Source: Natronospirales bacterium
GTDB lineage: Bacteria > Pseudomonadota > Gammaproteobacteria > Natronospirales > REEB76
Length of the DNA: 64,000 bases
Assembly: GCA_021816765.1 (NCBI GenBank)
Contig: JAKAXB010000001.1
Coordinates: 170,929-234,928 of the forward strand
Direction: 5' to 3'
This document shows, piece by piece, positions 1 through 64,000 of this stretch. Each line of letters opens with the position of its first letter. Position 1 is the first letter of the stretch. The notes below the pieces were generated by a model. It had not been told where the DNA came from. It did no database searches and saw only the letters and a program-made list of their open reading frames with translations. A program made the position numbers and the translations under genes.

Positions 1-1
1 G

Positions 2-832
2 CCGTTTACCATCATGGCGGCGCTGCTTTCCGGCCGCTACACGCCCGACACCGTTATTGACACGGCGCCGGGTTTCTATGAGGTGGGGGGCTATACCATT
101 CGGGACGACAGCGATTACGGCGCCATCAATCTCACCACCATCTTGGAGAAATCCAGCAACGTCGGCGCGAGCAAAATCGCGCTGTCGCTGCAACCGCAAC
201 TGCTGTATCAGACGCTGACGAATTTCGGTTTCGGCCGCGTGAGCGACAGTGGGTTCCCCGGCGAAGTGGCGGGCTCGCTGCCTGCGTACCAGTCCTGGAG
301 CGAGGCACGCCAGGCGACCATAGCCTACGGTTACGGTGTCGCGGTTACTGCCCTGCAATTGGCGGATGCTTACGACATCATTGCTGACAACGGCATGCAT
401 TATCCGCCGACGTTTGTGCACCTGGACGCACCGCCCGTCGGCCGGCGTGTGGTCCCCGCACGTTACGCCGTCACGCTGCGCGACATGCTGGAGACGGTGG
501 TTTCGGACCAGGGCACCGGCGAACTCGCTTCCGTGGCGGGTTATCACGTGGCGGGTAAGACCGGTACTGCGCATATCGCCGAGAACGGCGGTTATTCCGC
601 CAACAGCTATATGTCGGTGTTCTGCGGCATGGCCCCCGCCACGGATCCGCGTCTGGTCACAGTGGTGGTCATCAAACGGCCGAGCCGCGGCCAGTATTAT
701 GGTGGCCTGGTTTCGGCCCCGGTGTTTGCACGTGTCATGACCGGAGCCCTGCGGCTGCTGGATGTCCCACCGGATGATCTGGCCAACCTCACCACCACCG
801 CCTACGTGGTGAATCTGGGGCATGCCTCGTGA
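2..832 (+). CDS. ftsI: Peptidoglycan D,D-transpeptidase FtsI (PBP3), C-terminal part; 5' end lies outside the window
   Basis: Transpeptidase-domain sequence with KTG motif (HVAGKTGTAH). ORF is open to the window edge. GTGA stop/start overlap with murE. dcw gene order. Confidence 0.9.
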   Translation, partial: PFTIMAALLSGRYTPDTVIDTAPGFYEVGGYTIRDDSDYGAINLTTILEKSSNVGASKIALSLQPQLLYQTLTNFGFGRVSDSGFPGEVAGSLPAYQSWSEARQATIAYGYGVAVTALQLADAYDIIADNGMHYPPTFVHLDAPPVGRRVVPARYAVTLRDMLETVVSDQGTGELASVAGYHVAGKTGTAHIAENGGYSANSYMSVFCGMAPATDPRLVTVVVIKRPSRGQYYGGLVSAPVFARVMTGALRLLDVPPDDLANLTTTAYVVNLGHAS

Positions 833-2346
833 GCGTGTGGGCGCAAAATCCCGGCGGCGTGCGCATCAGGGAACTGCTGCGTGGCGAGGCGGATGTGTCG
901 CCTGAACGCGACCTGCTGGTGCCGGGGCTGGCCATGGACAGCCGCGGGATACGCGCAGGCTATCTGTTTCTCGCCTGCCGCGGCCATGATCATCACGCTC
1001 TCAGGCATCTGACCGACGCGCGCGCACGCGGCGCCGTGGCCGTGGCCTATGATCCCGAGGACGCGGTGGAATTTCTGCCCGCACTCAAGGGGTTTCCGGC
1101 GTTTGCGATTCGCAGTCTTGGCCAGCGTGCAGGTTATATTGCCGCACGCTTCTATGCCGATCCCTCCGCCAGCCAGCAGGTGATGGCGGTCACCGGTACC
1201 AACGGCAAGACATCCGTGAGTGTTATTACCGCCCAGGCTCTTACGGAGCTGGGCAAACCCTGCGGGATACTGGGCACACTCGGTTACGGTGTGTACGACA
1301 CACTGGAAACACCGACCCATACCACGCCGGATGCGGTCAGTGTGCAGCAGTGGCTCGCCCATTTCCATGCGCGCCGCGCGCAGTACGTCAGCATGGAGGC
1401 ATCCAGCCATGCCTTGGATCAGGGACGCTTGAACGGTGTGCACCTGAAGGTGGCCGTATTCACCAACCTGACCCGTGATCATCTGGATTACCACGGCGGC
1501 ATGGAACAGTACGGCGCGGCGAAACGCCGGCTGTTCGAGTCTCCGGGACTCAGGCACGCCGTTGTCAATCTGGATGATGCTTTCGGCTCGGAACTGGCGC
1601 GCACGCTGCTGCGTGGCGTTGACTGCATCGGGTATTCGCTTCAGGACGCGCGCCTGAGTCAGGGCGGAACCCTGCGTGCCATGCATCTGGAATTGCATTC
1701 CGGCGGTATGGAATTCGACGTGGACGGCGATTTCGGCCATGGCCATATCGAGGTCCGACTGCTCGGCGGTTTCAACGTCCGGAATCTGCTGGCGGTGCTG
1801 GGCGTGCTGCTGGCGCTGGAAATTCCCTTTGCGGATGCATTACGCGCCGTGAGCCATGCGCGCACCGTGCCCGGCCGTATGGAATGCTTCGGCGGCGGCA
1901 CCCTGCAGCCGCTGGTAGTGGTGGATTACGCGCACACCCCGGATGCGCTGGAGAAGGCGCTCATCGCCGCGCGTGCCCATTGCCGTGGGCGGTTGTGGTG
2001 TGTGTTCGGCTGTGGCGGTGAACGCGACCGCGGCAAACGCCCACAGATGGGCGCCATCGCCGAACGGCTGGCGGAGTGCGTGATCATCACCGACGACAAC
2101 CCGCGCCATGAGGACGGTGATGCCATCATTGCGGAAATTCTCGCCGGCATCCGCGATCGCAGCCGCGTGCAGGTACAGCGCGACCGCACACGCGCGGTTA
2201 CCCAGGCAATTCACGCCGCCGCGCCGGGCGACGTGGCGCTGGTGGCCGGCAAGGGGCACGAAACCTGCCAGGTTATCGGCGACGACAGCCTGCCATACAG
2301 TGATCGCGACACAGTGCGCGCAGTGCTTGAGAAGGTGCGGGCATGA
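829..2346 (+). CDS. murE: UDP-N-acetylmuramoyl-L-alanyl-D-glutamate--2,6-diaminopimelate ligase
   Basis: 505-aa Mur ligase with P-loop VTGTNGKTS. Position after ftsI. GTG start overlaps the ftsI stop. Confidence 0.95.
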   Translation: MSVWAQNPGGVRIRELLRGEADVSPERDLLVPGLAMDSRGIRAGYLFLACRGHDHHALRHLTDARARGAVAVAYDPEDAVEFLPALKGFPAFAIRSLGQRAGYIAARFYADPSASQQVMAVTGTNGKTSVSVITAQALTELGKPCGILGTLGYGVYDTLETPTHTTPDAVSVQQWLAHFHARRAQYVSMEASSHALDQGRLNGVHLKVAVFTNLTRDHLDYHGGMEQYGAAKRRLFESPGLRHAVVNLDDAFGSELARTLLRGVDCIGYSLQDARLSQGGTLRAMHLELHSGGMEFDVDGDFGHGHIEVRLLGGFNVRNLLAVLGVLLALEIPFADALRAVSHARTVPGRMECFGGGTLQPLVVVDYAHTPDALEKALIAARAHCRGRLWCVFGCGGERDRGKRPQMGAIAERLAECVIITDDNPRHEDGDAIIAEILAGIRDRSRVQVQRDRTRAVTQAIHAAAPGDVALVAGKGHETCQVIGDDSLPYSDRDTVRAVLEKVRA

Positions 2347-3725
2347 GTACCCGCCGGCTCTCCGAGGTGGCGGCCGTGACCGGCGGCAAATTGGTGGGCG
2401 CCGACCGGGAATTTCTGCGTGTCGGCACCGACACGCGCAAGCTCATGGCGAGTGAGCTGTATGTGGCGCTGCGGGGAGCGCACTTCAACGGCCATGAATT
2501 CGTCACCCAGGCCGAAAAACTGGGCGCCGCCGCTGCGTTGGTGGAACACCCCGTGCCTTGCCATCTGCCGCAGGTGGTGGTGCGCGACACCCGCCGGGCG
2601 CTGGGCGCCTATGCCGCTCATTGGCGCGGCGATTTCAGCATCCCGGTGATCGGCGTCACCGGCTCCAACGGCAAGACCACGGTCAAGGAAATGATCGCCA
2701 GCATCCTGCGTCGCCGCGGGGCAACGCTTGCGACCCGCGGTAACATGAACAACGACATCGGTCTGCCGCTCACGCTGCTGGAATTGAATGAGCAGCATCG
2801 CGCCGCAGTCATTGAAATGGGCACCAACCATCCCGGCGAGATTGAATATCTGGCGCGGCTGACCGCCGCCAGCGTGGGCGTGGTGACCAATGCCGGCCCC
2901 GCCCATCTGGAGGCGCTCGGCAGCGTACAGGGTGTGGCGCTGGAAAAAGGCGCGCTGTTTGCCGCGTTGCGCCCCACGGGTGTGGCCGTCATCAATGCGG
3001 ACGATGCCCAGGCATCCCTGTGGCGGGGCATGGCCGGTTCGCGCGTGCAGCGCAGTTTTGGCCTGACCGAAGCAGCGGACTTTCATGCGCAGCCCGATTC
3101 ACTCAAACAGTTGCCGACCGGCGTGTGGGAATTCCGACTGGTGTCACCGCTGGGGGAAACCGCCATTCACCTGTCGCTGCCCGGCAGGCACAACGTGCTC
3201 AATGCGCTCGCCGCCGCCGCCGCCGCCACGGCCGCCGGCGCCACCCTGGAAGAGGTAAGCAGCGGTCTTGCCAACACGCCGCTGACCGCCGGCCGGCTGA
3301 TAGTCGTGCCTGGGATGCGTGCCTGCCGCCTTATTGATGACAGCTACAACGCCAATCCGCTGTCCCTCAGGGTGGCCATGGAATTCGCCCTGAGTCTGGG
3401 CGACCCCGTATGGCTGGTGTTGGGGGATATGGGTGAGTTGGGTGACCGCGCGGCGGCGTTGCATGCGGAGTGCGGTGCGCTGGCCAGACAGCTTGGCATT
3501 GTGCGCCTGATCAGCTTCGGCAGCCTGAGCCTGCACGCAACGGAACGGTTCGGCGCGGGGGCGGAACATTTCCTGGACCGGGAAGCGCTTGTCAGCGCTT
3601 TGCGCACCGAATTACGCCACGGAATCACGCTGCTGATCAAGGGCTCGCGCAGCATGCGCATGGAGCACGTGGTGGAAGCCCTGCGTGAACAACAGGCCGT
3701 GGGAAAGGCTGTAAACGGGAGTTGA
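2343..3725 (+). CDS. murF: UDP-N-acetylmuramoyl-tripeptide--D-alanyl-D-alanine ligase
   Basis: 460-aa Mur ligase with P-loop GVTGSNGKTT. ATGA overlap with murE. dcw order. Confidence 0.95.
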   Translation: MSTRRLSEVAAVTGGKLVGADREFLRVGTDTRKLMASELYVALRGAHFNGHEFVTQAEKLGAAAALVEHPVPCHLPQVVVRDTRRALGAYAAHWRGDFSIPVIGVTGSNGKTTVKEMIASILRRRGATLATRGNMNNDIGLPLTLLELNEQHRAAVIEMGTNHPGEIEYLARLTAASVGVVTNAGPAHLEALGSVQGVALEKGALFAALRPTGVAVINADDAQASLWRGMAGSRVQRSFGLTEAADFHAQPDSLKQLPTGVWEFRLVSPLGETAIHLSLPGRHNVLNALAAAAAATAAGATLEEVSSGLANTPLTAGRLIVVPGMRACRLIDDSYNANPLSLRVAMEFALSLGDPVWLVLGDMGELGDRAAALHAECGALARQLGIVRLISFGSLSLHATERFGAGAEHFLDREALVSALRTELRHGITLLIKGSRSMRMEHVVEALREQQAVGKAVNGS

Positions 3726-3728
3726 ACC

Positions 3729-4811
3729 ATGCTGCTTTTCCTCACCGAATACCTGACGCGCTACTACTCGGTATTCAATGTATTTTCCTATCTCACGTTT
3801 CGCGCCATCCTCGGCGTGCTCACTGCGCTGCTATTCTCGTTCATCACCGGACCGAGCGTGATCCGGCGGCTGACCTCCTATCAGATCGGCCAGAGCGTGC
3901 GCAATGACGGTCCCCAGTCGCACCTGTCCAAAGCGGGCACACCCACCATGGGCGGCGCCATGATCCTGGTCACCATCATTGTCACCACGCTGCTGTGGTC
4001 GGACCTGCGCAATCGTTACGTGTGGATACTCATCGGCGTTACCTTCGCTTTCGGCCTCATAGGTTTCGCCGATGACTACAAGAAACTGGTGCTGCGTAAC
4101 TCCCGGGGGATGTCGGCCAGCAGCAAATATTTCTGGCAGTCGCTGTTGGGTCTGGCGGTGGCTATCGCGCTGTATCTGAGCCATCGCGACAACAGTGAAA
4201 TTGATTACATCCTGCCCCTGCTGAAGCATGTATCCGTTTCGTTGGGTGGTTTCTTCATCCTCATCACCTATTTCGTGGTGGTGGGTATGAGCAACGCGGT
4301 CAATCTCACCGACGGCCTGGACGGCCTCGCCATCATGCCGGCGGTCATGGTGGGCGGTGCGCTCGGCGTGTTCGGCTACGCCTCGGGCAATTTCGTATTC
4401 GCCCATTACCTCACCATCCCCTATCTCCCCGGTGCCGGCGAAGTGGTGGTGTTCTGCGGTGCACTGGTGGGCGCGGGGCTCGGTTTCCTCTGGTTCAACG
4501 CCTATCCGGCGCAGGTATTCATGGGCGATGTGGGCGCGCTGGCGCTGGGGGCTGCGCTCGGCACCTTGGGGGTCATCGTGCGCCAGGAAATCGTGCTGTT
4601 CATCATGGGCGGCGTATTCGTGATGGAAACCGTCTCGGTGATCCTGCAGGTGACGTCCTTCAAGCTCACCGGCCGGCGCATCTTCCGCATGGCGCCGCTG
4701 CATCATCACTTTGAATTGAAGGGCTGGCCGGAACCGCGCGTCATCGTGCGCTTCTGGATCGTCACGGTGATTCTGGTGCTCATCGGCCTGTCCACCCTCA
4801 AGGTGCGCTGA
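3729..4811 (+). CDS. mraY: Phospho-N-acetylmuramoyl-pentapeptide transferase
   Basis: 360-aa polytopic membrane protein with MraY signature [13 protein letters not shown]. dcw order. Confidence 0.95.
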
Positions 4812-4824
4812 GGAGGCGCCACGC

Positions 4825-6168
4825 ATGCACATGCCGCAGCACAGAATGAAGACGCTCATCGTCGGCCTCGGCAAAACCGGGCTGTCATGCGCGCGCTTCC
4901 TGGCTGACCGTGGCATGGAGGTGGCGGTCACCGACAGCCGCGAGCGTCCTCCCGGCCTCAAGGAATTGCGCAACACCCTGCCGGGTGCGGCGGTGTTTGT
5001 GGGCGGTTTTTCCGAGGAGGCGCTCAGGCACGCGGATCAGGTGGTGATTTCCCCCGGCATCGCCGTGGATACGCCGTTCCTTGCCAAGGCGCGTGTCCTG
5101 GGCCTGCCGCTGCTGGGCGACATCGAATTGTTCGCGCATGCGGTGCATGCACCGGTAGTGGGCATCACCGGCGCCAACGGCAAGAGCACGGTAACGACGC
5201 TGGTGGGACGCATGGCGGAGCGCGCCGGCCGCGAGGTACGCGTGGGCGGAAATCTCGGTACGCCGGCCTTGGAGCTGGTCCGGGAAAAGGAACCGCAGCT
5301 GTACGTGCTGGAACTGTCCAGTTTCCAGCTGGAGCTCACCGTGTCGTTGCACTGCGTGGCGGCGACCGTGCTCAACATCTCGCCGGACCACATGGATCGT
5401 TATGCCGCGCTTGCGGACTACGCCGCTGCCAAGGCGCGCATCTTTGCCCACTGCGATGTGGCGGTGGTGAACCGTGACGATGCCGTGGTGCGCGCCATGC
5501 CCAAGGCGGGCCAGAGGCAGGCAAGTTTCGGCCTGCAGACTCCGACCGGCCACAATTACGGCGTGGTGATGCACGCGAGCGAACGCTGGCTCGCGCGCGG
5601 CAGTGAACGCCTGCTACGCATCAGTGAATTGCGCATCCGCGGCGATCACAACGCGGCGAATGCGCTGGCGGCTCTCGCTCTCGGCGAAGCAGCGGGTCTG
5701 CCGATGGAGGCGATGCTTGTCGCGCTCAGGGAATTCCACGGTCTGCCTCATCGCATGGAATATATCGCGGCGGTGAACGGCGTGAGCTGGTATGACGACT
5801 CCAAGGGCACCAATGTGGGCGCGACCCTGGCGGCTGTATCGGGTCTCTCCGGCCCGCTGGTGATGATTGCCGGTGGTGACGGCAAGAACCAGGATTTCAA
5901 ACCACTGGCTGACGCACTGCCGGGCAGGGCGCGTGCCGTGGTGCTGCTGGGCAAGGATGCGGTTGCAATTGAACAGGCGATTGCCGGCCGTGTGCCGCTG
6001 CGGCAGGTGAAGGACATGGACACCGCCGTACAGGTCGCGGCCAGGCTCGCCCAACCGGGTGATGTGGTGCTGCTGTCGCCCGCCTGCTCCAGCCTTGACA
6101 TGTTCGACAATTTCGAACACCGCGGCCGGGTATTCGCCGCCGCCGTACGGAGGCTCGCCCATGGCTGA
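4825..6168 (+). CDS. murD: UDP-N-acetylmuramoylalanine--D-glutamate ligase
   Basis: 447 aa with N-terminal GLGKTG and P-loop GITGANGKST. RBS GAGGAGG lies 8 nt upstream of ATG 4825. Confidence 0.95.
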   Translation: MHMPQHRMKTLIVGLGKTGLSCARFLADRGMEVAVTDSRERPPGLKELRNTLPGAAVFVGGFSEEALRHADQVVISPGIAVDTPFLAKARVLGLPLLGDIELFAHAVHAPVVGITGANGKSTVTTLVGRMAERAGREVRVGGNLGTPALELVREKEPQLYVLELSSFQLELTVSLHCVAATVLNISPDHMDRYAALADYAAAKARIFAHCDVAVVNRDDAVVRAMPKAGQRQASFGLQTPTGHNYGVVMHASERWLARGSERLLRISELRIRGDHNAANALAALALGEAAGLPMEAMLVALREFHGLPHRMEYIAAVNGVSWYDDSKGTNVGATLAAVSGLSGPLVMIAGGDGKNQDFKPLADALPGRARAVVLLGKDAVAIEQAIAGRVPLRQVKDMDTAVQVAARLAQPGDVVLLSPACSSLDMFDNFEHRGRVFAAAVRRLAHG

Positions 6169-7327
6169 AATAAAACCCATTGCCGGTGGCGATATTGCAC
6201 ACATACCGGACCGCATACTGCTCATGACGGCGGCGGTGATCCTGGCCGTCGGTCTGGTGATGGTGGGCTCCGCTTCCATCACCCTGGCCGACAAGCTGAC
6301 CGGCAATCCGTTCTATTATCTTGAGCGCCAGCTGGCCTATGCGGTGCTGGGCTTCGGCCTCGGCGTCGCCGCATACTGGTTGCCGCTCGCCTGGTGGCAG
6401 CGCAGCAGTTATCTGCTGCTGATTCTGGCGTTTGCACTGCTTGCCGTGGTACTGGTACCCGGCATCGGCCGGCAGGTGAACGGCAGCATCCGCTGGGTGG
6501 TGCTGGGCCCGTTCCGGCTGCAGGTATCGGAGCCGGCGCGGCTGCTTATCCTTATATATATCGCCAGTTACATTGTCCGCCGCCAAACGGAACTGGCGGC
6601 GCATTTCATGGGTTACCTCAAACCCATGCTGCTGCTGGCCTTCGCCGCCTTGCTGCTGCTGGGGGAGCCGGATTTCGGCGCCGCCACGGTGCTCATCGTC
6701 ACTGCCATGGCCATGCTGTTCTTTGGCGGCGCGCGTTTGCGGGATTTCATTCTGTTTACGGTGCTGGGTGTGATCGGCTTCGTGACGCTGGCCGTGGCTT
6801 CACCCTACCGCCTCGAGCGTATCACCGGTTTCCTGCATCCCTGGAGTCATCCCTTCGACAGCGGCTTTCAGCTAACCCAGTCGCTCATCGCCTTCGGGCG
6901 TGGCGGATTCTTCGGTGTGGGATTGGGCGAAAGCGTGCAGAAACTTTTCTATTTGCCGGAAGCCTACACCGACTTCCTGTTCGCGGTACTCGCCGAGGAG
7001 CTTGGACTGCTGGGTTGTCTCGCCGTGCTTGCCCTGTTTCTCGTGTTCACCTGGCGCGCCATTGTCATCGCGCGGCGTGCGGCACAGCAGGGCCAGATAT
7101 TCGGCGCCCATCTCGCCTTCGGTCTGGGTCTGTGGATTGGATTGCAGGCGTTCATCAACATGGGTGTGAACATGGGTCTGCTGCCCACCAAAGGCTTGAC
7201 GCTGCCGCTCATGAGCTACGGCGGCAGCAGCTTGGTGGTGGTGTGCGCCGCCATCGGCCTCATTCTGCGCGTGGACCGCGAAACCCGCGCCGGGCGTTCC
7301 TGGCTGGAAAAGGCCATGACTGCATGA
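6161..7327 (+). CDS. ftsW: SEDS-family cell-division peptidoglycan polymerase FtsW
   Basis: Multi-TM SEDS protein. I moved the start from the track ORF (6059) to ATG 6161, which overlaps the murD stop (ATGGCTGA). The upstream extension is Cys/Pro-rich junk. Confidence 0.9.
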   Translation: MAEIKPIAGGDIAHIPDRILLMTAAVILAVGLVMVGSASITLADKLTGNPFYYLERQLAYAVLGFGLGVAAYWLPLAWWQRSSYLLLILAFALLAVVLVPGIGRQVNGSIRWVVLGPFRLQVSEPARLLILIYIASYIVRRQTELAAHFMGYLKPMLLLAFAALLLLGEPDFGAATVLIVTAMAMLFFGGARLRDFILFTVLGVIGFVTLAVASPYRLERITGFLHPWSHPFDSGFQLTQSLIAFGRGGFFGVGLGESVQKLFYLPEAYTDFLFAVLAEELGLLGCLAVLALFLVFTWRAIVIARRAAQQGQIFGAHLAFGLGLWIGLQAFINMGVNMGLLPTKGLTLPLMSYGGSSLVVVCAAIGLILRVDRETRAGRSWLEKAMTA

Positions 7328-7355
7328 TGGTTCTGTATTGGAAAGAGACGGAGGT

Positions 7356-8432
7356 ATGAAGATCGTGATCATGGCGGGCGGTACCGGCGGTCATGTCTTT
7401 CCCGCGCTTGCGGTGGCGGACGTACTGCATGCGCGCGGCCATGAGGTCGCCTGGATCGGTACGCGCCAGGGATTGGAAGCGAGCGTGGTGCCCGCCGCCG
7501 GTATTCCCATGGCATGGATCGAAGTAGGCGGCCTGCGCGGCAAGGGCATGGCCACGCTGCTGCAGTCACCCTGGAGAATTGCGCGCGCCCTGGCACAGGC
7601 GCTCGGTATCTTCCGGCGCCTGCGTCCGGCGGCGGCGCTCGGCATGGGCGGCTTTGCCAGCGGACCCGGCGGCCTCGCAGCAAGGCTTGGAGGCTGCCCC
7701 CTGGTGCTGCATGAACAGAACGCGGTGCCGGGTATGACCAACCGCATCCTGAGTCATGTCGCCACGCGCGTGCTGGAGGGTTTTCCCGGCAGTTTTGCAT
7801 CCTCACGGCAGGGGGAATACGTGGGTAATCCGGTGCGCGCGAGCATCGCGGCGTTGCCGCCACCGGAAATACGCTTGGCCGCACGCAGCGGAAAACCGCG
7901 CCTGCTGGTCATCGGCGGCAGCCAAGGTGCACAGGTGCTCAATGATTGCGTACCGCAAGTCTTGGTACGGCTCGATGCGGCGCTGCGTCCCGAAGTATGG
8001 CATCAGACAGGCGCACGCGATGCACAGAGCGTTGCGGCCGCCTATCAGGCGTACGGGATACCGGCGCGTGTCGTGCCCTTCATTGAAGACATGGCGCAGG
8101 CTTATGCTTGGGCGGATTTGGCCCTGTGCCGTTCCGGGGCGCTCACCGTGGCGGAACTGGCGACGGTGGGGCTGGCTTCCGTGCTGGTACCGTTCGCGGC
8201 GGCGGTGGACGACCACCAGACCCGCAATGCGGAGTTCCTGGTGCAAGCGGCGGCGGCAGAACTGTTGCCGCAGATGCAACTTTCAGCGCAAACCCTGATC
8301 CCGGTGCTCGGCGGAATACTGGGCGACCGGCAGAGGCTCATGCAGATGGCGCGCCGCGCACGTGCGCTGGCCAAACCGGATGCGGCGGTGAAAGTCGCCG
8401 AGGCCTGCGTGCAGGCGGGAGGAGCGGTATGA
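7356..8432 (+). CDS. murG: Undecaprenyldiphospho-muramoylpentapeptide beta-N-acetylglucosaminyltransferase
   Basis: N-terminal [21 protein letters not shown] motif. ATG 7356 is preceded by GGAGG. dcw order. Confidence 0.95.
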
Positions 8433-9868
8433 ACGATCTCATGCGGCGCATCCGTCATGTGCACTTCGTCGGCATCGGCGGCGCCGGTATGGGCGGTATC
8501 GCCGAAGTGTTCATCAATCTCGGTTACCGCGTCAGCGGTTCCGATCTCCGGGGAAACGCCATTACCCGGCGTCTGGCCGGCCTGGGTGCAGAGGTGCAGC
8601 TTGGCCACAGTGCGGAGAACCTGACCGACGCGGATGTGGTGGTGATGTCGAGCGCGGTAACCGGCGACAACGTGGAAGTGGCGACGGCACATGCGCGGCG
8701 CATCCCCGTGGTGCGGCGCGCGGAGATGCTGGCGGAACTCATGCGCTTCCGTTTTGGCATCGCCGTGGCCGGTACCCACGGCAAGACCACCACCACCAGC
8801 CTCGTGGCCAGTGTGCTCTCGGAAGGCGGCCTTGACCCCACCTTCATCATTGGCGGGCGGCTGATCAGCGCCGGCGCCAACGCGCGTCTGGGCACCGGCC
8901 GCTATCTGGTCGCGGAAGCGGATGAAAGCGATGCCTCGTTTCTGTATCTGCAGCCGCTTATCGCCGTGGTCACCAACATTGATGCGGATCATCTCGGCAC
9001 CTATGCGGGTGATTTCACCCGCCTGCGCAGTGCCTTCGTGGAATTTTTGCATCATCTGCCGTTTTACGGTCTGGCGGTGCTGTGTCTGGACGATGCGGAA
9101 GTGCGCGGCATATTGCCCGAGGTGGCGCGGCCCGTGGTCACGTACGGCATGAGTGAAACAGCGGATTTCCGTGCCGCTGACATCCGCCGTGAGGGGCGCC
9201 TGACCCACTTCAAGATGTGGAAACCGGGACAGCAAAAACCGCTCGACATCACGCTCAATCTTGCCGGCCGACACAACGTGCTGAATGCCCTGGCGGCGCT
9301 GGCGATCGCCCAGGACCTAGGTATCGCCGACACCGCCGTTGTGAAGGCACTCGCCGGCTTCCAGGGAGTGGGGCGCCGGTTCCAGATTCACGGCGATATC
9401 CGCATACCTTCCGGCACGGTGATGCTCGTGGATGACTACGGCCATCACCCGCGCGAGCTCGCCGCCACGCTGCAGGCAGCGCGCGAAGGCTGGCCCACGC
9501 GGCGGCTGGTGGTGGCGTTCCAGCCACACCGTTATACGCGCACCCGTGATCTCTTCGATGACTTCGCCGAAGTGCTGTCTCACACGGATGCACTGGTATT
9601 GCTCGAAGTGTATGCGGCCGGCGAGGCCGCCATCGCCGGCGCCGACGGACGCTCCCTGGCGCGCTCCATCCGCAACCGCGGACGCGTGGATCCGGTGTTC
9701 GTGGCGCGGGTGCAGGATCTGCCGGAAGCGCTCCGGGGCGTACTCAAGGACGGCGATTTGTTATTGACACTCGGTGCCGGCGATATCGGCAGCATGGCGG
9801 CGGAACTGCCGCGGCTGTTGATGGACAGACAAGCGACACAACCGGCAACAGCGGAGCGGAAACCGTGA
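8429..9868 (+). CDS. murC: UDP-N-acetylmuramate--L-alanine ligase
   Basis: [16 protein letters not shown] and [10 protein letters not shown] motifs. ATG 8429 overlaps the murG stop. The track ORF start at 8108 is an artefactual extension. Confidence 0.95.
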
Positions 9869-10647
9869 AGCGGCACACAGCCCGGCATGAAAACGGAATA
9901 CCGAGGCGACGGCGCCTGCTGCTCGCGGCGGGGGGGATGTTGATCGCGTTGACGCTGCTGGCGGCGCTCACCGCCTATTCCGCGAAACCGCTGCTGGCGG
10001 GGCCGGCACTTACGCAGTTGGTGGTCAGCGGACAGCTCAATCACGTGCGGCCGCAGGCGGTACGCGCGGCGGTGCTGCCGGTACTGGGAAACGGTTTCTT
10101 CAGTACCGATGTGGATACGGTACGGGCGGCGGTGGAGACACTGCCGTGGGTGGCAAGTGCGGCGGTACGGCGCAGTTGGCCACATACACTTTATATAGGC
10201 ATTACCGAGGAGGTGCCGGTGGCCCGCTGGAATACTGACGGCCTCATGGATGCGCGCGCCAAGGTGTTCGTGCATACCCAAAACAGCGAATGGGCAAGGC
10301 TGCCGCTTCTGGCCGGTGTGCACGGCAGCGAGCAGGACGTGCTGGCGGAATACAACACGTTCACCCCGCTGCTTGCACTACACGGCTTGGTGATCACGCA
10401 ACTGCGCGTGGACGCACGCGGCGACTCCACTGTGGAACTGAACGACGGCATCGAAGTACGCCTGGGCCGGGAGGATACGGAACTGCGTTTGGAGCGTTTC
10501 GCCGCAATCGCGCTGCCGACCCTGAACGAGAAACTCACGACGGTCGCCTACGTGGACATGCGTTACACCAATGGGTTTGCGGTGGGCTGGAAGACGGCCC
10601 CGGCGGCGGACGTCACACAAAGCAAAGAGGTTGGACCCAATGTCTAG
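9865..10647 (+). CDS. ftsQ: Cell division protein FtsQ
   Basis: 260 aa with a single N-terminal TM helix followed by a POTRA-like region. GTGA overlap with murC. Immediately precedes ftsA. Confidence 0.85.
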
Positions 10648-11875
10648 AAAGACTGATAAGCGACTGATCGTGGGTCTCGACGTGGGCACATCCAAGGTAG
10701 TGGCCATTGTCGGCGAGGTGCTGGCAGATGGCGCCGTCGAGATCGTGGGTATCGGTTCGCACCCGTCGCGCGGACTCAAGCGCGGCGTGGTGGTGAACAT
10801 CGAATCCACCGTGCAGTCCATTCAGCGCGCGGTGGCGGAGGCTGAACTCATGGCCGGCTGTCAAATCCACTCGGTGTATGCCGGTATCGCCGGCAGCCAT
10901 GTGCGCAGCCTCAATTCCCACGGGGTCGTGGCTATCCGCGACAAGGAAGTGACCGCTGGCGATGTGGAGCGCGTCATTGATGCGGCACGCGCGGTAAGCA
11001 TTCCCGCCGATCAGAGAATTCTGCACATTCTGCCCCAGGATTTCGTCATTGACGGCCAGGATGGTATCCGCGAACCCATCGGTATGTCTGGTGTGCGTCT
11101 CGAAGTGCATGTGCACATTGTTACCGGCGCCATGAGCGCAGCGCAAAACATCGTGCGCTGCGTGGAACGCTGCGGCCTCAAGGTGGACGACATCATTCTG
11201 GAGCAGCTCGCTTCGAGCTACGCGGTACTCAACGAGGACGAGAAGGAACTGGGCGTGTGCCTGGTGGACGTGGGTGGCGGCACCACTGACATCGCGGTAT
11301 TCACCGATGGCGCCATTCGTCACACGGCGGTGATCCCCATCGCCGGCGATCAGGTCACCAATGACATCGCCGTGGCGCTGCGCACGCCCACGCACCATGC
11401 CGAGGAAATCAAAATCAAGTACGCCTGCGCCCTGCCGCAACTGGCGAGTGCCGACGAAACCATTGAGGTGCCGAGTGTGGGCGACCGCCCGCCAAGGCGG
11501 CTCGCGCGCCAGACGCTCGCCGAGGTGGTGGAACCGCGTTACGAGGAATTGTTCAGCCTGATTCAGGCGGAGATGCGCCGCAGCGGTTTCGAGGACGCGG
11601 TACCCGCCGGCATCGTGCTCACGGGCGGCAGCGCCAAGATGGAGGGCGCGGTGGAACTCGCGGAGGAGGTATTTCATGCGCCGGTGCGGCTCGGTGTGCC
11701 GCAGTACGTTACCGGGCTGGTGGACGTGGTACGCAATCCCATCCACGCCACCGGTGTGGGGCTGCTGTTGTTCGGTGCGCAGAGTCTGCCACGGAATGGC
11801 GTGGAACGGCGTTCCCGCATGCAGGTGCAGGACGTCTGGCAGCGCATGAAGCAATGGTTTCAGGGTTCGTTTTGA
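10640..11875 (+). CDS. ftsA: Cell division protein FtsA
   Basis: Actin-like ATPase motifs VGLDVGTSKV and VDVGGGTTD. ATG 10640 overlaps the ftsQ end. Confidence 0.95.
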   Translation: MSRKTDKRLIVGLDVGTSKVVAIVGEVLADGAVEIVGIGSHPSRGLKRGVVVNIESTVQSIQRAVAEAELMAGCQIHSVYAGIAGSHVRSLNSHGVVAIRDKEVTAGDVERVIDAARAVSIPADQRILHILPQDFVIDGQDGIREPIGMSGVRLEVHVHIVTGAMSAAQNIVRCVERCGLKVDDIILEQLASSYAVLNEDEKELGVCLVDVGGGTTDIAVFTDGAIRHTAVIPIAGDQVTNDIAVALRTPTHHAEEIKIKYACALPQLASADETIEVPSVGDRPPRRLARQTLAEVVEPRYEELFSLIQAEMRRSGFEDAVPAGIVLTGGSAKMEGAVELAEEVFHAPVRLGVPQYVTGLVDVVRNPIHATGVGLLLFGAQSLPRNGVERRSRMQVQDVWQRMKQWFQGSF

Positions 11876-11914
11876 GTAGTTTTGGTTTAATGAACTTGCA
11901 GAGGAGACCGGGAC

Positions 11915-13084
11915 ATGAATTGGACAATCGAAGAGGATGTGAATCAGAGCGCCGTAATCAAGGTGATCGGCGTGGGCGGCGGCGGCAACAATGCCGTGCA
12001 ACACATGGTGGCCAGCGGTATCGAAGGCGTGGATTTCATCGCCGTCAATACCGATGCGCAAGTGCTCAAAAAGATCAATGCGCGCACCACGCTGCAGATC
12101 GGCAGCAATCTCACCCGTGGTCTGGGCGCGGGGTCCAATCCGGAAACCGGCAAGCAGGCCGCACTGGAGGATCGCGAGCGTCTGGAGGAAGTGCTGCGCG
12201 GCAGCGACATGGTGTTCATTACGGCCGGTATGGGCGGCGGCACCGGTACCGGCGCCGCGCCGGTGGTGGCGCAGGTGGCGAAGGAACTGGACGTACTGGT
12301 GGTGGCGGTGGTCACCAAACCCTTTCCCCACGAAGGCAGCAAACGCATGAAGGTGGCGGAACAGGGTTTGGCGGAGCTTGGGCAGTATGTGGATTCGCTC
12401 ATCGTGATCCCCAACGAAAAACTGTCCGCAGTGCTCGGCCGGGATATCCCCATGCTGCAGGCCTTTCAGGCCGCCAACGAGGTGCTGCACGGGGCGGTGC
12501 GCGGCATCGCCGACATCATCACCCGGCCGGGTCTCATGAACCTGGACTTCGCCGACGTGCGCACCGTGATGTCGGAGATGGGCATGGCCATGATGGGTAC
12601 GGGTCAGGCCAGCGGTGAGGGACGCGCGCGCAAGGCCACGGAGGCGGCGGTTACCAGTCCGCTGTTGGAGAATGTCAACCTGCAGGGGGCCCGCGGCATT
12701 CTGGTCAACATTACCGCCGGCATGGACCTGACCATGGGCGAATACGAAGAGGTCATGGACATCGCCCACGGTTACGCCGTGGAGGATGCCTCCATCAAGG
12801 TCGGTACGGTGCTGGACCCCTCCATGAGCAACGAGATCCGGGTGACGGTGGTGGCCACGGGACTGTCCCGACCGCAGCAGGTGCAGGCAGCGCCGCCGGT
12901 GGTGAAGCCGCTGGCGGTGGCGCCCCAGCTGGTTCCCCTGGCCCGCACCGGCACGGACGACCGCCCCGACTGGAAGAAGCTGGAACGGCCCGCCTATGTG
13001 CGGCAACGGGAGAAGGACGAGCCGGATCCCCAGAGCCAGGAGTATCTGGATATCCCGGCCTTCCTGCGCCGGCAGGCGGACTGA
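11915..13084 (+). CDS. ftsZ: Cell division GTPase FtsZ
   Basis: Tubulin signature GGGTGTGAAP and GVGGGGNNAV. RBS GAGGAG upstream. Confidence 0.97.
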   Translation: MNWTIEEDVNQSAVIKVIGVGGGGNNAVQHMVASGIEGVDFIAVNTDAQVLKKINARTTLQIGSNLTRGLGAGSNPETGKQAALEDRERLEEVLRGSDMVFITAGMGGGTGTGAAPVVAQVAKELDVLVVAVVTKPFPHEGSKRMKVAEQGLAELGQYVDSLIVIPNEKLSAVLGRDIPMLQAFQAANEVLHGAVRGIADIITRPGLMNLDFADVRTVMSEMGMAMMGTGQASGEGRARKATEAAVTSPLLENVNLQGARGILVNITAGMDLTMGEYEEVMDIAHGYAVEDASIKVGTVLDPSMSNEIRVTVVATGLSRPQQVQAAPPVVKPLAVAPQLVPLARTGTDDRPDWKKLERPAYVRQREKDEPDPQSQEYLDIPAFLRRQAD

Positions 13085-13289
13085 CAGGCGGCAAAGTGAA
13101 AGCGGCGTAAGGCCTTGAAAAACCTTGTTTCACGCGGCGCCCCTGTGCTACCGTACCCGTCCGCGGTTTTGTCAACAGATGGCGTCCCCGGCCATGTCTG
13201 AGGGTGTGTCGCGGTGGCTTTGGCAAGCACCTGCCCGTTAGGGTGGGGCGCAATGCGGGGTTCCGCTGGAATTGGGTAGTACGAACGGC

Positions 13290-14201
13290 ATGCTGAAACA
13301 GCGTACGCTTAAGAACTGTATCCGCGCCACCGGCGTGGGTTTGCACACGGGTGAGAAGGTCTATATGACCCTGCGCCCGGCCACACCCAATACCGGCGTC
13401 GTTTTCCGCCGCGTGGATCTGGAAAAACCCGTTGATATCCGTGCCAATGCCGAAAACGTCGGCGATACCATGCTGGGCACCACCCTCGTGAACGGCGACA
13501 TCCGCGTATCCACGGTGGAACACCTGTTATCCGCGTTTGCCGGTCTCGGTATTGATAATGCCTATGTGGATTTGAGCGCTGCGGAAGTGCCGATCATGGA
13601 TGGCAGCGCCGGGCCGTTCGTGTTCCTGCTGCAATCCGCCGGCATCGAGGAGCAGAACGCGCACAAGCGCTTTATCCGTATCCGCGATTCACTGGAAGTG
13701 CGCGACGGTGACAAGTGGGCGCGCTTTGAACCCTTTGATGGTTTCAAGGTGAGCTTCCAGATTGACTTCAATCACCCCATCTTCAAGAAACACACACAGA
13801 GCGCCAGCGTGGACTTTTCCACGACTTCCTTCGTGAAGGAAGTGAGCCGCGCACGCACATTCGGTTTCATGCGTGATATCGAAATGCTGCGCCAGCAGCA
13901 TCTCACGCTGGGCGCATCGCTGGACAACGCCATCGCACTGGATGATTATCGCATTCTCAACGAGGATGGGTTGCGTTACGAGGACGAGTTCGTCAAACAC
14001 AAGATTCTTGATTCCATCGGCGATCTCTATCTGCTGGGACACAGCTTGATCGGCGCCTTCAGCGCCTACAAATCCGGCCACGGTCTCAACAATGCTTTAC
14101 TGCGCGCGCTTCTGGCGCAACAGTCTGCCTGGGAAGAAGTTACCTTTGATGATGCGGCGACCGCGCCCATCTCCTACATGACACCGGTGCACGCTTTATA
14201 G
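13290..14201 (+). CDS. lpxC: UDP-3-O-acyl-N-acetylglucosamine deacetylase
   Basis: About 303 aa with canonical N-terminus [20 protein letters not shown]. Follows ftsZ as in E. coli and Pseudomonas. Confidence 0.95.
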
Positions 14202-14233
14202 GGTTGTGCGGACCCCACCCATGTTCCAGGACG

Positions 14234-14707
14234 CTAACGCCGCGGCGCGCGGTTACGGGCAAGACGTCGAAGTGAGCGGCTGAGCGGCCCGTCCTCCAGC
14301 CCGGCGGCGGTATTTTCAAGGATTTGGCGTACGGCATCCGGCAATGTCCTGGGTGACGGTTTGGGTCCGGGAGGGAGAGGCGGTTCGGGCAGAATCTTGA
14401 CTTTGACTGCGGTGCAACGCAGGTTGTCGGCGGCGAGCCTTTGCAGAAGTTGCTGCTGCTGATAGCGGACAGGCATCGCGGTGGCGGCGCTGTCCATGTA
14501 TATGACCAGCGTGCCGGTCTCCGTCTCCCGCTCGCCGCCGAGACAATGCGGTGCCAGTGCCGGCGGCAGGCGACGGCATATTTGCTCACGCAGCTGATTG
14601 AGCCGATGTGCCTCGGCCGTCAGCAGTTTGAGCGGGGAGTTGCTCTGCTGGTTGAGCAATGCGCCGAGGGAGTGGGATTGGGGAGCTGTCACGGTCGGGT
14701 TATTCAC
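14234..14707 (-). CDS. DUF721/DciA-like protein (putative replicative helicase operator)
   Basis: 157-aa ORF with GTG start. The central segment resembles the DUF721 pattern. A DUF721 gene sits between lpxC and an M23 peptidase/secA in Pseudomonas-type genomes. Confidence 0.55.
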   Translation of the reverse strand: MNNPTVTAPQSHSLGALLNQQSNSPLKLLTAEAHRLNQLREQICRRLPPALAPHCLGGERETETGTLVIYMDSAATAMPVRYQQQQLLQRLAADNLRCTAVKVKILPEPPLPPGPKPSPRTLPDAVRQILENTAAGLEDGPLSRSLRRLARNRAPRR

Positions 14708-14720
14708 TGAGGTTCAGGGA

Positions 14721-15683
14721 ATGCAGCGGATGAGTCTTATTCTATTCATAAAACGCGGCCGGGTGCGTCAAGTGGACTTGGGCAGGCCGATAATCTGGGG
14801 CAGTAGCGTGGCCCTGGCAGCGGTCACCGCGGGCGCGCTTTTTCTTGCAGGTTATGGCGTGGCCTCCTGGCTGGGCCAGTCCTCGGTACGTGCCCAGAGC
14901 TGGAAGGCCCAGCTCAGCGCCCAGGCGCGGGAAGTGGCCCAAGCCAGGCAGCTTGCCCAAGCCAATATTGACGCCCTGTCCGCCAAGGTAGGCCAGTTGC
15001 AGGCGCACATCATCCGTCTGGATGCGCTGGGTCAGCAGCTTACGCGCATGGCGGGCCTGAAGCGCGGTGAGTTCAATTTCAGCCAGCCCCCACCCGAGGG
15101 CGGTCCGGACCTGAGCGGACCCGTGCAGCATGTACCGCTGCCCGACTTCCTCAACAGTCTCGACCAGCTTTCTGCGCAGATCAACAACCGTGAGCAGCAG
15201 CTCACGGTGCTGGAAAGCCTGTTCATGAACCGCAATGTGCGCGAGCGTTCCCTGCCTTCGGGGCCGCCGGTGGTGGAGGGATACATCAGTTCGCCCTTCG
15301 GCATGCGCATTGATCCCTTCACCGGCGAACTCTCCTTTCATCCGGGCATAGATTTCGCGGCGCCGGAAGGCGAACCGGTCAAGGCGGTGGCGGCGGGAGT
15401 GGTGACTTGGGCGGCACCCGATGGCGGCTTCGGCAATCTGGTGGAGATCGACAACGGCAACGGTTATGTGACGATGTACGGGCATAACTCCAAAATTCTG
15501 GTGCATGTGGGTGAGGTGGTGAAGAAAGGCCAGGAGATCTCGCTGGTGGGTTCCACCGGCCGTTCCACGGGGCCCCATGTTCACTTGGAAGTCCTATACA
15601 ATGGAAAGCCGATCAACCCGGCGCGGTTTGTGAATGCCACGGGGCGGACGCGGCTGGCCATGATGCCCCGCAGCATGGATTAA
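14721..15683 (+). CDS. M23 family metallopeptidase (membrane-anchored, coiled-coil N-terminal part)
   Basis: M23 motifs [12 protein letters not shown] and [16 protein letters not shown]-terminal TM helix. Start taken at ATG 14721 rather than TTG 14598. Confidence 0.85.
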
Positions 15684-15828
15684 TCTTCATCCTTGCCAGC
15701 CGCCTCGACCCGCGGCTCAGACCCTACCGGAACCCTATTGCAAGCAGGCCGGTGTGCCCACAGGGTACGCCGGCCTGCAGGTATGGGCGCCCGGACAGCG
15801 ACACAGTGGGAACAAGCGGAATAACGCC

Positions 15829-18540
<2,712 letters not shown>

Positions 18541-18584
18541 CGGACTGTTGAAAAACCGCCCACTCAGCTCCACACGAGTCGCCT

Positions 18585-19106
18585 TCAGAATGAATAGAGA
18601 CGCGTTTTCCGGCGCCCGTTTTCTTTCACGGGTTTCGCCCGTATAAACCCAAATGACTGTAACCTGCCAGCATATTCATGGGCCCGCCTGTATTGCATCC
18701 CGCACGCTTTTGCGGCTCCATAGATCGTCTCGCTGGGATGTTTCGCAATGTGGAACAGAAAGTCCCTCTCACGCTTCGTAAGCGTATCCATGCGCGCGAC
18801 GGGAATGACATTAAATGTTCCTGACACCAGCCAACTCCACGCGAGATCCATTCCACCGCAAGAGTGTTTTGCCTCACCCGTAAGCGAGGTACGCAGAGTC
18901 GGCCATACGCGCAGAAATACGTCCCGCCCCAGGTAATGGATGAATTCACGCGGAGTCATGCGAATGACCGATTCATGCAGATACGACGGGTGTGCCTCCT
19001 CGATCCGCTTCCTCCATGTCTCCCTCTCGACATCCCGATCCCAGAACACGCGCCGGCTCACCTCCTCCCAGGGTGCCACGTGGGTTTTGTGGCCGTGCGT
19101 CTTCAT
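18585..19106 (-). CDS. Hypothetical 173-aa protein with predicted C-terminal winged-helix DNA-binding region; putative partner (antitoxin/regulator) of the upstream nucleotidyltransferase
   Basis: ATGA start/stop overlap with the upstream gene. The C-terminal about 60 aa (LTKRERDFLFHIAKHPSETIYGAAKACGMQYRRAHEYAGRLQSFGFIRAK) look wHTH-like. The N-terminal part has an FWDRD..W motif. No confident family assignment. Confidence 0.6.
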   Translation of the reverse strand: MKTHGHKTHVAPWEEVSRRVFWDRDVERETWRKRIEEAHPSYLHESVIRMTPREFIHYLGRDVFLRVWPTLRTSLTGEAKHSCGGMDLAWSWLVSGTFNVIPVARMDTLTKRERDFLFHIAKHPSETIYGAAKACGMQYRRAHEYAGRLQSFGFIRAKPVKENGRRKTRLYSF

Positions 19107-19945
19107 GGCTTCGGCCCCCGGCGTTTCTGATCATGCGCCGGTTTCTTGCTCGGTGAAGTGCGTGTGTCTGATGCCACCATCATGTCTGCTTCGAGCCACG
19201 TCTGCGCAAAAAGCGCTTGCCGAACCACGCCGATGTCCTGGTACTTCTGCCACTGTGGCGCCGCAGTGATCTCGGACAATTCATCTATCAGGTCGAACCA
19301 ACGAATCGCAGCCAGTCCGTTGATGAAGGCGCGGGTTGGAAACTCGTAGGGTATTGTCTTCACAAAGTCGGTAAATGGTGCATGCTTCTCCGATAAGACG
19401 CACAAATCAAAAATGTCGCGAGCCTTCTGCCGGCCACCAGCCGGTGTATCCTGATCCAGGGTATGTCCCGTGATTGTGCGCAACTTTCGGTGATACAGTC
19501 CTTCGATAGACTCGGTCAAGACTGTTTGCCCGCCCAGTGACCGTCGTATGGCAGGGTACACCTCGTAGTATGCGTCTTCCACAAACGATACCTTGATGGC
19601 CTGTTGGCCGACACGCAGATACCCATCAAGCTGATTCGCCGCATTCTTCCCATCCACGATGACAAGCGTCTCAAACCGCAGTCCGGTTCGCTTGATATCC
19701 CGGGCGAGATCCAGCGCAGAGAAGCCTGCAGGCAGGAAATAATCCATATCCCGGGATTGCCGGTGCTGGAGCCAGAATCGGCTGAGCGCCGTGCCACCGA
19801 CGAGTTTTGCGGTTCGCAATGGAGGGTAGTCAAGATTATTCAGCAGTCGGCAAGCCTCATCTTGGAGGTATTCGACCGCGCGGCCGTCGTTCGCAATGGT
19901 TTTTTTTGACATATATGTCATTATAGTACAAACCGGGGCAGCCAC
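19103..19945 (-). CDS. AbiEii/AbiGii-family (DUF1814) nucleotidyltransferase, toxin-like
   Basis: Family motifs GGTALSRFWLQHRQSRDMDYF and KARDIFDLCVL. The GTG at 19945 gives the maximal ORF. ATG 19912 (MSKKT) is an alternative start because a TATAAT-like box lies inside the extension. Confidence 0.8.
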   Translation of the reverse strand: MAAPVCTIMTYMSKKTIANDGRAVEYLQDEACRLLNNLDYPPLRTAKLVGGTALSRFWLQHRQSRDMDYFLPAGFSALDLARDIKRTGLRFETLVIVDGKNAANQLDGYLRVGQQAIKVSFVEDAYYEVYPAIRRSLGGQTVLTESIEGLYHRKLRTITGHTLDQDTPAGGRQKARDIFDLCVLSEKHAPFTDFVKTIPYEFPTRAFINGLAAIRWFDLIDELSEITAAPQWQKYQDIGVVRQALFAQTWLEADMMVASDTRTSPSKKPAHDQKRRGPKP

Positions 19946-20059
19946 GCTGCCAGGGGCTGGTTTTCAGACGAGAACCGGGCACGTCAGGGAGTCAAATATA
20001 TACTTCCTCTTTTCTGCAGGGCCGCAGGTCTGGTCCATGCAGCCGCGAAGGAAAACAAC

Positions 20060-21007
20060 ATGCAGACCATTTCTGTGGTGGCGGCGGTACTGAAGGATGC
20101 GCAGGGCCGCGTGCTGGTCACGCAACGTCCCGCCGGCAAGCCGCTGGCGGGATATTGGGAATTCCCCGGCGGCAAGATCGAATCCGGTGAGCAGCCGTTT
20201 GCGGCGCTCCAGCGTGAACTGCAGGAAGAACTCGGGCTGGATGTGCAGCAAGCGCGGCCGTTGCTGCAACTCTCCCACGAGTATGCGGAGCAGAGGGTGG
20301 AACTGGATATCTGGCGGGTGACCCGTTGGAGCGGGGTGCCCTGTGCGCATGAATCCCAGGCGATTGCCTGGGTGAAGCCGGACGAACTTTCCCGGCGCCG
20401 GCTGTTGCCTGCCGACACGCCTGTGGTGCAGAGGCTGCGCCTGCCGCCGTGCATGCTGGTGACGCCGTCACCGGAAGACGAGACCGGCTTCCTCATGACC
20501 CTGGAAAGACGGCTGGCGGAGGGGCGGGAGTTCGTGCAATTCCGTGGGCCGGCGTTGCCGGAGCGGCAGTACGGCGTAATCGCCAGGGAAGTCATACGCC
20601 TGTGCCGGGAGTATGGCGCCCGGGTGGTGCTGAACGCCGAGCCGGAACTGGCGCGGCAGCTTGGCGCGGATGGCGCACATCTCAGCCGCGCAAGGCTCGG
20701 GACGCTTGCCCGCCGGCCGCTGTCGCAGGAATTCCTCATCGGCGCTTCCTGCCATGAGGCGGCGGACATCCGCAGAGCGGTGCAGCAGTCGCTGGATTAC
20801 GTGGTGCTGGGCGCGGTGCGGCCGACCGCGAGTCATCCGGGACGGAAACCGCTCGGCTGGGAGACATTCGCCGAGCTGGCCGCAGAAAGCAGTGTGCCGG
20901 TGTATGCCATCGGCGGCCTGACGCCGGCCGAGCTGGACACGGTGCACGCACAGGGCGGTTATGGCCTCGCCGCCATGCGTGCCCTGTGGCAGGGGACGGA
21001 AAACTAG
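20060..21007 (+). CDS. mutT: Nudix hydrolase (MutT-like 8-oxo-dGTP diphosphatase) fused to a ThiE-like domain
   Basis: Nudix box [23 protein letters not shown] in the N-terminal half and a thiamine-phosphate-synthase-like C-terminal half. This 315-aa architecture is common in Pseudomonas-type genomes. Confidence 0.85.
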
Positions 21008-21195
21008 GACTCGTCCGGCTCGGACGGCTGCGCCTCGCCGGGAATCGCGCGTTTTTCCTGCAGCCACTCGCCCAAATCAATAAGCCGGCAGCGTTCGCTG
21101 CAGAACGGCTTCCATACCGATTCCGCGGTCCAGGGCACCGTCAGGCCGCAGCGCGGGCATTTAACCGCTGCTGGGAGGTGCGGCGTCTCGTCCAC
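21004..21195 (-). CDS. yacG: DNA gyrase inhibitor YacG (zinc-ribbon protein)
   Basis: 63 aa with CPRCG..(17)..[14 protein letters not shown] signature. Synteny coaE-zapD-yacG. Confidence 0.9.
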
Positions 21196-21200
21196 GCAAG

Positions 21201-22007
21201 TCAGAGCTGGCAGCAGACCAGCTTGAAGCCGATATCACGCTTGCTCTGCTGCGGGCGGCTGTTGGCATCCTGGCGTTCCAGGAAATGGATGGTAATGCGC
21301 TGGCGACCGGCGCTGATTTCCGGGAACACGCCGCTGCTTGCCGGTACCATGACACGCACCAGCGGACAGGCGGGGCCGGCGAAAACGTGTTGGTACATGC
21401 CTTGCTCAGCCACTTCACGGGTGGGCAAGGCGCTTTCCCGGGTGAGCGCCATGAGCAGATTGATGGTATCGCGCAATGGCCGGATTTCTTTCAGCCAGTT
21501 CTGCAGGTCGCGCGCGCGGTTGGCGTGCGCCTGGGAGAGCCAGGCGTGGTAGGCTGGCAGATCAAATTGGCAGGTGCCGCCCGGAATCGCCAGGCGATTC
21601 CTGATGGTATTGAGAAATTCGTTTTCCTTGAGTCCCACGCCCAGTTGCCGCCCATCGCCGTCCATGGCGTGGCGCAATGTTTCGAGCTCGACCAGCACCG
21701 ACTGCAGGCGCGCACTGTCCACCTCGGGGCTGCCCTTGAGGCGGTTCAGGAACAGCAGACAACGTTCCAGTTCCTTGAGCACCTCGGTACGCACATCACC
21801 GCGGATAAGCAATGCAGCAATTTCCAGGATTGCGGTAACGGCAGCACGGCTGTCCCAGGGCGATGTCAGGCCGGCATGATACTCGCACTGCTCGAACAGG
21901 AATTCCAGGCGCAGGAAAGTGCGTATCCGTTCCGTGAGCGGTTGTTCGTAGGCCAGCCACTCGGCGGGCAGAAGCTCCTCGATGGGTTTTGGTTCGATGC
22001 TCAGCAT
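21201..22007 (-). CDS. zapD: Cell division protein ZapD
   Basis: 268 aa with N-terminal [19 protein letters not shown], typical of ZapD/YacF. Lies between coaE and yacG. Confidence 0.9.
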
Positions 22008-22023
22008 GAAAAATACGCCTCGC

Positions 22024-22656
22024 TCAGGGCAGCCGTACGCCCGGGTAGCGACGCTCTGAATGCCGGACGATATCCAGGTATAACGCGTGCAGCTTACCCG
22101 CGGAGGCGGTCAATTCCGCCTGCTCGCCGGTGTTCATCAGAATATCATCTCCGGCCGCCAGACGCCGCTGCCGGTCCGTCTGTGCGGCAAGCATGGCGCG
22201 GGCGGACGCCTCACTCTCGCCATCACGTGACATCAGCCGGGCCAGTTGCACCGGCTCGGGGCAGTCCACCACCAGTACCCGGTCCACCAGCGTCCGGGCC
22301 TGCGGATTTTCCACCAGCAGCGGAATCACGGCGATGGCGTAGGAAGCGTGGCACGAGGCGAGTGCCTGCCGCAGCCGCTGGATGACCAGGGGGTGCAGCA
22401 GGGCTTCCACCCGTGCCCTCAGATTCGCGTCGCCGAACAACTGCCGGCGCAGGCGGGCGCGATCGAGCCGGCCCCGGCTGTCCAGACATGGCCCGCCGAG
22501 CAGCGCAGTCAGTTGCGTGAGAGCGGGGCTGCCGGGTGCGGTGAGCTCCCGGGAAAGGGTGTCCGCATCCACCACCGGCACGCCGAGACGCGTGAACTCC
22601 GCCGCCAGCGCGGATTTGCCGCTGGCGATGCCGCCGGTGAGGCCCACCTTGAGCAC
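22024..22656 (-). CDS. coaE: Dephospho-CoA kinase
   Basis: P-loop VGLTGGIASGKS at the N-terminus. GTG 22656 lies 5 nt after the pilD stop. The 339-aa track ORF is an over-extension into pilD. Confidence 0.9.
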   Translation of the reverse strand: MLKVGLTGGIASGKSALAAEFTRLGVPVVDADTLSRELTAPGSPALTQLTALLGGPCLDSRGRLDRARLRRQLFGDANLRARVEALLHPLVIQRLRQALASCHASYAIAVIPLLVENPQARTLVDRVLVVDCPEPVQLARLMSRDGESEASARAMLAAQTDRQRRLAAGDDILMNTGEQAELTASAGKLHALYLDIVRHSERRYPGVRLP

Positions 22657-22661
22657 GGGGG

Positions 22662-23531
22662 TTAATGGCCCCCCATCAGGTGCAGATACGCACGGGTAAG
22701 TTCGTTCCCCCACAAGAGTGCAATCCAGCCGGCCACGGCCAGATAAGGCCCGAAGGGAATGGGAATACCGCGCTGCAGGCGGCGGCTGAGAATGAGTCCT
22801 GTCCCCACCAGCGCGCCGGTCGCCGCCGCAATCAGAATGATCAGCGGCAGACGCTGCCAGCCGAGCCAGGCACCCAGCAAGGCATACAGTTTGAAGTCGC
22901 CGTAGCCCATGCCTTCCTTGCCGGTCAGCAGCCGGAAGACGTGATAGACGCACCACAGGCTCACATACCCCGCCGCCGCGCCGATGAGGGCGGAACGGGG
23001 ATCGGTGAAGGTATGGCCGAGATTGAACAGCAGGCCGAGCCACAGGATAGGCAGAGTGAGGGTGTCCGGCAGCAGTTGCTTTTCCAGGTCAATGGCCGCC
23101 AGGGCCAGCAGCGCCCAGGTGAGCAGCAGGGCTCCCAGAGCCGGCCAGCCGAAACCGAAATGCCAGGCCAGCCAGCCGGAGAGCACGCCGGAAATGATTT
23201 CAATCACGAGATAACGCGGCGAAATGCGGCCGGCGCACGCGCGGCAACGGCCGCGCAGCAGCAGAAAGCTCACGACCGGAATATTCTCCCGCGCGCCGAT
23301 GAGATGGCCGCAGTGCGGACAACGGGAACGGGGCACCACCAGGTTGTAGGGTTCCGTCGCCGCAAGCGTGGTTCCGTGCAGTTCCGCGCAATGCGCCTGC
23401 CATTCCCGCTCCAGCATGATGGGCAGGCGGTGAATCACCACATTCAGGAAGCTGCCCACGATCAGGCCGAGGCATATCGCGACCACGATAAATGCCGGCG
23501 GGGTGGTCTCGAGGAAAGACACCAGGTACAT
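22662..23531 (-). CDS. pilD: Prepilin peptidase / N-methyltransferase PilD (A24 family)
   Basis: 289-aa polytopic protein with Cys pairs CPHC..CRAC and A24 membrane core. pilB-pilC-pilD order. Confidence 0.93.
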   Translation of the reverse strand: MYLVSFLETTPPAFIVVAICLGLIVGSFLNVVIHRLPIMLEREWQAHCAELHGTTLAATEPYNLVVPRSRCPHCGHLIGARENIPVVSFLLLRGRCRACAGRISPRYLVIEIISGVLSGWLAWHFGFGWPALGALLLTWALLALAAIDLEKQLLPDTLTLPILWLGLLFNLGHTFTDPRSALIGAAAGYVSLWCVYHVFRLLTGKEGMGYGDFKLYALLGAWLGWQRLPLIILIAAATGALVGTGLILSRRLQRGIPIPFGPYLAVAGWIALLWGNELTRAYLHLMGGH

Positions 23532-23596
23532 GCGCGAGCCTTGTGAGAACGGTTAAGGAAAGGGGCGCGGTCCGCGCCCCTTTGAACGGGAGGCGA

Positions 23597-24817
23597 TCAG
23601 AATGCGTTGCCCAGGTTGAAGATGGGCAGGTACATGGCCACCACGAGACCGCCCACCAGTATGCCCAGAATCACCATGATGAACGGTTCCATCAGGCTCG
23701 ACATGCTGTCCACGGCGTTATCCACTTCCTCTTCGTAGAAATCCGCCACCTTGGACGCCATGGTGTCAATGGAGCCCGCTTCCTCGCCGATGGCGATCAT
23801 CTGCACCACCACGTGGGGGAAGATGCCGGACTGACTCATGGCCAGATTCAGCTGCTGGCCCGTGGAGACCTGGTCGCGCATTTTCAAGACCGCATTTTCA
23901 TAAACCACGTTACCCGTGGCGCCGGCGACCGATCCCAATGCCTCCACCAGGTTCACGCCAGCGGCGAACATGGTGGACAAGGTGCGGGCGAAGCGCGCGA
24001 TTGCGGCCTTGTTGAGGACCATGCCGATGATGGGGATCTTCAGCAGCACCCGGTCCAGGAATTCGTGGAAACGCGGCGAACGTTTTCTGCCTTCCACCAG
24101 GCCGACGATGGCGGCGATTATGATGATAAGGTACAGCCAGCCCTTGGTGCGCACGGATTTCGACAGATTGACCACCATCTGGGTGAAAGCCGGCAGGTTG
24201 GCGCCGGCGCTCTTGAACAGTGACTGGAATTCGGGGATCACGAAGATCAGCAGGATGGCGGTGACCACAATGGCCACCACCACCACCGCCGCGGGATAGA
24301 ACATGGCCTTCTTGATTTTTTTCTTGATGGCCTCGGTTTTTTCCTTGTAAGCGGCGATCTTGTCCAGCAGGGTTTCCAGGGCGCCGGAATGTTCACCGGC
24401 GCGTACCAGGTTTACAAACAGGTTGTCGAAATACAGCGGCTGCTTGGCCAGGGAATCCGCCAGCGTGTTGCCGGATTCCACGTCGGCCTTGATGCCGAGC
24501 ACCATGTTCTGCATGCGTGGATTGCTGTGTCCCTTGCCGATGATATCAATGGCCTGCACCAGCGGTACCCCGGCCGACATCATGGTGGCCAGTTGGCGGC
24601 TGAAGAACGCGATATCCGCGGTTTTGATGCGTTTGCCGCGCCCCGCGGAGAACAGGGCACTTTCCTTGCGGATCTTGATCGGGGCGATACCCTGCCGGCG
24701 CAAATCCGCCTTGACCGCCACCTCGCTGGAGGCCATGGTTTTGCCCTTGACGCGGTTGCCCTTCTTGTCCGTGCCTTCCCAAAAGAAGTTTGCCTGCTTG
24801 ATTGCTGCGACTGCCAT
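23597..24817 (-). CDS. pilC: Type IV pilus platform protein PilC (GspF family)
   Basis: 406 aa with duplicated GspF domains. Lies between pilB and pilD. Confidence 0.93.
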   Translation of the reverse strand: MAVAAIKQANFFWEGTDKKGNRVKGKTMASSEVAVKADLRRQGIAPIKIRKESALFSAGRGKRIKTADIAFFSRQLATMMSAGVPLVQAIDIIGKGHSNPRMQNMVLGIKADVESGNTLADSLAKQPLYFDNLFVNLVRAGEHSGALETLLDKIAAYKEKTEAIKKKIKKAMFYPAAVVVVAIVVTAILLIFVIPEFQSLFKSAGANLPAFTQMVVNLSKSVRTKGWLYLIIIIAAIVGLVEGRKRSPRFHEFLDRVLLKIPIIGMVLNKAAIARFARTLSTMFAAGVNLVEALGSVAGATGNVVYENAVLKMRDQVSTGQQLNLAMSQSGIFPHVVVQMIAIGEEAGSIDTMASKVADFYEEEVDNAVDSMSSLMEPFIMVILGILVGGLVVAMYLPIFNLGNAF

Positions 24818-24838
24818 GATGCTGCTTCTCTCTATTGC

Positions 24839-26554
24839 CTATTCAGTGATCACGCGGTTCAATTCCGCGAGACTGAGGATGCCGTGTTTGACCTTGTGCA
24901 GGCCCGCCCTGTGCAGGTCCCACACCCCTTCCTTGGCGGACTGGTCCGCAATCTGGATGGCGTTGCCGCCCTCCATGATGAGGCGGCCCATGGCCTCGGA
25001 AACGGGCATGACCTGATAGATGCCGGTGCGCCCCCTGTAGCCATCGGTGCACTGCTCGCAGCCCACCGCTTCGTAAATTTCCATCCCGGATGCGGCCTCC
25101 TCTTCGCTGAAGCCTTCCTTGAGCAGCGCCTCGCGGGGGATTTTGACCGGGCGTTTGCAATGCGTGCACAGCCTGCGTGCCAGGCGCTGTGCGATGATGA
25201 GGTTGACCGCGGTGGCGATGGAATACGGCGGTACGCCGATGTCTGCCAGGCGCGCGAGGGTTTTCGGCGCATCGTTGGTGTGCAGCGTGGCCAGTACCAG
25301 ATGGCCGGTCTGCGCGGCCTTGACCGCGATCTCCGCGGTTTCCAGGTCGCGGATTTCGCCCACCAGAATCACATCCGGGTCCTGGCGCAGGAAGGAGCGC
25401 AGCGCGGAGGCGAAGGTCAGGCCCACCTTGGGATGCACGTTCACCTGATTCACGCCGGGCAACTGGATTTCCACCGGGTCTTCCGCGGTGCAGATGTTCC
25501 GGTCCTGGGTGTTGAGAATGTTGACGCCGGTGTACAGCGACACGGTCTTGCCGCTGCCGGTGGGGCCGGTCACCAAAATCATGCCATAAGGACGCGCCAG
25601 AGCCCCGAGGTAAAATTCCTTCTGGAAATCCTCGTAGCCCAGCGCGTCAATGCCCAGTCTGGCGCTGGCGGGATCCAGAATTCGCAACACGATTTTCTCG
25701 CCCCAGAGCGTCGGACAGGTGTTGACACGAAAATCAATGGCCCGGGTTTTCGACAGCTTGAGCTTGATGCGGCCGTCCTGCGGGATACGCCGTTCGGAAA
25801 TATCCAGTCGCGCCAGCACCTTGAGGCGCGCCGCAATCTTCATCGCCAGCATCACCGGGGGTTGCGCCACTTCGCGCAGCATGCCGTCCTGGCGCAGGCG
25901 GATGCGGTAGAACTTTTCATAGGGCTCGAAATGTATGTCCGAAGCGCCTTTGTTGATGGCATCCAGCATGATTTTGTTGATGAAGCGCACCACCGGCGCA
26001 TCGTCCACGTCCGCATTCGGTTCATCAAGCGTGTGCGCGTCCTCATCGCCGGCGGAGATTTCCAGCTTGCCGAGATCGTCGTCGAGATCCCCCATGTCCG
26101 TATCCAGGGAACGCACCGCTTTTTCGATGGCGCGCGCCAGCTTGTCTTCCTCCACCACCACCGCTTCCGCCGTCAGTCCGGTGCCGAATCGGATTTCATC
26201 GAGCGCCCGCAGGTTGGCCGGATCGGAAACCCCCACGAAAATCCTGCGGCCGCGGCGGAACAACGGCAGTACGTGGTGTTTCTCGATGAGCTGTGCTTCC
26301 ATCTCCTTCAGGGGGGCATGGGCCATGTCAACGGCGTCCAGATCCAGTACCGGTACGCCGAATTCGTCGGCGGCGATGCTGGCCAGGATATTGGCGTTGA
26401 GTTTCTTGTGGCGCACCAGGTAGGAGACCAGCAGCAGCTTTTCCTGCGCCGCTTCCCGCTGCACGTCCATGGCCTGGGCTTCGCTCAGCAAACCGTCGGC
26501 CACCAGCCTGCGGGGCAAGCCGGTGAGGCTCGTTCTGACGGTCGTCGTAGCCAT
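24839..26554 (-). CDS. pilB: Type IV pilus assembly ATPase PilB
   Basis: GspE-family ATPase with Walker A GPTGSGKT and tetracysteine motif. Start moved to ATG 26554 behind AGGAA. Confidence 0.95.
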   Translation of the reverse strand: MATTTVRTSLTGLPRRLVADGLLSEAQAMDVQREAAQEKLLLVSYLVRHKKLNANILASIAADEFGVPVLDLDAVDMAHAPLKEMEAQLIEKHHVLPLFRRGRRIFVGVSDPANLRALDEIRFGTGLTAEAVVVEEDKLARAIEKAVRSLDTDMGDLDDDLGKLEISAGDEDAHTLDEPNADVDDAPVVRFINKIMLDAINKGASDIHFEPYEKFYRIRLRQDGMLREVAQPPVMLAMKIAARLKVLARLDISERRIPQDGRIKLKLSKTRAIDFRVNTCPTLWGEKIVLRILDPASARLGIDALGYEDFQKEFYLGALARPYGMILVTGPTGSGKTVSLYTGVNILNTQDRNICTAEDPVEIQLPGVNQVNVHPKVGLTFASALRSFLRQDPDVILVGEIRDLETAEIAVKAAQTGHLVLATLHTNDAPKTLARLADIGVPPYSIATAVNLIIAQRLARRLCTHCKRPVKIPREALLKEGFSEEEAASGMEIYEAVGCEQCTDGYRGRTGIYQVMPVSEAMGRLIMEGGNAIQIADQSAKEGVWDLHRAGLHKVKHGILSLAELNRVITE

Positions 26555-27170
26555 ATCCGCGTTCCTTTGTCCCGGCGGCCTCAAACCGCCGCCACGGGCG
26601 TTAGATAGTAGTGTATCGGCCGAAAATGTCCAACTGTGGCGCGGCCCTGCGGCAGAGCCAGGGACGGACCTGAGCAGCAGAGCGCCTTGCCGGGAGGTGG
26701 AGCGGGGCTGGTATCCTGATGTCGCTGTCCAGATTCCGGAGAAATATGCGGGGGGTTCGCTGGGCCGGATGATGCCAGCCGAGTAAGCCCGGGAGCCTCA
26801 TGCCAGTAATGTAAACTTCAAGGAACGGGCTTCCCAAACTCCGGGTGCCGGCTACGCGACTTAGTTCTGATTGAAGTTTGAGCAGGCGTTGCGAATTGTC
26901 ATACAAGCCGCTACTCCGTATTAAATTTCACGAATTTTGGACATCCGCAAGTGGAGTGCGTTTACCGGAGTGATTATATGTATGCCATTTGCAAGCTGGG
27001 CTAAGGAAAATCCGCCATACAATGAGGAACCCGCTCCATATGGAACATACTGGAGGAATAGGTATTTGGCGCAATTTTTGGCGGGTTTACTTTCTCCGGT
27101 GTGACGGTGGAGATGGGAGTTATTTAAGAATTCGGAAAGCAAGCAATCAGACAATGAACATATCGGCGTC

Positions 27171-28415
27171 ATGCGCTTATCGTGGAGGACAGAGTTGACC
27201 GTTCGCCGTCGCCTGCTGGTTCTAACCTCCACCTATCCGCGCTGGCCAAATGACCGGGAACCCGGCTTCGTACACGAACTGTGCAAGCGCCTGACCGGTG
27301 ATTTTGATGTCACCGTGCTCAGTCCCCACGCGTCCGGTGCAATGGTTGAGGAAATCATGGATGGTGTGTCTGTACGGCGTTACCGCTATGCTCCTGCGAG
27401 TTGGGAAACTCTGGTCAATAATGGCGGCATCGTCACCAACCTCAAACGCCAGCCCTGGAAGTGGTTGTTGGTGCCGGGCTTTTTGCTTGTACAGGCTTGG
27501 GCAGTTTGGCGCCTGATTCGACGCTGGCGACCGGATATCATTCACGCGCACTGGGTATTGCCGCAAGGTCTGCTGATTGCCGTGCTGAGTTACATTGTGC
27601 GCCGTAAGTTCCCGTTTCTGGTCACAGCGCATGGTGCCGATCTGTTTGCCTTGCATGGCTGGAGATTTACGGTATTAAAGCGTTTTGTCATTCACAGAGC
27701 AACTGCAGTCACGGTGGTTAGCAGTGCAATGCGTACGGAGTTGGTGCGCATTGGCGCCGAGGTGGATGAAGTTGAAATTCAACCAATGGGCGTGGATCTG
27801 TCCGAACGTTTCACTCCCGACCCATCGATTCTTCGTTCATCGGACGAAATGTTGTTTGTGGGCAGACTGGTCGAAAAGAAGGGTTTACGTTATTTAATTG
27901 GTGCAATGCCAGCCATCCTGTCTGCCCGTCCAAAAACGTATCTCACTGTGGCCGGTTTTGGGCCTGAAGAATCGGCCCTCCGCATGCAAGTGCAAGAGTT
28001 GGGATTGGATAATAAAGTACATTTCATCGGTGCGGTGGTGCAAGCTGATTTGCCCGCATTGTATCGGCGTGCAGCAGTATTTGTAGCTCCGTTCGTGCAG
28101 GCGGCATCCGGTGATCAGGAAGGTTTGGGACTGGTGTGTATTGAGGCCGCGGGTTGTGGCTGTCCGGTTATCATGTCCGACTTGGCCACAAGCCGGGATA
28201 TGTTTACCGATGCCTCAGGCGTTGTATCCGTAACCCAGGCGGACAGCCCTGCTTTGGCGCTGGCAGTCCAGAACGTGTTATTGGCACCCGATAGATATCG
28301 TAGAGCTGCCATTGCCAATCGTCAGCAGCTGATGCAGCGATTTGACTGGTACGCTGTAAGTCAGCGCTATATACAGTTACTCCAGAGACTATCCCTCGCC
28401 ACGAAACATGAATAG
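27171..28415 (+). CDS. Glycosyltransferase family 4 (GT-B fold)
   Basis: 414 aa with a typical GT4 N-terminus (LLVLTSTYP..) and C-terminal EGLGLVCIEAAGCGCPVI motif (E-x7-E region). Confidence 0.8.
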   Translation: MRLSWRTELTVRRRLLVLTSTYPRWPNDREPGFVHELCKRLTGDFDVTVLSPHASGAMVEEIMDGVSVRRYRYAPASWETLVNNGGIVTNLKRQPWKWLLVPGFLLVQAWAVWRLIRRWRPDIIHAHWVLPQGLLIAVLSYIVRRKFPFLVTAHGADLFALHGWRFTVLKRFVIHRATAVTVVSSAMRTELVRIGAEVDEVEIQPMGVDLSERFTPDPSILRSSDEMLFVGRLVEKKGLRYLIGAMPAILSARPKTYLTVAGFGPEESALRMQVQELGLDNKVHFIGAVVQADLPALYRRAAVFVAPFVQAASGDQEGLGLVCIEAAGCGCPVIMSDLATSRDMFTDASGVVSVTQADSPALALAVQNVLLAPDRYRRAAIANRQQLMQRFDWYAVSQRYIQLLQRLSLATKHE

Positions 28416-28783
28416 GGCGCTTATATGCGTGGTCCTTTCGCGATCTGGTCGCCCATGTTACAAGTTGACGGCAGATACAAAATTATTATGGTGATTACGA
28501 TTGAAACATTATGCAAGGTTGAGAATAAGCCCTTACCACGGTGCCTAGGGTCGGCCATGATTCTATCCAGTATCAGTTTACCGGATGGTAGAGCCATATT
28601 ACCTACAGTCACCCGTTTGACTCTGCTCATGTATCTTGTGGATTTCATTGTTGAGTGCATGCGAACCACGCTCCAGATTGAACGTCAACGTTCAATCGTC
28701 ACGTGCTTGCCGAGCCCGACCCTCAATGCCATGAGCATGTCGCTGTACCGAATCATTTCGGCAGTGATCTATCGGTTCTGGCC

Positions 28784-29836
28784 ATGACCATTGAATACCA
28801 AAATCCGGGTGCCCTGCGGATATGGCTTCCTGCCATTCGTGCCGAGAGTGGCGCAGATATTTTTGTTATGCGTCTTGCCCAGGCATTGCGGCGCGCAGGC
28901 CACGAGCCTCTAGTGCAGTGGTTCGATCATCGGTATGAGCTAATGCCGGAGCTCATGCGCTTTCATCGTAAACCGGAACATATCGATATCATTCATGCTA
29001 ACAGCTGGAACGCATGTGTATTTCTTCGGCAATGCGTTCCTGTAGTGGCGACTGTACATCATCTAGTGCACGATCCGGCCTACGCTCCTTACCGGTCCGT
29101 AGCACAAGCGTTTTATCATCGCTGGCATGTGCGGTGGCGTGAAGCTCGTGCGGTTGAGCAAAGTGCGGCTGTTACGGCGATTTCGAGTTATGTATGTCAG
29201 ACAGTGCGAGAGGTGTTTGGAAGAGAATCGGTGCAGGTCATTAACAACTGGGTTGATACTGATCAATATAGGCCGTCATCAGAATATAAATTACCTGATG
29301 CTCGTCGTTTCCGGCTGCTGATGGTGGGGAACCATAGCCGACGAAAAGGATATGATCTATTGCCTGCATTCGCGCATGCGCTGGGGCCGAGTTTCGATTT
29401 GCGTTGTACTGGCGGGCTTCGGGATAACGATACCACGATGAGCTTGGAAAATTTAAGCATTCTCGGGCACCTATCCGAGCAAGAATTGATTTACGAATAT
29501 ATGCATTGTGATGCCGTGGTATCGCTGTCACGCTACGAGGGATTTGGTTATACGGCGCTGGAAGGCATGGCATGTGGCAAACCGTTCGTGGGGTTTCATA
29601 CCAGCGGCTTAACTGATGTGGTTATTGATGGAGTGACGGGATTCCTTGTGCCCATTAATGATTTAACTGCTTTGGTAGAAAGGTGTGTGCGGCTATCAAA
29701 CAGCCCGTTGATGCCTGAGCGTATGGGGAAGGCTGGAAGAGAGCGGGCATTGAGTGCATTTACCGAGAGAGCGGCAATCGATGCTTACATCGCACTATAT
29801 CGTAAAGTAATTGTGCAATTCCGGAAATCTGAATAG
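28784..29836 (+). CDS. Glycosyltransferase family 4 (GT-B fold)
   Basis: GT4 C-terminal motif YEGFGYTALEGMACGKPFV. Start placed at ATG 28784 (MTIEYQN) rather than 28703. Confidence 0.8.
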   Translation: MTIEYQNPGALRIWLPAIRAESGADIFVMRLAQALRRAGHEPLVQWFDHRYELMPELMRFHRKPEHIDIIHANSWNACVFLRQCVPVVATVHHLVHDPAYAPYRSVAQAFYHRWHVRWREARAVEQSAAVTAISSYVCQTVREVFGRESVQVINNWVDTDQYRPSSEYKLPDARRFRLLMVGNHSRRKGYDLLPAFAHALGPSFDLRCTGGLRDNDTTMSLENLSILGHLSEQELIYEYMHCDAVVSLSRYEGFGYTALEGMACGKPFVGFHTSGLTDVVIDGVTGFLVPINDLTALVERCVRLSNSPLMPERMGKAGRERALSAFTERAAIDAYIALYRKVIVQFRKSE

Positions 29837-29986
29837 GGTCGTGGGACCCGGTGCATGCGGTATGGCCAACAACCATCCAAAGTATTGATGTCAACGATTG
29901 ACTTTCCTGCCCATTACCCTGCACGGCAAAAGGGGGCAGATCTGACAACCCATGGTCAGTCATCAATGTATACATGGATCTAAATC

Positions 29987-31186
29987 ATGAAAAATATTCG
30001 ACTCGCAATTGTGATTCCTACTCGGAATCGTGCCGCACTGGCAGCGCAGTCTGTGGAGTCCGTGTTGACGTCTTACGCGGGCGATGATGTCGGGGTCATA
30101 ATTTCTGATAACTCGACAGATATTTCAGAGTCCGTAATTTTAGATAGGTATTTTTCAAGCGTAGGTTCACGTGTACAGCTGATACGCCCGATGACACCAC
30201 TTGGAATGACAGCTCACTGGAATTTCGCAATTGATTACGCGATGTCAGCGGCGCCCTATACACACTTCACGGTTTTGACAGATAGAATGCTTTTCAAAGT
30301 AAATTGTATTAAACATATTCTAAGCATTCTATCATCATTCCAAAACGATGTGCTTAGCTACACATATGATCGTATCCATGATGCCGATACCTCTTGTCCG
30401 ATAATTTACAGACCTTTACCTCGTTCCGGTGACCTGATTCGGATCGAATCAGAGCGGTTACTTGCGATGTCGGCGCATATGTCGTTTCCATCTTGTTTAC
30501 CACGCATGCTCAATAGCGTGAGCCCTCGGGAACATTTGAATAAATTAAAGATCAGGTTCGCTAAGGTATTCTCATCCATAGCTCCGGATTTTAATTTCTG
30601 TTACCGCACTCTTGATATTTGCAAATCGTTCGTATATTACGATAGAGCAGTATTAATCAATTATTCGCAGGGAAGAAGTAATGGCGCAAGCTTTGCTCGT
30701 GGCGTAATGACAAGGGATAGTGAAGATTTCATGAAGAACCTGGATGGTAACCGTTTGAATGAATGCTCACCTTTGCCAGCGGTTTTAACCGTAGGTAACT
30801 CGATCGTTCATGAATACTGTATCGCAAAGCGATTATCGCACAGCGGAAAATTTCCCGAAATATCAATTGATGCCTATATGGATTTTCTCGCCGCTGAGGT
30901 TCTCCAATTTGAGGATGCGCATGTCACAAGCGAATCACTGCGCCTGTTGCGCAGATATGGCTGGAAACCGCGATTGCAATTTCACCTGGCAAGATGGAAA
31001 AGCAAAATGGTGGAAATAATACTTGATCTTTGTGCTCGTAAGTTCGGTACAGTCAAGGAAGCGGTTTCTTATGCATGCTCTCATACAACACCGGTATGGG
31101 CGTGGTTTCCGCACCCTTCCCGTGGCTACGGATTGAAAATACCGTTTCCTGTGCCGGGAAAGAACAATGGTCACTCGAATTTGTAG
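29987..31186 (+). CDS. Glycosyltransferase family 2 (GT-A fold)
   Basis: N-terminal LAIVIPTRNRAALAAQSVESVL...ISDNSTD pattern, typical of GT2. 399 aa. Low-GC codon usage. Confidence 0.7.
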   Translation: MKNIRLAIVIPTRNRAALAAQSVESVLTSYAGDDVGVIISDNSTDISESVILDRYFSSVGSRVQLIRPMTPLGMTAHWNFAIDYAMSAAPYTHFTVLTDRMLFKVNCIKHILSILSSFQNDVLSYTYDRIHDADTSCPIIYRPLPRSGDLIRIESERLLAMSAHMSFPSCLPRMLNSVSPREHLNKLKIRFAKVFSSIAPDFNFCYRTLDICKSFVYYDRAVLINYSQGRSNGASFARGVMTRDSEDFMKNLDGNRLNECSPLPAVLTVGNSIVHEYCIAKRLSHSGKFPEISIDAYMDFLAAEVLQFEDAHVTSESLRLLRRYGWKPRLQFHLARWKSKMVEIILDLCARKFGTVKEAVSYACSHTTPVWAWFPHPSRGYGLKIPFPVPGKNNGHSNL

Positions 31187-31208
31187 AGGAATCTGCTTAA
31201 GGCCAAGT

Positions 31209-32723
31209 TTAATTTTTAGGCGACATTGCTTGTGTCACTTGTTTCTTTGCCCATGTTCGAATGGATGGTGACATTAGCGCTGCGGCGCTAAGGGTAATGC
31301 CGCTGATCAGGATCAATTGCAAAATGCCTTGCAGGTTTCGCGATATGATTGGGACCATCCACCGCATGAACATACCGACAGCAGTGGCGCCAATGAAAGG
31401 CGGCAGTATATCTTGCAGGTACCATTTGCCCATTTCTCCACGCATGAAGCGGCGATGCATCAATGGAATCGCTATGACAACAAATCCGAGGTTGATTGCG
31501 AGCCACAAGAAGGCAGCACCGATGATGCCGTAGTGACCAACGGCCCATATGCAAAAGGGTATGCCCAGGATCAATGCAACCAGGTTTGTCCCGACGGCGA
31601 GTCGCGTCCAGCCATGCGCCAGTTGCAGTGCATAGGGAAGATTCATCAACCCGTTTAGTGCAGTACCGGCGACCAGGATCGAGAGCGGCACAGCCACCTT
31701 CGCCGCCGTGGCAGCATCGCCAGTCCATAAATAGATAACGTCTTTTGAAAAGACTATCAATACAACCGAAATCGCTGCCAGTACAATGCCAAGATACTGA
31801 TTGCTCAAATGATAAAGGTGTGTCAATGCTTTATTTTCGCCGAGGGACACCAGTCTGCTGTAACGCGGATAAAGTGCATTGAACATGGGTTGGATCATGC
31901 GGCCCATGCCTGCCGCTACGCTGAGTGCCAGGCTGAAGTAACCCAGTTCCACCAGTGGTCGCATGGCCGAGAGCACGATGCGGTCGAGCTGTGTGACTGC
32001 GACCGACAGTGCGGTGATGGCAACCAGTCCGCCCGCGAAGCGGCCCGTGGCTCGAAGTTCTTCCGGGTGGAATCGCGGGCGCTTGTGGGTGCCGGATGGC
32101 AACAAACGCCACAATACAGTGGCGGACACCAGCGATTGGCAAGCTCCCATGGCCGCATACCACCACATGAAAGCCGCGATCGTGGGGGAAACCCAATACA
32201 GCACCGCCAGCACACCGGCACCGCGCAGGGTGGCGAAGCCGGCGTTGATCAGATTCAACACCGGTTGCCGTTCAAGCCCGGAAAGACCGTTGGAATAGAA
32301 ACCGCTGGGCCATTGCAGCGCCACCGCCAATCCCATGATGGCGATGGCATGTGCGGTTTCCCTGCGAGTCAGATGAACCGGATGCAGCCAATGATTCGCC
32401 AATGGACCGCTGGCAAGCCAGATCGCGACGGCTATTGCCAGGGCGGTTGGCCAGATCAGCCATTCAAAGGTACGAACCAGATCGCCAATGGTGCCGACCA
32501 TATCGGTATTGTGAGCGCGGCGCGCCAGCTCCCGATTCAACGCACCACCCATGCCGAGATCAAGCAGCATGGAAAGTGCCTGGATGCTCAGCATCAGCCC
32601 AACCAGACCGAAGGCTTCCATACCCAGCACACGGATGTAGAGCGGCACAAACGCCACGCTCATCAGCACCATCCACACCTGTCCGGCGTAGTTGGCGAGA
32701 ATATTTGTCCGTAACACAGGCAC
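31209..32723 (-). CDS. Wzx-like oligosaccharide flippase (MOP superfamily polysaccharide biosynthesis protein)
   Basis: 504 aa with about 12-14 hydrophobic helices. N-terminus ILANYAGQVW..VPLYIRVLGMEAFGLVG is typical of the Wzx/PST family. Confidence 0.75.
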   Translation of the reverse strand: MPVLRTNILANYAGQVWMVLMSVAFVPLYIRVLGMEAFGLVGLMLSIQALSMLLDLGMGGALNRELARRAHNTDMVGTIGDLVRTFEWLIWPTALAIAVAIWLASGPLANHWLHPVHLTRRETAHAIAIMGLAVALQWPSGFYSNGLSGLERQPVLNLINAGFATLRGAGVLAVLYWVSPTIAAFMWWYAAMGACQSLVSATVLWRLLPSGTHKRPRFHPEELRATGRFAGGLVAITALSVAVTQLDRIVLSAMRPLVELGYFSLALSVAAGMGRMIQPMFNALYPRYSRLVSLGENKALTHLYHLSNQYLGIVLAAISVVLIVFSKDVIYLWTGDAATAAKVAVPLSILVAGTALNGLMNLPYALQLAHGWTRLAVGTNLVALILGIPFCIWAVGHYGIIGAAFLWLAINLGFVVIAIPLMHRRFMRGEMGKWYLQDILPPFIGATAVGMFMRWMVPIISRNLQGILQLILISGITLSAAALMSPSIRTWAKKQVTQAMSPKN

Positions 32724-32734
32724 AGATGTGTGCT

Positions 32735-33538
32735 CTAGACGCGCCGTAAATAGCCGTCGGGAGCGACGGTGATCAGCAATTTGTCTTCAATATTCTTGTC
32801 TATAGTGAAACGAAGCGGCGCACCATCAGCGGATTCTCTGCCCTCATCGCGGAGCCGCCGCAGATACTCGTGCAAGGCAGTTTTTGGATTGTTGCCGGGA
32901 CCCCAATCTCGATCCGGGTAAAAATCGGTGGGTAGATCTTCGATAACCGAGTCGAACACCACACAATAGCTGTCTTGTGAAACCAGGGGCGCGTAGGCCT
33001 CGAGTTCTGCGAGCACGTGTTTATGAGTGTGATTGGAGTCCAGCAATACCAAGACGTGCTCAAAGGCTGATGCGATCCGGGTAACTTGCGCAACGGTATC
33101 CGGTGCAACCGACGAGCCCTGAATCATTTCAATGCGATTCGACAAAGGATGCGCTTCAATCGCCGTACGGTTGTGCGCGCGGATGTCAATATCCACTCCG
33201 AGTACTTTCCGTCGCGGTATCTGTGGGTCAAGCATATTGCCCGTCTCCACAGCATCGTAGTAATCCAATAGCGTTAACAGCGAGGCACTGAGTACCAATG
33301 AACCGCCATGAGCAATGCCGGTTTCGATGATCAGGTCGGGGCGAACGTCCCAGATGATCTCCTGTATGGCAACCATGTCCTGCGGATATTGGATAATTGG
33401 CCTGCCTTGCCAGAAGAAGTTATAGGAGTATTTCGCTCTGTTCGACGAGCGCACGAACGCACGAGTGTCAGATTGGAGCTGCGAATCGTTGCGGAAGCCT
33501 TGGATCCGTTGTTTTGATTCCTCTTGAAAATTGCTCAT
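32735..33538 (-). CDS. CmcI (cephalosporin hydroxylase)-family SAM-dependent O-methyltransferase
   Basis: 267 aa with motifs WQGRPIIQYPQDMVAIQEIIW and IIETGIAHGGS, characteristic of CmcI-like sugar O-methyltransferases. Confidence 0.75.
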   Translation of the reverse strand: MSNFQEESKQRIQGFRNDSQLQSDTRAFVRSSNRAKYSYNFFWQGRPIIQYPQDMVAIQEIIWDVRPDLIIETGIAHGGSLVLSASLLTLLDYYDAVETGNMLDPQIPRRKVLGVDIDIRAHNRTAIEAHPLSNRIEMIQGSSVAPDTVAQVTRIASAFEHVLVLLDSNHTHKHVLAELEAYAPLVSQDSYCVVFDSVIEDLPTDFYPDRDWGPGNNPKTALHEYLRRLRDEGRESADGAPLRFTIDKNIEDKLLITVAPDGYLRRV

Positions 33539-34416
33539 GTTTTGCCTCCTTTGCCCCCTGGAGTGTGGCTGATTTGCGATTCAGCCAATATGGAATTAAG
33601 TTTTTGTCTGCTTCCCCAGAACGCACGTGGTTCGTAATCCGGATATGGATAGACGCCGAATTTGAGACATATCTCAGCGTGCCAGCCATGCAACCACTCT
33701 TGCGCCAGATCAGATATTTTTCGGGGTACACCACTGCAGATATTTACCAGATCCGTATTATGATGGTTCAGCGTGATTTCACAGATTTGCGACGCAGCAA
33801 TTTCAACGGGAAGAAAGTCACGCAACTGGTCGCCTGGTGACATGGCGAATTCCGATCTACCCTCGGTGATTGCGGTGCGCAATTGTGAGTACAGCGACGT
33901 CGGTGCCTGGCCTGAACCATAGAGGTAAAATAATCTGAGCCAAGTGAGCTGCAAGCCGTTGCAAGATTCGAGTTTCTGTAGGTAATGGCGCAATTGATTC
34001 TTGGCGTGGCCGTATGCTGTGCACGGCATCGCAGGTAATTCTTCATGTAGCATACCGGACTGCATTCCGTATTCCAGACATGTGCCTGTGACAACCAAAC
34101 GCTTTATCCCGGACTGTACACAAGACTCGAGGAACACTACTTGTCTGGGAAGCTCGCGATTTAGATGTGTCTCTGATCGATAGTTAGGGAGGCCGTCCCA
34201 AGCCAGGTGCAGCAAGACGTCGGGCTGGCCTAATCGTTCAAAGATGTCTGTTGCATCCCCATCCATATCCAGCGCGGTGTAAGTGATAGCTTCGGTAGGA
34301 GCGAACAACGGATCTGGCGCGCGGGATGCGATGGCAATCTTAACACCGCGCGCAAGCAGCTCGCGAACGACATGGCGGCCAATGAAACCAGTGGCGCCAG
34401 TGACAGCCACTTTCAT
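33535..34416 (-). CDS. NAD(P)-dependent SDR sugar epimerase/ketoreductase
   Basis: N-terminal Rossmann motif VTGATGFIGRHV. 293 aa. 4-nt overlap with the downstream gene. Confidence 0.8.
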   Translation of the reverse strand: MKVAVTGATGFIGRHVVRELLARGVKIAIASRAPDPLFAPTEAITYTALDMDGDATDIFERLGQPDVLLHLAWDGLPNYRSETHLNRELPRQVVFLESCVQSGIKRLVVTGTCLEYGMQSGMLHEELPAMPCTAYGHAKNQLRHYLQKLESCNGLQLTWLRLFYLYGSGQAPTSLYSQLRTAITEGRSEFAMSPGDQLRDFLPVEIAASQICEITLNHHNTDLVNICSGVPRKISDLAQEWLHGWHAEICLKFGVYPYPDYEPRAFWGSRQKLNSILAESQISHTPGGKGGKT

Positions 34417-35640
34417 TTAAATTATTTCCAGTCGCGGAACAAACGTGACGAATTGACCTCCCCATTCCCGAATGTAGCCGAGCTGGGCGACGATTTCCTC
34501 GCGCAGGTTCCACGGCAGGATCAAAACAAAATCAGGCCGGTCTGCTTTGAGTCGGGATTCGCCGACGACGGGAATCCGGGAACCGGGAAGCCAATGACCT
34601 TGTTTATGCGGCGACGCATCCACCACGTAAGGAAGCAGGTCGGGTTTTACTCCGGCGTAGTTTAACAGCGTATTGCCTTTGGCCGCGGCACCGTAGGCGG
34701 CTACTTTGCGCCCAGCCCGGCGTTGCTCCAGGAGAAACTCCAGGCAACCGTTCTTGACTGCATCGGCCTGTGCTTGCAAGTCTTGGTAATAGGCGATGTT
34801 CTGCATGCCCGCCTGAGTTTCCAGGGCCAGCAATGCCGCGACTTCGGGAGTTTGGATGTGTTGGCTGTGTTCATGCGCGGCCCAGATGCGCAGCGAGCCC
34901 CCGTGTGTGGGCAACTGTTCGACATCCCACACCCGCAAACCATGCGCCGTGAAAATTTCTTGCACGGTATGCAATGAAAAATAGGAAAAGTGCTCGTGAT
35001 AGACCGTATCGAATTGGCGCTTCGATACCAGCTCCATCAGGTGTGGAATCTCGACGCTGATCGAGCCTTGCCCGGCGAGAGCGATGGCGAGACCGGCGAC
35101 AAAGTCGTTGAGATCAGGTACGTGCGCCAGTACGTTGTTCGCCACGATCAGATCCGCTGACCGTCGTTTGCGCACGAACTCGCCGGCAAACTCACGGCCG
35201 AAGAAGCGCTCCAGCGTCTCGATACCTTTTCCCCGAGCCACCGCGGCGGTGCCGGCGGTGGGTTCGATACCCACACAGGGAATGCCGCGTGCGGCCACAT
35301 ATTGCAGAAGGTAGCCGTCGTTGGAAGCGATCTCCATCACCAAGCTGTTGTGGTTTAAGCCAAGACGTGCGATGACTTCGGTAACGTAGCGTTCGGCATG
35401 GGCCAGCCATGACCGCGCGAACGAGGAGTAGTAAATGTAATCGGGGGGGAACAGCGCGGTGGGCGGCTGCATCTCGGCCACCTGCACCAAATGACATCCC
35501 CCGCAGGTAAACAATTTCAACGGAAACCAGAGTTCCGGCGCGTTGAGAGTATCTGCCGTCAGGAAAGCATTCGAGGGCGGCGCGCTGCCGAGGTCGAGAA
35601 ATGCATTCTGCAGTGGTGTTCCACAGAAGCGGCACTTCAT
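34417..35640 (-). CDS. NDP-hexose C-methyltransferase (TylCIII-like, SAM-dependent)
   Basis: 407 aa with N-terminal zinc ribbon CRFCGTPL..CGGCHLVQ, followed by a class I methyltransferase core and a C-terminal C-methyltransferase-type domain. Confidence 0.75.
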   Translation of the reverse strand: MKCRFCGTPLQNAFLDLGSAPPSNAFLTADTLNAPELWFPLKLFTCGGCHLVQVAEMQPPTALFPPDYIYYSSFARSWLAHAERYVTEVIARLGLNHNSLVMEIASNDGYLLQYVAARGIPCVGIEPTAGTAAVARGKGIETLERFFGREFAGEFVRKRRSADLIVANNVLAHVPDLNDFVAGLAIALAGQGSISVEIPHLMELVSKRQFDTVYHEHFSYFSLHTVQEIFTAHGLRVWDVEQLPTHGGSLRIWAAHEHSQHIQTPEVAALLALETQAGMQNIAYYQDLQAQADAVKNGCLEFLLEQRRAGRKVAAYGAAAKGNTLLNYAGVKPDLLPYVVDASPHKQGHWLPGSRIPVVGESRLKADRPDFVLILPWNLREEIVAQLGYIREWGGQFVTFVPRLEII

Positions 35641-36188
35641 AATTCAATCCCGGCGAATGCCGCGGTCAACAATGGAAAATCGCGGTCTTTGCCGGAGACC
35701 TGCGTCACCGGCAGTGGCCATGCGATAGCCAGTACGGGATCGTCATGACGAACACCACCTTCGTGCGCACGGCTCCAGGCAGCGGTGTGCAGATACAGCA
35801 ACTGCGCGTCGTCGGTAAGCGTTTGAAACCCGTGTGCAAAACCCTCGGGTATGAAGAGTTGCATTGAATTGTTCTCGCTCAATTCGACGCCGTGCCAGTG
35901 CAGAAAGGTTGGCGAGCCGGCCCGCAGGTCCACGGCGACATCGAAGACCCGGCCTTGCAGGCAACGGATCAACTTGGCCTCGGCCGCTGGCGGAGACTGA
36001 AAGTGCATGCCGCGTATCGTACCTTTGAGGGAGGTGCTGGAAAGATTGATTTGCACCCAATGCAGGTATGGCCGCAGCTCGACGCACTCGGTCTCGCAGA
36101 ACACGCGGATAAAGCTGCCGCGTTGGTCCTGGATTGGCGCGGTCTCGATCAGCATCAAATCCGCCAGCGGAGTGCCGTGGGCTTTCAT
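35637..36188 (-). CDS. NDP-4-keto-6-deoxyhexose 3,5-epimerase (RmlC-like cupin)
   Basis: 183-aa RmlC-type cupin (DQRGSF.., GMHFQ, FIPEGFAHGF). Confidence 0.8.
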   Translation of the reverse strand: MKAHGTPLADLMLIETAPIQDQRGSFIRVFCETECVELRPYLHWVQINLSSTSLKGTIRGMHFQSPPAAEAKLIRCLQGRVFDVAVDLRAGSPTFLHWHGVELSENNSMQLFIPEGFAHGFQTLTDDAQLLYLHTAAWSRAHEGGVRHDDPVLAIAWPLPVTQVSGKDRDFPLLTAAFAGIEL

Positions 36189-37297
36189 TCAGCCCACTCC
36201 AGTCCGGCGGCATGAGCGGCGTTCACGTACTCGCGCAAATCCTCGTCGCTGCGCAGCTGGCCACGCTCGTAATAGGCACGGTACCACTGGACGGTGCGCC
36301 GCAGCGTTTCATCGGCATTCCAGATTGACCGCCAAGCAAGCTTCTGTGCGGCCTTCGAGCAATCCAATTGCAAAACTTTTGCCTCATGTGGGTGCGGGCC
36401 CGGATGATATGCGCTGCGCAAGCCCGGCCATTGAGCCTGCATCCGTGATACCAGATCCTGTACCGGCAATGTTGCATCGGCCGCCGGCCCGAAATTCCAG
36501 GCACCCTCAACCTGATCGCCGGCGAGCAGCTTTTGGCCGAGTTGCAGATAGCCAGAGAGTGGTTCGAGAACGTGTTGCCAGGGACGAATGGCGCCGGGAT
36601 TGCGGATCTGCGCGACTTCACCGGTGGACGCTGCGCGCACCAGATCCGGCACCAGGCGATCCGCCGACCAATCGCCGCCGCCGATGACATTGCCTGCGCG
36701 AGCGGTGGCTACGCGCGTTCCCTCATTACCAAGGAAGCTTTTGCGATAGCACTCGGTCACCAGTTCCGCGCAGGCCTTGGAAGTACTGTAAGGATCGTGT
36801 CCGCCCAGCGGGTGGTCTTCACGATAACCGGTACCGGTGGCTTGCTCCAGGTAAACCTTGTCGGTGGTGACGTTGACCAGCGCGCGTACGGAATGCGCGT
36901 TGCGGGCGGCTTCCAGCAGATGCACTAATCCGAGTACATTGGTATCAAAGGTGAGCAACGGCTCGCGATAACCGCGCCGCACCAGCGGTTGGGCGGCCAG
37001 GTGGAAGACGATTTCCGGCCGGATCTCTTCAAGCGTTTGGCGCACCGCTGCGCCATTACGCAGATCCACATGCAGGTCGCGTACCCCGTTCAAATCCAGC
37101 AAAGTCCAGTGCGAAGGCTCGGTATCCGGCGCCAGCGCCAGACCGGTGATGTGTGCGCCAAGTGTGGTCAGCCAGAGGCACAGCCACGAACCCTTGAAGC
37201 CCGTGTGGCCGGTGACCAGAACCTTGCGTCCGCTATAAGCACCGCCAAACAGTTTGTTCAAGACCAGACCTTCCAGGGCGCACGGCCGTTTTGCCAA
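36185..37297 (-). CDS. rfbG: CDP-glucose 4,6-dehydratase
   Basis: [17 protein letters not shown]ossmann motif. About 360-370 aa. A TTG at 37261, overlapping the rfbF stop as TTGA, is an alternative start. Confidence 0.85.
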
Positions 37298-38028
37298 AGT
37301 TCCTCAAGCTTGATTTTGTCACGCAGCGTGTCCAGGGGCTGCCAGAATCCTGGATGGATGTAAGCGGAAATCCGGCCATCGCGCGCCAGCGTTTCCAGCG
37401 GACCGCGCTCCCATACTGTGGAATCGTCCTTGATATAGCCAAGCACACCGAGTTCCAGAACGAAAAAGCCGCCATTGATCCAGGAGCCGTCACCGGACGG
37501 TTTTTCCTCGAAGCGAACGATGCGATTGTCTTCGATGTCAATCGCGCCAAACCGGCCCGGTGGCCGTACCGCGCACATCGTCGCCAAACCGCCCTTGGCC
37601 CTGTGAAATGCGATTTCTGCGGTGATATCAATATCGGCAAGGCCGTCGCCATAGGTAAAGCAGAAAGTACCGCCGTCAAGATAATCCGCCACACGCTTCA
37701 GGCGTCCGCCGGTCTGTGTCTGATCGCCGGTATCCACGAGAGTGATTCGCCAGGGTTCGGCGTGCTTGTGATGCACCTCAAGTTTATTCGTGGACAGATC
37801 AATGGTGACATCGGACATGTGCAGGAAATAGTTGGCGAAGTACTCCTTGATCATGTAGCCCTTGTAGCCCAGGCAAATGATAAAGTCATTGATCCCGTGG
37901 TACGAATAGATTTTCAGCAGATGCCACAATACCGGCATGCCGCCGATCTCGACCATGGGTTTGGGACGAGTGGCGGTTTCTTCGCTAATCCGCGTGCCGA
38001 GACCACCGGCGAGGATGACTGCTTTCAT
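37258..38028 (-). CDS. rfbF: Glucose-1-phosphate cytidylyltransferase
   Basis: [33 protein letters not shown] signature. 256 aa. Confidence 0.9.
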
Positions 38029-38263
38029 TGTCTGGCCTCATGCATGAGATGGGTCGGGTAACCTGTAATGAATATCATCAAAGATGCTGCTCTCATGAAA
38101 TACGTTTTCGACTGGGAAGGACTTGCAACCTGCGGGGCACGTAGTTTCCCCATTGTTGATGACCTGATTGGCTTTGCTGCAGATGGTCTTTGGGAACAAC
38201 GAAGTGATCTCCAGTAAGTGTTGGTAGTTGATTGATATCAGGGTATGCGCTATTTGGCTTGAA

Positions 38264-39136
38264 TCAGCGTTGCTGTCGGGTAGTGAACAGCAGGTTGGTG
38301 ATCTGTTCGGATACCAGGCCGATCAGGAATATGAGTATCGCCGTGATGAACAGCAAGGCACTCATGCCAGTGAACTGATGCGTGGCGATAAAAGTATAAA
38401 GGTAGCGGGCAAGTCCGAGCAGAAAAAAAACCACGCTGATGGGAAAGAATATCTTGAGAGGGGAATACAGGGTGCCGACCTTGAAGATGATCAGCAGGAA
38501 ACGCACACCATCCCGTAGCGGATGGATATGGCTTTTGCCCACCCGGGTGCTCGCCGTGATGGGGATGTAGGCCACGCCGTAGCCGGCCCGGAAGAAAGCC
38601 ATGGTGATGGTGGTGGGATAGGAAAAACCGTTGGGCAGAAGATGCAGAAATTCCCGGAAATACTCCGCTCTGACCGCTCGAAATCCCGAGGTCAAATCCG
38701 GAATGCGATGACCCACCATCAGGCTCGCCAACCGGTTGTATATGCGGTTGGCGAGACCGCGTCCGAGTGAAGCCTGGGAACGGTTGTTGCGCGCACCCAC
38801 CACCATGGCATATCCGGATTGCAGCTTTTCCAGCAGTGCCGGGATGTCGTTCGCATCGTGTTGACCGTCGGCGTCCATGAAGACCAGTACCTGGCCTGTG
38901 GCGGCGCGTGCCCCGGATTTTACCGCTGCCCCATTGCCCATGGAGTAAGGGTGGCTCACGACATGCGCACCGTTCTCGTCAGCCACGGCCGGAGTGCCAT
39001 CCGTGGAGCCATCATCCACCACCAGCAGCTCAGCTTGCGGATAGAGTTCCCGGAGGCGGCGCAGCAATCCATGGAGTGCCGGGGCCTCGTTTTTGGCCGG
39101 CAGGATGATACTGAGTGTCTGTGATGGTTCCGGCAT
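38264..39136 (-). CDS. Polyprenyl-phosphate glycosyltransferase (GT2, GtrB/Dpm1-like with C-terminal TM helices)
   Basis: GT2 core (LSIILPAKNE, VVDDGSTDGT, FMDADGQHD) followed by two C-terminal hydrophobic helices, the architecture of GtrB/ArnC-type enzymes. Start set at ATG 39136. Confidence 0.75.
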   Translation of the reverse strand: MPEPSQTLSIILPAKNEAPALHGLLRRLRELYPQAELLVVDDGSTDGTPAVADENGAHVVSHPYSMGNGAAVKSGARAATGQVLVFMDADGQHDANDIPALLEKLQSGYAMVVGARNNRSQASLGRGLANRIYNRLASLMVGHRIPDLTSGFRAVRAEYFREFLHLLPNGFSYPTTITMAFFRAGYGVAYIPITASTRVGKSHIHPLRDGVRFLLIIFKVGTLYSPLKIFFPISVVFFLLGLARYLYTFIATHQFTGMSALLFITAILIFLIGLVSEQITNLLFTTRQQR

Positions 39137-39291
39137 GGGGTGACTCCGGTCGCCGATGGCCCGGCAATATAGCATTGTTCATGGACGGGCCGGCGTGTGA
39201 ACGGCTCCCGGCGGGAGCCGAGTCACTGTTATCCCGCACCCCAATGCATGGGGTTCTGCCCGTGGTGCGCAGTTCCCCGGGGATCTCATAA

Positions 39292-39718
39292 TCAGTAATT
39301 GAGCAGTGAGAAACCTGCGAGCCCGGCGGCATGCGCCAGATCGGCGTCGAAAACCCCGAAGAGGAACTCGGCACCCTGACTGGCCTCGCGCAGGCTTCTG
39401 CTGCCGCAAGGTGCACACTGTCGTAACCGCGTAAACCCTAGCGACCCGCGAATTCGCCGACGCGACGAACCAGTGTTTCATCAGCCGCCACGATGGCCCA
39501 TTGGCGCCAGTGCCTGTCCACGGTGCGGCGCAGGCGCTGGAAGAGGGTTTTGTCCCTGCGAAACCTCGCATAGCGCGCGAATGCCGCGCACGCTTCCGCA
39601 TGGGCGATGAGGTGAGTGGCGATCACGCTGCTGCGCGTTGCCATCTCCGCACGCGTTTCGAGTGCGCTTCCTGCACCAGGAGCTTCACCGGCGCTGAGGT
39701 ATCCAGATACAGGATCAT
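39292..39718 (-). pseudogene. vapC: VapC-like PIN-domain toxin, disrupted (two frameshifts plus one in-frame TAG)
   Basis: N-terminus MILYLDTSAPVKLLVQE starts in an ATGA overlap with the phd stop. The reading continues in a second frame (..VIATHLIAHAEACAAFAR..). After a TAG at 39438-39440 comes GLRGYDSVHLAAA. A third frame gives ..AEFLFGVFDADLAHAAGLAGFSLLNY*. Length is 427 nt, not a multiple of 3. Confidence 0.75.
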
Positions 39719-40005
39719 CTGCGCTGGTCGTGCACGACTTCGGCCAAGGGTTTTTCTCCCGGCTTGAGACGCACCGTTGCCCGGGGGACGCGGAGTTTGC
39801 CGTGGCCGGGTCTGATCCAGGGCTGGCGACGTAAACGGGCGATGGCCCCCGCTTCGCCGCTGACCGGCGACTTCTGGCTGCCCCGGGGCGCCACCAAGCG
39901 TGCCATCGGTTTGCCATGTGAAGTCACGACCACCTCCAACCCGGCGCTGGCCTTGTGCAGGTAGGCGGACAGGCGGCCTTTCAGTTCGCGAACAGAGACC
40001 TGCAT
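39715..40005 (-). CDS. Phd/YefM-family type II antitoxin
   Basis: 96 aa with N-terminus MQVSVRELKGRLSAYL...VVVTSHGKPMARLV, typical of Phd/YefM. AGGAG RBS and a TACAAT box upstream. Confidence 0.8.
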   Translation of the reverse strand: MQVSVRELKGRLSAYLHKASAGLEVVVTSHGKPMARLVAPRGSQKSPVSGEAGAIARLRRQPWIRPGHGKLRVPRATVRLKPGEKPLAEVVHDQRR

Positions 40006-40218
40006 GTGTCCACTCCTGTGTGACTACTAAAGTGATTGTAGCCACGTTTGCTGTCGGCGCGAGGCGCGCCGCGGCGCTGCGTACCAGTCGCAAAGGGGAT
40101 GAAAATCAGCGGTGTGCCCCAAGGGGCCGCCCGTTCGGTGGCATAACGGTCCACTGGGCCATGATCTGAATCCACCTCGCCTCCAGGGGGTATTTGCGGG
40201 GCAGCAGTGGGGCTGAGT

Positions 40219-42231
40219 CTATTTTTTGGAAGAAGAAACGCGGGGTGCTGTGCGGAGTGCGGCAATGCGCTTCTCCAGATCGGTGATGACCGGGCTGAGC
40301 TGGCCCAGGCGATTGAGGGCTTTGACCTTCTGCAGATCGTGTTCAGCCAGGACCGGATCCCGCAGGGCAAGGTCCAGCAGCACCACGTTGATGCGGTATT
40401 GGGATTCGCTGGGCACCGCTCTCGCGGCTTGTTGCATGAGAGCCCGGCTTTTCCGCAGATTGCTACTCGCGCCGTGAGTGAGGTAATTCCCATAGGTCGT
40501 CAGGATATTGGCGTAGGTGGCGGGCGTTTCCCGCAGGCGCGGATTGGCCAGGGCCGCGTCAAACAGCGACCGCAACGCGCCCGGGGCGAAGCGGCAGTTG
40601 CGCGCGTTTTCGCATTGCACCAGGGCCGTCAGTCCCTGCTGGTCGGAGGCGCTGATGGCGCCGTGACGCAGCCGCCGCGCCATGCGCGCGAAGTTGGCCG
40701 CATCGTTTTTGCCCGCGGCCTGGCTTTGCAGGAGCGCCAATGCCGCGCTGGCGATGATGCCGGAGTCCGGCAGGGAAGCGGAATGCTCCAGGGCCGCTTC
40801 GGCCCGGGGCAGGAGCTGCTGGTTTCCCGCCAGCACCAGGTTCGTGAGCTCCTGTCCGAGAGCATAGGTTGCATAGGGCGAGCGCGGATGATTGGAGGCC
40901 TCGGATTCCACCAGCGACAGGGTATCGCGCCAGGTATAGGCGCGCATGGCGGTGACCGCGCCGTAGGTGAGCACCAGCAGCACCACGATGCCGATGCGCA
41001 CGCGCAGTCTCAGCAACCGCGAGGGCTCGGTGAGGATGAAGCCGAACACCGCGAACAGGATGCCCAGATCGGCCAGGTAATTGCGATGCTCGAAGGCGAT
41101 TTCCAGCGGAATGATTGTGGATTCCAGCAACTGCCCGGTAAAGAACCAGGCGATGCCGAAGGCGAGCCACGGGCGCCGTTTCCAGCTCAGCACCGCCGCG
41201 GCTGCAAGCGCCATGAGTCCGAGAATGGAAGTGAGCGTGGTCGCCGGCGCCAACAGACCGGTGGAGAGCGGGATGTCATCGTGGTACAGGCCGAGATCCT
41301 GCAAGCGCGGGAACAGCGTCCAGCGGATGTAGAGCCAGACCACGCGCGTTTCCGTCAGCAGCCGTTCGCCCAGGGTGAAATCCCGGCCCGCATAACTGAG
41401 TGCTGAGCCACCGTAAAGGCTGAATAGCCATGCCATGCCGAAGCAAAATGGCAGCACCAGGAACAATCCAAAGAAAACCATCAAACCGATTTTGTGGGAA
41501 CTGCCTACCCGGACGCGCGGGATTTGGGTTGGCGGCGACAGGCGGCCGGCGTGGTATGAGCCGAAACGCAACACACAAATTTCGATGACCAGCAGATACA
41601 CGGGCAGGAGCACGCCGGTTTCCTTGCTGGCCACCGCCAGCAGGCCGGCAATGGCCGTGCCGGCATACAGCTCCAGCCATGCGGATTTTCCCGCCAGCAT
41701 GCGCCGCCGCCCGTGCAGATACAGCACGCAACCTGCCAGGATGAACAGGGAGCACAGGCTCGTCTCCCGCTGCACCACGTACAGCACGGAGGTGAGATTG
41801 AGCGGGTGCAGCAGCCAGGCGGCGGTGCACAGCAGCGGCAGCCAGTCTGCGGCCTGGTTCCGCGGGAGCACGCCCTGATCGCACCATTGCCTGACGATCT
41901 GCCGCAGCAGTGCGAAAACCAGCAGGCCGTTCGCCAGGTGGATGGCGAGGTTGGTCAGCTTGAACGCGGTGGCATCCAGGCCGGAGAAATAGATATTGAA
42001 TGCGAAGGACAGCATGCTCAAGGGGCGCCGGAGCGGCCCCGCATGGGAAGACAGCGCGGCATGCAAGAGCCGATCCCATGCCAGGCTGTGCATCGCCAGC
42101 GCCCTGTCCTGCACGATGTTGGTGATATCGTCGAACACGAACGGGCCGTGCAGACCCGGCAGATAGGCAAGGACCGTCAGCAGCAAAGCCGCCAGTAGCG
42201 CGATATAAGGGTAGATCCGTGATGAAAACAT
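40219..42231 (-). CDS. GT-C fold membrane glycosyltransferase with C-terminal TPR-like domain (TfpW/TMTC-like), paralog 2
   Basis: 670 aa from ATG 42231. Multi-TM N-terminal half with first-loop motif YLPGLHGPFVFDD, then a helical-repeat C-terminal third. Shares motifs with 42951..44936 (RPxSMLSFAFNIYF, FKLTNLxIHL, LHPLNLTSVLY, FEHRNYL). The 895-aa track ORF is an artefact of reading through the repeat array. Confidence 0.75.
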   Translation of the reverse strand: MFSSRIYPYIALLAALLLTVLAYLPGLHGPFVFDDITNIVQDRALAMHSLAWDRLLHAALSSHAGPLRRPLSMLSFAFNIYFSGLDATAFKLTNLAIHLANGLLVFALLRQIVRQWCDQGVLPRNQAADWLPLLCTAAWLLHPLNLTSVLYVVQRETSLCSLFILAGCVLYLHGRRRMLAGKSAWLELYAGTAIAGLLAVASKETGVLLPVYLLVIEICVLRFGSYHAGRLSPPTQIPRVRVGSSHKIGLMVFFGLFLVLPFCFGMAWLFSLYGGSALSYAGRDFTLGERLLTETRVVWLYIRWTLFPRLQDLGLYHDDIPLSTGLLAPATTLTSILGLMALAAAAVLSWKRRPWLAFGIAWFFTGQLLESTIIPLEIAFEHRNYLADLGILFAVFGFILTEPSRLLRLRVRIGIVVLLVLTYGAVTAMRAYTWRDTLSLVESEASNHPRSPYATYALGQELTNLVLAGNQQLLPRAEAALEHSASLPDSGIIASAALALLQSQAAGKNDAANFARMARRLRHGAISASDQQGLTALVQCENARNCRFAPGALRSLFDAALANPRLRETPATYANILTTYGNYLTHGASSNLRKSRALMQQAARAVPSESQYRINVVLLDLALRDPVLAEHDLQKVKALNRLGQLSPVITDLEKRIAALRTAPRVSSSKK

Positions 42232-42403
42232 GGAACCGTGTGCTCCCGTCGCCGGCCGCAGGTGGGATGAGAATAGCTTTATTCCCGCAAAACGTCCCGT
42301 GGGAGTGGTGGTGACCGCCGGGGGTGAGCTGCGATAGCAGCGGAAATGCAGATTTTGCAGGGGCAAAAATTTGGCTCGCCGCGATAATGGGGGTTTATGT
42401 TTT

Positions 42404-42847
42404 CGTGGGAGCGGTGACATTCGCCGCGACAAGAGGCTATCGTCGCGCTGTATGACAGCGCTCCTACCCAAGATTCTGATGATTTCCCGTGGGAGCGGTG
42501 ACACTCGCCGCGACAAGAGGCTATCGTCGCGCTGTATGACAGCGCTCCTACCCAAGATTCTGATGATTTCCCGTGGGAGCGGTGACATTCGCCGCGACAA
42601 GAGGCCATCGTCGCGCTGTGTGACAGCGCTCCTACCCAAGATTCTGATGACTTCCCGTGGGAGCGGTGACATTCGCCGCGACAAGAGGCTATCGTCGCGC
42701 TGTGTGACAGCGCTCCTACCCAAGATTCTGATGATTTCCCGTGGGCGGTGACATTCGCCGCGACAAGAGGCTATCGTCGCGCTGTATGACAGCGCTCCTA
42801 CCCAAGATTCTGATGATTTCCCGTGGGAGCGGCGACACTCGCCGCGA
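42404..42847. repeat. Tandem array of REPIN units, about 5.3 copies with an 84-bp period
   Basis: Unit starts at 42404, 42488, 42572, 42656, 42740 and 42822. The fifth unit carries a 2-bp deletion; the last unit is a partial forward REP only, ending about 42847. Unit: forward REP GTGGGAGCGGTGACATTCGCCGCGAC, 11 nt, inverted REP GTCGCGCTGTATGACAGCGCTCCTAC, 20-nt linker. Confidence 0.95.
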
Positions 42848-42950
42848 TGGGGTTCAGGAATCGTGGCGGAGACCGCCACTCCTGCAGTCCAGCCCGCCCC
42901 TCGCATTCCGTTCCCCTATAAAGCGAGTCAACGCGGGGTGTGTTGGTTCA

Positions 42951-51273: not shown

Positions 51274-51365
51274 GATAATGGGCTCACGCGGGGTTCCTGC
51301 CTTTGCGAATGCGGGTCCTTTGCTTCAAAATAACGCTTTCATCCCCATTCCGAAACTCCCACCCC

Positions 51366-52532
51366 ATGAACCTGCACGAGTATCAGGCAAAACAACTGTT
51401 TGCAGCATACGGCATTCCTGTTCCCAGCGGTCGTCCGGCCGCATCCCCGGCGGAAGCAGTGGCGGCCGCCAGGGCCCTGGGCGGTTCCCTGTGGGTCGTG
51501 AAAGCCCAGGTGCATGCCGGCGGCCGCGGCAAGGCCGGCGGTGTCAGGCTGGTGAAGACCCTGGACGAGGTGCAGAAAGCCGCTGCGGCGCTGCTGGGCC
51601 AACACCTGGTCACCCACCAGACTGGGCCGGAGGGCTTGCCCGTCAACATGCTGCTGGTTGAGGCCGGGTCCGATATCGCGCGTGAGCTGTACCTCTCGGT
51701 GCTGGTGGACCGCGGCTGCGAACGCGTGGTGTTCATGGCCTCCGCCGCCGGCGGCATGGAGATCGAAGAGGTGGCGGCCAGGACGCCGGAGAAGATTTTC
51801 CGCGTGCAGGTGCACCCCGCCGCCGGCATCCAGCCCTACCAGATCCGCGAACTCGCCTTCGGTCTCGGCATCACCGGGAAGGGGCAGATGGCCGCCTTCG
51901 GCGGGATCGTGAGCGGACTCTATCGCCTGTTCATGGAAAGGGATGCGAGTCTGGTGGAGGTCAATCCGCTCATCATCACCCGCGATGGCCGGGTGCTGGC
52001 ACTGGACGCCAAGGTGAACCTGGATGACAACGCGCTTTTCCGTCAGCCGCAACTCGCCGAGATGCGCGACAAGACCCAGGAAGACGCCCGTGAGAGCGAA
52101 GCGAAGGAGCATGAGCTGAATTACGTCTCGCTGGACGGCAACATCGCCTGCATGGTGAACGGTGCGGGTCTCGCCATGGCCACCATGGACATCATCAAGC
52201 TGCACGGCGGCACGCCGGCGAATTTCCTCGATGTCGGCGGCGGCGCCACCACCGAACGCGTCACCGCGGCTTTCAATCTCATTCTTTCCAACCAGAGCGT
52301 CAAGGCGATACTGGTCAACATCTTCGGCGGCATCGTGCGCTGTGATCTCATCGCCGAAGGCATTATCAACGCCGTGAAGGGCGTGGGTGTGAGGGTGCCG
52401 GTGGTGGTGCGGCTCGAAGGCACCAACGTGGAGCAGGGCAAGGCGCTGCTCGCCGGCAGCGGACTCGCCATCACGCCGGCGAATGATCTTACCGACGCCG
52501 CGAAGAAAGTCGTGGCGGCGGCTGCAAGCTGA
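51366..52532 (+). CDS. sucC: Succinyl-CoA synthetase beta subunit
   Basis: Canonical N-terminus [20 protein letters not shown]. 388 aa. Confidence 0.96.
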
Positions 52533-52616
52533 GGTGCGGAACCCTTTGCAGCGACGCTTCATGAAAGCGGCGACCGGTGGAAGTGACGGTCTCCGTCGCA
52601 ATTTGGAACCATGTTT

Positions 52617-52722
52617 GTAGGAGCGGCGACATTCGCCGCGACAGAAATCTGTCGTGGTGTGTGACACCGCTCCCACAATCGCAGAGCAACAATCGCGGTG
52701 GAGATCACCGCTTCCACAAAGG
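52617..52722. repeat. REPIN elements inside the sucC-sucD intergenic spacer
   Basis: GTAGGAGCGGCGACATTCGCCGCGAC (52617-52642), an 8-nt spacer, then inverted GTCGTGGTGTGTGACACCGCTCCCAC (52651-52676). A further degenerate inverted REP (GCGGTGGAGATCACCGCTTCCAC) follows near 52697-52722. Confidence 0.9.
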
Positions 52723-52841
52723 ATGTACGCCCTGGACCACAAACGGAGCAGGGGTGCGCAGCGCGGTGGGCCGGGCTGGTCGGCCCACCAGGGAAGGTTC
52801 TGTGCCGGAGCAGGGCATGAAAAATATGAGGATTTAAGATC

Positions 52842-53714
52842 ATGAGCATTCTGGTCAACAGGAACACTCGGGTGATTTGCCAGGGCTTTACTGGCAAACA
52901 GGGCACCTTCCACTCCGAACAGGCCCTTGCCTACGGCACCAAATTGGTGGGCGGCGTGACGCCGGGCCGCGGCGGTGAGAAGCACTTGAATCTGCCGGTG
53001 TTCAACACCGTGCAGGACGCTGTGAAGGACACCGGCGCCGAGGCGAGCATGATCTACGTGCCGGCGGCGTTCGCCGCGGATGCGATTCTGGAAGCGGCGG
53101 ACGCGGGTATCAGGACCATCGTGTGCATCACCGAGGGCATCCCGGTGACCGACATGATCCGCGTGAAGGCGGCCATCAAGGACTACGACTGCCGGCTCAT
53201 CGGCCCCAATTGCCCCGGCATCATCACGCCGGGTGAATGCAAGATCGGCATCATGCCGGGCCACATCCACAAGCCCGGCCGCGTGGGCATCGTGTCACGC
53301 TCCGGTACGCTGACTTATGAAGCGGTATTCCAGACCAGCAACAACGGCCTCGGTCAATCCACCTGCGTGGGAATCGGCGGCGATCCGGTGCATGGCATGA
53401 CTTTCATTGATGTGATCGCTCTGTTTGCCGCGGACCCCCGCACCGACGGCATCATCATGGTGGGCGAGATCGGCGGTTCCGACGAGGAAGCCGCCGCAGA
53501 GTTCATCAGGAAGAACGTGAAGAAACCGGTGGTGGCCTATATCGCCGGCGTCACCGCGCCGCCGGGCAAGCGCATGGGCCATGCCGGCGCCATCGTCTCC
53601 GGCGGCAAGGGCACCGCGCAGGCCAAGTTCGAGGCACTGGAAGCAGCGGGCGTCACCACCGCACATTCGCCGGCAGATCTCGGTTCGGCCATGAAGAAGC
53701 GCTTGGCGGCGTGA
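52842..53714 (+). CDS. sucD: Succinyl-CoA synthetase alpha subunit
   Basis: [25 protein letters not shown]-terminus. Catalytic His region (GHAGAI). 290 aa. Confidence 0.96.
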
Positions 53715-53750
53715 TCTTTAACACTGAATTGGCTCGCATCGAGAGGAGTA

Positions 53751-53783
53751 AAATCCCCGCCATCAAGGCGGGGATTTGTTTTT
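53751..53783 (+). terminator. Rho-independent terminator after sucD
   Basis: ATCCCCGCC-ATCAA-GGCGGGGAT followed by TTGTTTTT. Confidence 0.85.
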
Positions 53784-53792
53784 AATTCAGCG

Positions 53793-55415
53793 ATGGCAAA
53801 TACGCTCCGCATCGTAATGGCGCAGATCAATCTCCTGGTGGGAGACGTGAGCGGCAACGCGGCCAAGGTAAAGGCGGCGGTCACGCGCGCGCGCGACGAA
53901 CTGGGCGCACAACTGGTGATGTTTCCGGAGCTGACGCTCACCGGTTACCCTCCCGAGGACCTGCTGTTTCATTCGAGTTTTCGCCGGGAAATAAGCGCGG
54001 CACTGGTTAACGTGTGTGCACATGCGCAGGGCATCGCTGTGCTGATCGGTTACCCCCAGTATGTGGACCATGCCATCTACAACGTGGCCTCGTTGCTGCG
54101 CAACGGCGGAATCATCGCCACCTACCGCAAGCAATGCCTGCCAAACTACAGCGTGTTCGACGAGATGCGCTATTTCACGCCTGGCGAGGGGCCGACGCTT
54201 GTGAATACCGGCGGCGTACCCATGGCACTTACCGTCTGCGAGGACATCTGGCACAGGCAACCTGCGGCACAGGCGGAGGCGGCGGGTGCGCAACTCATTC
54301 TCAATATCAATGCCTCGCCCTACGAGATCGGCAAGCAGCAACAGCGCGAGCAGATGCTGGCGGCGCGCGCCAGGGAGTGCGGATTGCCGATCATTTACGT
54401 GAACCATGTGTGCGGCCAGGATGAGTTGGTATTCGACGGTGGTTCGCTGGCGATGGATGCGCGGGGCCGGGTGATCATGCGGGCACCGTCTTTCGAGGAA
54501 GGCCTGTACGCGGTGGAATTCAAGCTGGAAAACGGGTGCCTGCAGCCACTCCCCGGGGCGGTGCATGTGGACGGCAGTGAGGAAGAAAGCGTTTACCGCG
54601 GCATTGTGCTCGGCGTCGGCGACTACGTGAGAAAAAATCGCTTCAAGGGCGCGGTAGTGGGGCTCTCCGGCGGCATTGATTCCGCGCTTACGCTCGCCAT
54701 CGCCGTGGATGCGCTCGGCAAGGAGAACGTTACCGCGGTAATGATGCCGTCCCGCTACACTTCGGAGTTGAGCCGGGATGCAGCCGAACGCCAGGTACGT
54801 GCGCTGGGCGTGGAATACCACCTTGTTTCCATTGAACCGACTTTTGCAGCGTTTCTGGAGTCACTCAGCAAACCGCTCAAGGGCGGCACGGGCGGCGTTA
54901 TCGAGCAGAATCTCCAAGCGCGCTGCCGCGGTGTGCTGCTCATGGCGATTTCCAACCAGAGCGGCCGCTTGGTGCTTACCACCGGCAACAAGAGCGAACT
55001 GGCAGTGGGATATGCCACGCTTTACGGCGACATGGCCGGCGGTTTCGCACCGCTGAAGGATGTGACCAAAACGCTGGTGTACCGCCTGGCGCGCTATCGC
55101 AATGCACTGTCGCCGGTCATTCCGCAAGCCGTCATCGAGCGTGCACCCTCGGCGGAACTTGCACCGGGACAGAAGGATTCGGACAGCCTGCCACCTTACG
55201 AGATTCTCGATCCGATACTCACAGCGTATGTGGAGGACGACAGAACCGTGGCGGAGATCGTGGCCATGGGTTACGCCGAAGCCACGGTCAAGCGGGTGGT
55301 GGGCATGATCCAGCAGGCGGAATACAAGCGTCGTCAGGGTCCACCGGGCGTGCGTGTGAGTCGGCGCGCCTTCAGCCGTGACCGGCGCTATCCCATCACG
55401 TCGGGTTATCGCTGA
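53793..55415 (+). CDS. nadE: Glutamine-dependent NAD+ synthetase
   Basis: 540 aa. N-terminal CN-hydrolase (glutaminase) domain and a C-terminal NAD synthetase domain with SGGIDS PP-loop. Confidence 0.93.
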   Translation: MANTLRIVMAQINLLVGDVSGNAAKVKAAVTRARDELGAQLVMFPELTLTGYPPEDLLFHSSFRREISAALVNVCAHAQGIAVLIGYPQYVDHAIYNVASLLRNGGIIATYRKQCLPNYSVFDEMRYFTPGEGPTLVNTGGVPMALTVCEDIWHRQPAAQAEAAGAQLILNINASPYEIGKQQQREQMLAARARECGLPIIYVNHVCGQDELVFDGGSLAMDARGRVIMRAPSFEEGLYAVEFKLENGCLQPLPGAVHVDGSEEESVYRGIVLGVGDYVRKNRFKGAVVGLSGGIDSALTLAIAVDALGKENVTAVMMPSRYTSELSRDAAERQVRALGVEYHLVSIEPTFAAFLESLSKPLKGGTGGVIEQNLQARCRGVLLMAISNQSGRLVLTTGNKSELAVGYATLYGDMAGGFAPLKDVTKTLVYRLARYRNALSPVIPQAVIERAPSAELAPGQKDSDSLPPYEILDPILTAYVEDDRTVAEIVAMGYAEATVKRVVGMIQQAEYKRRQGPPGVRVSRRAFSRDRRYPITSGYR

Positions 55416-55453
55416 GACGGTTTTGACCGACTGGCGCCGGAGCGGTGGTATTT

Positions 55454-55606
55454 GTGGGCGGCGACACTCGCCACGACGTGTGAAACCCGGCAAACTTTCC
55501 CGTGGGAGCGGCGACACTCGCCGCGACGGTTTTTAAAGAATCGCGGTGTGTGACGCCGCTCCTACCATAGCGGAGACGCAATCACGGTGGGGACCACCGC
55601 TCCGAC
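55454..55606. repeat. REP cluster (two forward and two inverted REPs) between nadE and bamD
   Basis: GTGGGCGGCGACACTCGCCACGAC (55454-), GTGGGAGCGGCGACACTCGCCGCGAC (55502-), CGCGGTGTGTGACGCCGCTCCTAC (55542-) and CACGGTGGGGACCACCGCTCCGAC (55583-). Confidence 0.85.
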
Positions 55607-55626
55607 GAAGATAAAGCAGGATGCCG

Positions 55627-56394
55627 TCAGGCCGGGGCGTGGGGCTTGTAAACGGGTGACGCGCCGGGGAAATTCGTTTCCAGCATTTTCTGCGCATCCG
55701 CGGCGAGCCGGATGAGCCCCAGCTTGTTGTAGGCCGTCACCATGATCTGCAGCGCGTCTTTCACGCGCGGCGTTTGCGGGTAGTGATCCACGATGTAATA
55801 AGCGCGGTGCAATGCCGATATCCAGGCGCCGCGACGCATGTAATAGTCCGCCACCGCCCACTCGTAATCTGCAAGCCGGTCGCGCAGATACAGCATGCGC
55901 TGACGCGCATCCGCGGCGTATTTGGTATTGGGGAACTTTTGCAGCAGCAGTTGGAATGCCTGGAAGGATTTCTCCGCGTTGGACGGTTCGCGCTGGTAGT
56001 TGTCATGCCCGAAGAGCTTCATGAATGGACCCGGCGCCTCATCGAAATAAGCCACGCCCTTCATGTAGTAGGCATAGTCCACATCCGCATGCCGCGGATG
56101 CTCGCGGATGAAACGATCCGCCGCATCCTCGGCACTGCCGTAATTGCCATTCATGTAGTTGGCGTAGATGAGATCCAGTTGCGCCTGGGTACCGTAGTCG
56201 TTGAAGGGAAAGCGCGCTTCCAGTGTTTGCAGGCGGCTGATCGCGGTCCGGTAGTTTCCCGCCGCGAGATTGGCTTCAATACTCTTGTAGAGCGCGGCCG
56301 CCGCCAGGGTCTCATCCTTGCTTTGCTGGGAGGCGCAGCCACCCAGCAGCAACACGGCGGTCGCGAAGGTCAACAAAATGAGGCGTAGCCGCAT
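55627..56394 (-). CDS. bamD: Outer membrane protein assembly factor BamD
   Basis: Lipoprotein signal LLLGGC followed by TPR-like repeats. Divergent from rluD as in E. coli. Start set at ATG 56394. Confidence 0.9.
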   Translation of the reverse strand: MRLRLILLTFATAVLLLGGCASQQSKDETLAAAALYKSIEANLAAGNYRTAISRLQTLEARFPFNDYGTQAQLDLIYANYMNGNYGSAEDAADRFIREHPRHADVDYAYYMKGVAYFDEAPGPFMKLFGHDNYQREPSNAEKSFQAFQLLLQKFPNTKYAADARQRMLYLRDRLADYEWAVADYYMRRGAWISALHRAYYIVDHYPQTPRVKDALQIMVTAYNKLGLIRLAADAQKMLETNFPGASPVYKPHAPA

Positions 56395-56556
56395 GGCGGA
56401 ATCAGTCCTGATGTTGGGTGGCGGTCGCATGGGGCGGCAAGTATAACGTAAACAACCACTAAGCGTATGCTGCGCGGCCTATGGAGGTTGCGAGGACCGA
56501 GAAGGTGGTTATTCCCGGCCGCCAGTCCGACTTTCCAGCGATCTTCGCTTGCCTCT

Positions 56557-57000
56557 TTACATCAAGTCAGAGATAGGCAAAGTATAGAAAAAATATACAA
56601 GCGCCATCCCAGGCTTTGGTGGCAAGGCATTAAATTTATCCGCAGCCTTCGTCGTTTGTTTAATAACGATGTTTTGAATCATGTAGGCTGATTTTTGTAT
56701 GACTTGGAAATAGTAAGTCTTGCCTGGTTCTAGGTTAACGGTGGTGGTGATACCGTTGCCCCTATAGGTTCCTGAGTAATTGAACATGCCGGTAAAATCG
56801 TGGCTGCCTGGGTAAAGGTACGCCCAACAGTACCGCCCGTTGTAGAGTGAACATATTCGGGATCCATGCTGGTCACCGCTCAGGACCACGATCTGCGAGG
56901 CGGTACGGATATAACCATGGCTGGTGCGAACTTCATCAGGAGTCGTACACCCTACAAGAAACAAAACTATAAAAAGCGGAATTAGTCTTGTAAATTTCAT
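56557..57000 (-). CDS. Lipoprotein, DUF2846-like
   Basis: Signal peptide with lipobox (LFLVGC). Motifs YPGSHDF, LEPGKTYYFQV and PGMALVYFFY resemble DUF2846. AT-rich gene between bamD and rluD. Confidence 0.6.
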   Translation of the reverse strand: MKFTRLIPLFIVLFLVGCTTPDEVRTSHGYIRTASQIVVLSGDQHGSRICSLYNGRYCWAYLYPGSHDFTGMFNYSGTYRGNGITTTVNLEPGKTYYFQVIQKSAYMIQNIVIKQTTKAADKFNALPPKPGMALVYFFYTLPISDLM

Positions 57001-57156
57001 GGCGACGCCCTTTATCGTAATCAAGCCATGGCGCGCATCTTATCCCATCGGTTTCAATTCGGTAATCCCGCCGGCTATCCACCGGATACAGGACAACTTC
57101 AGGAAATTTGTTTGGTTTTGCGGATATAACGTAAACTGCAGTTATCCTTGCAGATT

Positions 57157-58137
57157 ATGGCGCTTATGAACCGACGTGCGGTCAAAGAATGCCTGATCCC
57201 CGTTGAGCTGGCCGGACAGCGTTTCGACCAGGCGCTGGCGCGGCTGTTTCCGGAATATTCACGCAGCCGTCTGACCCAGTGGATACGCGAGGGTCGTGTG
57301 CTTTTGGACGAGCGCGCGCCGCGGCCGCGGGATTCCGTGATGGCGGGCCAGCGGGTGCGCCTGACGCTGGTGGAGGAGGCGCTTACGGAACTGCTGCCCG
57401 AGCATTTGCCCCTGGACATCGTGTTCGAGGATGCGGCCCTCATCATCGTCAACAAAGCGGCGGGCCTGGTGGTGCATCCCGGCGCCGGCAACCCGGCCGG
57501 CACGCTGCAAAACGCACTGCTGGCCTACGCGCCGGAACTGGTGCAGGTGCCGCGTTGCGGCTTGGTGCACCGGCTCGACAAGGATACGTCCGGGCTGCTG
57601 GCGGTGGCGCGCACCCTGGAAGCCCATACCCAACTGGTGGCGGCGCTGGCGGCGCGCCAGTTCGAGCGCGAGTACGAGGCACTGGTGAACGGCGTCATGA
57701 CCGGCGGCGGCACCGTGGACGCGCCCATCGCGCGCCACGGCGTGGACCGGGTGCGCATGAGCGTGCGCGAAGGCGGCCGGCCAGCGGTAACCCATTATCG
57801 CGTCATCCAGCGCTTCCGCGCTCACACCCATGTATCCGTGAAACTGGAGACCGGCCGCACCCATCAGATTCGTGTGCATCTTGCCCATATCCATCATCCG
57901 CTGGTGGGCGATCCGGTCTACGGCCGGCGACTTGCGATGCCTGCCGGCGCCACTCTCACGCTGACAGAAGCGTTGCGCGGCTTCAAACGCCAGGCGCTGC
58001 ACGCGCGCCGGCTTGGTCTTGCGCATCCCATCAGCGGCGAATTCATGCGCTGGGAAGCCCCGCTGCCGCAGGACATGCAGCAACTGCTTCACGCCCTCGA
58101 CATGGATCTGCGGCGGCATCCGGTACATGCGCGCTGA
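57157..58137 (+). CDS. rluD: 23S rRNA pseudouridine(1911/1915/1917) synthase RluD
   Basis: S4 domain (AGQRFDQALARLFPEYSRSRLTQWI) plus RluA-family catalytic motif HRLDKDTSGLL. ATG 57157 is preferred over TTG 57148. Confidence 0.92.
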   Translation: MALMNRRAVKECLIPVELAGQRFDQALARLFPEYSRSRLTQWIREGRVLLDERAPRPRDSVMAGQRVRLTLVEEALTELLPEHLPLDIVFEDAALIIVNKAAGLVVHPGAGNPAGTLQNALLAYAPELVQVPRCGLVHRLDKDTSGLLAVARTLEAHTQLVAALAARQFEREYEALVNGVMTGGGTVDAPIARHGVDRVRMSVREGGRPAVTHYRVIQRFRAHTHVSVKLETGRTHQIRVHLAHIHHPLVGDPVYGRRLAMPAGATLTLTEALRGFKRQALHARRLGLAHPISGEFMRWEAPLPQDMQQLLHALDMDLRRHPVHAR

Positions 58138-58864
58138 CTGGATCACGCCGGACTGGCCCGCGTTGCCGCGCGTGCGCGCCGTGGCCACCACGCGCAGCGG
58201 TGGGGTGAGCGCGGGCGTGTATGCGTCGCTGAACCTGGGCCGGCATGTGGGGGATGCGCCGGACCATGTCGCTGAAAACCGCCGGCGATTGAGCGCAGCG
58301 CTGGATCTGCACCGGGAGCCTCGCTGGCTCAGGCAGGTGCATGGTTCCCGGATCGCTGATCTGAACGGGGATGGCATCACCGGGCCGGCCGATGGCGCCG
58401 TGACACGATCTCCGGGGGAGGTCTGCGCCATCATGACGGCCGACTGCATGCCGGTATTGTTCTGTGACCGTGCCGGCACGACAGTCGCGGCCGCCCATGC
58501 GGGCTGGCGCGGTCTTGTAGCCGGCGTATTGGAGGCAACGGCAACCGCGATGCAGGTGCCGCCGCAAGAAATTCTTGCCTGGCTCGGTCCCGCCATCGGC
58601 GCCGATGTGTACGAGGTGGGCGATGAGGTACGTACGGCGCTGGTCAGGGAACACGCGGATGCGGAGCAGGCCTTTGCACCGGCGCATCCGGGCAAATGGC
58701 TGTGCGATTTGTACCAGCTCGCCAGCCAGCGGCTGCGGCGAGCGGGCATCGGCCGCATCTATGGTGGCGGGTTTTGTACGTATACGGACAAGGACAGGTT
58801 TTTTTCGTACCGGCGCGACGGCGAATGCGGGCGCATGGCGACGTTGATCTGGCTTGCAGGCTGA
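58127..58864 (+). CDS. pgeF: Peptidoglycan editing factor PgeF (YfiH, polyphenol oxidase/laccase-domain family)
   Basis: 245 aa with YfiH motifs (TTRSGGVS..YASLNLG, TADCMPVL, HAGWRG). Overlaps the rluD end. rluD-yfiH synteny. Confidence 0.88.
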   Translation: MRADWITPDWPALPRVRAVATTRSGGVSAGVYASLNLGRHVGDAPDHVAENRRRLSAALDLHREPRWLRQVHGSRIADLNGDGITGPADGAVTRSPGEVCAIMTADCMPVLFCDRAGTTVAAAHAGWRGLVAGVLEATATAMQVPPQEILAWLGPAIGADVYEVGDEVRTALVREHADAEQAFAPAHPGKWLCDLYQLASQRLRRAGIGRIYGGGFCTYTDKDRFFSYRRDGECGRMATLIWLAG

Positions 58865-58920
58865 TTTGGACTCCTTATCTCTCTTCGGGAGAAGGCGGGG
58901 ATGAGAGGGAATTATTTTGA

Positions 58921-59376
58921 TGCGGCTTCGCCGCAGGAATTGATGCCGGTTCCGTCGCTTCCGGCATCCTGCCTCCCGCGACACTTGTACATCCATGTAC
59001 ATCGCGCACCGGCGAGCGGGTCCATTTTCTTGTTACGCGACAAGAAAATGGACGAAAAGAAGCGCGCCCCGATGAGTCCGTGCTTGCTTGCGCACAGAAT
59101 CGTCCCTGATTGGCTGACCAGGGCGGACATCCCTGTCCGCCCGCTCGTCGCGGTGCGACGAGCCCTCGCTGCTCGCGTCCTCGGGGCAGCCCTCACGGGG
59201 CATCCATGCCCCGGTCGGGCTGGCTCGCCATCCCTGGTTTCGCCCGCGCACTGCGTGCGCGGCAACACCCTGCGGGCGCTGCGCCGCTCAGCGGACTCAA
59301 TGGGGTTACCAAGAGCGTCTTCAAGCCTCGCTGGTTTCGGCGAAGGCTTCACGCCGCACAGGCTGAGGCTCGATGC
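58921..59376. repeat. Hairpin-rich modular repeat, copy L (inverted partner at 61401-61934)
   Basis: Contains a 68-bp core (58946-59013) whose reverse complement is identical to 61673-61740. Palindromes: GTACATCCATGTAC (58987-59000), a 13-bp-stem hairpin (59020-59053), GGCGGACATCCCTGTCCGCC (59122-59141), GGGGCATCCATGCCCC (59197-59212) and CCGCGCAC-TGC-GTGCGCGG (59244-59262). Confidence 0.9.
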
Positions 59377-59396
59377 CGGTCGTTTCAGCCCTGTCA

Positions 59397-59792
59397 TCAC
59401 ACAGGCAGCGCCGATGATCTGAGTATCGGGGCGCCCTCGGTGTAATACGATATATATAGTCGGTCGGCACAGCTATTTTGCGCATACCCGCCAACACTGC
59501 CCGGATGATTGTTCCATGCAAATCGTGCGCGCAGTATTATTCCGGGCATTGCAGATTTCATTTCATAAGGTATGGATGTATAAATATTTTTACAGTCATC
59601 CCCAGGCAGCCAGGGTGTAATAATTAGGACGGGTTGCCAGAATCCGCCTTGTTCGTTGACCATTTTCGACAGCGCGGGGTCAGTCTGTGGGTTGCATCGT
59701 TCATTGATTTCGCGGCTAACTAAGAACGCCATTAAAGTTTCGCCAAGTTGCGCTTGAACGTTATCAAGTAGGTCGTTAATTGAATGACCCAT
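59397..59792 (-). CDS. Hypothetical protein, 131 aa, no recognisable family
   Basis: ATG-started ORF in low-GC DNA, divergent from the CoiA-like gene across a 115-bp spacer. Native-looking composition, but I recognise no motif. Confidence 0.45.
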   Translation of the reverse strand: MGHSINDLLDNVQAQLGETLMAFLVSREINERCNPQTDPALSKMVNEQGGFWQPVLIITPWLPGDDCKNIYTSIPYEMKSAMPGIILRARFAWNNHPGSVGGYAQNSCADRLYISYYTEGAPILRSSALPV

Positions 59793-59907
59793 AACAGGTA
59801 CCGCGATAGTAGAATTGAGTCAAGTATACATAATCGCAGATGTTTATAACCGAACTCCCAGGGTTGAACCGCTAGCGCGCTGCAAAGGGATTGCGTGGAC
59901 GGAATGA

Positions 59908-61068
59908 ATGACTGAAGGAATTAAATACCGATTTGCAAAGAACAATAGCGATGAGCCCGTGGATGTGCAATCGCTAGATCCTGGTTCCATAGTGCGCGGG
60001 CCATTTACTTGCTATGGTTGTAATCAAGAATTAATCGCTCATCTTGGTGCACAGCGAGCGCATCATTTTCAACATAAAGAGAATATCTCTACTTGTGCCC
60101 GCGAAAGCTATCTACACAAACTAGCAAAGTCTGTTTTTACTCAAGAATTCATATCACGAATAAGCGCGAGAACGCCATTTATCATGGAGCTGCATGTCCC
60201 TGGCACATGCACACATTTCGAAGATAGCCTCCACTTCTCTTGCTCGTACAGCGAAGTTCAACGACACGATCTGACACGGTGGTTTGACAACTGCACGATA
60301 GAGGCTGGATATAAAGGTTTTGTGGCTGATGTCTTGTTGTCATCTTCGAAGCGTGAAGATGTGTTGTTCGTGGAATTTTCAGTCACGCATGACTGCGAGC
60401 CCGAAAAGATCGCGAGTGGCATCCGTATTCTTGAAATTCCAATTCGCGACGAAGACGATGTTGCAGCGCTAAGGGGTGATCTGTTAGTAAGCGGCACCCA
60501 TTCAGCACGCCGCGCATATAACCTCAAAGTGCGATCCAAGCGCGCTCCTATGTGCAAGGGCGAATGCCCAAACGAAGTTGGCTTGTTCATAGTGTATAAG
60601 AACGGCAAGGCATTCCTTAAACCAATATCGCCCAAAGCCGCTGTCAATCCCAAGCTACGCGGCGAGATTGCTCATTATAAAATCATTCCACCCGGTGTTC
60701 GATGGGATGACGGATCTTCTCTTGTGCAGATCACTGAGATACCAAAGAGGTATGACGATGCGGATCCATCCGATCCCGCAACGGTTTTTGAACGGCGCTC
60801 CGTGGAGGCGCACTTCAACGGAGTAGCAATACGATCTTGCTTTGTGTGCCGCTTTCATGGGGCTGACGGAATTAATGCTGCAGTGTTTTGCAAGAAGCAT
60901 CGTGAATCCTGTTCTGCGAATACTGCGGCGGATTGCCGCGACTATGCTCCTGTACGCTCTAAAAATGAGTATCAAACACTCAAGGCCAGGAATGCTCGTT
61001 GGGCAGAGGAACATGGGATAGAAGCCGCGTTTAGACAAATTGTGAAACGGAACATTCCGTTAACATAG
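59908..61068 (+). CDS. CoiA-like protein: N-terminal zinc finger + PD-(D/E)xK-type nuclease core + Cys-rich C-terminal domain
   Basis: 386 aa. The CoiA N-terminal pattern FTCYGCNQEL..(10)..HHFQH is followed by ESYLHKLAK and the nuclease-like GFVADVLL...VLFVEFSVTH. The C-terminal half has CKGEC and CFVCRFHG..FCKKHRESCSANTAADC clusters. Low GC. Confidence 0.65.
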   Translation: MTEGIKYRFAKNNSDEPVDVQSLDPGSIVRGPFTCYGCNQELIAHLGAQRAHHFQHKENISTCARESYLHKLAKSVFTQEFISRISARTPFIMELHVPGTCTHFEDSLHFSCSYSEVQRHDLTRWFDNCTIEAGYKGFVADVLLSSSKREDVLFVEFSVTHDCEPEKIASGIRILEIPIRDEDDVAALRGDLLVSGTHSARRAYNLKVRSKRAPMCKGECPNEVGLFIVYKNGKAFLKPISPKAAVNPKLRGEIAHYKIIPPGVRWDDGSSLVQITEIPKRYDDADPSDPATVFERRSVEAHFNGVAIRSCFVCRFHGADGINAAVFCKKHRESCSANTAADCRDYAPVRSKNEYQTLKARNARWAEEHGIEAAFRQIVKRNIPLT

Positions 61069-61400
61069 GAAGTCACCCCAAGATGGAGAATATGTTGGAG
61101 AGCTAACAAGCACATGCAACGGATGCGCCACTTTGCCACGCCGCTGATGTGCAGCGTTGCATGCATAAGGTTCGTTATTACTTTGCTGAGCCTGATGAGA
61201 AGGGATTTTAGCTCAGGACTTTACCGACTCTTAATACAGGTTTGGTTGCAGTGGCATGGCGTATTCTGCTATTTCAATATGATGCGGTGGGTTACGGTTT
61301 CGCTAATCCGCCCTGCGTTTCATAGCATCAAACAAAGCCGATTGCTTGGATTATCCCTTCACCTATGCGGTGGCAGGGCTGAAAAACCGGAATAGCACGT

Positions 61401-61934
61401 CAGCCAGTGCGGCGTGTGGCCTTCACTGAAAACCACAAAGCCCGGTAGCGCTCTTGGAAACCCCCGTCGGAGCGTGCCGTAGCGCTGCTGCGAGCAAGGC
61501 TGGCCCGAAGGGGCGAAGCCAGGGATGGCGAGCTCGCGCGAAGGGCCACGGATGGCCCGTGAGCGCGACCCCGCAGCGCAGCAAGGCGCGAGGGAAGCCG
61601 CGAAGCGGCCGCGCGACCGGGGCGATTTCCTTTGGATACTTTCCTTGTTCGCACAAGGAAAGTATCACGCTTGCCGGTGCGCGATGTACATGGATGTACA
61701 AGTGTCGCGGGAGGCAGGATGCCGGAAGCGACGGAACCGGTACAAATCACGCGGCCGAAGGGCACACAAAATATGGGAGTCAAGTATATAACTCCCTTTC
61801 TTTTCGTCCATTTTCTTGTCGCGCAACAAGAAAATGGACTCGTCGCAGGGGCGAGCCGCACTGCGATGAGCGCCCGGCTAAAAATCGCCGGGCTGGAACG
61901 CGAAAGCCCCGTCAATTCCCGCGGCGAAGCCGCT
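61401..61934. repeat. Hairpin-rich modular repeat, copy R (inverted relative to copy L, with rearranged modules)
   Basis: The 68-bp core at 61673-61740 is the exact reverse complement of 58946-59013. 13-bp-stem hairpins at 61635-61666 and 61806-61839, plus GGGCCACGGATGGCCC (61543-61558). Both outer ends share CGGCTTCGCCGC..GGAATTGA. Both inner ends share GGGGTTWCCAAGAGCG and ACGCCGCAC.GGCTGA. Confidence 0.9.
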
Positions 61935-61942
61935 AACAACAT

Positions 61943-63886
61943 TCAAGTAATCTGTTCCATCTGCTCATGCAATTCCAACCAACGTTCTTCAATTTCCGCA
62001 AGCCGTCCATTTACTTGCGCCCGCTCCCGCAAACTCCCGGTCAATAGCGCCTTGTTCTTGTCTTTATAAGTCGCCGGGTCGGCCAGCACGGCTTCCAGCC
62101 GGGCCTTTTCTGCGCTGAGCCGTTCCAGTTCCTGGTCGAGACGGGTCAACTCGTTTTGCAGCGGCTTGCGTTGCTGTGCAAGCCGCTGGCGTTGTGCTGC
62201 CTCGGCGCGCCGCTCTTGCTTGCGGTTGACGGCGGGGGTGGCCTCACCCCTGCCGTCGGCGGCCGCTGTTTTCTCCTCCGCCAGTGCCGCCGCGCGTTTG
62301 GCGGCGGCCTGGGCGAGCAGCCAGTCGCGATATTCCTCCAGGTCGCCGTCGAAGGCCTGCAGCCCGCCGTGGGCCACCAGCAGGAACTGCTCGGTGGTGG
62401 CGCGCAGCAGAAAACGGTCGTGGGATACCAATATAAGGGTGCCTTCGAATTCCGCCAGCGCCAGGGTCAGGGCATGGCGCGTCTCCAGATCCAGATTGTT
62501 GGTGGGTTCGTCCAGCAGCAGCAGATTGGGCTGTTGCCAGATGATGAGCGCCAGCGCGAGGCGTGCCTTTTCGCCGCCGGAGAACGGCCCTACGGGAGCC
62601 CTGGTCATGTCACCGCGGAAATGGAACGAACCCAGGTAATCCCTCAGCTCCTGCTCACGCGTATCGGGCGCGAGGCGCAACAAGTGTTGCAGCGGCGAAG
62701 TCTCCGCGTGCAGCATCTCCAGTTGATGCTGGGCAAAGTAGCCGATGCGCAATCCCTTGCCGCGCCGTACCTCACCCGCGAGCGGCTCAAGCGTGCCGGC
62801 CAGGGTCTTTACCAGGGTGGATTTTCCCTGGCCGTTGGCGCCGAGAAGGCCGATACGCTGGCCGTCCTGGATAGACAGGCTCACGCCGGTCAGCACGCTG
62901 CGTTCGCCATGTTGTGTGTGATAGCCGCAATTCACATCCTCCAGCACCAGCATGGGGTTGGGCACGGATAGCGGCGCAAGGAAACTGAAGCTGAACGCCG
63001 AGGCCGCGTGCACCGGCGCGACGCGTTCCAGTTTCTCCAGCGTCTTGATACGGCTCTGAGCCTGACGTGCCTTGGTGGCTTTGTACCGGAACCGGTCGAT
63101 GTAACTCTGCAGATGGCCGATGTGTTTCTGCTGTTTCTCAAATGTCGCCTGCTGCAGCGCGAGCTGTGCGGCGCGCTGCATCTCGAACTGGCTGTAGTTG
63201 CCGTTGTAACGCTGCAGTTTGCCAGCATGGATGTGCAGCGTGACATCGCAGACAGCGTCCAGGAACTCGCGGTCGTGGGAAACAACCACGAGCGTGCCGG
63301 GGTAACGTTGCAGCCAGGTTTCCAGCCACACGATAGCGTCCAGATCCAGATGATTGGTGGGTTCGTCCAGCAGCAATAAATCGGAAGGGCACATGAGCGC
63401 CTGCGCAAGGCTCAGGCGCATGCGCCAGCCGCCGGAGAAACTGACTACCGGCTGGCGGGTTTGCCCCAGCGTGAAACCGAGTCCCAGCAGCAGCGCCTCC
63501 GCCCGCGCTGGAGCCGTGTAGCCGTCCGCGTCGGCAAAGGCGGTATGCGCTTCGGCTTCGGCGTGGCCGTCATGAACTGTCCGGGCGGCGGCGATGCGCG
63601 CCTCGATGGCGCGCAATCGGGTGTCGCCGTCCAGTACGTAATCGAGGGCCGTACGTTGCACACCCGGCATGTCCTGCATCACATAGGCGATGCGCCACGA
63701 CGGCGGCAGCGAGACGTCGCCGCCGTCGGCGTGCAGTTCACCGCGCAGCAAGGCGAACAGCGTGGACTTGCCCGCGCCGTTGGCACCCACCAGGCCGGCC
63801 TTTTCACCGGAGTTGAGTACGGCACTGGCCTGTTCGAACAGTACCCTGGTGCCGCGTTGCAGTGAGAGAGACTGGATGCGTATCAA
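61943..63886 (-). CDS. yheS: ABC-F family ATPase (YheS-like, two ABC domains plus C-terminal coiled coil)
   Basis: Collinear with E. coli YheS as I recall it (IRIQSLSLQRG..GLVGANGAGKSTLF.., FSGGWRMRL.., second GLLGANGQGKSTL, FSGGEKARL). TTG 63886 is the proposed start. The ORF remains open to the window end, so the true start could lie further upstream. Confidence 0.85.
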   Translation of the reverse strand: MIRIQSLSLQRGTRVLFEQASAVLNSGEKAGLVGANGAGKSTLFALLRGELHADGGDVSLPPSWRIAYVMQDMPGVQRTALDYVLDGDTRLRAIEARIAAARTVHDGHAEAEAHTAFADADGYTAPARAEALLLGLGFTLGQTRQPVVSFSGGWRMRLSLAQALMCPSDLLLLDEPTNHLDLDAIVWLETWLQRYPGTLVVVSHDREFLDAVCDVTLHIHAGKLQRYNGNYSQFEMQRAAQLALQQATFEKQQKHIGHLQSYIDRFRYKATKARQAQSRIKTLEKLERVAPVHAASAFSFSFLAPLSVPNPMLVLEDVNCGYHTQHGERSVLTGVSLSIQDGQRIGLLGANGQGKSTLVKTLAGTLEPLAGEVRRGKGLRIGYFAQHQLEMLHAETSPLQHLLRLAPDTREQELRDYLGSFHFRGDMTRAPVGPFSGGEKARLALALIIWQQPNLLLLDEPTNNLDLETRHALTLALAEFEGTLILVSHDRFLLRATTEQFLLVAHGGLQAFDGDLEEYRDWLLAQAAAKRAAALAEEKTAAADGRGEATPAVNRKQERRAEAAQRQRLAQQRKPLQNELTRLDQELERLSAEKARLEAVLADPATYKDKNKALLTGSLRERAQVNGRLAEIEERWLELHEQMEQIT

Positions 63887-64000
63887 ATGCCATTCGACCT
63901 TGCAGCTTTCTCCGGCGACGGCCACCGGGGCGCAGGATTGTACGCTGCTCCGCCCGCCGCCGGTATCCGCCGGACCAGGCAACAGCGCTTGAGTCTGCAA

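Follow-up and report, generated by a model that had tools for sequence, protein, structure and literature searches.

Modular hairpin repeats, possibly REP-like, around a low-GC cassette between pgeF and an ABC-F gene in an uncultured gammaproteobacterium

The window analysed here, a 64,000-nucleotide stretch of Natronospirales bacterium DNA, carries two inverted repeat units, L and R, on either side of a low-GC cargo segment between pgeF and an ABC-F ATPase gene. By sequence comparison, both units belong to a dispersed family of non-coding modular repeats in MAGs of uncultured Gammaproteobacteria. We consider it an even chance that they are REP/BIME/REPIN-like repeats standing at a cassette site of the minimal-mobile-element type, the block as a whole being neither an autonomous nor a composite transposon.

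Insertion at the pgeF/ABC-F junction

The conserved boundaries of the insertion are two convergent genes with a block of about 3 kb between them: on the left pgeF, encoding the peptidoglycan editing factor (58127–58864, + strand; Pfam Cu-oxidase_4, E 2.5e-80; called as a gene in L001, with homologues named PgeF), and on the right the ABC-F gene (61943–64000 and on past the window end, − strand; ABC_tran, ABC_tran_Xtn and ABC_tran_CTD). Empty junctions were found in four related lineages, where the two genes are spaced by only 19–44 bp (42 nt in L043/L044, 19 nt in L047/L048, and 44 nt in L050/L051 and in L052–L054), and the block is therefore an insertion relative to these relatives. This comparison, recommended in the initial annotation, upheld its claim that AT-rich DNA had been inserted between the two genes. 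The low-GC cassette of about 2 kb that it described was also confirmed, the GC content being 0.43–0.52 over 59300–61400 against 0.64–0.70 in the flanks. The cargo segment itself (59406–61361, no strand assigned; GC 0.43–0.52) is of foreign origin and its counterpart is missing from the empty sites L043, L047, L050 and L052.

Depending on the lineage, the junction is empty, holds a CoiA-like gene or holds an unrelated exonuclease-fusion gene, a pattern that shows a recurrent variable site. At L019 (the locus of L055), whose flanks are 93% identical to those of the empty L043, pgeF is followed by an IS630 element, a 348-aa RNase_T-fusion gene, one unit, two REP hairpins and the ABC-F gene; the same exonuclease gene also sits after pgeF in L045, but without any unit. 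Units and cargo co-occur at the junction in two independent lineages and are both missing from the empty relatives, and in a third case, L014, low-GC DNA adjoins a unit tail. These co-occurrences hint at a link of units to cargo for which a reading as two separate things does not account.

Architecture of units L and R

Unit L (58888–59405; nhmmer match 58998–59317, E 3.8e-43) was delimited by alignment to R; its AUCC-loop strand is the + strand and its head adjoins pgeF. It consists, in order, of an AT-rich lead-in, the H0 hairpin, the core, the H2 palindrome, a purine linker, a body closed by helix P1 and a tail extension of 85 nt, all described here on the + strand. H0 (GCGGC-TTC-GCCGC, 58922–58934) has equivalents heading units in L011, L012, L014, L019, L021 and L025. 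The 68-nt core (58946–59013), with hairpins GGCATCCTGCC and GTACATCCATGTAC, is 92–93% identical in L011, and a related module occurs in L017. The H2 palindrome (59020–59053), revealed by an inverted-repeat search, has a 14-bp stem (GTCCATTTTCTTGT / ACAAGAAAATGGAC) and is followed by the purine-rich linker GAAAAGAA. The 5′ strand of P1 (CCCCGATGAGTCCG, 59067–59080) pairs with the 3′ strand (CGGACTCAATGGGG, 59292–59305), after which comes the tail motif GGGGTTACCAAGAG. Within the body lie a hairpin confined to L, GGGCGGAC-ATCCCT-GTCCGCCC (59121–59142), which the alignment shows as an insertion relative to the other units; the P5 hairpin CGGGGC-ATCCAT-GCCCCG (59196–59213), enclosed in helix P4; and a conserved 22-mer, CTCGCCATCCCTGGTTTCGCCC (59224–59245), which contains the hairpin GCCA-TCCC-TGGC and has exact or one-mismatch copies in L011–L031. 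The tail extension (59320–59405) is common to L, R and, partly, L011, and the L/R homology stops with it. Unit L folded far better than shuffled sequences on both strands (z −7.3 and −5.5).

Unit R (61362–61796; nhmmer match 61450–61688, E 1.9e-44), delimited by alignment to L, has its AUCC-loop strand on the − strand and its tail toward the cargo. On that strand it comprises a terminator-like hairpin (61796–61775) followed by a T-run, then H0′, the core (61673–61740), the H2′ palindrome (GATACTTTCCTTGT / ACAAGGAAAGTATC, 61635–61666, no strand assigned), the linker, the P1-closed body and the tail extension. The 22-mer is present in its exact consensus form (61511–61532, −), and the P5 hairpin (61543–61558, −) reads GGGCC-ACGGAT-GGCCC on the + strand. 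Beside the ABC-F stop codon stands an additional head-only partial unit (61797–61934, −), which holds H0 at 61921–61933, GC hairpins and an H2 palindrome at 61806–61839, and which nhmmer matched in part (61798–61859, model positions 8–68). One unit stands between each chromosomal gene and the cargo gene converging on it. No U-tract terminators or promoters stood out in the units.

That L and R are inverted copies with homologous outer and inner ends, as the initial annotation had it, was borne out: the arms 58913–59033 and 61653–61773 are 82% complementary over 121 nt, the inner ends 59302–59380 and 61386–61464 72%, and the outer ends 58922–58954 and 61901–61933 82%. The difference in module order between the copies also held. 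The repeats are real, and their homology reaches further than first drawn, to the limits given above, R being joined by the head-only piece up to 61934. The palindromes at 59020–59053 and 61806–61839 proved genuine, with 14-bp stems, and R has a further, covarying one at 61635–61666. The half-site of the 14-bp palindromes is present four times, with 0.25 occurrences expected.

Covariation and conserved loops

Comparison of the units shows that the hairpin stems have been kept through compensatory changes. Such changes were found in P4 and P5, and in P4 two-sided changes have preserved five of nine pairs, each in 4–8 of the 17 units. Pairing held in 94% of cells, compared with 76% in shuffles and 34–49% in slid controls, and 43 cells had changed on both sides, compared with 13.6 in shuffles. 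The P1 duplex of L has an energy of −30.3 kcal/mol, whereas pairing its 5′ strand with 3′ strands taken from other units gives −22.3 on average, and in 12 of 16 units the cognate duplex was more than 5 kcal/mol better than the non-cognate mean. The sequence of the H2 stem varies in the inner palindrome of R, in haplotype B (described below) and at other loci, yet stays self-complementary; several versions are known, each mutually compensated, and all five stem positions that differ between H2 and H2′ are compensated. Two body loops invariably have the sequence AUCC(N)U (A(N)GGAU when the opposite strand is read), and the P5 loop keeps TCC/GGA in 17/17 units. Both unit strands fold equally well, and the single frequent G-U pair (columns 172/212, 9 of 17 units) sits on the AUCC strand.

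The 68-bp core

The perfect 68/68-bp match reported between 58946–59013 and 61673–61740 was found to be exact by alignment and string check, with the correction that it is limited to one haplotype. A 32-nt part of it occurs in the window only at the two core sites (none expected by chance). Haplotype B (L002, L004, L006) has a different left head of 133 nt, and its core is single-copy, being absent from L. Identity between L and R is only about 80%, and the L012 unit of another genome is closer to each of them (87–89%). Since the 68-bp identity is present in one haplotype only, it looks like a recent local gene conversion, from R to L.

A dispersed repeat family

The search for copies in other genomes that the initial annotation had proposed revealed related units at other loci, with relatives in two other MAGs and the 22-mer in 19 metagenome contigs, several per assembly; the family nevertheless appears rare in databases. 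A typical unit is about 270 nt long and has head hairpins, a 14-bp T-run/A-run palindrome, a purine-rich linker and a body of about 200 nt enclosed by the long-range helix P1. Units are intergenic and lie mostly directly past stop codons, as singles or tail-to-tail inverted doublets; heads mostly start 0–10 nt past the stop codon, and about 11 of 15–16 units were judged by eye to have the head next to the 3′ end of a gene. An nhmmer profile found solo units as well as tail-to-tail doublets in L017, L023, L025, L027 and L029, with 10–60 nt between the tails as opposed to 2.1 kb at the pgeF/ABC-F junction. Units of one genome are 75–92% identical to each other, which argues against a recent burst, and the 22-mer is unchanged among units that are just 72–90% alike. 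Mosaicism is evident from the head swapped in haplotype B and from modules inverted or rearranged in L011 and L017, and some modules are 88–93% conserved between lineages, compared with 78–84% for flanking genes.

The units are non-coding: a Pfam search of the ORFs in L and R gave no match, and indels between copies disrupt the reading frame. As no Rfam family matched L or R, the initial description as a structured element of unassignable type was fair.

The cargo segment

The cargo gene (59908–61068, + strand), whose 3′ end faces the tail of R, encodes a 386-aa protein that we predict to be an orphan nuclease-like member of the CoiA family. It shares with this competence family a CxxC...H zinc-finger domain at the N terminus (Pfam CoiA_N) and a central acidic/lysine motif of PD-(D/E)xK type, and NCBI names some of its homologues CoiA family. 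It differs in scoring slightly under the Pfam cut-off (E 8.8e-6; 25.6 bits against 26.3), in an additional C-terminal Cys-rich domain and in the tiny size of its family, just 13 matches among 5.8 billion proteins, two of them named CoiA. Its invariant residues include C35, C38, H56, C63, E66, H70, K74, E132, D141, E156 and K167. A fold search returned weak, non-significant matches, several of the top ones being PD-(D/E)xK nucleases, and the AF2 model has a pLDDT of 77. Homologues adjoin a protein kinase and an EMARD_N-domain protein; because these neighbours are unlike competence genes, an accessory-gene reading fits them better.

An identical cargo protein was present on all 24 contigs examined, each time in the pgeF/ABC-F context, and no second genomic location was found among them. 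The segment also contains a 131-aa ORF (59397–59792, −), with its 3′ end facing the tail of L, which may not be a true gene: it is called in L009 and L010 but had no match in Pfam, PADLOC, NCBIfam or PHROGs. A REP-like imperfect hairpin, GCGGTGGGTTACGGTTTCGCTAATCCGCCCTGCG, lies at 61262–61300 (no strand assigned), and two independent assemblies (L008, L010) both stop within it, at window position 61265.

Proposed reading: REP-like repeats at a cassette site

BIME elements offer a REP-related system for comparison. Like REP, BIME and REPIN sequences, the units are extragenic and palindromic, favour gene 3′ ends and the spaces between convergent genes, form inverted doublets with a short spacer, join other motifs in mosaics, and diverge yet persist within lineages. 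They are unlike REP in length (about 270 nt, and 440–520 nt in the window, against 20–40 nt), in combining several hairpins within a domain closed by a long-range helix, in having no GTAG head, and in conserving two loop sequences and the 22-mer across genomes. In L018/L021 and L019 the units are accompanied by ordinary REP hairpins whose heads are of the GTAG type. Neisseria NIME/dRS3 repeats are modular intergenic mosaics whose repeat blocks are bounded by short inverted repeats. With these and with Correia elements the units share a modular, intergenic, mosaic nature and an association with variable regions and recombination, and dRS3-like hairpins (GTCATTCCCGCG..GGGAATCC) adjoin them in L019, L028, L011 and haplotype B; the units differ in sequence, in host group and in their structure. 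Neither the defined 26-bp terminal repeats nor the TA duplications of Correia elements (PMC2649163) were seen at the units. In REPINs, two inverted REPs form a doublet that RAYT transposases mobilise (PMC3116915, PMC3337134).

The junction resembles a minimal mobile element (Saunders and Snyder 2002, in the definition quoted in PMC3082526) in that two conserved genes flank differing whole-gene cassettes, or none, depending on the lineage, and in that the cassette itself is devoid of mobility genes. Such elements were defined within naturally transformable Neisseria strains, whereas species-level MAG lineages are compared here, and the present cassette is unlike them in being accompanied by structured repeats. 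We infer that foreign low-GC cassettes would be exchanged through homologous recombination in the conserved flanks. The units may act on transcripts as 3′-end hairpin arrays giving termination, exonuclease protection and insulation of convergent transcription, and could spread or reshuffle by recombination or through an enzyme encoded elsewhere.

Alternative explanations

Rather unlikely, in our view, is a capture of foreign genes by recombination at the units, with cassettes ending up between their tails. By analogy with Neisseria NIME/dRS3 repeats they could serve as portable homology common to lineages, or a long palindromic doublet could break at its centre and take up DNA. Unit tails do adjoin low-GC foreign genes in three independent cases (the window, on both sides, L019 and L014), the modules noted above are as conserved between lineages as flanking genes or more so, and modules have been swapped between copies and haplotypes. 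The sample is small, however; L019 has a unit at one side only, the cassette in L045 has none, and units were looked for and found absent in the other low-GC island of the window (27–35 kb, a polysaccharide cluster).

Less probable again, though compatible with the REP-like reading, is that the units are RNA modules binding CsrA/RsmA, serving either as sponges (decoys) or as UTR elements that recruit CsrA. High-affinity CsrA/RsmE sites have the SELEX consensus RUACARGGAUGU; the loop of hcnA reads ACGGAU and the repeat of CsrB CAGGAUG. On its GGA strand each unit resembles the CsrB, CsrC, RsmX, RsmY and RsmZ sponges in having hairpins with GC stems, in which a C-G pair closes an A(N)GGAU loop. 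All five hairpins in the window, on both strands, with a stem of at least 4 bp and C-A(N)GGAT-G fall in L or R; GGA is kept in both body loops of 17/17 units even where the stem is replaced, as in L017b (GGGGCA-AGGGAU-UGCCCC); its density is 3.0 per 100 nt on this strand against 1.24 on the other; and past the body-closing helix comes a U-rich tract, UUCUUUUC. Both cargo ORFs, which diverge, have this GGA strand of L and R as their sense strand, which would place the candidate sites in their 3′ UTRs. Against this, most heads point to gene 3′ ends, so read-through transcripts bear the complementary AUCC strand, on which the frequent G-U pair also sits. The GGA density reaches about half the level of known sponges, and 22-mer identity across genomes is atypical of them, as are dispersed multi-copy units in either orientation to genes and in inverted doublets. 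No match to the five sponge RNAs or any Rfam family was obtained at E up to 1, promoter-like sites and GacA-box signals were not above chance, no clear terminator was seen, and no csrA gene was found in about 450 kb of sequence.

Improbable is a mobile element with L and R as long structured terminal inverted repeats, the CoiA-like nuclease as its present or past mobility enzyme, and cargo-free doublets as MITE-like deletion derivatives. The tail-to-tail geometry fits, relatives have empty sites missing both units and cargo, and the cargo protein is nuclease-like with zinc fingers; but the unit ends are variable hairpins rather than conserved terminal repeats, within-genome divergence indicates no recent burst, the cargo family is tiny and its nearest homologues (L032, L033) had no units found around them, and other unit-adjacent cargos encode unrelated proteins (the RNase_T fusion; an AAA_14/DUF4143 ATPase). 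The composite or MITE-bounded cassette of the initial annotation was not supported: no transposase was found for the 3-kb block, the suggested search for target-site duplications at its ends gave none of at least 6 nt, the cargo is seen in a single context, L and R are not mutual closest relatives, and the core is haplotype-specific.

A role as plain terminators or stabilisers leaves the loops invariant in 17/17 units and the unchanged 22-mer unexplained. By analogy with known CsrA/RsmA sites, the consensus-like loops would offer a more novel possibility for these units than the REP-like reading.

Results and discussion

A repeat search of the window bore out the proposal of the initial annotation that L and R are inverted copies, and resolved three complementary sets of arms: main arms of 121 nt (58913-59033 with 61653-61773, 82% complementary), inner arms (59302-59380 with 61386-61464, 72%) and outer arms (58922-58954 with 61901-61933, 82%). 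The 68/68-bp core was indeed perfect, positions 58946-59013 being the exact reverse complement of 61673-61740, and a 32-nt part of it was found at two window sites only, with none expected by chance. The palindromes claimed for both copies were recovered at 59020-59053 and 61806-61839 with 14-bp stems. A second palindrome in R (61635-61666) occupies the position equivalent to that of the sole palindrome of L, and the stems of these two differ at five positions, all five of which are compensated. The low GC content of the intervening DNA (0.43-0.52, against 0.64-0.70 outside) and the identity of the flanking genes, pgeF and an ABC-F ATPase gene, were also as described. The copies lay where they had been placed but had been drawn too short; alignment to each other extended the homology to 58888-59405 for L and from 61796 back to 61362 for R, with a head-only piece beyond R at 61797-61934. 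The window held no further copies besides L and R, a 15-nt match at 24655 being rejected as a chance match within a gene, and no tRNA or tmRNA was detected in it.

Copies of the repeat were found in other genomes, and L and R are members of a dispersed family. Searching GTDB genomes by back-translation returned relatives at unrelated loci in two other Gammaproteobacteria MAGs; locus L011 carries the core and an inverted body, and locus L012 one unit only, located upstream of a gene that by eye looked hslU-like. A 22-mer (CTCGCCRTCCCTGGYTTCGCCC) common to L, R, L011 and L012 was present in 19 metagenome contigs, several per assembly, and an nhmmer profile built from these loci identified further units beside them. 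All units lie between genes, with heads 0-10 nt past stop codons at several loci. Some stand alone (L012, L014, L019, L021 and one unit of L025, its third), and others form inverted, tail-to-tail doublets whose tails are separated by only 10-60 nt (L017, L023, L025, L027 and L029). The geometry of L and R is exactly that of a doublet, but with 2.1 kb between the tails. The family is apparently rare. Searches with spurious ORFs from the repeats returned only 4-5 proteins among billions, and a plasmid collection gave no match for L or for the doublet of L029. The core pattern was absent from viral contigs, where a single 22-mer match was discarded as a chance one inside a GC-rich coding region. 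A literature search on the 22-mer and on intergenic repeats with GGA loops found nothing relevant.

Some metagenome matches (L013, L016/L026, L020 and L022) lacked a full unit and may be a short variant or chance matches. In L013 (190-380), L022 (1190-1400) and L016/L026, all very GC-rich contigs, the 22-mer sits within much shorter structures closed by a long perfect inverted repeat (28 bp in L022), which could represent a short variant of the family or unrelated convergence. Ordinary short REP-type hairpins, such as GTCATTCCCGCGCAGTCGGGAATCC, CTGAGCGTAGGCGCCTAGCGCC and GTAGGGTGCGTTTGCGCACC, were also observed beside large units at L019:3790-3890, at L028:1480-1560 and downstream of the unit in L018/L021, so these genomes carry several repeat families.

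Read on the strand with AUCC loops, a unit consists of a head, H2, a linker, a body and a tail. The head comprises an optional H0 hairpin (GCGGC-TTC-GCCGC type), a short AT-rich spacer and then either H1 (GGGGnTTCGnCCCC) or the core module. H2 is palindromic, its two arms bearing a T-run and an A-run respectively, and the linker is purine-rich (GAAAAGAAA). The body, of about 200 nt, is closed by a long-range helix, P1, and contains a variable hairpin, P4 around P5, the small hairpin of the 22-mer and P6, while the tail carries the motif GGGGT..AAGAG. This structure is conserved by compensation. In an RNAalifold analysis five of the nine P4 pairs were kept by two-sided changes, in 4-8 of 17 units each. 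Paired cells amounted to 94.1%, compared with 76.1% in shuffles (none of 500 reached the observed value) and 34-49% with slid partners, and 43 cells were changed on both sides compared with 13.6 in shuffles. The sequence of P1 varies among units but pairs best with its own partner, the cognate duplex beating the non-cognate mean by more than 5 kcal/mol in 12 of 16, and H2 exists in several mutually compensated versions. L folded far more stably than its shuffles, with z values of -7.3 and -5.5 for the two strands. Over all units the strands fold about equally (summed MFE -1747 vs -1798 kcal/mol), with 93 and 64 G-U pairs on the two strands.

The two copies at this locus have probably been subject to exchange. 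Over the unit, identity is about 80% between L and R but 87-89% between either of them and the unit of L012, from another MAG; units from one genome (JADEYI/Ga0307374) were 75-92% identical among the fragments read. In a second haplotype of the species, haplotype B, window positions 58856-59036 are replaced by a differing left head of 133 nt (L002:8997-9129, also in L004 and L006) with the canonical H1-H2 arrangement, in which a dRS3-like hairpin (GTCGGCGAAAGCCGGCATCCAGT) and an H1 hairpin accompany an H2 of a third compensated form. Since haplotype B holds the sole copy of the 68-bp core in R, and its L is without it, the 68/68 identity is best read as a short, recent tract of gene conversion, with R as donor and L as recipient, in the haplotype of the window. 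No contig carried the recombinant junction expected from inversion via the 68-bp repeat. The haplotypes showed zero differences over 2.5 kb, which might reflect a recent sweep of the cassette, but flank divergence was low and patchy. There is thus mosaicism both between unit copies and between haplotypes.

Relatives were collected via pgeF homologues for comparison of the pgeF/ABC-F junction, and an empty site was found among them, with 42 nt between the stop codons in L043/L044 (pgeF 80% identical), 19 nt in L047/L048 and 44 nt in L050/L051 and L052-L054. A further relative, L019 (L055 is the same locus), matches the empty L043 at 93% identity in its flanks. Its order runs pgeF, IS630 element, RNase_T-fusion gene, one unit whose head points to ABC-F, a pair of small REP hairpins and ABC-F. 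In L045/L046 the exonuclease gene of L019 (73% nucleotide identity) directly follows pgeF, with no unit and no ABC-F gene. The junction therefore exists in a CoiA-like state (window), an RNase_T-fusion state (L019/L055 and L045) and an empty state (L043, L047, L050 and L052); the block in the window is an insertion at a recurrent variable site. Two conserved genes with differing whole-gene cassettes between them in different strains are a mark of minimal mobile elements, and this is the arrangement at pgeF|ABC-F. The cassettes would have arrived by homologous recombination in the flanks.

Several further features of these loci were recorded. The IS630-family element of L019 (1130-2290; HTH_32/HTH_29 N-terminal part) lies directly after pgeF, beside the exonuclease-fusion cassette, and its reading frame is apparently disrupted. 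The fusion gene itself (L019:2351-3397 and L045:5806-6850) encodes a conserved 348-aa protein with a Cys/His-rich N-terminal domain and a DEDD (RNase_T) exonuclease. It forms a low-GC single-gene cassette after pgeF in each of two lineages. Elsewhere in the window, a low-GC ORF on the minus strand (56557-57024) between bamD and rluD encodes a lipoprotein-like protein of 155 aa with a weak DUF2846 match. It is present in the window and in L043, and the bamD-rluD gap is only 75-87 nt in L045 and L052, which makes it a further case of a single gene inserted in particular lineages. The interval 56500-57500 is also one in which differences between the haplotypes are concentrated.

The 386-aa cargo protein gave a weak match to CoiA_N (PF25164; E 8.8e-6, 25.6 bits against a cut-off of 26.3). 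It had only 13 homologues in a large protein collection, two of them named CoiA family, and the homologues carry PF25164. Outside the species, the closest ones share 65% and 33% identity and stand in other contexts with no units. In the alignment a CxxC...H zinc finger and a set of acidic and lysine residues (E132, D141, E156 and K167) are invariant, and there are C-terminal cysteines. An AlphaFold model of moderate quality (pLDDT 77) had no significant Foldseek match in the PDB (E at least 0.08), several of the top matches being PD-(D/E)xK nucleases, among them SfsA, a restriction-endonuclease-like domain protein and HincII. PADLOC and PHROGs returned nothing, and NCBIfam only a chance-level match (E 0.046). 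An opposite-strand ORF of 131 aa had no match and may not be real. Within the cargo, a REP-like imperfect hairpin lies at 61262-61300, and the independent assemblies L008 and L010 both end exactly at 61265, suggesting further genomic copies of this short repeat. Together with the 68-bp inverted repeat, the hairpin breaks short-read assemblies here.

Taken together, the best-supported reading has two parts: L and R belong to a repeat family resembling REP/BIME/REPIN elements, though much larger and more elaborate, and they stand at a variable site resembling a minimal mobile element that holds an orphan nuclease-like gene. Like REP, BIME and REPIN elements, the units are extragenic and palindromic, lie mostly at gene 3′ ends and form inverted doublets with a short spacer. 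However, REP sequences are of about 20-40 nt with a GTAG-type head, whereas a unit is of about 270 nt, has several hairpins and lacks a GTAG head. The units may act at transcript 3′ ends and may spread, or be reshuffled, through recombination or an enzyme whose gene lies elsewhere. In one unit, a textbook bidirectional terminator (L011:5395-5440; AAAAAGCGGCTGTCTCCAGCCGCTTTTT) stands in place of H2 in the head, which hints that head modules serve in termination.

An alternative is that the units capture foreign genes. Unit tails adjoin low-GC foreign genes in three independent cases, the window (on both sides), L019 (the RNase_T fusion) and L014 (an AAA_14/DUF4143 ATPase gene), and in all three the 3′ end of the cargo gene faces the tail. 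As this exceeds our chance expectation, we keep the alternative alive. The exonuclease cassette of L045, which has no unit, argues against a necessary link, as does the other low-GC island of the window, which is without units. That island (27000-35700, GC 0.44-0.58) is a polysaccharide/O-antigen-type cluster encoding glycosyltransferases, a Polysacc_synt flippase, a CmcI-type methyltransferase, an epimerase and a C-methyltransferase, with no flanking repeat units.

Two loop sequences of the unit are invariant: the P5 loop and the loop at the position of the 22-mer contain UCC, or GGA when read on the opposite strand, in all 17 units, even where the stem has been replaced. On the GGA strand these are GC stems closing A(N)GGAU loops (GGGCC-ACGGAU-GGCCC, GGCAC-AGGGAU-GUGCC and GUAC-AUGGAU-GUAC), which equal the high-affinity site of CsrA/RsmE (SELEX RUACARGGAUGU, hcnA ACGGAU, CsrB repeat CAGGAUG). 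The units could accordingly be imagined as a mobile or dispersing family of transcribed CsrA/RsmA-binding RNA modules, decoys or recruitment sites that would be copied in the manner of REPINs and would place neighbouring genes, including new nuclease cassettes, under the global Csr/Rsm network. The presence of several GGA motifs in hairpin loops, as in the CsrB/Rsm sponge RNAs, and the confinement of all five GC-stem A(N)GGAU hairpins of the 64-kb window (both strands) to L or R speak for this proposal, which we nevertheless consider improbable. Rfam, including the known sponge models, gave no match, either at E up to 1 on 58700-62100 or at the gathering threshold on the window and five unit-bearing loci. 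No signal for a promoter, GacA box or intrinsic terminator rose above chance where one would be expected. The GGA density of the unit is about half that of known sponges. Moreover, most unit heads point at gene 3′ ends, so that read-through transcripts carry the AUCC strand. No csrA gene was present in the sequence read, which covers partial genomes.

The initial annotation had also considered a composite transposon or a MITE-bounded cassette, but L and R do not form a recent transposon pair, the hallmarks of transposons being absent. No transposase was recognised in L and R, whose four long ORFs have no Pfam match. Coding repeats were likewise rejected, as protein searches with the spurious ORFs gave only 4-5 relatives; unit copies differ by indels that disrupt the reading frames. 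Neither candidate pair of outer boundaries showed a shared direct repeat of at least 6 nt that could be a target-site duplication, and the ends of units and doublets are hairpins whose sequence varies from copy to copy instead of the conserved terminal inverted repeats of a MITE. Nor was there sign of mobility to other sites: the exact cargo protein, read on 24 contigs from several MAGs and assemblies of one species, was invariably located between pgeF and ABC-F. No integron integrase was found among the called genes within 10 kb on either side (pilS, sucCD, nadE, bamD, rluD, pgeF, ABC-F, clpB and others).

Conclusions

On the two-part reading of a REP-like family at a minimal-mobile-element-like site, the unit family is a large and well-structured addition to the few known bacterial intergenic repeats (REP/BIME, REPIN, Correia, NIME and ERIC), for which the compensatory evidence is unusually clear. 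The two invariant loops point to a specific binding partner; were CsrA/RsmA to be that partner, dispersed repeats would offer a novel route for wiring genes into the Csr/Rsm network. The pgeF|ABC-F junction is a single-gene hot spot that has repeatedly held different nuclease-type accessory genes, which is of use in the search for defence-like genes in uncultured Gammaproteobacteria.
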